From: Macrostomum lignano
Taxonomy: Eukaryota
Assembly: GCA_002269645.1 (NCBI GenBank)
Contig: NIVC01001720.1
Location: 1 to 48,497 of the forward strand
Length of the DNA: 48,497 nt
Direction of reading: 5' to 3'
In this document: one piece after another, positions 1-48,497 of the stretch
How the letters are laid out: every line of letters starts with the position of its first letter
How positions within the stretch are numbered: position 1 is the stretch's first letter
Translations under genes and position numbers: made by a program
Notes under the pieces: model-generated
What the model saw: only the letters and a program-made list of their open reading frames with translations
The model's database searches: none
Told to the model about the DNA's origin: nothing

Positions 1-99
1 CCTTGAGAGCCAACCCCCAAGGCGCAGTGAAGATACCTAGCGATCAAATAAAGTTAGGGCTGCTGTATACTCCTCTGTGTGAGTGTATGCCTATGTACA

Positions 100-610
100 A
101 GATCCTAGAATTTTCGTCAACTTTTTTCGTCAACTGAGAGTTGATGAAAATTCATTGGTAGTTGGAATGTTCGTCAACTGCCAATAGGAACAATGGAATC
201 TTTGTCAACTACCAATAAGAAATGTGGAATTTTGTCAACTGGGTGCCACTTTAACTTATATGATATGTATTAAGTAAATTTATTAAACTTTATTGTCCAA
301 TAATTACTTGGCGGGAATTCAACCTGCCAGTCGCACCACATTTTACTTTTTACTGTTTATGTACCAACTCGTGAGTCATGTACATCTGCTAGCTAGTTCA
401 TGCTCAGATTGTAACGCACAACAACATTGCGTAATGGCAATCAACACATGTTGAATATGCAATATAGCGTACGCAATAAATTGTGCACAAAGGCAGTTCT
501 CCGATGCCTTCAGTCTGGCTGTGGAACTTTTGTCAACAGGCAGTGGAAGATTTGGAACATTCGTCAACCAAGTTAACGAAAAAAATGTTGACGAAAATTC
601 CATAAACCCT
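100..610. mobile_element. Probable MITE with imperfect terminal inverted repeats and GTCAAC subterminal repeats
   Basis: gaattttcgtcaacttttttcgtcaac (~108-133) is the near reverse complement of gttaacgaaaaaaatgttgacgaaaattcc (~572-601). GTCAAC motifs recur near both ends. No TSD identified. Confidence 0.4.
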
Positions 611-2398
611 GTGTACATATCCGCGCACTTTGTATTCTTGCTCAAGGGAGTCCACGGAATGGGCAGTAATGCCTCTTACCAGTTGTGTGCCTATGTTGCT
701 TAAAGTGCACCAGGGTGCACACAACCCCCCTGCCACTAATAAAAAAAATTAAATAAATAAAAAATGCTTCACTGGCTCAAATAATTAAAGCATATAAGCT
801 GTATACTGTATAGTCTAGAGGCTTAAGGACAAGGTTAAGAAGTATAAAATAGGCCTAGTATAGCTAGGCCATTATCAAGTCCCAATTAAAATTCTATAAT
901 CTTAATGCCTAATAATGTAATGGCCAATGCAAAATTTTTACCTGTTGCAACTGTAGCTTATAGTTGAGAAGGTTTTGTTCATTGTCATCACTCATTTTAG
1001 TATATTAAGCCTATGCTTATTGTTTAGTGTGCTTTTAAAGCTTGCAAAGTTATAATTATATATAATTATTATAATTTTACACAATATTTAGAATTAGACT
1101 AGAGTGCGAAACCGCTCGGCGACTAAACTAAAGTAAAGAAATATCAAAAAACTTTATAATGCAGTTTTCAATACAATTGAGGTCTTCCAACCAGCAATCT
1201 CTACAACGTTTATCGTCCTAAAATTTACTTAAATAGCTCAGGTCAGGGCTCAGTGGTTGCGCTCGCTGGAAATTTGCGCTACTAAAGCATTTCGATTGTA
1301 CGCCATTTAGAGCTTTTCTTAGAAAACTAACGGAAATTTATCTCGTTAATTTAGATGCTTTCCAAATACTTTATCAACCGTAGTGCCAGGCTCAGGCTAC
1401 CCATCCAAAAATCAATCATGATGATTTGCTCAATCTACTGAAAAAATTTAGGGATCATGGCGCGCTGGGGAACCGGAAAATCCCAAGTCTCAATTATAAA
1501 TTAGCATAAATCTAGTTCGTAGCAAAAAAGTAAAACATGTTTTGAAACACGTTTTAAATTTTCTCACAGCTAAAGAGCTAGGGATCAGTTGAACCCCCCA
1601 AAAAATACCGGATCCGCCCCGCGTATCATAACACGTTTATGCTAAAACAAGAAAATTTAAATTGATGATCAGTGTTTAAAATACAAGACATTACATTGCA
1701 TGTACATGAAGACGCGTGAATATTTCGCACACAGATTTTGTGCTGTTGTGTGATAAAAAATGCAAGCCCAATGCGAAATTCCGTTTATTTGGTTAATTGA
1801 AACAAGAATTTTACAGCAAAGAAACGATTGCAGCAAAAACTGCAAGCTGACAGAGCAACGGAGCAACTAGCTTTCGCGAAAAAAGACCGGGTGTTTTACG
1901 CTGACACATGTACGTATTGCATTAATTTACCTAAAACCGGTTTTAAATCCATCTGATACGAACAATGGACAACTCAGGAACTACTTAGTGTAAGAAGCGC
2001 ACTTGTCTTGTTAAAGAATTAACAAGATAGATAAAGAATTAATTCGGGGCTTGTTAACAAGACAAGTTAAAATGCAAACGTCTAAATAAGAGCAAAGGGA
2101 TTTTTTATTAATTTTATCTGCATGTATAAATCGAAAGCTCTAGGCTATTAAGAAGCCATGTATGTACTTGTACATGAGTTTCATATTGGGAATTAGGAAA
2201 TTTCTGACAAAAGCTTGGTTCATGTTACTAACCAGCTATACTAGCCTTCGGTATTCGAATTCCAAAGCGCGTTTTGGACTGCACTGTATAGGAGCTACTA
2301 CAGCTAGTGACAAATTGTACAGTATGAGATAAAAATAATTTGGACTGACTTCTATATCAGCAGTCCACCTTTCTGATGCATGCAAATCATCGCCCGAA

Positions 2399-5300
2399 TC
2401 ACGTCCTCTCGTGCCCAGCCAAGTGCGCCTTCAAGTCGGGCATGTTTTTGGCCACACGGGCGCACTGGTTGCACTTGAGCTCGCCAGCCTTGCTCAGGCT
2501 GGAGAACCAGGCCCTGTCTATGGCCAAACTGGCCGAGTGACCGCTGCCGCGAATGCCGAGTCGACCGCTGCTGATCAAGTGCTGCTGACGATGCTGCCGC
2601 GGCTCCTCCACAGTTGAAGCCACCTGACTGCTGTCCGCGGATTCCAGCAGCTGTAGCAGCAGACTACAGTCTAAGAAAAATTCTGTAGTGAATGACAGCC
2701 AGTGCTTCTTGGTCTTCAGACAGGTTGACACAAAGTCCTGGCTGATGACGTGCATGTGAAGCTGGCTGCGGGTGTTAGAGCAAGATAAATTAGAAGATTC
2801 AGATATTCTACAGGTCGGTGAGAACTCACTTGGCCACCTACCGGACTTTTCTGCCCGTCCCTGACATGCACACTTCGAATGTACAGCCAATCCTTTGCTA
2901 ATTGAAAGTTATTTTTTTGTTTAAGCCTAATTAATTACATAAAACTTAAAGAAACTGTCAATCGCCCTGAAGATGACTAATGTAGTCGAAAACGGCTCGG
3001 AAATGTTGATAACACCATTCATCTTTCTACTGCTTTAAAAAGAGCTTCTCCTCTTCGATTGCAGAGACCATTTAAAGTTGCGAATTAATCACGCACCCTA
3101 GGCTTATTTTTGTGTTACAAATATGAATAAAGAAGATGGACAAGAACAATTCACGAATAAAACTATTAAAGAAAACAAATTTGTTTTGATTTTGTACTGT
3201 TTGAGTGAAGTTTAAATCCTAATTTGGACAGAGGAGATGCCAGCAGGTACTCTGATTCTGATGCTTAACCCCCCCCCCCAGCTCTCACCTCATACTTGGG
3301 ACCGCATGAAATCCGAAACGAAAGCCTTTTGGCAGCAGATTATTTTCTGAAATGGCCATGCAGCGGTGTGGAAAATACACAGAAAAGCATACCGTTGTTG
3401 TTAGAGCTGTAATTACAAACAAAAACAGAGAACAGCTAGCACTGCGAGTTCGGCTTACCGGCAATGAAACTCTCAGCCGCAGCGAGCATGCGCTTCAGCA
3501 TTGACGCATCCGAGCGTTGCAGCTGTGCCAGCGAATCAATTTGCCGCTTGGGCAGCACCAGGTAGTGATGACGAGCCTGAAAACACAAGTGAAGCGGAGA
3601 GAGTTGGATGTCGAAGCATCTTTTGGGTTCGTTTTCACGAGAAAATTAAATTTTCACTCGCGTCGCCATGGATTTTATGGTGAGAGGACAAAGCCAAGAA
3701 TTCAGCATATACACTTGCATGACTTATGCTTAGTTTGACGCCTTGTGCCCTAGGACAATGGAAAACCGGATTGATTCGATGCTTTCTTCACCGGGCTTTT
3801 TCCACTTGCAGCTCTTGGAGACTTTTCCACAACGAAGTTGAAATCCTCACCAATCTGCTCAGCTACAATGGCTATCCTAAGAACTTTGTGATGAAAATTG
3901 TCAACTCTTTTCTCAATGACAAACTGACTGAACCTACTCGGATGAAAGTTTGTGATTCCACCTCTGAATGTCCCTTGATCACTTTGCGCTTACTTTGGTG
4001 TTTGTTCTATAGAGTTTAAAAAGAAGTTAGAAAAGCTGCTCCGTAAAGACTTAAACACTCAAATCCGTGTTGTGTTTCGCACCGAAAAGATTGCTAAGTT
4101 CGTCTGCAAGTTGAAATCCAGTGTTCTACGTCCTCTCGCGGCTGGTGTCGTGTATAAATTTGTTTGCTCTGAGGACCAGAGCATCTCCTACATAGGAAAA
4201 ACTAAACGACACTTATACACGAGGGTCAGAGAGCACTAGCTAAAAAACTCTGCTATTAATGAACACCTGCTAACCTGCAGATCTTGTTGTGAGGCTGAAC
4301 CACACGAAATGATAAAGACTATTGATTTTTGTAATAGAGATTACATGCTCTGCCTATTAGAAGCCCTGTACATTAAGACCAAACAGCCCAATCAATACTG
4401 TATAAAAAATTGACTAAAATGTACAAGTTTTAAACCATCAATTAAAAACTCAATTAAATTACTCTTGTTACTCTCAACTATCTTCTTATATACTGAAAAT
4501 TCGTTCAAATTGTTTCTTAAATAAAAAGACCCTGACGATGTCCTCATGCAAATGAACGAAATGCATCGGCAATAAAACTAAATAAATACAATTTATGTTG
4601 ATTCTTACTTTTATTTATCTTGCATGACTAAATTTGTACATGTACATTATTTTGAGAATCGGTGTTGTCAGCGCTCATTTATACATACACCGCAGGCACT
4701 CAATTTAGCGCCGCAGGCTCTCATTTTGGCACCGCAGGCACTCATTTTAGCGCCGCAGGCACTCATTTTAGCGCCGCAGGAACTCATTTTAGCGCCACAG
4801 GCACTCATTTTAGCGCCACAGACACTCACTTTAGCGCCACAGGCACTCATTTTAGCGCCACAGACACTCACTTTAGCGCCACAGGCACTCATTTTAGCAC
4901 CACAGGAACTCATTTTAGCGCCGCAGGCACTCATTTTGTCGCCTTGAAGTAAAATTAGTAATTTCCACGACGGGTCACAAGGTGGTGTGGGGGGACAAAG
5001 CATCGGCATGTCCCTCCTATAGCTTTTACAGGAGGAAATGCCCCCCCCCCTGTCGGGTGGCGACGTCCTTGTTCACATCGACAAATCTAGCTAGAAATTG
5101 TCACTCCTGCTATCTAGAAATTGTCACTCCTGCTATCTAGAAATTGTCACTCCTGCTATCTAGAAATTGTCACTCCTGCTATCTAGAAATTGTCACTCCT
5201 GCTATCTAGAAATTGTCACTTTCGCTAGCTAGAAATTGTCACTCCTGCTATCTAGAAATTGTCACTCCTGCTATCTAGAAATTGTCACTCCTGCTATCTA

Positions 5301-7338
5301 GAAATTGTCACTTTCGCTAGCTAGAAATTGTCACTCCTGCTATCTAGAAATTGTCACTCGTACTATCTAGAAATTGTCACTCCTGCTATCTAAAAATTGT
5401 CACTTGCTAGCTAGAAATTTTACGAGTTCCGACAAGGTGAAAATTTGAGCGTTTAAAATTTTGTACCACGAGAGAATTGTGGAGACAATTTTTTGCTGCG
5501 CCAAAACGAAGCAAACCAGGCACGCAAAGTTCAAGAAAACGGCTTAAATTTTTGTTGAACACCTCAAACAAGAGCAGATTCAGTAGATCTCAATGCACCA
5601 ATCAGCTCTGCGCCCCACTGCGGCTTTGTCAAGCCTCCAAATTTCATCATCACGTCGACTACACTATGTGTCTGCATTATCTAGGACTTTCGCGACCAAC
5701 AGGTTTTACCCAGGCAGAGCTTGCGGACATTCAACAGATGGCACCAGGTGACTATGGACACCCTGTTGCCGAGTTCACTGCTCAAACCTCGTTATTTGGC
5801 AAAGCTCAACTCATTGACATCATCAACTGGCCTCTCAAACAATCAGGCATCATCCCGATGACGTCTTGGTGGTGACTAAATAAGCGTGAGAAGCGTTTAA
5901 TATGCGGTTAATATAACTTTTTGCACGCCATTTAATACTACGAGCAAGCAATTTAATAATCAGTGGGGAAACCCAGCGCTAAATGATGGATTTCTCAGTA
6001 CTCAATGGTCCAAACCATGGGCTTTGGAGCAACCAATTTAATAATCCGAGCACCTAGTTAGTCATTTCCAGTGTTACTTGTGCCGCATTGGCTGGATGCA
6101 TTCAACATACACTGTAGTAGAAGACGGAGAAAGCTTTGTCACTGCTGATGAAGCGCTAGAAGAGCAAGATCATGCAGCACCATGGCTTCACTGTTGACGC
6201 TAAGAAATTTGCAGAACACCATGGTCTCGAGGGAAGCCACAATAAGCAAAAGCCTAGACAAGCAGTTAATCACTCTGAAGTGCCTGGGAAGAGATGCGGA
6301 CATGCCGGTGGTGTGGAACTTGCCAGAGAACATAGCACGGAGGCAGGAATTGGCACAGTGGCTGACTGATCTGACTTTAGAATGTCATCTGATCTATGTT
6401 GATGAAAATCATCCAGGAGGTTTCACCGGATCTTGGCCTGGTTCACCATAAGATCGTGAGCCAAACACCGACTGCCAACCTATTACAGGTGTTCATCGAG
6501 GAGCTGCTCAACTCGGTCAATAATCTGAAGGCGTCAACAGTGGAGCCACGGTGCTGCATGATTTTGCTCTCCTCAGAAGTGACAAAGCTTCTCCGTCTTC
6601 TTCAAAAAGCTCGCTGGCTTCCTCGTCTTCTACCATGTTGAATTCGAGCGTCTATTTGCAGCCAATGCGACACAAGTAGCACTGGAAATGACTAAATGGG
6701 TGCTCGGATTATTAAATTGGTTGCTCCAAAGCCCATGGTACTGAGAAATCTATCATTTAGCCCTGGGTTTCCCCACTGATTATTAAATCGCTTGCTCTCA
6801 ACATCAAATGGCTTGCAAAAAGATATATACCTTGCCAATTCCAATGCTAGTTATTATTATTTACTAATATAAAACTAAACAATAAGAAAATTACCTTCGG
6901 ATATTTGTCTGCTATTATAACGCAGACATCGTCCGAGAACAGCGCTTGTCCGTCCGCCTGCATGGCTGACTTCAGCCCGTTCTGCCAGCCAAACTGAACT
7001 GGGCCTTTGCTGGCAACCGTCGCAGCAGTCATAGCCGGCTTGGAAGTCTTGATGGCTGGCTCGGCAAGCTCTGCAGGTGAAGTTGATGATGAAGATGACA
7101 ACGATACTAGTGCGGCATCGCTGAGCTTTCGCTTCCCTGACGGTCTTTTGTCGTTCATTAAAAGCCTCCAGTAACCGCGATAGGGTAGTTTTCGCTGAAA
7201 ATGGAATATTAAACTGAATGAAGAGCAAAGAACAAAGATACATGTATACTTACCCAAGCTACTTTTTTATCAACAGTTGCATGCGGTAGCTATAGATTCC
7301 TCAGCACTTACAATACCAAGAGCGCAGAAAATACGCAT
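2399..7338 (-). CDS. APTX: Aprataxin (HIT-family DNA 5'-AMP hydrolase with C-terminal C2H2 zinc finger, no FHA domain)
   Basis: Exons read by eye, all with GT-AG ends and compatible phases: 7338-7312 (optional), 7194-6895, 3576-3459, 3346-3289, 2765-2399. The translation gives WQNGLKSAM..DDVCVIIADKYPK|ARHHYLVLP..|..FRFGFHAVPSMS|QLHMHVISQDF..CLKTKKHWLSFTTEFF..LKCNQCARVAKNMPDLKAHLAGH, matching aprataxin motifs. 289 aa from ATG 7338, or 268 aa from ATG 7158. Confidence 0.92.
2963..3000 (+). ncRNA. Minimal hammerhead-ribozyme-like motif (Penelope type), probably degenerate
   Basis: cc-CTGAAGA-t-GACTA-atg-TAGTC-GAAA-acggc-TC-gg. Conserved core, perfect 5-bp stem II and 2-bp stem I, but no palindromic stem III. 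Confidence 0.45.
3700..4400 (+). mobile_element. 5'-truncated, decayed Penelope-like retroelement (RT C-terminus + GIY-YIG endonuclease)
   Basis: WKTGLIRCFLHRAF..LLSYNGYP (post-RT region), then at 4141 AGVVYKFVCSEDQSISYIGKTKRHLYTRVREH*..AINEHL..LEALYIK (GIY-YIG) with an in-frame stop and a frameshift. Lies antisense inside an APTX intron. Confidence 0.85.
4528..4576 (+). ncRNA. Minimal hammerhead-ribozyme-like motif at the 3' end of the Penelope fragment
   Basis: cc-CTGACGA(4532-4538)-imperfect stem II (tcat/atga)-GAAA(4558-4561)-TGCA-TC-gg, followed directly by AATAAA. ATGCAT is the palindromic stem III expected of minimal dimeric hammerheads. Confidence 0.55.
4690..4942. repeat. 21-bp minisatellite, ~12 copies
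   Basis: Unit CGCAGGCACTCATTTTAGCGC with variants. Confidence 0.95.
5092..5415. repeat. 23-bp minisatellite, ~14 copies
   Basis: Unit TAGAAATTGTCACTCCTGCTATC, with variant TAGAAATTGTCACTTTCGCTAGC at copies 6 and 10. Confidence 0.95.
5913..6826 (+). mobile_element. Internally deleted Tc1/IS630-like DNA transposon with long (~200 bp) TIRs
   Basis: Left arm ~5913-6110 is an imperfect reverse complement of right arm ~6640-6826 (e.g. ctttggagcaaccaatttaataatccgagcacc / ggtgctcggattattaaattggttgctccaaag). TA at both edges. The internal remnant reads NLPENIARRQELAQWL..LIYVDE, resembling the first catalytic Asp region. Confidence 0.7.
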
Positions 7339-8573
7339 CTCTATTACAATTTAATAAACAAAATGATCCAAGCATTTATCTACATGAATTCGCTGATATT
7401 TCTACTGACTTGTTCAGCCAGAGGATTAGACTAGCTACTTAGCATTTTAAAAATCGGCATCACATCCCATAGAAGTTCAGAAATTCCCGGATTAGTAGTA
7501 CTCCTTGAATTTTCTGTGAGCAAAACAAAAAATGAAGTTTTAATTTAGAGGGTTAATTAAGTAATACACCAGCATAGAAGCAAGAGGAGGCTGTGACGGT
7601 GTCACTTTGGTCGTTATCCTATTTGAGGGTTAATCACTTATTGCTTTCTGTAATCTTTGGAGCATCTATTAAAATATGTAATTTAACATCTTCTTGCGTT
7701 GCTTAAGAAAAGTTTGCAAGTAGCGTAGCAACTTGGCTGACATTTGTTTTACTAATTAAGGGTTGCGTTTTATATAAAATACAATTTATTGAATCGGGTT
7801 TCTTTCCAAGCGTGCGTCGTGCGGAGCTCAGAGCGAGTGGCCGTTGCCTATTGCACTCCATACATTTGACTTGATAGATCGATAGTAACTTCATATATCT
7901 GCGTAGGTCACTACGACTATATATACATTGATTAGCTCATTAGAAGTTGGATTCAAACTCAATTTGCATTAATCTGAGTTCGCCTAGGATTCAGGTGCTA
8001 CCGCGCCACACGATCGCTGGAAGTTCCCATAGTCACATTAAGCTAATAGCGTTAACTCTCAACCCAATCGCGCCTTTATCTGGCTTTGTTATTTGGTATT
8101 TTTTGTCAAAAGGCATACTTAAATATAAACAATACCAAATAATTCAAACTTTTCTGTCAATACGACCAATTATTGTTTTTAAATTCAAAGCGTATCGAAA
8201 GCTCGTGACTATTATTTTCTATATAATACACACTTATTAGCGTTACCCAAATTAATTACTAATAACTTAGTGCTTCAATGTTTTATCGGAAGACAGAACA
8301 CAGGTTTGATAGACAGTTGAACACATTTTACAGCTGCTAGGTCAGAAAGCATGACGGACTGTGACAGATTTTCATGCCATGCAGCTCAAACCGTGCTTTG
8401 AGACGCTTTTTTGGCGAATGAAAGCCACGAAAAAAACAAAATACGAAGTGCAATCTGGCAAATAAAAATTACAAGGTTCAAATGTTTTAATGAGCACGGA
8501 GGCACTTAAACGTTTTCAAAGCATACAGACAATTCTTAAGAGACTAACTTACACCTAAATCAAAGAAAGGAAA

Positions 8574-9018
8574 GATGATGTGAACTCATGAGTCAAAATG
8601 GAACCCGAAACATTGGGTCCCGATTTCTCCACGCCAATCCCTTCATTCGGAGCCAAATAGCTCCCGTTATGCCAAAAACCGACCACTTTAGAATCTGGGA
8701 ATCTCTATGGGGAGAAAGGGGATAAATGGGGATTTCACGATATAAAAGTGCGAAAATGATGTTCACCACCCTCCGTCTCGGAACGTCGGGTTAAACTCCA
8801 CTTCGACGAGGTAGAAATCGTCTGTCTAAAATGTGTGATACAAACCGGCCCCCTTTGACGCTATTTATGTCTCCATCAAGGTGGGGAAACTCGACAAAGA
8901 GCGTTAATCATGGTCATCTCGTCATTTAAGCACTTGAAGCTCCAAATGAAGAGATTGGCGTAGAGAAATCGGGACCCAATGTTTCGGGCTCCATTCTGAC
9001 TCTCAAATTCACATCCCC
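8574..9018. mobile_element. MITE with ~80-bp terminal inverted repeats
   Basis: gagtcaaaatggaacccgaaacattgggtcccgatttctccacgccaatc (~8590-8640) versus gattggcgtagagaaatcgggacccaatgtttcgggctccattctgactc (~8953-9003). TSD not resolved. Confidence 0.75.
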
Positions 9019-9237
9019 TTTGTCGACAATTATTAGTAGTTACAATATAGTTGATACTCGGAGATACGTCTAAATGGCGAATTACTGTTCAGATAAAAAA
9101 TTCTTAGTCAATAAGCTGAAGAGGTTCCAATTATTTCATGAGCTGACTACTGAAGGCTTTTTTTTACAAAAGCACAGATAATATAATTACTAGATGCAAC
9201 ATTAAAAACATTATAGTAACAAGAATTTCTAAAAAAG

Positions 9238-10371
9238 CTAAAGCCTTCTTAAACACCGAAGACAGGCCTCCTTGTTGGGAATTTCTTCCGTCACAGCCAT
9301 ATCAAGCGGTGTCTTGTAGCCATCCAGACCCTCACATTCGCTGTCACGAAATTTAGGATTCGCGCCATGCTTCATCAGCAGAGAAATCAGCTCAGGGTTT
9401 CCCGCTCTCACCGCAAAGTGCAGAGCGGTCAGACAGGTCGAGTGCTGCTTGAAGTGAACATCAACTGACCCGTTCTCAAGCAGCCACTTGCACACCTCAA
9501 ACTGGCCCTTCTGCACGCCCAGCATCAACGGAGTCAATAAGTTGCTGCTTTTAAAACACGCATCAAAATTTAGCTGCAATTGTGGCTTGGCATTACGACA
9601 GAAATTATGCAGGCTAGCAAGCATTTCAACCTTTCCAGCAGATAAAATATAATGAAGCGGTGTGTACTTCTTTCTATCAGTCATTTCGAATGCTTCTTTA
9701 ATTTGAGACAAGTCTATTTGTTGGGAATTTCTTTGAATATGATTCTTCATCACGGAAAAAATTATTTCAAGGGACTCATCAAATCTGAGCTCCGTGCACC
9801 TGTGAAACACACTTTTGCCTTCATTGTCGAAGCAGCGATAAATTATAGTCCGATCGAAATTCAGGAGTCGCTCAAATATGTCAGCAAAGTCGCGACTGTT
9901 CAGATGCACAGCTAGCATCATCAACGTGTGCCCATACCGAGGATTTCTGTATCCAAGCAGTCTGTCCAGCGACCCAACTCGTTCAGCCTCATTCAGCATC
10001 ATTTTCGCTGCAGCTCCATTGCCTGATTCCAGTGCTGCTTCGATCGGAATGTATCCAGTTCGATCTGGCCTAAACAGCATTGACGGAATCTGGCTGACAA
10101 TCCACTCTACTGTGCTGCTAGCGTCACCTGACTCGGCATACTTTTCAAGGCCGAGCTTCACAATGCCAGGGTACTCCGCGAACTCTTTTTATATGTTAGG
10201 TGGCATCTTACAGAATGCCTGCAGCACTTGGCCAGCTGATTGATCAGACAGTTTATCCTGAGGTCCCGAGTCGCCTTGCTGAGAAGGCCACGAGTCGATG
10301 CTGCTGAAGACATCAAGAGCTTCTAGAGAGGAAAAGTCGAAAAAAGGTCGGTCTGACTTATCTGCCGACAT
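9238..10371 (-). pseudogene. Ankyrin-repeat gene copy 1, one in-frame premature stop
   Basis: ORFs 10371-10189 and 10161-9238 are in the same frame, separated by TAA at 10191-10189 where copies 3/4 have CAG (Gln). About 7 ANK repeats (TPLHY, TPLML, TALHFAV..GADP). Confidence 0.8.
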
Positions 10372-11267
10372 GCAAGAGAATTTGTAGCTGTTAATTCCGA
10401 AAGCCGTTTTAGATGAAATCTATTTGTCAGATTTTTCAATTGGAGATCATGGCGATTTCAGCGCTGAAATGTGAAGAATTCGTTTCACTTGATTTTGAGA
10501 GCTCACACAGTCTGTAACTACGATTTTTTATGACTCGTTTGATCGCAGTGTGAACAATATTTTATGAACCATCGCTGCTTTTTCTTAACTTGAAAACGAA
10601 GTTTTTTAGAAACTGAAGGAAAGTATTATTGCAGAGAGACAGTTCGCACAAGCTACTTTGATATCATGTGAACGATATATTCATAAAGCAGCGTATAATC
10701 ACACGCCTGCATACGTTTCAGTTTAAAAACTGACTCGTATTAATAAGTTTTTGGAATTGGGAATTCAACGAATTAGACAAAAATGTTATTTGAGCAACTT
10801 TGAAAGGGATTAAAGGTGTGTACCTAAAAAGAAAGGAGAAATTATTCTTAGGAGGAGTAAAACCAAATGGGATTAATAACTTAAGAATGTTAAATATTTT
10901 CAATTTCAATCAAAGGCACATTAGTAGCACTTTATAACATACACAGACTATGTTGTTAGGTTGTACAGCGAATTTTTTGATGGGTTGCATTCAGGATAAA
11001 TTTTGTTTTCCTGCAATAATCCGCTGAAAAATTATAGAAAAGCTACTCAGCAGTCTCAGCTGTAAGCTATTCTAGCAATCTCGGGACACGAAACTCTTGC
11101 TCGTATAAACAATGCACTGTCAACACCGCATACATAAGGACGACATTTTTACAAACAAAAATCCGGTTTGCTCGTACAAATTGAATCAGCAGGTTATATA
11201 AAAGTAAGCTCCTTAACTGAAACAAATTGCGTAGCTAAATGTATGAGCCTTATACATACATTTCTCA

Positions 11268-12402
11268 TTATATATCAGAAGTTCTTAAGCTCTTGACACA
11301 GGCCAGCTTATTTGGGACGTCCTCCGTCTCTGCCATAACAAGCGGTGTCTTGTAGCAACAGAGAAGATCGCACTCGCTGTCACAAAACCCAGGATCTGCG
11401 TTGTGTTCCATCAGCAGAGAAATCAGCTCAGGGTTTCCCGCTCTCACCGCAAAGTGCAGAGCTGTCAGACATGTCGAGTGCTGCTTGTAGTTAACATCGA
11501 CTGACCCGTTCTCAAGCAGCCACTTGCACACCCCAAACTGGCCCTTCTGCACAGCCAGCATTAGTGGAGTGAAAGCCGAGCTGCTTTGGTGGCAAGCATC
11601 AAAGTTCAGTACGATTTGCATGTGTCAGAAATATATCAAGATCTGTTAACATTGCTATATTTCCTGAGGAAGAAATATAGTGAATAGGTGTTTTCTCCCG
11701 ATTGTCCGCTACCTCCAGCGCTGCCTTTGCTTCAGTAGCGATTCGATCCTTGTGCACGCTAGGGAATCTCTTCAAAATGGTTAGAATCATCCGAAAGGAT
11801 TCACAGTAGTCGAACTCTGTGCACCTATGAAGCACATTTCTACCCTCATTGTCGCAGATTCTATGCAGCCCTGCTGGATCGAATTCAATCAATTTTAGAA
11901 GGATGTCCTCGCAATCTCGACTGTTCAGCTTCACTGCAAGCATAATCAAAGAGTGTCCATATAATTGATTTCTGTAAGCAAGCAGCCGTTGCAGTGTACC
12001 CGCATGCTTTGCAATGTCCAGCATCACTCTTGCAGCAGGTCCATTGCCCGACGCAAATGCCGCCTCAATGGGAATGTAACCGCTTTGATCCGTTCTAAAC
12101 AGCATTTCAGGAATCCAATAGATAAACCACTTCACTGTGCGTCTCGGATCGCCAGACTCTGCGTACTTTCTGAACGCCTGCTGCGCCATTCCCGGGTACT
12201 GGGCGAGCTCTTCTTGAACAGAAGTAAGCAATTTTCTAAAAGTATTCACTTCACTCCCAGGTGAAACAACCGATATTTCATTTTGTTTGTAAGAATGACC
12301 CCGAAGAGACGGCCAAGATTCGATACTGTTTAGAGCCTCCAAAGCTGCATCGTCAGCTGGAGCCTGAAGAAACGGTTCATTAGAATGATCTTCAGTTGAC
12401 AT
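11268..12402 (-). pseudogene. Ankyrin-repeat gene copy 2, one frameshift
   Basis: ORF 12402-11599 and ORF 11621-11268 overlap in different frames around cat-gca-aat-cgt (~11615). Joined, they align end to end with the other copies. An assembly indel cannot be excluded. Confidence 0.75.
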
Positions 12403-13730
12403 TTAACGGATTTATAAGGAGTTAGTTTAACGGCTGGCAGGTATTAGTGATACTTTTGTCATTTATCTCTTCCGTGGCCTCAGTCAATTTTGATTCATCA
12501 TTTCGCTGAAAACGAAGGGTTGAAAATTGCTAAGCTAGTTAAATTATTTATCGATAAAACAATAAAAATATTACATGTAACATTACACAGGACTGATCCT
12601 AATTGAACCACGTACCTGGCTAATACCCATTATTATCAATAATCTACCACTGCATTTTAAAGTCACACTTAGAAGACTTATATATGAGGCGTCACACTGG
12701 CGCGCTTGAATGGAAACTACGAAGCTCACATACTTTTTACGATTTTCAAAACTGCCGGTAACCGTCGCGATTTTGGTGAAGAATCAACTAATTTACATGT
12801 ACTTTAGAAGTTACGAACTACTCTTTTAAAAGTAAACAAGCACAAGTGGAAGTGAAGCAAAAGTGAATCCCAATATATAACAGAGGACCTGATATCCCAA
12901 ACAAGTTTGTAATTTAATTTGACGAAATAAATTAAGCGATACGATACCTTTTTGCAAGTAGTAGGATAAACATTTAGAGTAAGGTTTTACCACTCAGTGA
13001 CAGAAAACCGCTCTAGTAACAAACTGAAAGCAGAGTAATAGCAAAAACGAAGTAAATATCCATTAAATGGACACTCGCTACGATACAAGATATGGATTAT
13101 TTGTATGGAAATTCATAAAATAGCAGATAATATACTCATAAATAAAGACACTGTTCCAGAGAAATTACAAGGACCGCTAGAAGTTACCTTACCATTGTAC
13201 AACGGTAATTTCTAGTGGTACTTGTGTAATTAGTAAAAGGGAAAGGATCCTTAACAAAAGGCAGTGTACATATATGATTTAGGTGTACAGTGGCTCAATA
13301 GTAAAATCTCAAATTGAGTAACTATAGGCTTAAAATGAGAAGGCGAAATGAGTTTTTAAACAAAAATTTACCTGCAGTTATTAAGTCTTACTTACACTTT
13401 CAAAACGTTACAAAAATGAGCATTCACTTTGAGCATAATCAAAGTCTTATTCAAACCAATCTTCAAATCATGCTCAAACTCTTGAGCATGGACTCATGGA
13501 GCCCAGAAACTGCTCACTCAAGAGTCCGAGCTAAGACTCTTGGGTTGCATGCAGTGCAGTTGCTCTCTTGACTCAAATGTATATTGTCTAACAGACTTTC
13601 TTGCAGCGATTAGCTCGTAAAAAGCAAACAAAAATTACCAGATGTCATTAGCTTTGTGAAATACAGTACGAGTGTATTAAGTTCCTAGAACGAAGGCGTC
13701 TTGAACGAACGCAACCTTGAACAAAGGTTG

Positions 13731-14852
13731 TCATGAACGCGTCAATATTTTGATGCAAGCCTGCTTGTTTGGTATATCCTCCGTCTGTGCCATCCCCAGC
13801 GGTGTCTTGTAGTCAGCCACACCATCACACTCGCTGTCGATATACTCAGGATCAGCGCCATGCTTCATCAGCAGAGAAATCAGCTCAGGGTTTCCCGCTC
13901 TCACCGCAAAGTGCAGAGCTGTCAGACAGGTCGAGTGCTGCTTGAAGTGAACATCAACTGACCCGTTCTCAAGCAGCCACTTGCACACCTCAAACTGGCC
14001 ATTCTGCACGCCCAGCATCAACGGAGTCAACAATCTGCTGTCTTTAAAGCAGGCATCAAAGCTTATATTGATATTTTTATGACGCAGGAATCGCTGAAGA
14101 CTCTCGAGCATTTCAACATTCCCATCTAACGCGATGTAATGTAATGGAGTGTACTTCTTTGAGTCAGTCATTTCAAGTGCATCCTTTAAGTGGCGAATTT
14201 TATCTTTTAAAAACACACTAGAAAGATTTATTAAAAGACCAAAAATTATCTGCAATGAGGTACAAGACTTTGACTTTGTGCACCTGTGAAAAACATTACA
14301 TCCGTCCAAATCGTAGCAACGATGTACCGACGTGGGGTCGAAATTCAGGAGTCGCTCAAATATGTCAGCAAAGTCGCGACTGTTCAGATGCACTGCCAGC
14401 ATCATCAACGTGTGCCCATACCGAGCATTTCTGTATCCAAGCAGTCTGTCCAGCGACCCAACTCGTTCAGCCTCATTCAGCATCATTCTCGCTGCAGCTC
14501 CATTGCCTGATTCCAGTGCTGCTTCGATCGGAATGTACCCAGTTCGATCAGTCCTAAACAGCATTGACGGAATCTGGCTGACAATCCACTCTACTGTGCT
14601 GCTAGCGTCACCTGACTCGGCATACTTTTCAAGGCCGAGCTTCACAATGCCAGGGTACTCCGCGAACTCTTTCTGCACATTAGGTGGCATCTTACGGAAT
14701 GTCTGCAGCACTTGGCCAGCCGACTGAACAGCCAATTCGTCCTGCGGGTCCGAGCCATTTTGAAGAGACGGCCACGTGTCAATGCTGCTGAAGGCATTCA
14801 GGGCATCTCCCTTGTCAATTGGAGCCACTAAGAACACTGTTTCTGTTGCCAT
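13731..14852 (-). CDS. Ankyrin-repeat protein copy 3 (373 aa, coding region uninterrupted)
   Basis: True ATG at 14852. A ~100-aa non-repeat N-terminal region precedes ~7 ANK repeats (GYIPIEAA, GHTLMMLAV, GCNVFH, TPLHYIA, TPLMLGV, TALHFAV..HGADP, KTPLGMA). Confidence 0.9.
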   Translation of the reverse strand: MATETVFLVAPIDKGDALNAFSSIDTWPSLQNGSDPQDELAVQSAGQVLQTFRKMPPNVQKEFAEYPGIVKLGLEKYAESGDASSTVEWIVSQIPSMLFRTDRTGYIPIEAALESGNGAAARMMLNEAERVGSLDRLLGYRNARYGHTLMMLAVHLNSRDFADIFERLLNFDPTSVHRCYDLDGCNVFHRCTKSKSCTSLQIIFGLLINLSSVFLKDKIRHLKDALEMTDSKKYTPLHYIALDGNVEMLESLQRFLRHKNINISFDACFKDSRLLTPLMLGVQNGQFEVCKWLLENGSVDVHFKQHSTCLTALHFAVRAGNPELISLLMKHGADPEYIDSECDGVADYKTPLGMAQTEDIPNKQACIKILTRS

Positions 14853-16097
14853 TCACCGCAGTGCGAAACGGATTTAATCTGGAATTTTTTAGAGACCTCA
14901 ATTGGTGAACTTCGATGTGTATCCAACCGCTAAAAAACTTAATCGTCGGGATGCAAATGAAAAGCTACAGCTTAGAGTAGTCTTGTGACCTAGTTTGAAC
15001 GAATGAATGAACGGCGCAGTTTAATTTTAGTCGGAAAGCTACTGAAAACTTAAACTTGAAATGTACATTAAAATTATATATTTTACTAATGAAATTACAA
15101 GACGAAATTTTCCCTTCGGTAAGGTGAACCATTAAATAACACACTGTTTGTAAAATTCAATAAAGAACCCACTGAATCTATGACGTATCTGTAGTTGAAG
15201 ACAAAATATATGCTTTAATAAGTGGTACAGCAAAAGAAGAGAAGTAAATTTACCTTCTGCAGAACACATAGACACACTTAAAGTGAATTTACAAGTACCT
15301 GTTTCAATGATTTCGAGAACAATGCTATATAGACCATAAAACTAGTTTGGCAGAGTTAGTCTACTGATAAGTAGAAAGTGTGGAGTGTGTAGCGGAAAGC
15401 TTGCTAGGCGAGAGTGCAGAGTATAAAAAGAGGTTCTGCTCAGCCTAGCTATTGGGTGGAGTCTAGCCTTGGGCAGGCCGGCTGAGGGTCGAGGAACTCT
15501 CTAGGGACAGAAACCATTCCTGGCAGCATGACCCCGGTTCGATTCCAATTTTAGCTAGGTGGTGTACACGTATTTCACGCTAACAGCTTTCTAGAGTATT
15601 ATATACATCAGAACTCTTATAACTTCTTTGAGAAGGTATAATATAACGCAAGGTCAAATTTATATTGGCCTAAAACGTTTGATAGAAGCAAAGTGTCATT
15701 GTTCTGAGAGAAGAGTGCCAAAAAAAACAATCAGGAGACTTTGGCAGTGTTGGCGCTTTAACAAAACATTACTGTCAGGAAATTTTGAGCACAAACTCGC
15801 TTTACTTGAGGCTTACGCATTTTCAAATGAAACAAAAACAACAGGAAAAATTAAAAGTTCTATTGTCAAACAGGCATAGCAAAAATCAAGAGGCATTTTA
15901 AGACCAGCCTGAAATACACCAATAATTTCATCTCTGACCATGACAGACGTTTCTTGCCAAACTCGAGTCTAAATAGACGCCGATCGTACATAATTAGCTT
16001 AATACAGCAGGCTGCAGGACTGGACAATTGGCTGGTCATCCAAATGTCTTGATGGTCTGATTCTGTTCGTTTCAAGGATCGCAGAGAATGGCTAGAC

Positions 16098-17234
16098 TTA
16101 AAAAAATTCTTCAGCTCTGCGGAGACATCGAATACAAGCCTGCTTGTTCGGAATGTGTTCAGTTTCTGCTACAGCCAACGGTGTCCTGTAGCCCTCAACA
16201 CCATCACACTCGCTGTCGATATACTCAGGATCAGCGCCATGCTCCATTAACAGAGAAATCAGCTCGGGGTTTCCCGCTCTCACCGCAAAGTGCAGAGCTG
16301 TCAGACAGGTCGATTGCTGCTTGAAGTGAACATCAACTGACCCGTTCTCAAGCAGCCACTTGCACACCTCAAACTGGCCATTCTGCACGCCCAGCATCAA
16401 CGGAGTCAACAATCTGCTGTCTTTAAAGCAGGCATCAAAGTTTATATTGATATTTTTATGACGCAGGAATCGCTGAAGACTCTCGAGCATTTCAACATTC
16501 CCATCTAACGCGATGTAATGTAATGGAGTGTACTTCTTTGAGTCAGTCATTTCAAGTGCATCCTTTAAGTGGCGAATTTTATCTTTTAAAAACACACTAG
16601 AAAGATTTATTAAAAGACCAAAAATTATCTGCAATGAGGTACAAGACTTTGACTTTGTGCACCTGTGAAAAACATTACATCCGTCCAAATCGTAGCAACG
16701 ATGTACCGACGTGGGGTCGAAATTCAGGAGTCGCTCAAATATGTCAGCAAAGTCGCGGCTGTTCAGATGCACTGCAAGCATCATCAATGTGTGCCCATAC
16801 CGAGCATTTCTGTATCCAAGCAGTCTGTCCAGCGACCCAACTCGTTCAGCCTCATTCAGCATCATTCTCGCTGCAGCTCCATTGCCTGATTCCAGTGCTG
16901 CTTCGATCGGAATGTATCCAGTTCGATCTGGCCTAAACAGCATTGACGGAATCTGGCTGACAATCCACTCTACTGTGCTGCTAGCGTCACCTGACTCGGC
17001 ATACTTTTCAAGGCCGAGCTTCACAATGCCAGGGTACTCCGCGAACTCTTTCTGTACATTAGGTGGCATCTTACGGAATGTCTGCAGCACTTGGCCAGCC
17101 GACTGAACAGCCAATTCGTCCTGCGGGTCCGAGCCATTTTGAAGAGACGGCCACGTGTCAATGCTGTTGAAGGTATCCAGGGCGTCATCAGTTGGAGCCC
17201 TAAAAAATGACTGCTCGCTGGGCTCCGAGGCCAT
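16098..17234 (-). CDS. Ankyrin-repeat protein copy 4 (~378 aa, coding region uninterrupted)
   Basis: First true ATG at 17234 (MASEP); the ORF track starts 33 nt earlier at a non-ATG codon. Nearly identical to copy 3 over the core. Confidence 0.9.
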   Translation of the reverse strand: MASEPSEQSFFRAPTDDALDTFNSIDTWPSLQNGSDPQDELAVQSAGQVLQTFRKMPPNVQKEFAEYPGIVKLGLEKYAESGDASSTVEWIVSQIPSMLFRPDRTGYIPIEAALESGNGAAARMMLNEAERVGSLDRLLGYRNARYGHTLMMLAVHLNSRDFADIFERLLNFDPTSVHRCYDLDGCNVFHRCTKSKSCTSLQIIFGLLINLSSVFLKDKIRHLKDALEMTDSKKYTPLHYIALDGNVEMLESLQRFLRHKNININFDACFKDSRLLTPLMLGVQNGQFEVCKWLLENGSVDVHFKQQSTCLTALHFAVRAGNPELISLLMEHGADPEYIDSECDGVEGYRTPLAVAETEHIPNKQACIRCLRRAEEFF

Positions 17235-18677
17235 CACGACTTTCTGAAGCAGATTGTCAATCAGCAAATAAATTTGCGGCCTGTCTGCAGCATAAACAGT
17301 TTTGCCGTAATGTCAACAATGAGCAGTCTTTGAGTACATTATTAGGTAAGAAGCTTAACCTAGGTATCTAGACTACTCTTTTTGGAATATATACAACACG
17401 AAGATTTATTGATCTGCTGAAGAACTTTGAAAACGCTAAAAGTACAACAGTAATTTGTCCGGTTAAATATTCGGTTTATGATTATACGCCTAGGAAGGCA
17501 GTCAAATCTGGATCGGCTGTTGATAAGTTGTGAAATGCAGTCTGTTTTTAAGTCGAGCAGTTATTTGTTAGGTATATAGGTTTAAATGAGTTGTTAGTAC
17601 TTACTACACGGCAAGAGGCCCAGAGCTTACAGGAGGGACAGAAAGGCACAGGTAGATTGATGGGGTATTTTTGGGTTAAGTATCTGTTGTGTTTTACTTT
17701 GAAATAACAAAGTTTAATCTGGAGCTGGATCTAGTTCTGTAGACGGAGCTAGTTTCGGTTTTAGAACTATTTCTGGCCTAAAGAGCAGCAATGAATCTTC
17801 AATCATGAAGATTGCAATAACAAGCAAACTGATTTACAAGCCAGCTCTCTAACACACTGGCACCTCGGGAGGAAACTTGAAAAATGCAATGCGCGTGTAT
17901 TTTATTTCAAGCAGTCTTCGCCATCCAACCCGAATCAGAGGATTGAGTGGATGAGCAAATTCAGCAGAGGATACGCAATTACTATTGACGTACGTACGGG
18001 TCCGCCAGTGCAGGACAAAACAGGTCGTGTAATCAGCTACTGAAGCAACAATGAATATTGCTATTGAATGATATATGCTTTTAATGTTTATACAAGCCAA
18101 AGTTAAACAAAGGTACTCTTACAATAGCTTCAATCAATAAATCAAGTATACTGTGATAAGGAAAAATTAAATTCAGCATCTCAGCATCCTATCAACAGGC
18201 CTTGTGTCATAAGGACCCCCTTCGAGTCTCCTTCTTTACTACGATAAAATCGACCCAGCGACGACCGAAGTTTTAAGGTGCACTTGGTGATGATAAGTAA
18301 TAACATTAAATATTGTAGCAGAATACATCAACGTGACTACACATAAATAGAGTGCCGTGTGACTGTGTGAACAGGTGGAACTCTTTTGAGGTCCTGTTAC
18401 CACAGAATTAAAACTATTTAATCTTCATAAGAATCAACACGTATAGATCAGAAAGTCTAAACAAATAGAGCTAGGTACATGCAATGTACATGATTTACAT
18501 TCAAAGCGCGTTTACATACAATACAACAGTTCAAGCTGCCTGATAATCACAAGACACAAACGCACAAGCGTTGGGCAATTATAAACAAAACAGCTTGTTC
18601 TAACTTGTACTTTAGAACCTTTCGCATTCACTACTTGTAAGTAGTCTAGAATAGCAATTCAACAACTTCGCTACTCA

Positions 18678-20372
18678 TCAGGAGGTAGTGGCGGGAATAA
18701 CAAGCTCCACGAGCTCGCCAGCTTTGATATCCAGTAGCACCTGTTTGATGACGCACATGGAAGCATGGTCAGAGTCTGACAGAAGAGATATGGCCAGGAA
18801 TACAGGGTCAGCTTCAGAATGAATGTAGTCTTTATCGGCCTTCAGATCTGGCGCGTACTGGATCAGCCGGCTGATGAACTGCTCAGACTTGGCCAGTCTG
18901 GATAGCTGTTTGGAGAGCTCTTCGCGCCTTTCGGTGCCAAACAGTTGGAGGTCTCTGACAATCTTTTTATCTCTGAAGAATTCTGCGGGATCGCATTGCA
19001 GTTGTTGTTGTTGCGGGATTGCTGGGTGTGTTAGTGACGAGGAAGAGGAGGCTGAGGCTGCATTGCCAGATGCAGACGCAGCGGAAGCAGACAATGCAGG
19101 AGTTTCCGTTAGCACAGCTCTCGGCATTGAGTCCACTGTATAGTTGTAGCTGCAGGCCAATGCACTGGGGTCAAGCGGGAGGTACTCAAAACATTTCTTT
19201 TTGTTTGGGATCGCTTCCGTTGTGGCAATCTGCAGCGGAGTCTTGTAGCCATCAAGCCTCTCGCAGTCCTCATCAAAAAACTTTGCATCGGCTCCATGAG
19301 AGCTGAGCAGGCCGATGAGGTCGTAATAGCCCAGTTTGACTGCGAAATGCAGCGCAGTGAAGCAGGACACGGGCTGCTTCGCCGACACGTCTGCGCTGCC
19401 CTTCTCAAGCAGCCACTTGCAGGCGTCGTAGCGACATGATTCAACCGCAATCATCAGCGGCGTCTTGCTGTCGCTGGTCAGGAAGCGAGCATCGTAGTCA
19501 ACTTGGAGAGCCTTACTTCGTGCGAACGAATCTAAAACGTTGAACATCTCGATGTCGCCAGCCTCGGCCATGTAGTGAATTGGAGTCTTATAGAACCGAT
19601 CGGTCATGTCTAGCGCCTCTTTGATACTATGCTTACTGATCTCCATGGAGTCCATCTCCAGAACAGCGTCTAGAATGATGCGGAAGGAGGTGGCATATTT
19701 GTCAACAGCGCAGCAGTGGAAGACATTCCGACCGTGCGTGTCGTAGAACTGATAGATCTGAGTTGGGAAACTCTGCAGCAGATTAATGAGGATGTCCCTG
19801 CAGTTGGCGCTGTCAAAGTCAATTGCCAGCATTAGGAGAGTGTGCGCAGCCGAATTCCGGTGAGACAGGACAAATTTCTTCTGCGGTCCACTGCTGGCCA
19901 GCTCGATAAAGAATCTGCTGGCGTGTTGGTTCTTTTTGAGCAAGGCCCTGCCAAGCGGACTGTCCGCAGTTTGATTATAAGTTTGATTATCAACAGTTAA
20001 CAGGTACTCTGGCGCCTCCCGCATCAGCGACTCTATGGAACGAGTTGCACTGCTGCTGGACGCGTAGTTCAACAACAGAGCCCTGATCTTATCTTCGTAG
20101 TTAAACAGAGACTTCTGAATATTCGGTGGAAGAGCGCGGAACTTCCTAAGCTCGTCGGCGTGCTCCATAGTTGCGGGGGCATTGCTGGGAGCGGCTCTGG
20201 ATGCCGGCGCTGCCCGACCATTGGCGGTGGTTGCACTTGGACGGGTCGACATGATGACACGAAAAGGTTCCGCCCGGTGTGTATCAGTACTGCCGCTTAT
20301 CTTCCAGGACTGGGAAAGATTGCTGCTGCTGCCTGGACTGGGGGATACTGCTGCTGCTGCTTGGGCCTGCAT
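18678..20372 (-). CDS. Ankyrin-repeat protein copy 5 (564 aa) with low-complexity linker and C-terminal death-domain-like region
   Basis: Divergent but colinear ANK core (TPIHYMA, TPLMIAV, TALHFAV..HGADA, KTPLQIA), an Ala/Ser/Gln linker, then ~95 aa (~18690-18960) with death-fold-like spacing. Confidence 0.88.
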   Translation of the reverse strand: MQAQAAAAVSPSPGSSSNLSQSWKISGSTDTHRAEPFRVIMSTRPSATTANGRAAPASRAAPSNAPATMEHADELRKFRALPPNIQKSLFNYEDKIRALLLNYASSSSATRSIESLMREAPEYLLTVDNQTYNQTADSPLGRALLKKNQHASRFFIELASSGPQKKFVLSHRNSAAHTLLMLAIDFDSANCRDILINLLQSFPTQIYQFYDTHGRNVFHCCAVDKYATSFRIILDAVLEMDSMEISKHSIKEALDMTDRFYKTPIHYMAEAGDIEMFNVLDSFARSKALQVDYDARFLTSDSKTPLMIAVESCRYDACKWLLEKGSADVSAKQPVSCFTALHFAVKLGYYDLIGLLSSHGADAKFFDEDCERLDGYKTPLQIATTEAIPNKKKCFEYLPLDPSALACSYNYTVDSMPRAVLTETPALSASAASASGNAASASSSSSLTHPAIPQQQQLQCDPAEFFRDKKIVRDLQLFGTERREELSKQLSRLAKSEQFISRLIQYAPDLKADKDYIHSEADPVFLAISLLSDSDHASMCVIKQVLLDIKAGELVELVIPATTS

Positions 20373-21164
20373 TGCAGGCGGTTCATTGCTGCAATGCCAG
20401 TCAAATCGCTTGCTCAGATAAACAAAAAAGTGCAGAAATTTTACGATTCAAAGATCTGCATAACAGGCATCAAGTCTTAGCAAAATAGCTAATAGATACA
20501 GTAAGTAGTACAAGAATAATAGTTCAAGTAAATAGCCATTAACAGCCTATAGACATAGGAAGGCCTATGCAAGATCCCTGTACATGATGCAGGATGCAGA
20601 TTAGTCTTTCAGTTGCATAATATTACCTAAGGTGAGTTTTTATCAAAAATGCTATCTTTCTTTAAAATAAAAAATCATTCAATGTACAAGAGTATTGCAA
20701 AAGTTAGAAATTTCTTGGGTACAGTTTTGCAATGCTCTTTGCAAGCTTTTGGCAGGCACATGGTATTGAAATGAAATTTTATGCTTCAAAAAATAAATTT
20801 GAAAGAGAATATAGGTAAAATAACTTATTTCAACAATCCTGCTGTCCACAGCAAATACAGTCTGGAAACTTTTGCAACACATCTTCTACATATGTAATAA
20901 ACATATATTTAATATCCTTTTTTTGATCTATGCTCTAATTTTTATGAAATTTTGCTTTATATAAACTTTTAGTGAATTACCATTTTTCTATAATTAGGCC
21001 TATAGACTATAGCTATAAGAGCATTTTTATAAGCATATCTTATTTACTGAAAAATGCCATTTAGCCTAAAGAGATTTCATACTATCATTGCATAAATTAT
21101 ATCTTAATCAGAACAAATATTGACTTAGTTGCTCAAAAAGTAAAAAATAAAAAATAATGCATTT

Positions 21165-21575
21165 TTGGGTGGTCATTTTGGTTTCAGACATTTTGGTGAC
21201 AAGTTGGATACTGTGATAGACTACTTTACTTTGGTGAAAAATGGAACATTTGGTAAGTTGGATCATTTTAGTGGCAGCAAGTACTTTATCATACTAGTTT
21301 GTAGTTATTTTGTTAAGATTTATAGATTATATATCCATTTATGCTAGCCATTCATGCCAATCTATTTTTCTATTAATTCTTATGCCAAGCATTTATGCCA
21401 AGGCTAATTTTTGTCTAGAATTACACCGGAGATTTCTGGCATAATTGTAACAAAACAGACTAGGGGGGGGGCTATGGACTATCACCAAAAAAGGGTCTTT
21501 TTCTTTTCACCAAAATGACTTTTGCTTGTCACCAAAATGTCTTATTATCAAAATGACTATAATCTAGTATAACTT
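21165..21575. mobile_element. Probable MITE with CATTTTGGTGA subterminal repeats
   Basis: gtcattttgg..gacattttggtgacaag (~21173-21205) is mirrored by cttgtcaccaaaatgtc..caaaatgac (~21526-21558). Confidence 0.5.
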
Positions 21576-21784
21576 TGATGATAATAACAATAAGGTTTTA
21601 ATAAGACAGAAGCAACCCTCCAAGAATAGTTTGATGTTTGCAGTAAGATCACTTTAGAAGATAGAACCATTAGCCCTATAATAAATAGATATTAATTATA
21701 TGATTAAATCATAGTAAAAATCAATTTTATAACAACTTGGTAGCTTAACTGTGGGATTTTAAAGAGAAAAGCATTAATATTATT

Positions 21785-22967
21785 CAGTGATGGGCATAGC
21801 GGGCGCTAAATTTGAAATTCGCTATAGCGCCGCTACGATTTTTGAAATTCACTAATATCGCTAAATTGAATTTTGACTTAGCGTACGCTACAAAAGCGCC
21901 GCTACATTTTGCTCAAATTCGCTGAAAATTGAAATTCGCTAAATTTTAGGCAACAAATTTTATTTTACATCGTTTTTTAGGGTTTTCAGTCTTCTAAACA
22001 ATTTTGTTTTACTGATTTTAATTTTTTAAATCTTTTTTGAACGTACGTAACGTAAGGACCAGTATTTAGAATTTACAATAAAGTCATGTATACTGTACTC
22101 ACTGATACTGTCATATTGATACTGATAGGGATAGAATTATAGAAATAAAATAAATTGATAATCAGTCATACTCATAGTCATAGGACTCATAGATAGATCA
22201 TAGACTGATGCTGATGCCTGAATCCTGATAGACGATAGTGATGACTGATGAATGATGAGTGATGAGTCTAACTTTTCTTTTTTGTTTTTGTTACTTGTCT
22301 CGTTTTTGCTGCTGTTGTTCTTGCTGTTTGTTTTTTGTCTGAATAATTATTTTATCTCCTAAATAAATCTATAAATGTTCATTTTAATATTTAATTTATT
22401 CAATTGATTTAATTGCGAGTGCCGTAATTACAATACAATTCCGTAAATCAGCAATTCAATCAATTCCGATAGTAGAATTTAAATAGTCACGTCAATTACC
22501 AACACTGACTGCCAACCGGCGACGCTGACTGACTTGGCAATTGGCAGTGGCAACTTACTAAGTAAAGATACTAAACTTACTACGGTACTACTGTCTGTTA
22601 GTGTTAACTGTACTGGTAACCTTACCGGTATCCTTTGGCTTCGCGCAGTATAAGTACAACAAATTACTTTTTTTAATTTGACGAATTTTTTACTAATTTG
22701 CGTTTTATTTTAATAAATATAAAGTAAAATCTCTCTAATATTTACACTGCTTAAACTAAACAAAAGAAACGGTAAAAATGAATCTTTTTTTCATGTTTTT
22801 AGGAAATTTTGAATTTTAGCGAATTTTATATTTAGCGGCGCTAAATTTGCTAATTTTGAAACTAAAATAGCAGCCGCTACATAGCGGCGCTAACTTTTTT
22901 TTTAAAATTTGATAGCGGAAACGCTATATAGCGGCGCTACAAAAATATTTAGCAGTGCCCATCACTG
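21785..22967. mobile_element. Non-autonomous hAT element (1183 bp)
   Basis: TIR CAGTGATGGGCA...TGCCCATCACTG. 8-bp TSD ATATTATT / ATACTATT (7 of 8 match). Repeated TAGCG(G)CGCTA subterminal motifs at both ends. No ORF. Confidence 0.88.
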
Positions 22968-23186
22968 ATACTATTACATTAGTTGATAGTTGACAATTTA
23001 TTCATTGAAACTTATTGTAGCTAAACTTTTTAGCTAAACCTAAATATATATACAAATCAATTGTTTTTTATTAGGCCTATAGTGAAATTGTGCTTATAAA
23101 ATTAAATATTAGTTTAATAAAAATTATTAGATAAAACAAAACTTCAAGAAATTATGAAATAAAAAATAGCTATCTTTCATTCTAAT

Positions 23187-25116
23187 AACAACAACACAAC
23201 AACAGAGTACGCTGCCAGTTCACAAAAGCAGCGTCAGATGGCGCGCTTCAAAGCTTGGGCGCGAACAAAAGCCGCACCGCCGGCAGAGTCCGGGGCGCCG
23301 GCGTCAGCCAGCAGACAGTCGACGTAGCGCCGAGTCTTCGCCTGTCCCCGCCGGTAGGGTGCCTGCAACGTAAGTAGCAGCACCTCCTGCACCGGCTCCG
23401 GACAGTAGGCCTCGGCGCGGATGACGTGGCCTGCCAGCTGGAGTCGCCGACGGCGCAGCAGATCGCTAGGACGGGCCAGGCCGGCGCGATGATAGAGCGC
23501 CGTGTTGGTGACTCGCTCGTTGCCGATCTTGAAGGCGGCGCGCAGCAGGCCAGCGTGCGCCGCGTCGACTTGAGCCTCGAGCGAGTCTGTCAGCGTCCAG
23601 GTCTCGGCGTTGTATAACAGGACGGTCTCGATCACCGCCTGGAACAGCGCCGCCCTCTGGCGGTCCGGTAGGGCCTCGGACTGCAGGACTGACCTTATAG
23701 AACGAAAGGCAGCCCAAGCAAGTCCTCGGCGACGCCGCAGATCCTCGCGGACGTCGGGAACCAGACCGCCGAGGTAGACGAACTGCTGACATCTTGGAAG
23801 CTCACTCGCCTGTCCGTCAGCGCCTCGGCAGAAGATTGCAGCCTCGGTGTCGTCCGGCACGCATAGCACGACGGTCTTCTGCGTGTTGACCACCAGGCCG
23901 ACGCTCGCCGCAACGGCAACCAGCCTATCCAGCTGTCGTTGCGCGCCCTCGACGGTCGAGGACAGCAGGGCGAGGTCATCGGCGTAGCCAAGCACGCTGA
24001 GCCGTCTCTCCGGTTGGCGTCGACCCACGCGTCGCCGCAGCAGGAAGCCGTCGTCGTTGGAAGGCAGAGCAGTCCGTAGCACCCAGTCAAGCACCAGAAT
24101 AAATAGGAACGGCGCTAGCGTATCTCCCTGGAGCACCCCGGAGGATGTCTCGAAGAAATCCGATAGGCCGTCCTATCGGAGACGACCCCGCGATCGACGA
24201 AGCGAGGGAAGATCTGGAGAGGCTCCGACTGAGTGGGCGGCCAACTCGCGAGGCGGAGGAGGCTCTGGCGGCTGTCTACCTGCAGCGGCAGCAGTCCGCT
24301 GTCGATGACGCCATCCAAGCCGTCTCTGCCGCAGGGCCCGATGCCAGAGGGCGCGTGGCCTGGTCCGCCATCAACACTCTGACGGGGCGAAAGCGGCGCA
24401 TCGCGCTCAACCTGGCAGGCGACACTCCGGATGACCGCAGGAACGAGCTGCGCGAGTTCTTCGCCGCCATTGTCAACGCGCCGCCCCCTCCGCTTCCAGA
24501 AAATCTGAGGCTGCCGCCGGAGACGCCGTTGCCGGCGGAGGAGAGCTTCAATGTTGCCCCAGTCAGCACAGCCGACGTTGTGAAGTTCGCTCGGCAGTCG
24601 CCGGGCGGCAAAGCGCTTGGTCCGGACGAGGTGCCCACCGAGGCGCTGCGGATCCACTGCGTGGCCACTGAGGTCGCCAGAGTGATGAACCGCGTGCTTT
24701 TCGGTGAGGTGGCGCCAAACGAATGGACCACGGCGCACATCGTCGCCATTCCAAAGAAGCCGGGCACCACCAAGCTCGAGGAGCATCGAGGCATCTGCCT
24801 ACAGTCCTGCGCCGCGAAGCTGTTCAACCGCATGCTGCTATCGCGGTTACAGCCTGTGCTGGACCCGTACCTGCGACCTGAGCAGAACGGATTCCGGCCC
24901 CATCGCGGCACAGTGACGCAGATCCTGGCTCTTCGACGAGTCATCGAGGAGGCGCGCATCCGCCAGTTGACCCTGATCCTGATCTTCGTCGATTTCAGGA
25001 AGGCTTTCGACTCGGTCGTGAGGGACGCGCTCCCAGAGGTGCTCCGTGCGTACAACGTGCCAGAGCTGCTGATTTCTGCTGTCATGGCGCTGTACCACGG
25101 CACGACGGCTGCTGTC
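23187..25116 (-). mobile_element. RTE-like non-LTR retrotransposon, 5'-truncated with inverted 5' segment
   Basis: The minus part (24171-23234) encodes the RT C-half (QGDTLAPFLF, YADD, YLG) and ends in a hairpin plus a (GTT)n tail. The plus part (24172-25116) encodes the preceding RT N-half (GPD, RGICL, EQNGFR, FVDFRKAFDSV). TSD TTCATTCTAAT at 23176-23186 and 25117-25127. Confidence 0.95.
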
Positions 25117-25871
25117 TTCATTCTAATGCAAAGATTTCATTTTTTAGCTTGTAAAAGTAAAAAACTTTTGCTAAAAATGAGTGTTTTTATAAAAAATTGT
25201 ATTTTTTTAATGCCATAATGCACTTAATTATTATAAAAATACTCCTAATTATAAATGAGCCTAATTAGCATACTTTAGTATCTTAAAAAACTAAAATTTT
25301 ATACTATAAATTTACAATGCTAAATATTTCATTCATATTTTAAAATCCAAAAAGCTGTTCTAAAACTAAAGTAAACTATTGCTCTGAGTTTTAATACCAA
25401 AATAGCAGAGTTAATAGGTTTACTTCCACTAGAAGTACATTGCTATCGCCTATCATGCTTGTGTAGTAGGCCTAATACCTCTATCTCTCAAAAATCCCAC
25501 TAGATGCCACAAAGTTGTAGCAGGCCCCTTAATTCTACCTTTCCTAACTCTACTAGATATTACCAAGTTGCTATAGGCCTTATTAATTTCTTACCTAGTT
25601 GTACTAAACTATACTGGATTTTTACTGTTTTCCTAGAATTTAATTCCTACACTTACATGTACTTTTATACTTTATGGGCTATCGTCGCTACGAATTACCC
25701 CTGGTAGCCTCAGTGCCCGAGCGGCAAGACACTGCTAACTACTGCTAAATTTGTATCCTACAGTCCAAACACGACGTTTACCACAGATCGAGGGGTTTTC
25801 GGCTTCCTTTATTACTGTCTCTCACGACTTAGAACTGTATCACGCTTGGCTGCAACAGCTTGGACAGTTTA

Positions 25872-25975
25872 CCTTCTTCACTGGGTATTTCCACCCTTCT
25901 TACTGGGTATTCCACCCTTCTTACTGGGTATTCCACCCTTCTTACTCTGGGTATTCCACCCTCTTTACTGGCAAT
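25872..25975. repeat. 21-bp minisatellite, ~4 copies
   Basis: Unit CTGGGTATTCCACCCTTCTTA. Confidence 0.85.
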
Positions 25976-26491
25976 CCCTGCCTATCACTGTACTAGCAAA
26001 ATGCTCTTTGCTATCCAACACGGTAACTTAGTCTGCAATACTGCTTTAAATGACTAATTCAGAAGAACCAAGAAGTCTTAATTTCCTGTTAACCGAATTA
26101 GGAACCCGAAAGGTCGAGGTCAAGTCCGAGTTAAAGAACGTTTTTTTTGGCCTTGTATTTATAGTAGACAAAGTTTTATCCTATTGGTTTGTGTATCATG
26201 CGTTTAAACAACAGTCAACTAAAACAAAATTATTTCACCTTACTAAAACAAAATTTCTACGTTTAAAACAAAATAATGCATTAAAACAAAAATATACAGT
26301 ATTTGTTATTTTTGGCAGGAATTTGATTTCGCAAATACTAATAATTTCCTAGAATAGAATATATGAGCCCTTCTACACTTGCTTACATTACAACTAAAAA
26401 ACATAGCTTAGAATAGATCAAATTTCAAAGTATACAAAAAATAAAATATTAGACCTACAATTTTATCATACATATAAAATGCATAAATGCA

Positions 26492-26730
26492 CATAGGCAT
26501 TGGAATAAGTGGGGGGCTGCTGCTTTAATGATTTTAAATATCTCCATTATAACCTAATATAACCTATTATATTAGGCCTAATTTAAATGAGGCAGATACT
26601 GCAGAGTTAACAATTTTTTCAGTAAACAGATGTTAGTGTTGGGCTACCCCCTCCCCACCCCCCCCCCCCCTAGTCATCAACAGTTGTCTGCCCCATCCAC
26701 CTTTTAAAGCGTTCCGACCCGACGCCTATG
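26492..26730. mobile_element. Short hAT-type MITE
   Basis: Ends CATAGGC...GCCTATG. 8-bp flanks TAAATGCA / AAAATGCA (7 of 8 match). Confidence 0.6.
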
Positions 26731-27654
26731 AAAATGCACATGGTACAACGTGTAAGTTAGGTCTACAAGATACAAATCCAATCCAAATAGTGAATAAGAT
26801 CTGACACCTGCTTAGGCGCTTTAGCCAAATTAAAACTCCTTTATATGTCTATAAAATATATATCTTGTTCTATTGAAAAGCGATATTTAATCGTGAGACT
26901 ACGATCGATGTTAGTCGGTTAGTTCCTTGTAGAAACACAGTGAACTGCTTAAAGACGTTATATTTTCCAAGACACTATTCTAGTATTTAAAATTAAAAAT
27001 AAATAAAATGTTTAGCATTTAAACAAATTAGTAAATTTAAACCATATTTTACAAACCTTTAAAACTGAAGGCTGATTTCAAATTTGTTTCACTTTAGGCA
27101 AAAGTTCTAATTTAAAAAATTAAAAGCCCCCAAGCCGAAGGTTTGTACAACGGATTTTATTTAACAAGGATAATTTCATTTTTGGCGCGTTTCTCTCGGC
27201 CTGCTTATTCAACAGGCTTTGTCTCCTATTGTCGTGACCGGAATCGGCTTTTATGTAGTACAAAATGATTAAACGATTGAGAGGCATGTAAAAACATTTT
27301 AATGGACAATTTCAAGGTTCCAAATTAACTCTCTTACCGTCTTTCTTCATCTTGTCTGCTGCTGTCTCTTAGGTCGCCTTATCTCAATCGGCTGTCCGTC
27401 TTTCTCTTGTGTCTGTTTCTTCTGTCATTCTTCTGTAGCTGTACGAGCTCATATTAGCATGGGTGGAACTCGCGGTGCTTGAAAAAGCTGCATAGAGACA
27501 GCATATGGGCTGCTGTAGTTTTTTGTCGGTTGCTGTCGAGGCTTCCAAAAGCTTACTAGGCGTAGCGTGACAGCTTAGAAGATACATAAACAATGTGCAA
27601 TTTCTGCAACAGCAGTGGAGCTATATATATATGGTACAGAAAACGCAGTACATG

Positions 27655-27920
27655 TAGGCGATCTTCCTACACTCGCGTCGACATTTACGAGGTAGACAGG
27701 TTATGAGGTAGACAGGCTCGATCAGTGAGGTACACAGGTATCAGTGAGGTAGACAGGCTTGATCAACAAGCTCGAAAAGGGTTACGGTTAGGGTTAGGTT
27801 AGGGTTAGAGCTTGTGCCTTAGGTTTAGGGTTAGAGCTTACCTTTTCGAGCTTGTGATGGTTATTGCTAAATCAGTTTTCGACGATGTGACTTTTCGAGC
27901 TTATGATGGCGACCCGCCTA
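27655..27920. mobile_element. MITE-like element with internal TTAGGG-like repeats
   Basis: Outer TAGGCG...CGCCTA. GAGGTAGACAGG repeats. Perfect 15-bp inverted repeat (27766-27780 / 27841-27855) around a 60-nt GGTTA(G) tract. Confidence 0.55.
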
Positions 27921-28345
27921 AAGCTTCCATGTACATTTCAGTGGACTTGCTAATGTACATTACTGCAGAACCAATTAGCATGCTGTTTACGCCTGCAAGC
28001 TTGGGCTTCTAAGCTCATTAAAGTCTTTTATAGCGGCTTTTATTGTATAAAATAGCTTATGTATTCTTCAATGCTACTGAACTGAAGGTAGAAAGCTGTT
28101 TTACTAAGTATATATGCCTGAGTGGCCCATCTAGTTATTTTAGTATCTGTGATTCTCATCGGATGCCGCTGGTGAGATGAACTTTCGAGTGTTTATTTTG
28201 TGTACGCTCCGCTCCATACATGTTCGCCAATAGCTGTTTCTGATCTACATGTAGTTGGTTTTTAACGACCAAAACTAAGATTCTGGCCACAGCTGCATCG
28301 TTCTATAAGTTTACGCTGACAAAACTCAGTCGATCAGTATCGGCT

Positions 28346-28900
28346 CAAATCGAAGTTTCTTCTTTTGTGAGGAGCATTGCAGGGGGGAATTGACTATGCA
28401 GATCTGGAGAGTTCCGATCCCACAATAAAATGCCTACAGTCTGTAGATAATAGGATCTGGAGAGTTCCGATCCCACAATAAAATGCCTACAGTCTGTAGA
28501 TAATAGTACAGTTTCTACCACTCGCAGATCGGGATTGATCTATCTGATCAGCTCGTCCGCCTATTCATAAATTAGAACACAGCTCCTTCCATCGCCTCAC
28601 CAACATACTCTCCAACTCGCTGCAGCGGGGGAGCCGACGCTCAGGAGGTCACTCGTTCTGCTTTTTCAAAGCTCTTCTGTATGCAGTTCAGCGAAATTTC
28701 ATACTGATGTTTGATGAGATATATGTGCAGCCTTCAATCCGGTGCAGCCTTCAAACACCTGATTGGGGCGTGCAGTCGATGCTGCCAGCCAAACGGCGCG
28801 AACAATACTGACCATCATGGCGACGCTCCATTTTGGTTGAAAGCCATTTGTCATCCGACTATTGCCTCGACTTTAGTTAAGCTTTGCACAGGTGAGTGAC
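28346..28900 (+). pseudogene. Decayed P-element/THAP9-like transposase remnant, copy A
   Basis: ctgatgtttgatgagatatatgtgcagccttcaatccgg = LMFDEIYVQPSIR, resembling the P-transposase LMFDEM motif. Homologous to 34066-34640. Confidence 0.4.
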
Positions 28901-29868
28901 AACCATATCCAGTACATCTTAACAACCAACCAATCATGGCAATTTGGTTGATAAATGACAATTAACCAACCATCCAACCATCCTTTTATCTTTTCTTGAC
29001 AATCAAGTACCACAAGCTTTTGAGTGGCAAAGCTCCCTCGCCGGATTTAAGACTTCACTTGATTAAAGATTCGGTACATTTGTTGAATTGTCTGACTGAA
29101 TTAAAGAACGGGGTTCTGGCACTAAGTCTACCGGGCAGTGACTACTGAGTTTTGTGAAACGGCAAAGTGGACACGAACATTATCACATTAGTAAAACGAC
29201 AATTGGTTTGACACTGGAAGCTTGTTAACATGTATCTAGCATATTCAGCAGCTATGCAGCTATAACTACAAGTGAGAGTCCCTTGCTACAGAGCTCCACT
29301 TTGCTGTAGATACACAGTTCCAGCTCTGTACATAATCCCTTCATTTATTATGTTCGTGTCCTTTCGGATTCTATTTTACACGACGTTTCCGTTTCATTCT
29401 ACATAAATCTACACGTTTCATTCTGCACGTTTCATTCTTTTCAATTCAAACAACCTTCTTATACGATTGTGTAACGAATTTATAAAGCGTTCTACGCGTT
29501 CCTTAATATACGACCGTACGTATTCTATATTAAATTACAGGTACACAAAAGAAAACTCTTAACAATATGTATCTGTTGAAAGCAGATTTGCTTTATATTT
29601 GCCAAGAATGCAGCACATAGGAAAACAAAACGTTCAAGTATTAGTAAATTAATTTCAGTCTGTACAAGCCACCTGTATATTACTAAATAAAGTACACTCA
29701 CTCAAAAAACTAGATTTTGAAAAGAGTTGGCAAATATTTTCCTTACATGCATGAAGTTCTAACATCTACAGAAGTATAATGTCAAAATACAAGGTAACTA
29801 ATTGAGCCTGTGTATCTGAACTACTCTTAAAGTACAAGATCCCATTTCTCGTTCAGACCCAGAAAGCG

Positions 29869-30344
29869 TCAGACTATGTACCCCGATGCGTGGTTTTTAC
29901 CGCCGCACTTATACGTACTGTCACCGAGACAGCTTATGTCGCAATTGGATTTGTCGCGCTTGGCATGATGCCGAAAAGCTTTGTTGCAATGGCAGGTGTC
30001 CTGTTGCATTATCACAAAGTTACTTTCATAGCCATTGTCCTTGCAGAACTGGCGACACTTTAACGGGTCGCCGTTCAAAATATCAACCGATGTGCCCGAA
30101 TCGGCGTTGATGAACATCCCCTCGGCATAGTAGCATCCAGGCTCTTCCACGGTGGCGTCAGGAGAGAATACATTCTCTAAAACGTTTCGAGGCAGGTTTA
30201 TACCAAAGCAATTCACCACACCGCTGCCAACACTATTGGAACATTACTGAGACATTCATCAAACTTACTAAGACTCCTCGGGCAGGCTTCGGTAAAGCGA
30301 AGAATGCAAAACACGACAGTCAGAAAAACTAGAAACTTCTCCAT
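29869..30344 (-). CDS. Small secreted WSC-domain protein, copy A (127 aa)
   Basis: Exon 1 30344-30269 (signal peptide MEKFLVFLTVVFCILRFTEA), phase-1 intron GTAAGT..TTTTAG, exon 2 30176-29869. WSC pattern GCY..C..C..CHC..C..C.GD..CGG..Y with 8 Cys. Confidence 0.85.
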
Positions 30345-31084
30345 GCTTGTTTTCTAGATTTATGCAGAGATGTTTTATGCTGAAAAATAATTGAATTGCT
30401 TTAGAATAAAAGCATTAACCGGCGTATGCACGTAGTTGCTTCAATTTAGCTATCGATTTACAAAATTCTGTCACGGCATACAGGTCTTTAGTCTAGGGTA
30501 CAACATATCTAGATAATTAACTTTTTTGTAATCTCCTTTTAGCTAGAGCACTTCCCAGTAACTTGCGCATCTTAAAGGCGTTTCTACCTCTATTACCGAC
30601 CCCGGCCTCTAAGTTCTCCCGCCCGGTACCTGTGTAAATACTCGTTGATATGTACGTGTAGTTTAGATCCTCAATAGTCAATTTCCGAGTACTTGAAGTC
30701 GCTTATACTTCTTTAAGATGGACCGCGGCATATTCGTTGCCCATTATTATTTTTCAGTATTTAAGCATTATTTTAGCAATAGTACCGCACATGCAAGTAT
30801 AACATGTTACTCGTAAAAATAATAAGCAAGCAAGAAGTAAAAACACAACCGATATGTGACTATAAAGTCTCTACTCACAGAAAGTAGTGCGTACCGCAAC
30901 TAGAATCTAGCTAATCTAAAGTTTATCGAATGTTTCACCTGCTCAATATTTTGCCTATGATAAACGTCCTACATGTATCTCTTATTTTCTTTATACTATA
31001 AGCCATCATCTCCAATGGACAGTATGAGGCCATGGATATATTGAGCAGCGGATAGCCAACTGACGACCTGTTTGACGCTCCTGT

Positions 31085-33604
31085 CCCAGTGAAAAAATGA
31101 TATGGATTCCATGTGGATTTTTCATATGAAATCCATATGTGCATTTGTCTCCGTCCATCCATGTGGAATCAAGATATGGATTCCACATGGAAGATCCACA
31201 TGGAAGTAATTATGTATTTCACATAGAATCCACATTGTCATTGAGTAAGCAGCCATTATACTGGTTGCCATAATAAATTGTTGCATCCTAAATCACAAAA
31301 TAATACCAGATCTTAAAATTTCATACGAACCCCAGATCTCAATACTATATAAAAGAAACTGAAACACAGATAAAAACACTAGCTATAGCCAAAAATATTT
31401 CTGCACAAAAATATATTCAAACAGGATGTCTCAATAAGTAAGGTGTATTTATGTACAGTAGTGAGTCACTGGCACACAAAGAATAAAGACACTGATGTAG
31501 ATATTGATATCTTTAAAGTTGCGCTGCGCATATGATATAATATATAATTTGAAATTGACATTGTCAATAGCATTAATTAATTAACAATAATATAATGCAC
31601 CAGAATTAAAACAGTCAGAAACATGCTGCTGCCAATTGCCAGAATGCTGCTTCTTCAGGTCAGGTGAGCAACCTTAGAAAAGAAAGGGGTTAAATAACAG
31701 AATTTTATAACAGATTGATGACAGATTTTGTAATAGATTTTGATAGATTTTGATCTTATAACAGATTTTGATGACAGAAAAAAATCAGTTTATAACTAAA
31801 ACTTACCATTGCTTCACAAAAGGTAGCATTCTAGATATTAAATTCAAATTCCAAGTAGCTTTGCATGCTTCTTCAAAGGCAAGACCAAGGTGACATCCAA
31901 GTTTGAGGATGGGCCATGTAATATTAGGCTGAAATGAAATAGAAAAATAATTGTTGCCAATTAAAATTGGTGGATTATATTGATATAATTCATAAAACTA
32001 ATTTAAGGATGAATACTTAATAAAGTTTATTTTAAAATTAACTAGGCCTAAGTCCTAGGTTTATTTTTTATGCACAGTGTGCATATGTACCCTAAATTTT
32101 AAAATGACACCTTGAAAATTGAAATTAAAAAGTGGATACAGCTTAGGTGCGATCTCATTACCTATTTTTCTATTGAAGCCTTATTTGCACTGCCTTTATA
32201 TTAGAAAAAAATTGTATTCTAAGCCTTAAAATCATAAAACCCTAAAAGTGAGCATAGGCCCCTAGGGTATGATTTTGCCACTTGTCTCTAGCAAAAAGAA
32301 AACCCTACCTAAGTCAATCAATAAAATTACCAATGAAATAATAAGTACAAAAAAAGTTAATATATGTTTCTATAAATTTAATTTTTTATTTTAAAATTGA
32401 TTTTAGACTATAAAGTATTTAGGCAATGCAATGCACGTTTTTTATATTTGCTAGCCTAGTATGATTTAACATTAGGCCTAAGCCTAAATAGCTAGGCCTA
32501 TGCCCTATGGCTATTAAATACTAGACTTGGCCTAAATCAGATCAAATTTACAATAATCATTATTTATTAATAATAGCAACCTTAGGGATCTGCTAGGCTA
32601 GCTATGCCAAAAGCAAGTTGCAAGTGTAATTGTAGAATTATTTATTACAAATATTGTTTTTAAAAATGCAACAAGTCCAAAAGATGCTAATAGGCTTTTT
32701 TAAAGAAAATCATAAATTAATAGATTTTTAACAGATTAACTAGATTGACTAGTCACAAATCACAAAGTCAAGCTAGTCCCAACCTTAATTAAAATAGAAG
32801 GACCTAAATTGATAGTTATAGGCCTAGCTTAAAATAGGCCTAATAAGCATACATATAAATAGATAGGTAGGACTAAGAGGAAATTATGAACTTCTAAAGG
32901 CCTATTTAAGTTAAAAAAATGAGTAGCCAATCTATGGACATGGCCATGGGATTCCTAGAAATTGGATAGGCCTAAATAAATTTATCATGGATTTTACCAA
33001 AATTATTAGGCCTATCTATGATAAAATACTGATTTATCTAATTTCTAATCCCATGGAGGCCATGGTCTTATAAGTTATTGCCTATAGGCTAGGTCTACTA
33101 ATTTTTTTAAGGTGCTTAAATAGCCATAAACAAGGCAATTTATCTTTCAAGGCCTTGAACCAAGACATTGACGAATATAAAAAAGTAATTTAATTTTAAA
33201 AAGCACGAAACATTTTTTATTGTTCACTTCTATTTTGTCTATTTTAACAAAAAGTGTCCTTTTTTCCGATTATAATTTAGCTTTAAGATATTAATTTTTA
33301 CTTAAAAGCATATAAATATAATAATTAATTTTAGAAATTTCATAAAAACGTCTGAATGTGGTGTATCACAGTTTTTTATCGAAGTGGATTCCATGTTGAA
33401 TCAATATACGCTTATTTCTCATGAATTCCTTGTAAAATCCACATCAACATTAGGACAGTAAAAATAAAAAAATAATGCGTAAAAAATACTTTGCATACCA
33501 TTATGTCATTTTTAAGTCATTAATTTGCAAAAATTAAAGAAACATTTAAATTCCACATGGCCACGTGGAACCCACGTGGAATCCATGAATCATTTTTCAC
33601 TGGG
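31085..33604. mobile_element. Non-autonomous CACTA/EnSpm (CMC)-type element (2520 bp)
   Basis: TIR CCCAGTGAAAAA(A)TGAT at both ends, 2-bp TSD GT/GT, and clustered TCCATGTGG/CCACATGGA subterminal repeats at both ends. Confidence 0.75.
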
Positions 33605-34065
33605 GTCCGACCTGTCGTAAAGAAAAAGAGGTTGTCTCTCGGAACGAAAGATTAATGACAAAGCCGCCTTTAAAATGGCATAACAAGCAACATAAGTAAA
33701 TGGTAGCTACCGGATGGCTAGTTGTAGCTAAGAAAGTTAGAGATAAAGACGACTTTGTGTTTTTTTCTAGCTTTACCATGACATGCATCGCTTATTAATG
33801 TACTTCACTCCGTGACGGATCCCATGGGAGTCTGCACCAAGGACTGGCCACCAGATACTCTAATCTAATTTATAAGAAAAGACGCCACTTCTTTGTACCA
33901 AAAGACCCCAACTTGAATTTTTTGTCAGGTTTTGACCATCTTTGTTTAGTGCATGCAAAATCAAGGTAAAAACTTGTATACCACTAAAACAGAAGTAGTT
34001 TATGCGACGCTTGTATTCTGGTAGCTGTTATAGTTATTTTGGACCGACTTGAACTCAGTATCATT

Positions 34066-34640
34066 TGAAATCGAAGTTTCTCTTTTGTGAGGAGCATTGC
34101 AGGGGCAATTGACAATGCAGGTCTTGTGATTTCCGATCCCAAAATTAAAATTTTTAATCGACGAGTTGAAACTTATAGCTTTGGATTGGCCGACAGCCCG
34201 TAGATATAGTATATTTCTACAACTCGCAGATCAGCGTTGACTTGTATCTACCTCAGCTCATTCGCTATTCATGCATCAAATCACTCCTTCCATCGCCTCA
34301 CCGGCGCACTCCAAGTCGCTGCAACAGTGGATGTTGACACGGAGCCCGACGCCCAGGAGGTCACTCATTCTGTATATTTTTCGAAGCTGTCTGCACTTCA
34401 GCGGAAATTTCATACTAATGCTTGATGAGATATATGTGCAGCCTTCGATCCGATGCAGATGCAAACATCTGATTGGGCCGTACAGTTGATGATGTCAGCC
34501 AGGACGGCGCGCGAACAATACTGGCCATTATATGGCAGAGCTCCTTTTTGGTGGAAAGCCATATTTGTCAACCATTTGCCAGACATTCGAAGCTTGCTAT
34601 CCATCCAGCATTCAGCTGTGCGGCTTCAGTTGTATAACCA
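34066..34640 (+). pseudogene. Decayed P-element/THAP9-like transposase remnant, copy B
   Basis: ILMLDEIYVQPSIR in ORF 34271-34489. Homologous to 28346-28900. Confidence 0.4.
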
Positions 34641-34685
34641 CAAGTGAGAGTCCCTTGCTGCAGGGCACACCTTTCTCACTAGGAA

Positions 34686-34991
34686 TGTAGAAAAAATACT
34701 AACTAAACTAAAAACTATTTAATTGGAGTTAAATTGAAGGAGCAGTAAGTGGGCGCAGGGCCCAAACCGATATATTTATAGAACATTTAACTTTGGGGGG
34801 TTGAGCCTAGAATAATAAAGAGAGGGGGTGGAGTGCGCGACTGAAGAGAGAGGCGAGAATGGAGAGCCAATCAGAAGGCAGCAAGGGAGAGAGAGATAAG
34901 AATAACAAGATTGAGCTAGACAGAGAGAGAAAACAGAGTAAACAGAGACAAGTGAAGGTGAACTAAAGAAATGACTAGGAAAGTCGCGACA
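34686..34991. mobile_element. Solo LTR (306 bp)
   Basis: TGT...ACA ends and 5-bp TSD AGGAA on both sides. Absent from the paralogous site near 29300. Confidence 0.85.
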
Positions 34992-35537
34992 AGGAATACA
35001 TAGTTCCATCTCTGTACATGTTACCTTCACTTATTATGCTAATCCCGGTTCAGATTCCATTTTACACGTTTTCGTTTCATTTAAAGAATTTCATTCGACA
35101 CATGTAATAATTGGCTGATAAGATTGCATTAGCCGTACAGCAATCCGATGTCTATCAACGTCGATTGCAAATATGGGCTTGTACATACGTCGCTGGCGTC
35201 GGATTGCTGTACGAGTTATTAGTTATAAGCTTAGCCATAGAATTAGCCAGCCTCTAGAATAACTAACATAATTTGCTTAGTAGCATTCCATACCGGTGTT
35301 TTTAAGTGGTCCCTTCATTTTCACAGAAGTTTTAGTGCCGCCGAAATCCTTAAAAAGTAAATTAAATTCAGTCTCATTTTCAGTAAATTTTAGCAAGAGT
35401 GAGTCAATGCTGAATGCTTTTAGGCACATTTGCCTAGAATGTAGCACATAGGAAAACAAAACGTTCGGGTATATATTGTAAAACTGTACTGTAAGTCTGT
35501 ACAAGCTTTTAACAAATGTTAACATAAAAGGTATCTA

Positions 35538-37157
35538 CAGTGGCGCACAATGAATTAAGACCATCTGACACAAATTTGAACTTTTAATTACATAACCTAC
35601 ACAGCTTGCGGGAGTCTTTTAATCTAATCAGTTATAGATAGCTATGGTATCAATAAGTTAAAAAAATTATGCGTTAAGTGATTATTTGCAATTGAGTGTG
35701 TTTGATTGGAGTCCCATATGTCACTTTCGAATTTGATAAGTCACACAGTAATAAGACCAATTAATTAATTGGGCTAAAAGGTGCCTTAAAAGGGGCCCTG
35801 CTCTTTCTGCAAGGCCAAAACATCTAATTCGATACTACCCCAAGCCAAAATGATCCCGAACTCTCCTAGAATGGGGAAAGGCAGAGCTCTATCGCCTGAG
35901 TCGTGTAGGAAAATCAAGGCCCTGTTCGACCAAGGAGTTTCCCAGCGTGCCACAGCCACGCAGCTGGGAAAGTGGAAAATGTGCGTCCAGCAAGCACTCA
36001 GGCGCCTCAGCAGCACTGGCAGCACAGGCTGTGCCCCAAGACTTGGCAGGGCACCGAAAACTGACCACCGACTTCACCGACTAGATCGCTGCATTGTGCG
36101 AATGTCCGAGTCCATGTGTCCATGAGTCCATGAGTCCATGTGGACATCAGCCGTAAACTTCAGGTGTCCAGCTGCACCCCATGACTGTCCGCCACTGTTT
36201 GGTAACTGCCGGACTGCATGGCCCGCATGGCTAGGAAGAAGCCATTTATTTCCGACAAAAACCGAAAGGGGCGCTTGAACTGGGCGAAGCAGCATGCAAG
36301 CTGGACACCCCAGGACTGGACCAAGACCAACTGGAGTGACGAGCAAATTTTCCCGCACTGGTTCTGATGGCCGCCGGTATGTGTGCCACAGAGCTGGTGA
36401 GGGATTTGATTCCAGGTGCACCGTTGGTACCATGAAGCATGGAGGTGGCAATGTCATGGTGTGGGCTGCATTCTCCAGAGCTGGACCTGGACCAATAACT
36501 CGCATTGAGGGAATCATGAACAGTCCGAAGTACCGTGACATCCTCAGCAGCCACTGGGTGCAGGGAACAGCTGCCAGTTTCAGCAGGACAGCGATCCAAA
36601 GCACACCTCCAAGGTTGTGAAGGCATGGCTTGCTGAGAACAACATCTGCACCGTGGACTGGCCAGCGCAGTCACCAGACCTCAATCCGATTGATAATCTG
36701 TGGAATGGGTCGAGCAGGACATCCAGAAGCAGCAGCCAGCTTCCCTTGATCAGCTGTACCGTATCATTGAGGACTCGTGGGCTGCCATCGCGGCAGATGT
36801 GTGCCAAAAGCTGGTGGACAGCATGCCTGGGGGTGCGATGCTGTGATTAAGTCTAAAGGACATGCTACAAAGTATTAGAGTAGTTAGTTGGATAACAGTG
36901 GCATTTTCTTTGCTTATTTCCCTAGTATTTATATATGGTCTTTTTCAATGTTAAATCTAAAACTGTACTTCCCATTCAAATATCAGCTTTTTGAACTAAA
37001 AAACGGCTGAAAAGTGAACCAAAACACCATACAAATAACATAAAGTAATATTCCTACAACTTTTATTTCTACTTTAGTACTTGAAATTAGCTTAAAGATT
37101 AGTATGCCAGAAATAAAATAATTTTACTTAGTGGTCTTAAATCATTGTGCGCCACGG
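35538..37157 (+). mobile_element. Tc1-family DNA transposon (1620 bp), transposase disrupted
   Basis: TIR CAGTGGCGCACAATGAATTAAGACCA / TGGTCTTAAATCATTGTGCGCCACGG with TA TSD. Frameshifted transposase ~35874-36880: MGKGRALS..HTH, KHGGGNVMVWAAFS, FQQDSDPKHTS, WPAQSPDLNPIDNLW (catalytic Glu position reads Asp). A single TA occupies the paralogous empty site near 29798. Confidence 0.93.
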
Positions 37158-37215
37158 TAAATCAGGCTGGGTATCTGACCTCCTCTCCAAGTAAGGCCCC
37201 ATTTCTCATTGAGTC

Positions 37216-37717
37216 TTAAGCGCTAGGGCTTGGGACTATGTACGCCGATGCGTGGTTTTTACCGCCGCACTTATGCCTACTGTCACCGAGACACCTTATG
37301 TCGCAAAAGGAATCGTCGCGCTTGGAACGTAGCCGAAAAGCTTTGTTGCAATGGCAGGTGTCCTGTTGAAGTATCACAAACTTAGTATGATAAAAACCAT
37401 TGTCTATGCAGTATTGGCGACACTTTACCGGATCAGCGTTCAAAATATCAACCGAGGTGGCCGATTCGGCATTGATGAACATCCCCGAGGCGTAGTAGCA
37501 TCCAGACTCCTCCGTGGTGTCGTCAGAAGACAAGGAATTCTCTACAACGTTTAGAGGCAGGTTTATACGACCTCAAGTATAGCTATTCACCCCACCGCGG
37601 TCACCAGTATTGGAATGTTATTGAGACATCATCAAACTTACTGATAGTCTTTGGGCAGGCTTCGGTAAAGCGAAGAATACAAAACACGACTGCTAGACAA
37701 ACTAGAATTTTCTCCAT
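37216..37717 (-). CDS. Small secreted WSC-domain protein, copy B (133 aa)
   Basis: Exon 1 37717-37642 (MEKILVCLAVVFCILRFTEA..), phase-1 intron GTAAGT..TTGTAG, exon 2 37541-37216. Same 8 Cys as copy A. Confidence 0.85.
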
Positions 37718-39194
37718 GCTTTCTGTTGAGATCTATGTAGATATTTTTATTCTAAGAAATAATTGAAACCATATAGACACAAGACTTCCCAATAAAAACA
37801 AGCCTATGATAAGCAATCATTATCAACTGTTTAATAATGCATGTCTAAATTTAGACGCAGTAAATGACCATAGACATAGAATCGAGTCGCAGATGTCACA
37901 GAATAGAATGTCTTACATGACACTTAAAGTGTTCAGTGCTGGAAATGTCTGTTAGTTATCCTATCAACTGGCCGCTTTTGCCGGTTATGCGTCTCGACAA
38001 CATGGACGTCCAGCATACCGTCAAGACAATCACCGAGATGATGGTCAGTTGGAGGATTTCATTAACTTCAAGATCTGAGGAGGACCCTCTTGGCGACGTT
38101 CTACATGATACCCCGTACTGAGGAGCAAGCTTCAGTTGCTACTGACACACTACCAAGGCTAGGTCGAGGTGGACTCACTACCAAGCACGACCAAAGAACA
38201 AATTTTTCACTATGGCTACTTTGAAGCTCTGCCTATTGAAACCAAGGACAGTTCGTTCTTTCCGAGACCATTGGCTAACCATAAAGGACGGCTGCAGTTT
38301 TCGAATAAGGTCCGCGGAATCAATTGGCTAGGATCATTCGTGACTCGACTAAGCACCCTGTGTAAGCTCACCTAAACGTATACGAACCACTGCATTCGAG
38401 TAACTAGGGCTGCTGACCTACATGAAGCCGCCTACACGTTGTCCGAAATCAAGAGTATCACTGGACAACAAAATGAGTCGACCGTTATGCTCTACCTATC
38501 GGTAAAAGCGTGATCACAAATCGCGAGAAATGGCTACGGTTGAGGGAGAAGCCTTACAACCAAATGGATCTCCTATGGATGCGACAATGGCTGGGAAGGG
38601 TCAGCCATCTGAAGTGGAAATATCAACTCTTTCAAAGACGATGGATGTGGGTAGCCTAAACATTACGGTTAGTAAACAAAACAGGTTGATTTTCTTCGCA
38701 GACTGCCACTTTACCAACTGCATCTTTGTTATGTCTTCTGCTTCTTTTATGACTATGGGTAATTCCAGTCTCGATAGACTCTTCTAGATCGACGACATCA
38801 AAGTCGAAGTCCGTTATGTTTCATTGAAGCGAGTTACCAGCGTACTTTATACTTTATCCTGCGGCCGCGACTTGTTCCCTTCTTTCTCTTTTAGTCGCTG
38901 CTTATCAAGAGCACTAAAGTCAAGCACGTAGACATGAGCACTTCATCGATTTAATTGACCAGCTTCATTGAGAATCGAAAATTATAAAAATAAAATCCAT
39001 AAAAACGCTTCTATTGTTGCTGCTATATGATGTAAAATTTTTATTTCGTAGTTGCCTAAAATAAACTCGCGTTTTGCTATAATCTACGATCCAAGCTGAA
39101 ACAGGCTACAAACTGCATTTGATAACGACTGAATTATACAAAATGTGACAAGAAGAGAGAGAGTGTGACATTTTATTGGAAAAATCTGCTTAGA

Positions 39195-39470
39195 TAGAGA
39201 GGGAGGGAGGGGGAGAGGTAGAGAGACATTGGGGTGAGAGAGAGAGGAGATGCAGACAGGGGAGAGAAGGGGAGAGAGATAAGAGAGAGGGAGAATAGAT
39301 AGATAAAGAGGTGCAAGATAGAGAGGGGAGATAAAGAGGGGGGAGAAAGAGAGAGGGCGACAGAGAGATAAAGAGGGGATAGAGAGAACGGGAAAGGGAC
39401 GGGGAGAGAGGGGTGCGAGAGGGTAAAGAAAGGAGGGAGAGAGAAGGGAGAGAGGAGAGAGAGCTGCTGG
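39195..39470. repeat. Purine-rich (GA) low-complexity tract
   Basis: Near-continuous gagag/gggag/gata runs. Confidence 0.9.
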
Positions 39471-40494
39471 GGTATCCTGGCCGAGTAGGTTTTTTGAGTA
39501 CCAGAAAGTTTCAAAAGTAGCCACTGAAGTCACTAGTAGAACCTATAGACATTTATCATGTGGTTCGATTTCGGCTGCCAAAGCTGCACAGCTCAGTTAA
39601 ATGTTACACATACGTCCTTTATGTCGATATGTTTGGACATGTTGGGCCGGTAGGATCAGACGAGCATAGATGAGTCTTTCAAATCCAATCAGGACCGGCG
39701 ATGTGAGCACTGATACGTATGAAAATTATCACTAGGTCGGAACGGGTCGGACGAGAAGCGAGTGACTTCTCTGTGCGTTGGAGGCACTCCAGGTCTTCTA
39801 GCGTCTGGCAGCAAGTTCGAGTGCTCCCGAGTCACTAGGGCTTAGTTAGTTAGAGGGCTAGTTAGATCGTTGTGAGTTCAATTTTCACAAGAAATGTGAG
39901 CAATATTCAAGCATAAGATTCTGGCTGTTCCAGTCGACAGCTGCCCGTCCGACAGCTCGGTGATGTCCTCTGATGCAGCAGCAATACATTTTCTAGAAGT
40001 CCCTTTCCTGTGCGATTGCACTCTTTAAGGGGCTGCATGTCGAAAAATAATAATTGAGCAGAAGCTTAATAAGGATGAAAAAGATCAATATTAGCTGTTA
40101 TTACGTGTTGCATCCTCACATGTACATAATAATTTATTGCATTTTTGCATTACTTTTTTGGAAACTAAGGCGTTGCCGCTGAAGTCTCGAGCTTAATGCT
40201 GATGCGTTTCCCACAGTATTGAATAGAAAATTTCTGCCTTCATTTTCCCACAGCAAGCTTCACGGGCATTGTTAGCTGTGTTATTACAGCAACGCCCAAG
40301 AAAGCAGCCACATAAAATACGAGGGAGTAAGCTGTGCTATTAATCTGCTCTGAGGCATGCATGCAAGCTTTTTCACACGCTTTCATAAAAAAACTTGTTG
40401 AAAAAGCAAATTTAAGCAGAGAAAATTCAAGAACCGATAGCCTTAGAAAAGAAAAGAAGTCAACAGAACTCCAGCAAACTAAAAGCAATGCGCG

Positions 40495-43356
40495 ATGGTT
40501 AATTCAAAAACAAAAGCCGAAGCAAAGGCAAAGCGGCAGCGGCAGCAGCAGAAGCAGCACGATCAGCAACGCAGGCGGCATCGAAGCCGCACCTCGTCGG
40601 AGAACTCATCTGACACCACCGACACCGCCAACAATGACACTGACAGCGGAGTCGAAGCGCCCCCGAGGCTCATAGAGCGGCACTCATCAACAACGTCGCT
40701 GAAACGAGATCTGCAGGACTTGAAACGCTCATCTGACGCGCATGACGTCTATGACAGCGTGCAAGCGGGCGCGTCTGGCTCTGATGATCCCATTGACTAC
40801 GGCGTACCGGCGCTCTTTAACGACAACGACCGTAAGGCCAACTGGGAGTCGGGTGGTAGCCCTCCAGAGGAGCGTCTGGTCATGGAGAAGTACTTAATGC
40901 TACGGGAGCTTGAGTTCCCGGACGAAAAAAAGCTAGACAATGACTCACTACAAGAGCGCTGGAACGCGGTGCTTCAGGTGAAACGGGAGCGGTGCAAGCG
41001 GACTCCGGAGCATCACTTAAAAGCGCTGACTTCGCTGAACCAAAGTTTTCCAAAGAAGCCCCAGAAGAAGCAGCACGAAGCGCAGCGAAAGTTGGAATCA
41101 AGGTGTACCAATGTATGCAGCGATCTTAAGTCTGATATGATCAAGGGCCATATATCCTATGTTAATGAGCTGCAGAAAGCTGGGGTCTTCGTCCAGTTGA
41201 AGACATTGTTGCAGAATCTCGCAGCGCTGGCAAAGTGCAGTACAACGCCAGTTATCTGCGCTCTGATTTGTTTGAAGAATGCCCTGTGCAGGTCTGAGAA
41301 GACCAGGAACAAAGCAATCACACTGGAAGTTTCAGCCGAGCTGGTTAAGCTTTTTAACTCTCGAACGGATATAGAAGTTCAGCCGTGCATGTTTGACTGC
41401 TTCTCTCTCATTGCTTCATGCAGCATTGGGACCAACCAGCTGGTGAACTACCTTTTCACGGCTAACAAAGAGAAAATTAACCAGGTGTCTACAGCAGCAA
41501 AGGTGCGCTCTGACGACGGTTTCGTACCCTTTATTGTCTGGTACCTGCTGTTCAGTCCAATAGATCCTCAGCTGCAGGAGCTTCGCGTGAAGCTTGCCAT
41601 GGTTTCAACTTTCTACAACTTGCTGACCAACTGTGTCACCCTGGACCAGCGCGTGTTTATCATCGAGCATCTGCGGGTTCATGGCTACAACTTTGATGCT
41701 TTCGAAAGGTGCCTTGAGAGTGTGCAGGATACCACCGACCTCGAGGAGAAATACACCTTAAACAGTCTGGACGAACTCATTGGAAAGATCAAGGTGTTGC
41801 ACATTGATGTTCAACTGATTGCTGATCGAGCCTCCATAGCGGAGGCTCGCAACGAAGTTCTACGAGATGAGATTAATCACCTGGAGAAGCAACTATCGCA
41901 AAGTGGTCAGAAGCTAAGTGACGCTATGGAAGAAATCGAAGACTTAAAAACCAAGAAGTCGGCGCAGCCTCCGGTGGCTTCTGCATCCAGGCTGGTCACC
42001 ACCACTAGCTCGCAGAATCAGAAAGTGCCAGCACCTTTACCGACACCTCCGCCGCCGCCACCGCCAGCACCTCCTCCGCCACCACCACCGTCAACTGTAG
42101 ACGGAGGTGGGCGACCCGCACCCGAGAATCCGGAAATTGACTACTACGAATCAGTCTACGACAGACTCAAAGAGGACTACTCAGGGCTGATCAATAGCCG
42201 GACTCATCTGCCTGCCTGTCACTGGGATCCGTTGTACACTGTCAAAGGAACTGTCTTCGAGGCTGCTCAACAAGAACAGGAAAACTTACTGAAAGACCTC
42301 GATTTAGGCGACTTCCAACGCAAGTTCAGCCACATGACACCGGAAACTCCTGGGCGTTTGTACAGGCCTGGACCTGCGTCAAAAGAAACGGCGTCAGGTC
42401 CTAAGGGACTCGCGGGTGGCCGTCAGCTGCACCAACCGCATCTTCCGCAGCAAAAGCAAGACCAGGACCAGAAGACCGTACTTCTAGATGAACGCACGGC
42501 ACAGAATCTGGTGATCACGAAGCGTCGTTTCCGCGTGGAGGATGCGGAGATTTGTCGCGCAATCGAAGCAATCGACACCAATGTGATCAGCGGCGAAATG
42601 GCTGAGATTCTCCACAAGTTCCTACCTGCATCTCGCTCCGACATCAAACTAGTGGCCAAAAATTATAATCGGTTGCATCAGCTTGGCGAGGCCGACCAAT
42701 TTTATGTTCGTCTTGCCTGCATCGAGCGTGTGCCTACCAAGCTGCAGGTCATAGCGTTCTTGGACTCGTATCGCGACCGCTGCAGCGATTGTAACCAGAA
42801 GATTGAGTGCCTCAGTCGCGCCTGCAGCCGCAGCCTGACGTGCCGGCCTATCCTGCAGAAGCTGCTCACCTACTTTCTGGTGCTGGGCAACTTTATGAAT
42901 TCCGGAAGGAAGCGCTATGCGCCGGGCTTCCGACTGACCTCTATCGAGACCATCGCTCGCATTCCGGACAGTTCCGGCCGCGAGACCGTGCTGGACTACG
43001 TTCGCAGAACTGCACGCAGCAAACTGACGCCTGAGGAACTGGCGCGTCTTCGACAACAGTTTGACTATGAAGTGCCGAAGGTCTCGCTGCCGTCAGTTAG
43101 CCTGGAGCTTGAGCAGCTGCAGAAGGGCCTGATTCAGCTGAAAGAGGAGTGCGCGCACACCGAAGAACCGTCAGCGCGTCTGTCCTCCAGTCTCGAGCAG
43201 GCCTCCAAGGAAATCCCTGCTCTGGTGTCTCGACAGCAGCTGTCCTACAGCCTGTACCATCAGCTGTGCTCACTAATGGGAGAGAATCTTACCGACACAG
43301 AGCCCGACAAACTGTTCACCACACTTTGCTTCCTGGTCAAGCAGCTAACCACATGA
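40495..43356 (+). CDS. Formin (GBD/FH3-like region, coiled coil, FH1, FH2), single-exon ORF of 953 aa
   Basis: Poly-Pro FH1 (PTPPPPPPPAPPPPPPP) followed by FH2 motifs: HWDPL..GTVF, LLDERTAQNLVI, EADQF, LVLGNFMNSG..APGFRLTSI..D..VLDYV. The ORF stops at the end of FH2. Confidence 0.93.
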   Translation: MVNSKTKAEAKAKRQRQQQKQHDQQRRRHRSRTSSENSSDTTDTANNDTDSGVEAPPRLIERHSSTTSLKRDLQDLKRSSDAHDVYDSVQAGASGSDDPIDYGVPALFNDNDRKANWESGGSPPEERLVMEKYLMLRELEFPDEKKLDNDSLQERWNAVLQVKRERCKRTPEHHLKALTSLNQSFPKKPQKKQHEAQRKLESRCTNVCSDLKSDMIKGHISYVNELQKAGVFVQLKTLLQNLAALAKCSTTPVICALICLKNALCRSEKTRNKAITLEVSAELVKLFNSRTDIEVQPCMFDCFSLIASCSIGTNQLVNYLFTANKEKINQVSTAAKVRSDDGFVPFIVWYLLFSPIDPQLQELRVKLAMVSTFYNLLTNCVTLDQRVFIIEHLRVHGYNFDAFERCLESVQDTTDLEEKYTLNSLDELIGKIKVLHIDVQLIADRASIAEARNEVLRDEINHLEKQLSQSGQKLSDAMEEIEDLKTKKSAQPPVASASRLVTTTSSQNQKVPAPLPTPPPPPPPAPPPPPPPSTVDGGGRPAPENPEIDYYESVYDRLKEDYSGLINSRTHLPACHWDPLYTVKGTVFEAAQQEQENLLKDLDLGDFQRKFSHMTPETPGRLYRPGPASKETASGPKGLAGGRQLHQPHLPQQKQDQDQKTVLLDERTAQNLVITKRRFRVEDAEICRAIEAIDTNVISGEMAEILHKFLPASRSDIKLVAKNYNRLHQLGEADQFYVRLACIERVPTKLQVIAFLDSYRDRCSDCNQKIECLSRACSRSLTCRPILQKLLTYFLVLGNFMNSGRKRYAPGFRLTSIETIARIPDSSGRETVLDYVRRTARSKLTPEELARLRQQFDYEVPKVSLPSVSLELEQLQKGLIQLKEECAHTEEPSARLSSSLEQASKEIPALVSRQQLSYSLYHQLCSLMGENLTDTEPDKLFTTLCFLVKQLTT

Positions 43357-44182
43357 CGTAAATTTGATCTACTTTGAATTGTTACTTGAACTGTGTCGGA
43401 CTTGCGATGGAATAAGTTCACATAAAAACCTATTTATCAAGTGCACCTATGCAAACAGTTAAATTACTATGCTATTTAATATTTATGCGCGTAGCTAACA
43501 ACTTGTTTTTACCCTTTGGCTCATAAAAAGTAGTTGTGCTGAAATATATGCGGTTGAAAACAAACTAATTTTAAGTTAAAACTCCAGCTACTTCTTCACG
43601 CTGTGTTCAAAGTTCGAAGGCCAATAATTTTTTTAATAGATTTTTTTACTCGTAGATTCGGTAACATCGATCGCACGTGACTCAAGCGCGATCTGACGTG
43701 ATTCAAGCGCAACAGATGCGTGAATTCCGTAGTGTACTACTGACGAGCCCAGACAGATCAGATGTGCTCAGATGTGCTGTTTCGAGACAAACAAGAAATG
43801 CTCAGAAATTATTAATGCCAGAAAATGTACGAACTTCTTGTCAATATGTGCAATGAGTCGGTGCCACTAGAAGATGCTATGAAAGATTTATTCCAAAACT
43901 CGCCCAGTATCATGACAGACCAGCCCATAAAATACATGTAGATAGGACCGAAAACATGCGAGCTAACTAGTTATTGGCCATAACTTCACCTAAAATCAGC
44001 CAAATTTATCCGATTACAACGCAGAACATAATTTACGACACAGTGTAAATAGAAGGCCATCGGAGTTCGTGCCCCCCCACCCCAACATCACTTCTTGGTT
44101 ATATTAATACTCAGTTGGTTAAATCTCAGATATGCAGAAATACCATTCCGAGACACGTAACTCAACATTTTCAACCGAAATC

Positions 44183-47100
44183 ATGCCTCTCTGGTTGATA
44201 TTGCTCTGGGCACCTCTGCTGCTGCAGTTGAGCAAAGAGAGCGGGGCCGCAACTGTTGTGGATGTCCTGTCCACGAGCCCCGGAAGCGGCCCAGGTGCTG
44301 CTGCAAACTTATTCACGGTATCTGAAGGGTCTGACGCACCTCTGGTGCTGGGCGAATTGCCGCAGCTGCCGCCAAGCTCAGAGTACGAACTGCTGCCCAG
44401 CTTTGGAGCTGGCGGTATTGATGACGCATTTGAAGTAGATAATTCAATTAACTCTCAGAGGCTGATTCTCAAGAAGAGTCTCGACCGCGAGGCAGTCTGC
44501 TCACTATCCAGCGAGCAATGCAGCCATTGCATTCTGCACCTGAACTTGGTGGCGAGCTCTTGTATCACTAGGGAGCCACTTCATCTGCTGACTGTCCGAG
44601 TGCGACTCATCGACGCGAATGACAACCGGCCGAGTTTTCCAGCGGTGCCGGGCCGCCTCGAGCTGCAGTTTATTGAGTCCGATCCGCCCGGCAGTCGACG
44701 CCCGCTGCCACAGGCCAGCGACCCGGACTGCGGAGAGTTCGGTCGAGTCTCACACTCGCTGCTGCTCCTCCCGATATCGAATGCAGCTGAGAATGGAGCG
44801 CCATTCAAGCTACAGAAAGAGTCGGAGTCGCTGTTCCTAACGCTGACTCGTAAGCTGGACAGGGAGCTGCAAAGTTTCTACGATGGCCTGACGTTGCTGG
44901 CAGTTGATGGCGGTGGGCTGGAAGCGAGACTGCATCTCGTCGTGCGTGTCATCGATGAGAATGACTGCGCCCCCGTAAGTGAATCGGTATCTTTATATAT
45001 AGCATGTACTGCTTCAGCTACACGCAAAATGTAAGTCACAATACAAATAAACATCCACAAAGGCATTCGATCGAGCGGCCTATTCGCTATCCATTGTCGA
45101 GAACTCACCAACTGGCTCGTTGCTGCCGCTGCGCCTGTCAGCTCTGGACTGCGATGCGGGCGCCGCAGGTCGAGTGCGCTACCAGCTGGCGCCAGGCACC
45201 CAGCCAATGGTGCGAAGCCTCGTGGCTGTTGAAGCGGACAGCGGCTGGCTTCGTCTGGTTGGGCACCTCGATCGGGAGTCAGTCCCGGAGTTGGGCTTCA
45301 GTGTCAGAGCATTGGACGGTGGAGACCCTGTCAGGTATTGCAGTGTAGAACCACCGAAGTTAAAGTTAAATAATCTTTTTGATATAAATATCATTATCCA
45401 ACATCACACAAAATTAATAGATCCGCCACTGCTCAAGTGCACCTTCGAGTTCTAGACATGAACGACAACGCGCCACGATTGGAACTTCTCGGCATGGCAT
45501 CGCATCTGGCTTCGCCAAGCGTCAGTGAGAATCGGTTTCCTGGGGCTGTGGCCGCCGTTTTGAGCGTCCGGGACGAAGATGCTGGGGCGAATGGCACAGT
45601 CACTTGCCACCTGCTGGCGTCCTCTTCGTCGCGGATGTTCAGACTACAGAGTTTTTCAACCCGGCTGCTGCAGCTTCTGACAGTGGCTGCACTCGATCGG
45701 GAATTATCGGACTCGCATCCCGCAACCATTCGCTGCGTGGATGGTGGCGGATTGAAAAGCGAGGCAAGCTTCGCTGTCCAAGTGCTGGATGAAAATGACA
45801 ATGCCCCAGTGTTCAACGCAATCGGCTTGTCGTCTCCAAACGGAACAATTTTGCTACGTCAGACTGAGACGCCTTCAACCAACTTATCAGCCATGGACGC
45901 AGCGGTGTTGGCAAACCTCAGCGCCACGGACGCCGACATGGGTGACAACGACAGAGTGGACTATCGCCTGTTGGACGGAGCCGAGGACGGCGACTTCACC
46001 ATCGATACTGTCACTGGTCTGCTCAGGGCGACGAAGCCGCTGGACCGAGAGCGCCGATCGAGAGCGCGACTTCGAGTGGTTGCGAGCGATCAAGGTCGGC
46101 CAGGACGACTGTCGACGACCGCCACTGTGGAGCTGGAGGTGCAGGTTCTTTTAAATTTTGCGTGTACTCAAAATATCCTTCGATCTTCGGGCCTTGGAAT
46201 AGTAGGCTTACTAGGTAAAAGGGGGAAGTCGAGAACCACATCCGGAGCGTAAACATGGCTTTATTAGCGCATTTGGGTTTTTGTGGCAGGGAGCTGTTTA
46301 TTAAATATCAATGAGAATGCAGCAATTGATCGAGAAATGAAGTAAGGATAGGCGGAGAAATGCGTTACTTTGCTCGACCGGAGTATGAGAGCACCGAATC
46401 ACCAGTGAGAAGCATCAGTGTCAAGAAAATAATGAATAAATCTAGCCTATAGGCTAAGAGATACGAGCGTACTTTAGCAACAAAGGGGGTCAGCGTAGAG
46501 TCAGTGAGGAAGGCCAGGGGCGCTGTGGGGGAGGTTAAGCACGAAAAGAGGGGGATGGGTTAGCAACGCAAAAGGAATGGAGGAGTGGAGTGAGAACGAG
46601 AGGCTAAAGATGGACGAGGTGAGGACCAATCAGAGTGAAGAGAGGGTGAGAAAGAGAAGGCTAGACTGAATTGCACGAGAGAGTAGAAAACGAAGAGTGC
46701 AAGGTGAACTGAAGCAGTGAAGGAAGGCAGGAGTCGCTACAATCAGAAACAAGTTTTTAATGCTAATTACCGTCAAAGACACGAGAAATGAGACGAGTGA
46801 GTGGCAAATCATTTCGAATCGCACCAACTATTGAACTCCATCTGTTTATTTCCACACAGATTGTGGACATCAACGACGTGGCGCCGCAGATGCCAAGAAC
46901 GCTGGAGTTCGTTGTCGCCGAAAACTCCGCTCCGGGACTGGCAGTCGGCCAAGTGCCATGGACAGACCCGGACGAGGGACCCGGCGGCGAGGTTCAATTT
47001 GCTCTTGCCGACGAGCCGAGCTCGAACGTCGGAGATGGTGCTGCTCAGAGTTTCCAAGTTTCTATGGAAGGCGTGGTGCGAACCAGCCGCAGCTTGGACC

Positions 47101-48422
47101 GCGAGGCCCGAGCCGATTACGCTTTCTGGCTTGTTGCAACCGACAAAGGTCTGCCGACCCGTCTTAGTTCCAGTGCTGCAGTCTTTGTTAGAGTGCTAGA
47201 TGTCAACGACTGCTCGCCGGTGTTTCAATTTCCCAGACCCAGTGCCGGCCATGGAAGTCACGCGGTTGCTGTTGGCGATGCGCCGGGCCACATCATTTTG
47301 CAGGCGGCTGCCAGGTGCGATCCGTTAGCATTGCTTGAATTCAGAGCTGGTAATACAAGCTAACTATTGGAGTTTTTCACCTGCACCCTCGAGGTCTGAT
47401 CACTTGAACTGTCACTGTCTTGAAGGACTGTCACTGTGTTCTTGAATGACTGTCACTGTATTCTTGAAGACTGTCACTGTATTCTTGAAGGACTGTCACT
47501 GTGTTCTTGAAGGACTGTCACTGTATTCTTGAATGACTGTCACTGTATTCTTGAAGGACTGTCACTGTGTTCTTGAAGGACTGTCACTGTATTCTTGAAT
47601 GACTGTCACTGTATTCTTGAAGGACTGTCACTGTGTTCTTGAAGGACTGTCACTGTATTCTTGAATGACTGTCACTGTATTCTTGAAGGACTGTCACTGT
47701 AGTCTTGAAGGAATATCCACTAAAACAGACTTTCCTTCTTCTGCACTTTTGCAATTAATTCTGTTCTTAACATTTTTCGCTTGCTGCAGCTCTGACTGAA
47801 GCCTTGAGTTTTGGTAATGAAAATAATATTGGACCTTGAACAAATCAAGGAGCCAAGAAACACATAGTTATGTAAAGAAGAAAGAGGCTGAATCATATCC
47901 ATATTTTCCCTGCACAAACTTTCGCTTCAACCTTGCTCAAATTCGCTTTTGACACAAAAAAGCGACGCCGATGAAGCTGAGAACGGCCGCGTAGAGTTTT
48001 GGCTCGACGAAGCCGCCAGCAGTCGCGGCGTCGGGCTTAACTTCCGCTTCGAGCGTCGCAGCGGCCTGCTGCGTCTGCGCCGACGTCCGACGAGACTCGG
48101 ACAGCGCTGGCGACTCCGCCTGGTTGCCACCGACTGCGGCCGGCCACCGCTGACTGCGTCCGTCGATGTTGAAATTCAGTCAGTCGGTCGCTCTAGAAGA
48201 AATCGGCCTTCTGCGTCCGCGGCGACAGCTTCGGCTGCGGCGCTGACCGGCCGGACGCTCGGCTGGGCTGCCGTCGGACTCATCGCATGCGCGACCTCGC
48301 TGCTAGCGGCCACGTGTGCTTTGGTTCTGCTGCGCTTGCCCTGTAGGCGTCAACTGCTTGGAAGACGAGAACCGGCCGCTGGAGCTGCCCGGTGGCATCG
48401 AAGACGTCAACGATATCGGAAG
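44183..48422 (+). CDS. Protocadherin with 7 cadherin repeats and a TM segment (delta-1-like architecture), 3' end beyond window
   Basis: Exons 44183-44974, 45063-45334, 45421-46138, 46860-47314, 47963-48422 join in frame. Signal peptide MPLWLILLWAPLLL. LDRE and DxND motifs (DANDN, DENDC, DMNDN, DENDN, DINDV, DVNDC), EC1 Cys cluster REAVC..C..C, TM WAAVGLIACATSLLAATCALVLL. Confidence 0.9.
46419..46741. mobile_element. Solo LTR (323 bp) in protocadherin intron 3
   Basis: TGT...ACA ends and 5-bp TSD ATCAG on both sides. Shares ccaatcaga, aaggtgaact and terminal gtcgc(g/t)aca with the LTR at 34686. Confidence 0.85.
47405..47712. repeat. 22-bp minisatellite with a 3-mer higher-order pattern, in protocadherin intron 4
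   Basis: Units GAA(G/T)GACTGTCACTGT(G/A)TTCTT, ~13 copies. Confidence 0.95.
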
Positions 48423-48497
48423 GTGCGCGCTTTGCTGAATAATGATTCATTAATGGCCTGTTTATTATAATCGAGGATCTGACAGTCCTGACAGAAG

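What the first reader, a model, noticed from the sequence alone, without database searches (positions are those of the whole stretch)
9238..20372. Head-to-tail array of five ankyrin-repeat genes: candidate undescribed sensor/adaptor family
Seen: five same-strand paralogues in 11 kb, none with a coding intron. Each has a shared ~100-aa non-repeat N-terminal region (e.g. FRKMPPNVQKEF..GLEKYAES) and ~7 ANK repeats. The spacers show no evident mutual similarity. Four copies stop right after the last repeat and one continues into a death-fold-like domain. Two copies are disrupted. I do not recognise the family. Inference: birth-and-death turnover, variable central repeats and one signalling-competent member resemble innate-immune or allorecognition clusters.
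Basis: partly seen in the sequence, partly recalled or inferred. Interest (0 to 1): 0.78.

Follow-up and report, generated by a model that had tools for sequence, protein, structure and literature searches.

The report
Flatworm-specific tandem ankyrin-repeat gene array
Five intronless ankyrin-repeat genes lie head to tail in the flatworm Macrostomum lignano; they form an unnamed family seen only in this species, one member carries a probable death-fold signalling domain, and the array is reshaped by recombination and gene decay with no sign of immune-type diversifying selection.

Summary
Five same-strand, single-exon ankyrin (ANK) paralogues lie at 9238-20372 on the minus strand. Their spacers share no similarity. 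Two copies are broken: c1 by a TAA nonsense codon, c2 by a 2-bp deletion. Only c5 has a C-terminal extension.

The window is Macrostomum lignano DNA. An exhaustive search of 1.84 billion proteins and a word-indexed search of 5.8 billion found family-specific relatives only in this species, all labelled "hypothetical". The N-terminal ~100 aa has no Pfam match.

The c5 C-terminal domain has no Pfam Death match. Its AlphaFold model retrieves almost only death, CARD and pyrin domains from the PDB, none significantly (best E 0.8, TM about 0.5). A distant paralogue, P0017, has the same domain.

I compared two other copies of the locus, one 99% and one about 93% identical. They show unequal crossing-over, gene-conversion tracts and differing pseudogenisation. 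The "variable central repeats" are old divergence, and the flanking segments are homogenised. pN/pS is a uniform 0.32 in every segment, so diversifying selection is not seen.

The best reading is a lineage-restricted ANK adaptor family whose founder type is ANK plus a death-fold domain, with death-domain-less derivatives. The immune or allorecognition idea is unsupported. Interest is modest.

The parts
9238..10371 (-). c1: ANK paralogue disabled by a nonsense codon (TAA at 10189-10191, Gln to stop in the conserved PPNVQK motif). Otherwise it reads through 377 codons. Its counterpart E in L002 is intact.
   Evidence: c1-E dN/dS 0.34
11268..12402 (-). c2: the most divergent short paralogue, disabled by a 2-bp deletion near 11620 that splits it into ORFs 12402..11599 and 11621..11268. 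Its counterpart D in L002 is intact at 378 aa.
   Evidence: c2-D dN/dS 0.15 with 6 nonsynonymous and 11 synonymous differences
13731..14852 (-). c3: intact 373-aa short paralogue. N-terminal region is aa 1-100, followed by about 7 ANK repeats, and the stop comes right after the last partial repeat. It is the only copy intact in the window, in L001 and (as C) in L002.
   Evidence: (P0152, 99% identical, BOX15_Mlig001172g1)
16098..17234 (-). c4: intact 378-aa short paralogue and a three-part mosaic. Its 5' end and 5' flank match copy A of L002. Its middle is c3-like (0.3-1.9% nucleotide divergence). Its 3' ANK segment and 3' flank match copy B of L002.
18678..20372 (-). c5: intact 564-aa founder-type member. 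It has a low-complexity N-terminal extension, the conserved N-terminal motif, about 7 ANK repeats, a Ser/Ala-rich linker and a C-terminal helical domain.
   Evidence: (P0001, 99% identical, BOX15_Mlig013882g3)
18681..19001 (-). C-terminal domain of c5 (aa 458-564): a predicted helical bundle, death-fold-like. It is conserved at 33% identity in the distant paralogue P0017.
   Evidence: (pLDDT 75.5, pTM 0.73); no Pfam hit
14346..14717 (-). Homogenised (gene-conversion) segment, shown here in c3 at aa 46-169. The equivalent stretches are c1 9862-10233 and c4 16725-17096. It differs by only 1.9-7.3% in nucleotides among seven copies at two loci, and c2/D is excluded at about 35%.
14058..14345 (-). 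Divergent central cassette (ANK repeats about 3-4), shown here in c3 at aa 170-265. The equivalent stretches are c1 9565-9861, c2 11601-11886 and c4 16437-16724. It differs by 30-48% in nucleotides between paralogue lineages but only 0.3-5.4% between counterparts at the two loci.

Best explanation
The region is a tandem array of an unnamed ankyrin-repeat gene family found only in Macrostomum lignano in everything searched.

Shown:
- The founder-type architecture, present in c5 and in the unlinked paralogue P0017, is an orphan N-terminal region with a conserved F-[RK]-x-[LM]-P-P motif, then about 7 ANK repeats, a linker and a small C-terminal helical domain.
- The short copies c1-c4, and A-E at the sister locus, form one clade that lost the linker and the domain once.
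- The array evolves by three processes. Unequal crossing-over produced c4, an A/B recombinant. Gene conversion is confined to parts of the coding sequence. Pseudogenisation differs among the three redundant subgenome versions of the locus: 3 of 5 copies are intact in the window, 1 of 5 in L001, and 6 of 6 plus a fragment in L002.
- The short copies are under moderate, uniform purifying selection (pN/pS 0.32).

Inferred:
- The proteins are cytosolic protein-protein adaptors.
- In c5 and P0017 an ANK-bound partner is coupled to a death-fold domain that could join homotypic DD, CARD or PYD-type oligomers.
- The DD-less short copies keep the conserved N-terminal module and the last ANK repeats, but each lineage has its own ancient central cassette. 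They would therefore bind related partners with different specificity and cannot nucleate a death-fold assembly, acting as specialised adaptors, competitors or modulators.

My confidence in the genomic and evolutionary description is about 0.85, in the death-fold assignment about 0.55, and in the adaptor/modulator mechanism about 0.3.
For: Organism and restriction of the family:
- c5 is 99% identical to PAA69073.1 and c3 is 99% identical to P0152, both from M. lignano.
- Among the best 150 of 9506 hits in the exhaustive search, only P0001, P0003 and P0017 (all M. lignano) align outside the canonical repeats at aa 230-400.
- A search with c3 aa 1-230 returned four proteins, all from M. lignano.

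Architecture and conservation of the C-terminal domain.

Death-fold evidence:
- The AF2 model has pLDDT 75.5 and pTM 0.73.
- 37 of 46 Foldseek PDB matches are death-fold domains (p75NTR, ankyrin-1/G/B, RIPK1, TNFR1, TRADD, IRAK4, FADD, UNC5H2 and MALT1 DDs; NLRP3, ASC and pyrin PYDs; Apaf-1 and Dronc CARDs), with TM 0.45-0.57.
- The best matches in the viral library are also CARD, DD and DED proteins.

Single loss of the domain:
- In the NJ tree the short copies are monophyletic at 100% bootstrap, inside c5 and P0017.
- No remnant of the domain lies downstream of the short copies.

Recombination and conversion:
- Similarity between paralogues stops inside the CDS, and the spacers are unrelated.
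- Segment-wise dS and nearest neighbours disagree between segments.
- The flanks of c4 are orthologous to A on the 5' side and to B on the 3' side.

Selection: pooled pN/pS is 0.32, Fisher p 5e-9, and 0.21-0.36 in every segment.

Expression: the GenBank models of Mlig_3_7 are derived from an RNA-seq transcriptome assembly (PMC5730564), and copies of this family are among them.

Host-like composition: GC3 is 0.41-0.60, against 0.62 for the neighbouring formin ORF.
Against: - There is no functional or expression-pattern data. The gene ids were not found in the supplements of three M. lignano transcriptome papers.
- The death-fold assignment rests on one of five AF2 models (the other four have pLDDT 46-56), built from a two-sequence alignment.
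- No Foldseek match reaches E<=0.001. Pfam Death is not detected even at E<=10. A profile search of PDB sequences gave nothing relevant.
- c5 against c5h evolves at pN/pS 0.78, not distinguishable from neutral, and c5 has a nonsense codon in L001. The DD-bearing gene may therefore be dispensable in at least some subgenome copies.
- Restriction to M. lignano may partly reflect the absence of other Macrostomum proteomes from the databases.
Confidence: 0.55

Rival explanations
1. An innate-immune or allorecognition-type sensor cluster. The paralogues would diversify their central repeats under positive selection to recognise variable ligands, and c5 would signal through its death-fold domain.
For: - It is a tandem cluster whose copy number differs between locus versions and which contains pseudogenes.
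- The central cassettes are very different between paralogue lineages.
- One member has a death-fold-like domain.
- Platyhelminths are reported to lack FADD and CRADD, so non-canonical death-fold adaptors are conceivable (PMC11463336).
Against: - dN/dS in the central segment is 0.18-0.27 between paralogues and 0.36 pooled between subgenome counterparts, the same as elsewhere in the genes.
- The contrast between variable and conserved segments is present at synonymous sites too, so it reflects gene conversion and not selection.
- Each cassette is conserved between subgenomes, at 0.3-5.4% nucleotide divergence.
- The proteins have no recognisable sensor domain, signal peptide or transmembrane segment.
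- Differential decay of one locus version is what post-polyploid redundancy predicts (PMC12896417).
Confidence: 0.1
2. Divergent IkappaB / NF-kappaB p100-p105 C-terminal-half-like inhibitors. Six or seven ANK repeats, with a death domain in one member, would sequester a Rel-type or other transcription factor.
For: - The architecture (regulatory N-terminus, about 7 ANK repeats, death domain) resembles the C-terminal half of p100/p105. This is established knowledge of that family.
- The NF-kappaB p100 death domain is among the Foldseek matches (rank 12).
- c1 and E contain DSGPQD / DSGPRD, which resembles the DSGxxS degron.
Against: - The best 60 of the 258 PDB sequence matches (the only ones listed) are ankyrins, designed ANK proteins, TRPA1, latrotoxins, tankyrase and EHMT1. 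No IkappaB or Bcl-3 chain is among them.
- The best hits outside the species in 1.84 billion proteins are giant generic ANK proteins that align only over aa 230-400.
- The DSG motif is absent from c2, c3, c4, c5, A, B and C.
- The p100 match is weak (probability 0.18, TM 0.35), and p75NTR, ankyrin and RIPK1 DDs match better.
Confidence: 0.08
3. A functionless, decaying duplicate array. The copies in this window would be redundant leftovers of polyploidy drifting to pseudogenes, with no present role.
For: - 2 of 5 copies are broken here and 4 of 5 in the 99%-identical L001.
- c5 against c5h gives pN/pS 0.78, which is not significantly below 1.
- Nearly every M. lignano gene exists in three subgenome copies (PMC12896417).
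Against: - The short copies have pN/pS 0.32, significantly below 1 (p 5e-9), even in pairs that include the broken copies, so the lesions are recent.
- All six copies at L002 are intact.
- c3 is intact in all three versions.
- The family has kept about 31% identity over domains whose synonymous sites are saturated.

This rival is probably true for individual copies at this locus (c1, c2) but not for the family.
Confidence: 0.12
4. Foreign or retroposed origin. The genes are intronless because they came from a bacterium or a virus, or arose as processed retrocopies.
For: - All copies have single-exon CDSs, while M. lignano genes average 4.9 introns (PMC5730564).
- ANK proteins are common in intracellular bacteria and large DNA viruses (general knowledge).
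- Reverse-transcriptase fragments lie 3 kb upstream of c5.
Against: - Base composition and GC3 are host-like.
- The array is syntenic in three subgenome versions, flanked by an aprataxin-like gene.
- Death-fold domains are typically metazoan.
- No close bacterial or viral homologue appears among the top hits outside the generic repeats.
- Retroposition does not produce head-to-tail arrays.

A retrogene origin of the single ancestor cannot be excluded.
Confidence: 0.05

Closest known systems
ANKDD1A/ANKDD1B (ankyrin repeat and death domain-containing 1) and other ANK + death-domain proteins (ankyrins 1-3, DAPK1, NF-kappaB p100/p105)
   Same: c5 and P0017 combine an ANK solenoid with a C-terminal small helical domain whose predicted fold retrieves death domains first. 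These include the death domains of ankyrin-1, ankyrin-G, ankyrin-B and NF-kappaB p100.
   Different: There is no detectable sequence homology beyond generic ANK repeats, and Pfam Death is not detected. The N-terminal module is an orphan. The genes are intronless and sit beside a clade of DD-less tandem derivatives. ZU5/UPA, kinase and Rel domains are absent.
IkappaB family (IkappaB-alpha/beta/epsilon, Bcl-3, Cactus)
   Same: The short copies resemble it in size (about 375 aa), in layout (non-repeat N-terminus followed by about 7 ANK repeats) and in ending right after the last repeat.
   Different: No specific similarity was found. There is no conserved DSGxxS degron, and no PEST-like acidic tail apart from A's short extension. 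A partner is unknown.
Lineage-specific tandem ANK expansions evolving by birth-and-death and gene conversion (general knowledge: for example poxvirus and Wolbachia ANK genes, and vertebrate ANKRD/POTE clusters)
   Same: Tandem paralogues, unequal crossing-over, conversion tracts, pseudogenes, and a conserved frame with divergent internal repeats.
   Different: Here the differences between locus versions lie between subgenomes of a hidden polyploid. Selection is uniformly purifying, and the founder carries a death-fold-like domain.

Membership tests
Ankyrin-repeat superfamily (Pfam Ank, Ank_2 to Ank_5) | Significant matches to ANK repeat HMMs, with several consecutive 33-aa helix-turn-helix repeats | tested here: met
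   Ank_2 E 1e-21 to 5e-7 and Ank E 1e-13 to 3e-20 across the copies. Four repeats per protein score above every shuffle, and three more are degenerate.
Death domain (Pfam PF00531) / death-fold superfamily | Sequence match to the Death, CARD, PYD or DED HMMs | tested here: not met
   No Pfam family at E<=10 for the C-terminal domains of c5 or P0017. A profile search against PDB sequences gave only two irrelevant hits at E about 1.
Death domain / death-fold superfamily | Six-helix antiparallel bundle with death-fold topology | tested here: inconclusive
   The AF2 model has pLDDT 75.5 and pTM 0.73, but only 1 of 5 models is good and the alignment has 2 sequences. 37 of 46 Foldseek PDB matches are death-fold domains with TM 0.45-0.57, yet the best E is 0.82. 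The viral library gives the same trend.
IkappaB family | Specific sequence similarity to IkappaB or Bcl-3 ANK domains | tested here: not met
   None among the 60 PDB matches listed. No IkappaB-sized protein from another species is in the top 150 of the exhaustive search.
IkappaB family | Conserved N-terminal DSGxxS phosphodegron | tested here: not met
   A DSG-like string occurs only in c1 and E and is not conserved in the other copies.
IkappaB family | Binding and cytoplasmic retention of a Rel-homology protein | not testable with these tools
   Needs interaction experiments.
ANKDD1 | Orthology: reciprocal similarity across the ANK region and the death domain | tested here: not met
   All hits outside M. 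lignano align only to aa 187-404 of c5, within the repeat region (mostly about 230-400). None reaches the C-terminal domain.
Immune or allorecognition multigene clusters (NLR-like, FuHC/Alr-like) | Tandem cluster with copy-number change and pseudogenes | tested here: met
   5 copies against 6 plus a fragment, with lesions that differ among the three locus versions.
Immune or allorecognition multigene clusters (NLR-like, FuHC/Alr-like) | Diversifying selection (dN/dS above 1) on the recognition surface | tested here: not met
   For the central cassette, dN/dS is 0.18-0.27 between paralogues and pN/pS 0.36 between counterparts, the same as in the other segments. Caveat: dS is saturated between paralogues, counts are small between counterparts, and no site model was run.
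Immune or allorecognition multigene clusters (NLR-like, FuHC/Alr-like) | Induction by infection or wounding, or high polymorphism among individuals | not testable with these tools
   No expression or population data could be reached. The gene ids were absent from three sets of supplements.

The most novel reading that the evidence does not exclude
The family is a Macrostomum-specific death-fold signalling module. c5 and P0017 would be non-canonical ANK-DD adaptors that stand in for the FADD/CRADD-type adaptors reported missing from platyhelminths. The tandem DD-less paralogues would be dominant-negative or specificity-switching regulators, each recognising a different partner through its private central ANK cassette.
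Probability: 0.1. Interest if true: 0.6.

Novelty: new member of a known kind. Interest (0 to 1): 0.3.

Why it matters
If the reading is right, M. lignano has an orphan adaptor family that joins a common interaction scaffold (ANK) to a death-fold domain too divergent for sequence models. That would add one candidate to the poorly known cell-death and innate-signalling toolkit of flatworms, which are reported to lack FADD and CRADD (PMC11463336).

More certainly, the locus is a clean worked example of how a tandem family evolves in a hidden polyploid. Three versions of the locus can be compared side by side. An unequal crossover can be mapped to its flanks. Conversion tracts stop inside the coding sequence. 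Pseudogenes accumulate in two versions while the third stays intact.

It also carries a caution: "variable repeats between conserved ends" can be produced by gene conversion alone, without diversifying selection.

Tried and rejected
- The search for homologous proteins with full-length c5 and c3 timed out.
- The same tool, queried with the C-terminal domain as a two-sequence alignment and as the P0017 tail, returned nothing. It did not even return the proteins the queries came from, so those two negatives say nothing.
- Single-sequence AF2 of full-length c5 was useless (pLDDT 40.5), so there is no structural evidence for the N-terminal region.
- The P0017 locus could not be fetched, so whether it also sits in an array is unknown.
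- The gene ids Mlig013882, Mlig001172 and Mlig015446 were not found in full texts or in the supplements of three M. lignano papers.
- I considered reading the locus tags (g1..g4 under one Mlig number) as one polycistronic, trans-spliced unit. I dropped this because the same number also labels a gene on another contig (Mlig001172g14 is c5h on NIVC01000237).
- I considered the 131-aa antisense ORFs as the cause of the low dS in the homogenised segment. I rejected this because the antisense frame is not kept in c2/D or c5, and because within-locus paralogues are closer than cross-locus counterparts in that segment, which is what conversion predicts.
- P0158, a 53-aa metagenome protein placed in the same 90% cluster as c2/D, is unrelated in sequence.
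- Rfam and tRNA scans of the window were empty.
- No canonical poly(A) hexamer lies within 400 nt downstream of c1-c4. I draw no conclusion from this.

Full report
**What is there**

The window is animal DNA. It carries a formin FH2 ORF, cadherin exons, reverse-transcriptase fragments and an aprataxin-type zinc-finger ORF.

Five paralogous ORFs lie head to tail on the minus strand between 9238 and 20372:
- c1, 10371..9238
- c2, 12402..11268
- c3, 14852..13731
- c4, 17234..16098
- c5, 20372..18678

tblastn finds no sixth copy or fragment in the window. c3 (373 aa), c4 (378 aa) and c5 (564 aa) are intact.

c1 has a TAA at 10189-10191 in place of the Gln codon of the conserved PPNVQK motif. c2 has lost 2 bp near 11620 relative to its intact counterpart.

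Every copy is colinear with one uninterrupted reading frame, and the transcript-derived GenBank CDSs of the sister loci are single-exon. M. lignano genes average 4.9 introns (PMC5730564).

Pfam sees only ANK families. Four repeats per protein beat every shuffle against a consensus repeat, and three more are degenerate.

The first roughly 100 residues are non-repeat and have no Pfam match. They contain a motif, F(R/K)x(M/L)PPN(V/I)QK, conserved across the whole family.

The spacers (0.85-1.4 kb, GC 0.34-0.38) share no similarity with each other, even at word size 7.

**Whose genes these are**

c5 is 99% identical to PAA69073.1 and c3 is 99% identical to P0152, both 'hypothetical proteins' of Macrostomum lignano.

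HMMER against 1.84 billion representative proteins gave 9506 hits with c5. Among the best 150, only three align outside the canonical repeats (aa 230-400), and all three are from M. lignano:
- P0001, which is c5 itself
- P0003, a short copy
- P0017, a 578-aa protein 31% identical to c5

Searching 5.8 billion proteins with c3 aa 1-230 returned four proteins, all from M. lignano. The family is therefore undescribed and, as far as these databases go, restricted to this lineage.

**The C-terminal domain**

P0017 shares with c5 not only the ANK region but also the C-terminal domain (33% identity over 80 aa, E 3e-8 in the pairwise comparison). The domain is therefore old and was once constrained.

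No Pfam family matches it at E<=10, and a profile search of PDB sequences is empty.

An AF2 model built from the two-sequence alignment reached pLDDT 75.5 and pTM 0.73 in one of five models; the other four were poor.

Foldseek against the PDB gave no match at E<=0.001. However, 37 of the 46 matches at E<=10 are death-fold domains, with TM 0.45-0.57:
- death domains of p75NTR, TRADD, ankyrin-1/G/B, RIPK1, TNFR1, IRAK4, FADD, UNC5H2, MALT1, Pelle/Tube and NF-kappaB p100
- pyrin domains of NLRP3, ASC and pyrin
- CARDs of Apaf-1 and Dronc

In the viral library the best matches are again CARD, DD and DED proteins.

I read this as a probable but unproven death-fold domain. As a membership test, the sequence criterion is not met and the fold criterion is inconclusive.

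**How the array evolves**

Two more versions of the locus are in the Mlig_3_7 assembly.

L001 (NIVC01001350) is colinear with the window at about 99% identity. It shares both lesions and has two more:
- a nonsense codon in c5 (FFI*LASSG)
- a 45-bp deletion that removes the start of c4

L002 (NIVC01000237) is colinear at about 93% identity. It holds six intact genes plus a 97-aa C-terminal fragment:
- c5h, 561 aa
- A, 398 aa
- B, about 372 aa
- C, 373 aa, the counterpart of c3
- D, 378 aa, the counterpart of c2
- E, 376 aa, the counterpart of c1

This fits the reported genome structure, in which nearly every gene has three copies in subgenomes S, L1 and L2 (PMC12896417).

An NJ tree places the short copies in one clade with 100% bootstrap support, nested inside c5 and P0017. 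The linker and domain were therefore lost once, and no remnant lies downstream of any short copy.

Similarity between paralogues begins and ends inside the coding sequence. For example, c3 and c4 are 96.7% identical over 1052 nt, starting 48 nt after the ATG and ending 19 nt before the stop.

c4 is a mosaic:
- its 5' flank and first 46 codons are nearest to A (5.1% nucleotide divergence)
- its middle is nearest to c3 (1.9% and 0.3%)
- its last ANK segment and 3' flank are nearest to B (6.0%)

This points to an unequal crossover between A and B followed by conversion from c3.

A 372-nt segment (c3 aa 46-169) differs by only 1.9-7.3% among seven copies, and in several cases within-locus paralogues are closer than cross-locus counterparts. 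This is concerted evolution.

**Selection**

Between paralogues, the central segment (ANK repeats about 3-4) is 30-48% divergent in nucleotides. It is saturated at synonymous sites as well (dS 1.2 to above 2), with dN/dS 0.18-0.27. The conserved segment has dS of only 0.04-0.15.

The pattern of variable centre and conserved ends is therefore one of age and conversion, not of selection.

Pooled over the three pairs of short-copy counterparts, pN/pS is 0.32 (Fisher p 5e-9). It is 0.21, 0.34, 0.36 and 0.36 in the four segments, so purifying selection is moderate and uniform.

The broken copies show it too (c2-D 0.15, c1-E 0.34), so their lesions are recent.

c5 against c5h gives 0.78, not different from 1.

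**Interpretation**

Shown:
- an orphan, lineage-restricted ANK family
- a founder architecture of ANK plus a C-terminal helical domain
- DD-less tandem derivatives
- turnover by unequal crossing-over, gene conversion and differential pseudogenisation among redundant subgenome copies
- purifying selection on the short copies
- gene models that come from a transcript-based annotation

Inferred: the proteins are cytosolic adaptors. c5 and P0017 would couple an ANK-bound partner to death-fold oligomerisation. The short copies would bind partners through lineage-specific central cassettes without being able to signal that way.

The immune or allorecognition reading is not excluded, but it has lost its main argument. 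An IkappaB-like role has only architectural support. Foreign origin is unlikely because composition is host-like and the array is syntenic.

**Verdict**

This is a real, well-delimited and previously unnamed gene family of a common kind. It is interesting mainly as a candidate divergent death-fold adaptor in a phylum with a reduced death-domain toolkit (PMC11463336), and as a clear case of array dynamics in a hidden polyploid. Interest is 0.3.

Noticed in passing
window 14332-14727, 16711-17106 and 9878-10243 (+ strand): Long antisense ORFs (131, 131 and 121 aa) lie opposite the homogenised segment of c3, c4 and c1, and also opposite B, C and E in L002. They coincide with the stretch of very low synonymous divergence. 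The frame is not kept in c2/D or c5, so I read them as a by-product of conversion. An overlapping antisense gene was not formally excluded.
   Followed up: partly
L001 3031-3033, 4770-6713 and 7658-7670: The 99%-identical version of the locus has a nonsense codon in c5 and a 45-bp deletion removing the c4 start. It also has an extra 1.9 kb between c5 and c4 that contains (GA)n-like low-complexity sequence. Only c3 is intact there.
   Followed up: partly
window 19940-19960 (c5 aa about 133-137): There is an in-frame indel polymorphism in c5. The window reads NQTYNQTADSPLG, L002 reads NQTYRDSPLG and L001 reads NQTYRDRPLG.
   Followed up: no
window 4693-4937 and 5087-5419: Two minisatellites, of 21 bp x 11.7 copies and 23 bp x 14.6 copies, lie downstream of the array near the aprataxin-like gene. 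Both are also present in L001.
   Followed up: no
window 8571-8653 and 8939-9021: An inverted repeat of about 83 bp (87% identity) lies just downstream of the c1 stop. It may be a MITE-like element.
   Followed up: no
window 23234-25218, both strands: Reverse-transcriptase (RVT_1) fragments on opposite strands sit in a GC-rich patch (0.51). They look like a rearranged retroelement remnant, 3 kb upstream of c5.
   Followed up: no
window 2399-2890 (-), 40495-43356 (+), 44132-48470 (+): The neighbouring genes are an aprataxin-like gene (zf-C2HE; HIT and DcpS_C in the L001 model), a formin with a 953-aa single ORF containing FH2, and a multi-exon cadherin. The neighbours have introns, unlike the ANK genes.
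   Followed up: partly
P0017 aa 60-80 and 143-165; c1-c4 aa about 17-30: A second short N-terminal motif, (S/A)LDxFxSID(S/T)WPS, occurs in the short copies. It resembles a twice-repeated SLDEGIxxxxxIxSV motif in P0017 and is not obvious in c5. It may be a docking motif.
   Followed up: no
tool behaviour: The word-indexed protein search did not return P0001 or P0017 when queried with their own C-terminal domains. Negative results from that tool for short, non-repetitive queries should not be taken as absence.
   Followed up: no

What the first reader, a model, noticed from the sequence alone, without database searches (positions are those of the whole stretch)
18678..18995. Death-domain-like C-terminus on only one member of the ankyrin array
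Seen: after an Ala/Ser/Gln linker, copy 5 ends in LFGTERREELSKQL..FISRLIQY..IHSEADPVFLAISLL..HASMCVIKQVLLDIKAGELVELV. By eye this follows the MyD88/IRAK-type death-domain pattern (L....R..LS..L, DP...L, AS...L...L..I....V). Established: ANK + death domain is the layout of the NF-kB p105/p100 C-terminal half and of ankyrins/DAPK, and death domains nucleate signalling complexes. Inference: copy 5 is the signalling member, and the shorter copies are sensors or decoys that lost the domain.
Basis: partly seen in the sequence, partly recalled or inferred. Interest (0 to 1): 0.72.

Follow-up and report, generated by a model that had tools for sequence, protein, structure and literature searches.

The report
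Possible death-like tail on flatworm ankyrin
One gene in a flatworm-specific cluster of ankyrin-repeat genes carries an extra helical tail that structure prediction places nearest to death domains, but no sequence-profile test confirms this, so it is a plausible, unproven and fairly ordinary domain combination.

Summary
The window is nuclear DNA of the free-living flatworm Macrostomum lignano, so there is no "host". The quoted sequence is real. It is the last 105-108 residues of a 564-aa ORF (18678-20372, minus strand), after a Pro/Ala/Ser/Gln linker. It occurs once in the window, and the other four ankyrin copies stop just after the repeats.

- **Against a death domain:** Pfam gives no hit, even at E<=10. 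PDB sequence searches, an exhaustive phmmer search of 1.84 billion proteins, and HMM and hhalign comparisons with flatworm TNFR, p75NTR and RIPK1 death domains find nothing beyond its own cluster. The tail has no tryptophan, a hallmark residue in those comparators.
- **For a death domain:** Two low-confidence AlphaFold models (pLDDT 56 and 65) give a helical bundle. Its nearest PDB neighbours are mostly death-fold domains (26 of 31 Foldseek hits; best is p75NTR DD, E 0.32). One Smith-Waterman alignment to a p75NTR death domain runs colinearly across six helices (empirical P about 1e-3, one of 11 comparators).
- **Selection:** There is no sign of selective constraint on the tail.

The death-fold reading is plausible (about 0.45) but unproven. 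"Signalling member versus decoys that lost the domain" is unsupported, and the direction of gain or loss cannot be determined.

The parts
18678..20372 (-). Copy 5 of the ankyrin array: complete 564-aa ORF including the stop codon (18678-18680)
   Evidence: ORF list. It is 93-99% identical to M. lignano proteins BOX15_Mlig001172g14 and BOX15_Mlig013882g3. Pfam Ank families match aa 245-353.
19179..20189 (-). Family-homologous region (aa 62-398): the ankyrin-repeat solenoid shared with copies 1-4
   Evidence: tblastn aligns aa 62-398 to copies 4, 3 and 1 at 38% identity, E 1e-68 to 1e-72. Alignment A1. PDB hits are generic ankyrin and DARPin repeats over aa 230-387 only.
19005..19178 (-). Linker (aa 399-456), rich in Pro, Ala, Ser and Gln, and low in complexity. 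That it is flexible or disordered is inferred from composition.
   Evidence: Sequence. No counterpart in the paralogues. Highest dN/dS of the gene, though on only 7 differences.
18681..19004 (-). C-terminal tail (aa 457-564, 108 residues): an orphan, all-helical module.
   Evidence: Unique in the window. Only its own cluster is found among 1.84 billion representative proteins. No Pfam or PDB sequence match. AlphaFold2 models are helical.
18699..18935 (-). Predicted six-helix core of the tail (tail residues 24-102 = aa 480-558): the candidate death-fold
   Evidence: AF2 helices at 24-38, 41-50, 52-63, 67-77, 83-92 and 96-102. 26 of 31 Foldseek PDB hits are death-fold domains, led by p75NTR DD. 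The Smith-Waterman alignment to p75NTR DD chain 2n80_A covers tail residues 26-100 with 20 of 72 identities.
16098..17267 (-). Copy 4: intact short paralogue (389-aa ORF) that ends just after the ANK region, with no tail
13731..14852 (-). Copy 3: intact short paralogue (373 aa), no tail
11268..12402 (-). Copy 2: divergent paralogue read as two ORFs in different frames (one frame break or a short intron), no tail
9238..10311 (-). Copy 1: short paralogue with one in-frame stop in its N-terminal part, no tail

Best explanation
Copy 5 is the transcribed, 5'-most gene of a Macrostomum-specific tandem family of cytoplasmic ankyrin-repeat proteins. Beyond the repeats it carries a roughly 58-residue flexible linker and a compact helical module of about 80-90 residues.

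The most likely reading is that this module is a very divergent, tryptophan-less member of the death-fold superfamily, closest to death domains proper. On that reading it would serve as a protein-protein interaction or oligomerisation handle tethered to a target-binding ankyrin solenoid, as in other animal proteins with ankyrin repeats plus a C-terminal death domain.

- **Shown:** the ORF, its uniqueness within the array, its presence in the duplicated locus and in transcript-based gene models, and its predicted helical nature.
- **Inferred:** the death fold (low-confidence model plus one marginal alignment) and any interaction function.
For: **Organism and gene.**. The GenBank gene models are built from transcripts (PMC5730564).

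**Structure prediction.**
- AF2 with the three available sequences gives pLDDT 64.7 and pTM 0.56, with residues 31-70 at 73-81. It predicts six helices between residues 24 and 102, plus one extra N-terminal helix.
- In Foldseek against PDB, 26 of 31 hits with E<=10 are death-fold domains (18 DD, 5 CARD, 3 PYD). The top seven are all death domains: p75NTR three times, NF-kB p100, UNC5H2, FADD and ankyrin-1. The best has E 0.32, probability 0.75 and 23% identity.
- The independent single-sequence model also has CARD and DD structures as its best TM matches, at 0.42-0.56.
- In the viral library, which holds few death folds, hits are noise at TM about 0.2. One of the few exceptions is a Marseillevirus protein named "Death domain-containing protein" (TM 0.36).

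**Pairwise alignment to p75NTR DD chain 2n80_A.**
- Smith-Waterman raw score 47 (BLOSUM62, 11/1), against 24 +/- 4 for shuffles. 1 of 3000 shuffles and 1 of 1801 natural 108-aa windows reach it.
- The alignment is colinear with the predicted helices. It has 20 of 72 identities, and 15 of 20 large hydrophobic positions are matched.

**Why a Pfam miss is weak evidence here.** Pfam's Death model also misses genuine flatworm TNFR death domains; T. solium and F. hepatica give no hit.
Against: **Sequence searches are negative.**
- There is no Pfam match of any kind at E<=10. This holds for the tail, for sub-windows of it, for the homeologous variant, and for linker plus tail together.
- PDB phmmer and hmmsearch find no death-fold chain.
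- Exhaustive phmmer finds no relative outside its own cluster.
- hhalign against a working death-domain profile gives probability 0.17%. That profile is built from flatworm TNFRs and itself finds RIPK1, p75NTR, PIDD and TNFR1 in PDB.
- HMM scores with the filters off equal those of shuffled sequence.
- BLASTP against the M. lignano TNFR death domain and against p75NTR finds nothing.
- Ten of the 11 death-domain comparators give no Smith-Waterman signal.

**Hallmark residues.** The residues invariant in the comparator alignment (two Trp) are absent. The tail contains no Trp at all.

**Structure evidence is weak.** All Foldseek E-values are >=0.32 and most TM-scores are below 0.5. The models are low-confidence, and they were built from three near-identical sequences.

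**No constraint.**
- dN/dS for the tail is about 0.7, on 17 differences.
- Nucleotide identity to the homeolog is 95.0% in the tail. It is 95.8% in the next 500 nt of 3' flank and 97.4% in the ANK region.
Confidence: 0.45

Rival explanations
1. The tail is a real, folded, lineage-specific helical module that is not a death fold. It could be, for example, a private helical bundle that dimerises the protein or folds back on its own ankyrin groove. On this reading the death-domain neighbours in Foldseek only reflect how common 90-residue six-helix domains are in the PDB and in AlphaFold's training.
For: - All profile and HMM tests are negative.
- The hallmark Trp residues are missing.
- TM-scores are mostly below 0.5, and no Foldseek hit has E below 0.3.
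- The two AF2 models disagree on the closest subfamily, CARD in one and DD in the other.
- No homologue exists anywhere else.
Against: - The Foldseek lists are far more enriched in death folds than chance topology matching would suggest (26 of 31).
- The alignment to p75NTR DD is colinear over all six helices, with empirical P about 1e-3.
- Ankyrin repeats followed by a C-terminal death domain is a frequent animal architecture (established knowledge).
Confidence: 0.3
2. The linker and tail are an evolutionarily young extension with little or no constraint. They could have arisen through loss of the ancestral stop codon or capture of adjacent sequence. On this reading they have no specific function, and the predicted helices are incidental.
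For: - The tail has no homologue anywhere.
- It is the least conserved part of the CDS, and no better conserved than the adjacent 3' flank.
- dN/dS is about 0.7 for the tail and above 1 for the linker.
- The paralogues end cleanly just after the repeats, and similarity stops there.
- The family is in flux, with two of the five copies broken.
Against: - An ORF of 166 codons stays open in three sequence versions.
- The amino-acid differences between versions avoid almost all large hydrophobic positions, with conservative I/V and R/K changes among them.
- AF2 gives pLDDT 73-81 over the centre of the tail, which is not typical of random sequence.
- The homeologs diverged too recently (dS about 0.04) for the lack of measurable constraint to mean much.
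Confidence: 0.2
3. Copy 5 is an NF-kB p105/p100- or IkB-like signalling protein whose death domain nucleates a complex, and the short copies are sensors or decoys that secondarily lost the domain.
For: The NF-kB p100 death domain is Foldseek hit 4, at E 1.4. The overall ANK-then-tail order matches the C-terminal half of p100/p105.
Against: - No Rel-homology domain is present.
- The ANK similarity is generic, to ankyrin, DARPins and TRPA1, not IkB-specific.
- The polarity of gain versus loss cannot be determined, and there is no remnant of the tail behind the other copies.
- Platyhelminths lack FADD, CRADD, PIDD and TRADD (PMC11463336).
- There is no "host", because this is a free-living animal.
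Confidence: 0.05

Closest known systems
p75NTR (TNFRSF16) death domain, PDB 2n80, 1ngr, 7csq
   Same: It is the best Foldseek neighbour of the model (E 0.32, probability 0.75, 21-23% identity over 85-91 columns). It is also the only comparator with a pairwise sequence signal: Smith-Waterman score 47, 20 of 72 identities, colinear over six helices.
   Different: - The similarity is below every database-level significance threshold.
- The two conserved Trp residues are not matched.
- p75NTR is a transmembrane receptor, not an ankyrin protein.
- M. lignano's own p75-like TNFR death domain shows no similarity to the tail.
Animal proteins made of ankyrin repeats followed by a C-terminal death domain (ANKDD1-type; also the C-terminal halves of NF-kB p100/p105, ankyrins and DAPK)
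   Same: The order of parts matches: an ankyrin solenoid, then a linker, then a helical module of about 90 residues at the extreme C-terminus. Ankyrin-1 and p100 death domains are among the top seven structural neighbours.
   Different: The Rel-homology, ZU5/UPA and kinase domains that define those specific families are absent. The tail fails the Pfam Death profile. The ANK region is a lineage-specific family with only generic repeat similarity. The family names are from established knowledge and were not retrieved here.
Macrostomum lignano TNFR (BOX15_Mlig018038g1) death domain and other flatworm TNFR death domains (PMC7519573)
   Same: It comes from the same organism and shows that genuine death domains exist there (Pfam Death E 1.7e-13). 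Flatworm death domains are divergent enough that several escape Pfam.
   Different: There is no detectable similarity to the tail: hhalign probability 0.17%, HMM score equal to shuffles, and no BLASTP alignment.
The short paralogues in the same array (copies 1-4, and the 373-398-aa genes in L001)
   Same: They share 39-42% identity over about 330 residues, including the last repeat and the IPNK..C motif, with the same orientation and tandem layout.
   Different: They stop 3-9 residues after that motif. They have neither linker nor tail, and nothing resembling them lies downstream.

Membership tests
Death domain (Pfam PF00531; clan CL0041 death-fold superfamily) | Significant match to a family profile (Death, CARD, DED or PYRIN) | tested here: not met
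   hmmscan against Pfam-A gives 0 families at E<=10. This holds for the tail, four sub-windows, the homeologous variant, and linker plus tail. hhalign against a flatworm TNFR death-domain profile gives probability 0.17%. The HMM score equals that of shuffles.
Death domain (Pfam PF00531; clan CL0041 death-fold superfamily) | Compact bundle of six antiparallel helices, about 80-90 residues, with death-fold topology | tested here: inconclusive
   AF2 predicts six helices in residues 24-102, but at pLDDT 64.7 and pTM 0.56. 26 of 31 Foldseek neighbours are death-fold domains, but the best has E 0.32 and TM is 0.38-0.49. The single-sequence model resembles CARD more.
Death domain (Pfam PF00531; clan CL0041 death-fold superfamily) | Hallmark conserved residues, judged by the comparators obtained here: Trp before the L..LG motif and Trp in the ML..W motif, both invariant in alignment A4 and present in the PDB p75NTR and RIPK1 death domains | tested here: not met
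   The tail contains no Trp. Only an L-S pair (L-G in the homeolog) could correspond to the LG motif.
Death domain (Pfam PF00531; clan CL0041 death-fold superfamily) | Pairwise similarity to at least one established death domain, above chance | tested here: inconclusive
   The Smith-Waterman score against p75NTR DD (2n80_A) is 47. 1 of 3000 shuffles and 1 of 1801 natural windows reach it. This is one of 11 comparators, and the other ten show nothing. BLASTP reports no alignment.
Death domain (Pfam PF00531; clan CL0041 death-fold superfamily) | Homotypic assembly with other death-fold domains | not testable with these tools
   This needs biophysical or structural data on the protein.
NF-kB p100/p105 (Rel-homology domain, ANK repeats, death domain) | N-terminal Rel-homology domain and IkB-type ankyrin repeats | tested here: not met
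   Pfam finds only generic Ank families. The N-terminus is low-complexity. The best PDB ANK matches are ankyrin-1/2, DARPins and TRPA1, not IkB or p100.
Canonical ankyrins (ANK repeats, ZU5-UPA, death domain) and DAPK (kinase, ANK, death domain) | ZU5/UPA supramodule, or a protein kinase domain | tested here: not met
   No such Pfam families are found in the 564-aa protein. The full-length ankyrin-1 chain 7tw3_G aligns only to the repeats.
Macrostomum-specific tandem ankyrin family (copies 1-5 here; BOX15_Mlig001172g14 and its neighbours) | Homology over the whole N-terminal-plus-ANK region (aa 62-398), in a tandem, same-strand arrangement | tested here: met
   tblastn gives E 1e-68 to 1e-72 and 38% identity to copies 1, 3 and 4. 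The same layout is found in the duplicated locus L001. There are no relatives outside M. lignano beyond generic ANK hits.

The most novel reading that the evidence does not exclude
The tail is a genuine but extremely divergent, tryptophan-less death domain private to Macrostomum. Flatworms have lost the classical death-domain adaptors (FADD, CRADD, PIDD, TRADD), and on this reading the tail couples a rapidly duplicating ankyrin family to the remaining death-domain receptor, the p75-like TNFR. That would make it a lineage-specific adaptor replacing the lost ones.
Probability: 0.1. Interest if true: 0.55.

Novelty: new member of a known kind. Interest (0 to 1): 0.3.

Why it matters
If the tail is a death fold, it adds a flatworm-specific protein with ankyrin repeats plus a death domain to a phylum where the usual death-domain adaptors are reported missing (PMC11463336) but a TNFR with a death domain persists (PMC7519573). 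That would give a candidate partner for that receptor.

It would also be an example of a death domain too divergent for current profiles, in line with the poor Pfam coverage of flatworm TNFR death domains seen here. If the tail is not a death fold, it is simply an orphan C-terminal extension on one paralogue of a fast-evolving gene cluster, which is ordinary.

Either way, ankyrin repeats followed by a death domain is a well-known architecture. The finding is of modest interest.

Tried and rejected
- **Homologues of the tail.** The exhaustive phmmer search returned only its own cluster. Two word-indexed searches returned only P0001 and P0002 plus generic ANK proteins, and did not even list the paralogues.
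- **ANK bait for comparators.** I used the third protein search with a generic ANK protein (P0007), hoping to fetch proteins with ANK repeats plus a death domain. None of the 120 listed hits carried PF00531.
- **PDB chains as ids.** get_proteins does not accept them.
- **Comparators finally obtained.** Death-domain comparators came from the FASTA supplement of PMC7519573 and from alignments printed by the PDB search.
- **Profile tests.** hhalign in profile-profile and -glob modes gave nothing. A larger hhalign permutation test timed out. HMMER with the filters off gave shuffle-level scores.
- **Selection tests.** dN/dS between homeologs and region-by-region nucleotide identity were both uninformative, because the duplicates are only about 4% diverged.
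- **Remnant of the tail behind copies 1-4.** I searched at the protein and DNA level and found none.
- **More comparators from papers.** The search was unproductive. PMC11463336 has no supplement held as text.
- **Rejected readings.** A viral or pathogen origin is rejected, because the neighbours are formin, cadherin and zinc-finger genes and the proteins are M. lignano's. An NF-kB, IkB, ankyrin or DAPK identity is rejected.
Full report
**What the window is.** The 564-aa ORF at 18678-20372 (minus strand) is 93% and 99% identical to two Macrostomum lignano proteins, BOX15_Mlig001172g14 (P0001) and BOX15_Mlig013882g3 (P0002). Its neighbours are ordinary animal genes: a C2HE zinc finger, a formin FH2 protein and cadherin exons. 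There is also a broken reverse-transcriptase sequence. The window is therefore chromosomal DNA of a free-living flatworm.

**The array.** Five same-strand ankyrin genes lie between 9238 and 20372.
- Copies 3 (13731-14852) and 4 (16098-17267) are intact and 93% identical to each other.
- Copy 1 (9238-10311) carries one in-frame stop.
- Copy 2 (11268-12402) is split into two frames.
- Copy 5 is the most divergent, at 39-42% identity to the others.

All copies share the region equivalent to aa 62-398 of copy 5. Pfam recognises ankyrin repeats in it, and PDB searches match only generic repeat proteins. A duplicated locus on Mlig_3_7 contig NIVC01000237.1 (L001) has the same layout, with a tail-bearing gene first and short copies after it. 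This fits the known large-scale duplication in the sequenced DV1 line (PMC5730564).

**Checking the observation.** The quoted residues are exactly the C-terminus of copy 5.
- After the last repeat comes a 58-residue linker rich in Pro, Ala, Ser and Gln (19005-19178). The 108-residue tail follows (18681-19004).
- The paralogues stop 3-9 residues after the conserved IPNK..C motif.
- tblastn with the tail finds only itself in the window and only the homeologous copy in L001.
- DNA similarity between copy 5 and the other copies ends near 19201.
- The extension stays open for 166 codons in three versions. It is included in GenBank gene models that were built from RNA-seq transcript assemblies.

**Is it a death domain by sequence? 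No test says so.**
- Pfam gives no family at E<=10. This holds for the tail, four sub-windows, the homeologous variant, and linker plus tail.
- phmmer and a three-sequence profile against all PDB chains find no death-fold protein.
- An exhaustive phmmer search of 1.84 billion representative proteins finds only the tail's own cluster. The tail is an orphan.

For a profile-profile test I needed comparators taken from the tools.
- I took flatworm TNFR sequences from the supplement of PMC7519573. The M. lignano TNFR has a clear Pfam death domain (E 1.7e-13).
- An alignment of seven of these domains (A4) works as a death-domain profile. It retrieves RIPK1, p75NTR, PIDD, TNFR1 and NRADD death domains from PDB.
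- Against this profile the tail scores hhalign probability 0.17%. With HMMER's filters off, its score is no better than that of shuffled sequences; 666 and 889 of 2000 shuffles do as well.
- The residues invariant in A4 include two tryptophans, and the tail has none.

One caveat limits the weight of the Pfam result. Pfam's Death model also gives no hit at all on the T. solium and F. hepatica TNFR death domains. A miss is therefore weak evidence in this phylum.

**The one sequence signal.** In pairwise Smith-Waterman comparisons with 11 death domains, ten give nothing. The exception is the p75NTR death domain, chain 2n80_A, with its sequence taken.
- It scores 47 (BLOSUM62, 11/1), against 24 +/- 4 for shuffles. 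1 of 3000 shuffles reach it.
- 1 of 1801 natural 108-residue windows from 130 other proteins reach it.
- The alignment spans tail residues 26-100 and is colinear with the predicted helices. It has 20 of 72 identities, and 15 of 20 large hydrophobic positions are matched.
- After allowing for 11 comparators, this is P of roughly 0.01-0.03. That is suggestive only, and BLASTP does not report the alignment.

**Structure prediction.**
- Folded alone, the tail gives pLDDT 56 and seven helices. Its best TM matches in PDB are CARDs and the UNC5H2 death domain (TM 0.42-0.56), but no hit has E<1.
- With the three available sequences, pLDDT rises to 64.7 and pTM to 0.56, with 73-81 over residues 31-70. 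There is one N-terminal helix, and six helices lie between residues 24 and 102.
- Foldseek then returns 31 hits with E<=10, of which 26 are death-fold domains (18 DD, 5 CARD, 3 PYD). The top seven are p75NTR three times, NF-kB p100, UNC5H2, FADD and ankyrin-1 death domains. The best has E 0.32, probability 0.75 and 23% identity, and TM-scores are 0.38-0.49.
- In the viral library the hits are noise at TM about 0.2. One exception is a protein named "Death domain-containing protein", at TM 0.36.

The model is thus specifically death-fold-like. It is also low-confidence, built from three near-identical sequences, and no single match is significant. Foldseek uses amino-acid similarity as well, so its p75NTR top hit and the Smith-Waterman result are not independent.

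**Constraint.**
- Between the window and the homeolog, the tail has 12 non-synonymous and 5 synonymous differences (dN/dS about 0.7). The ANK region gives 0.49.
- Nucleotide identity is 95.0% in the tail, 95.8% in the next 500 nt of 3' flank, 97.4% in the ANK region and 90.7% upstream.
- With dS near 0.04 these numbers cannot show selection for or against. They give no positive evidence that the tail is maintained.

**What it most likely is.** I put about 0.45 on a very divergent death-fold (death-domain-like) interaction module tethered by a flexible linker to an ankyrin solenoid. The remaining estimates are:
- about 0.3 on a folded helical module of another kind
- about 0.2 on a young, essentially unconstrained extension

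The last of these fails on three points. There is no Rel-homology, ZU5/UPA or kinase domain. The ankyrin similarity is only generic. And the polarity of gain versus loss cannot be determined, because copy 5 is the outgroup of the array and no remnant exists behind the others.

**Context.** Platyhelminths are reported to lack FADD, CRADD, PIDD and TRADD (PMC11463336). They keep a TNFR whose cytoplasmic part is a death domain (PMC7519573).

**Novelty and interest.** Ankyrin repeats followed by a C-terminal death domain is a familiar animal architecture. If the call is right, this is a new and very divergent member of a known kind, in a lineage-specific family. The evidence is not strong enough to claim that. 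Interest is modest.

Noticed in passing
window 23234-25218: Broken retroelement. The reverse-transcriptase coding sequence is present as two pieces on opposite strands (one rearrangement). Each piece covers only part of the Pfam RVT_1 profile (1-105 and 120-202), and there is no complete RT ORF. ORFs also lie at the corresponding side of the homeologous locus (L001 392-3378), but I did not examine them.
   Followed up: partly
window 9238-10311 and 11268-12402 (minus strand): Two of the five ankyrin copies look non-intact. Copy 1 has one in-frame stop in its N-terminal part. Copy 2 is read as two ORFs in different frames, through one frame break or a short intron. The family appears to be in birth-and-death turnover.
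   Followed up: partly
window 13499-17267 versus L001 13069-21687: The short copies do not correspond one-to-one between the window and the duplicated locus. For example, window 17206-16132 matches L001 20349-21430 best, at 91.9%. This suggests unequal crossing-over or gene conversion within the array.
   Followed up: no
window 14332-14727, 16711-17106 and 9878-10243 (plus strand): Long ORFs of 121-131 aa lie antisense to ankyrin copies 3, 4 and 1 and are nearly identical to each other. They are most simply a by-product of the conserved sense-strand coding sequence.
   Followed up: no
window 2399-2890 (-), 40495-43356 (+), 44132-48470 (+): The neighbouring genes are a C2HE zinc-finger ORF, a 953-aa formin (FH2, E 2.7e-49) and several cadherin-domain exons. 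These are ordinary animal chromosomal context.
   Followed up: no
not in the window: flatworm TNFR sequences from PMC7519573, supplement 3: Pfam's Death model passes its cut-off only for the M. lignano (50.9 bits) and H. diminuta (25.4 bits) TNFR death domains. It gives no hit at all for T. solium and F. hepatica. Flatworm death domains are poorly covered by the profile.
   Followed up: partly
protein searches: The word-indexed protein search never returned the 38%-identical paralogues, although they are called genes in L001. The absence of hits from that tool is therefore weak evidence for divergent families.
   Followed up: no
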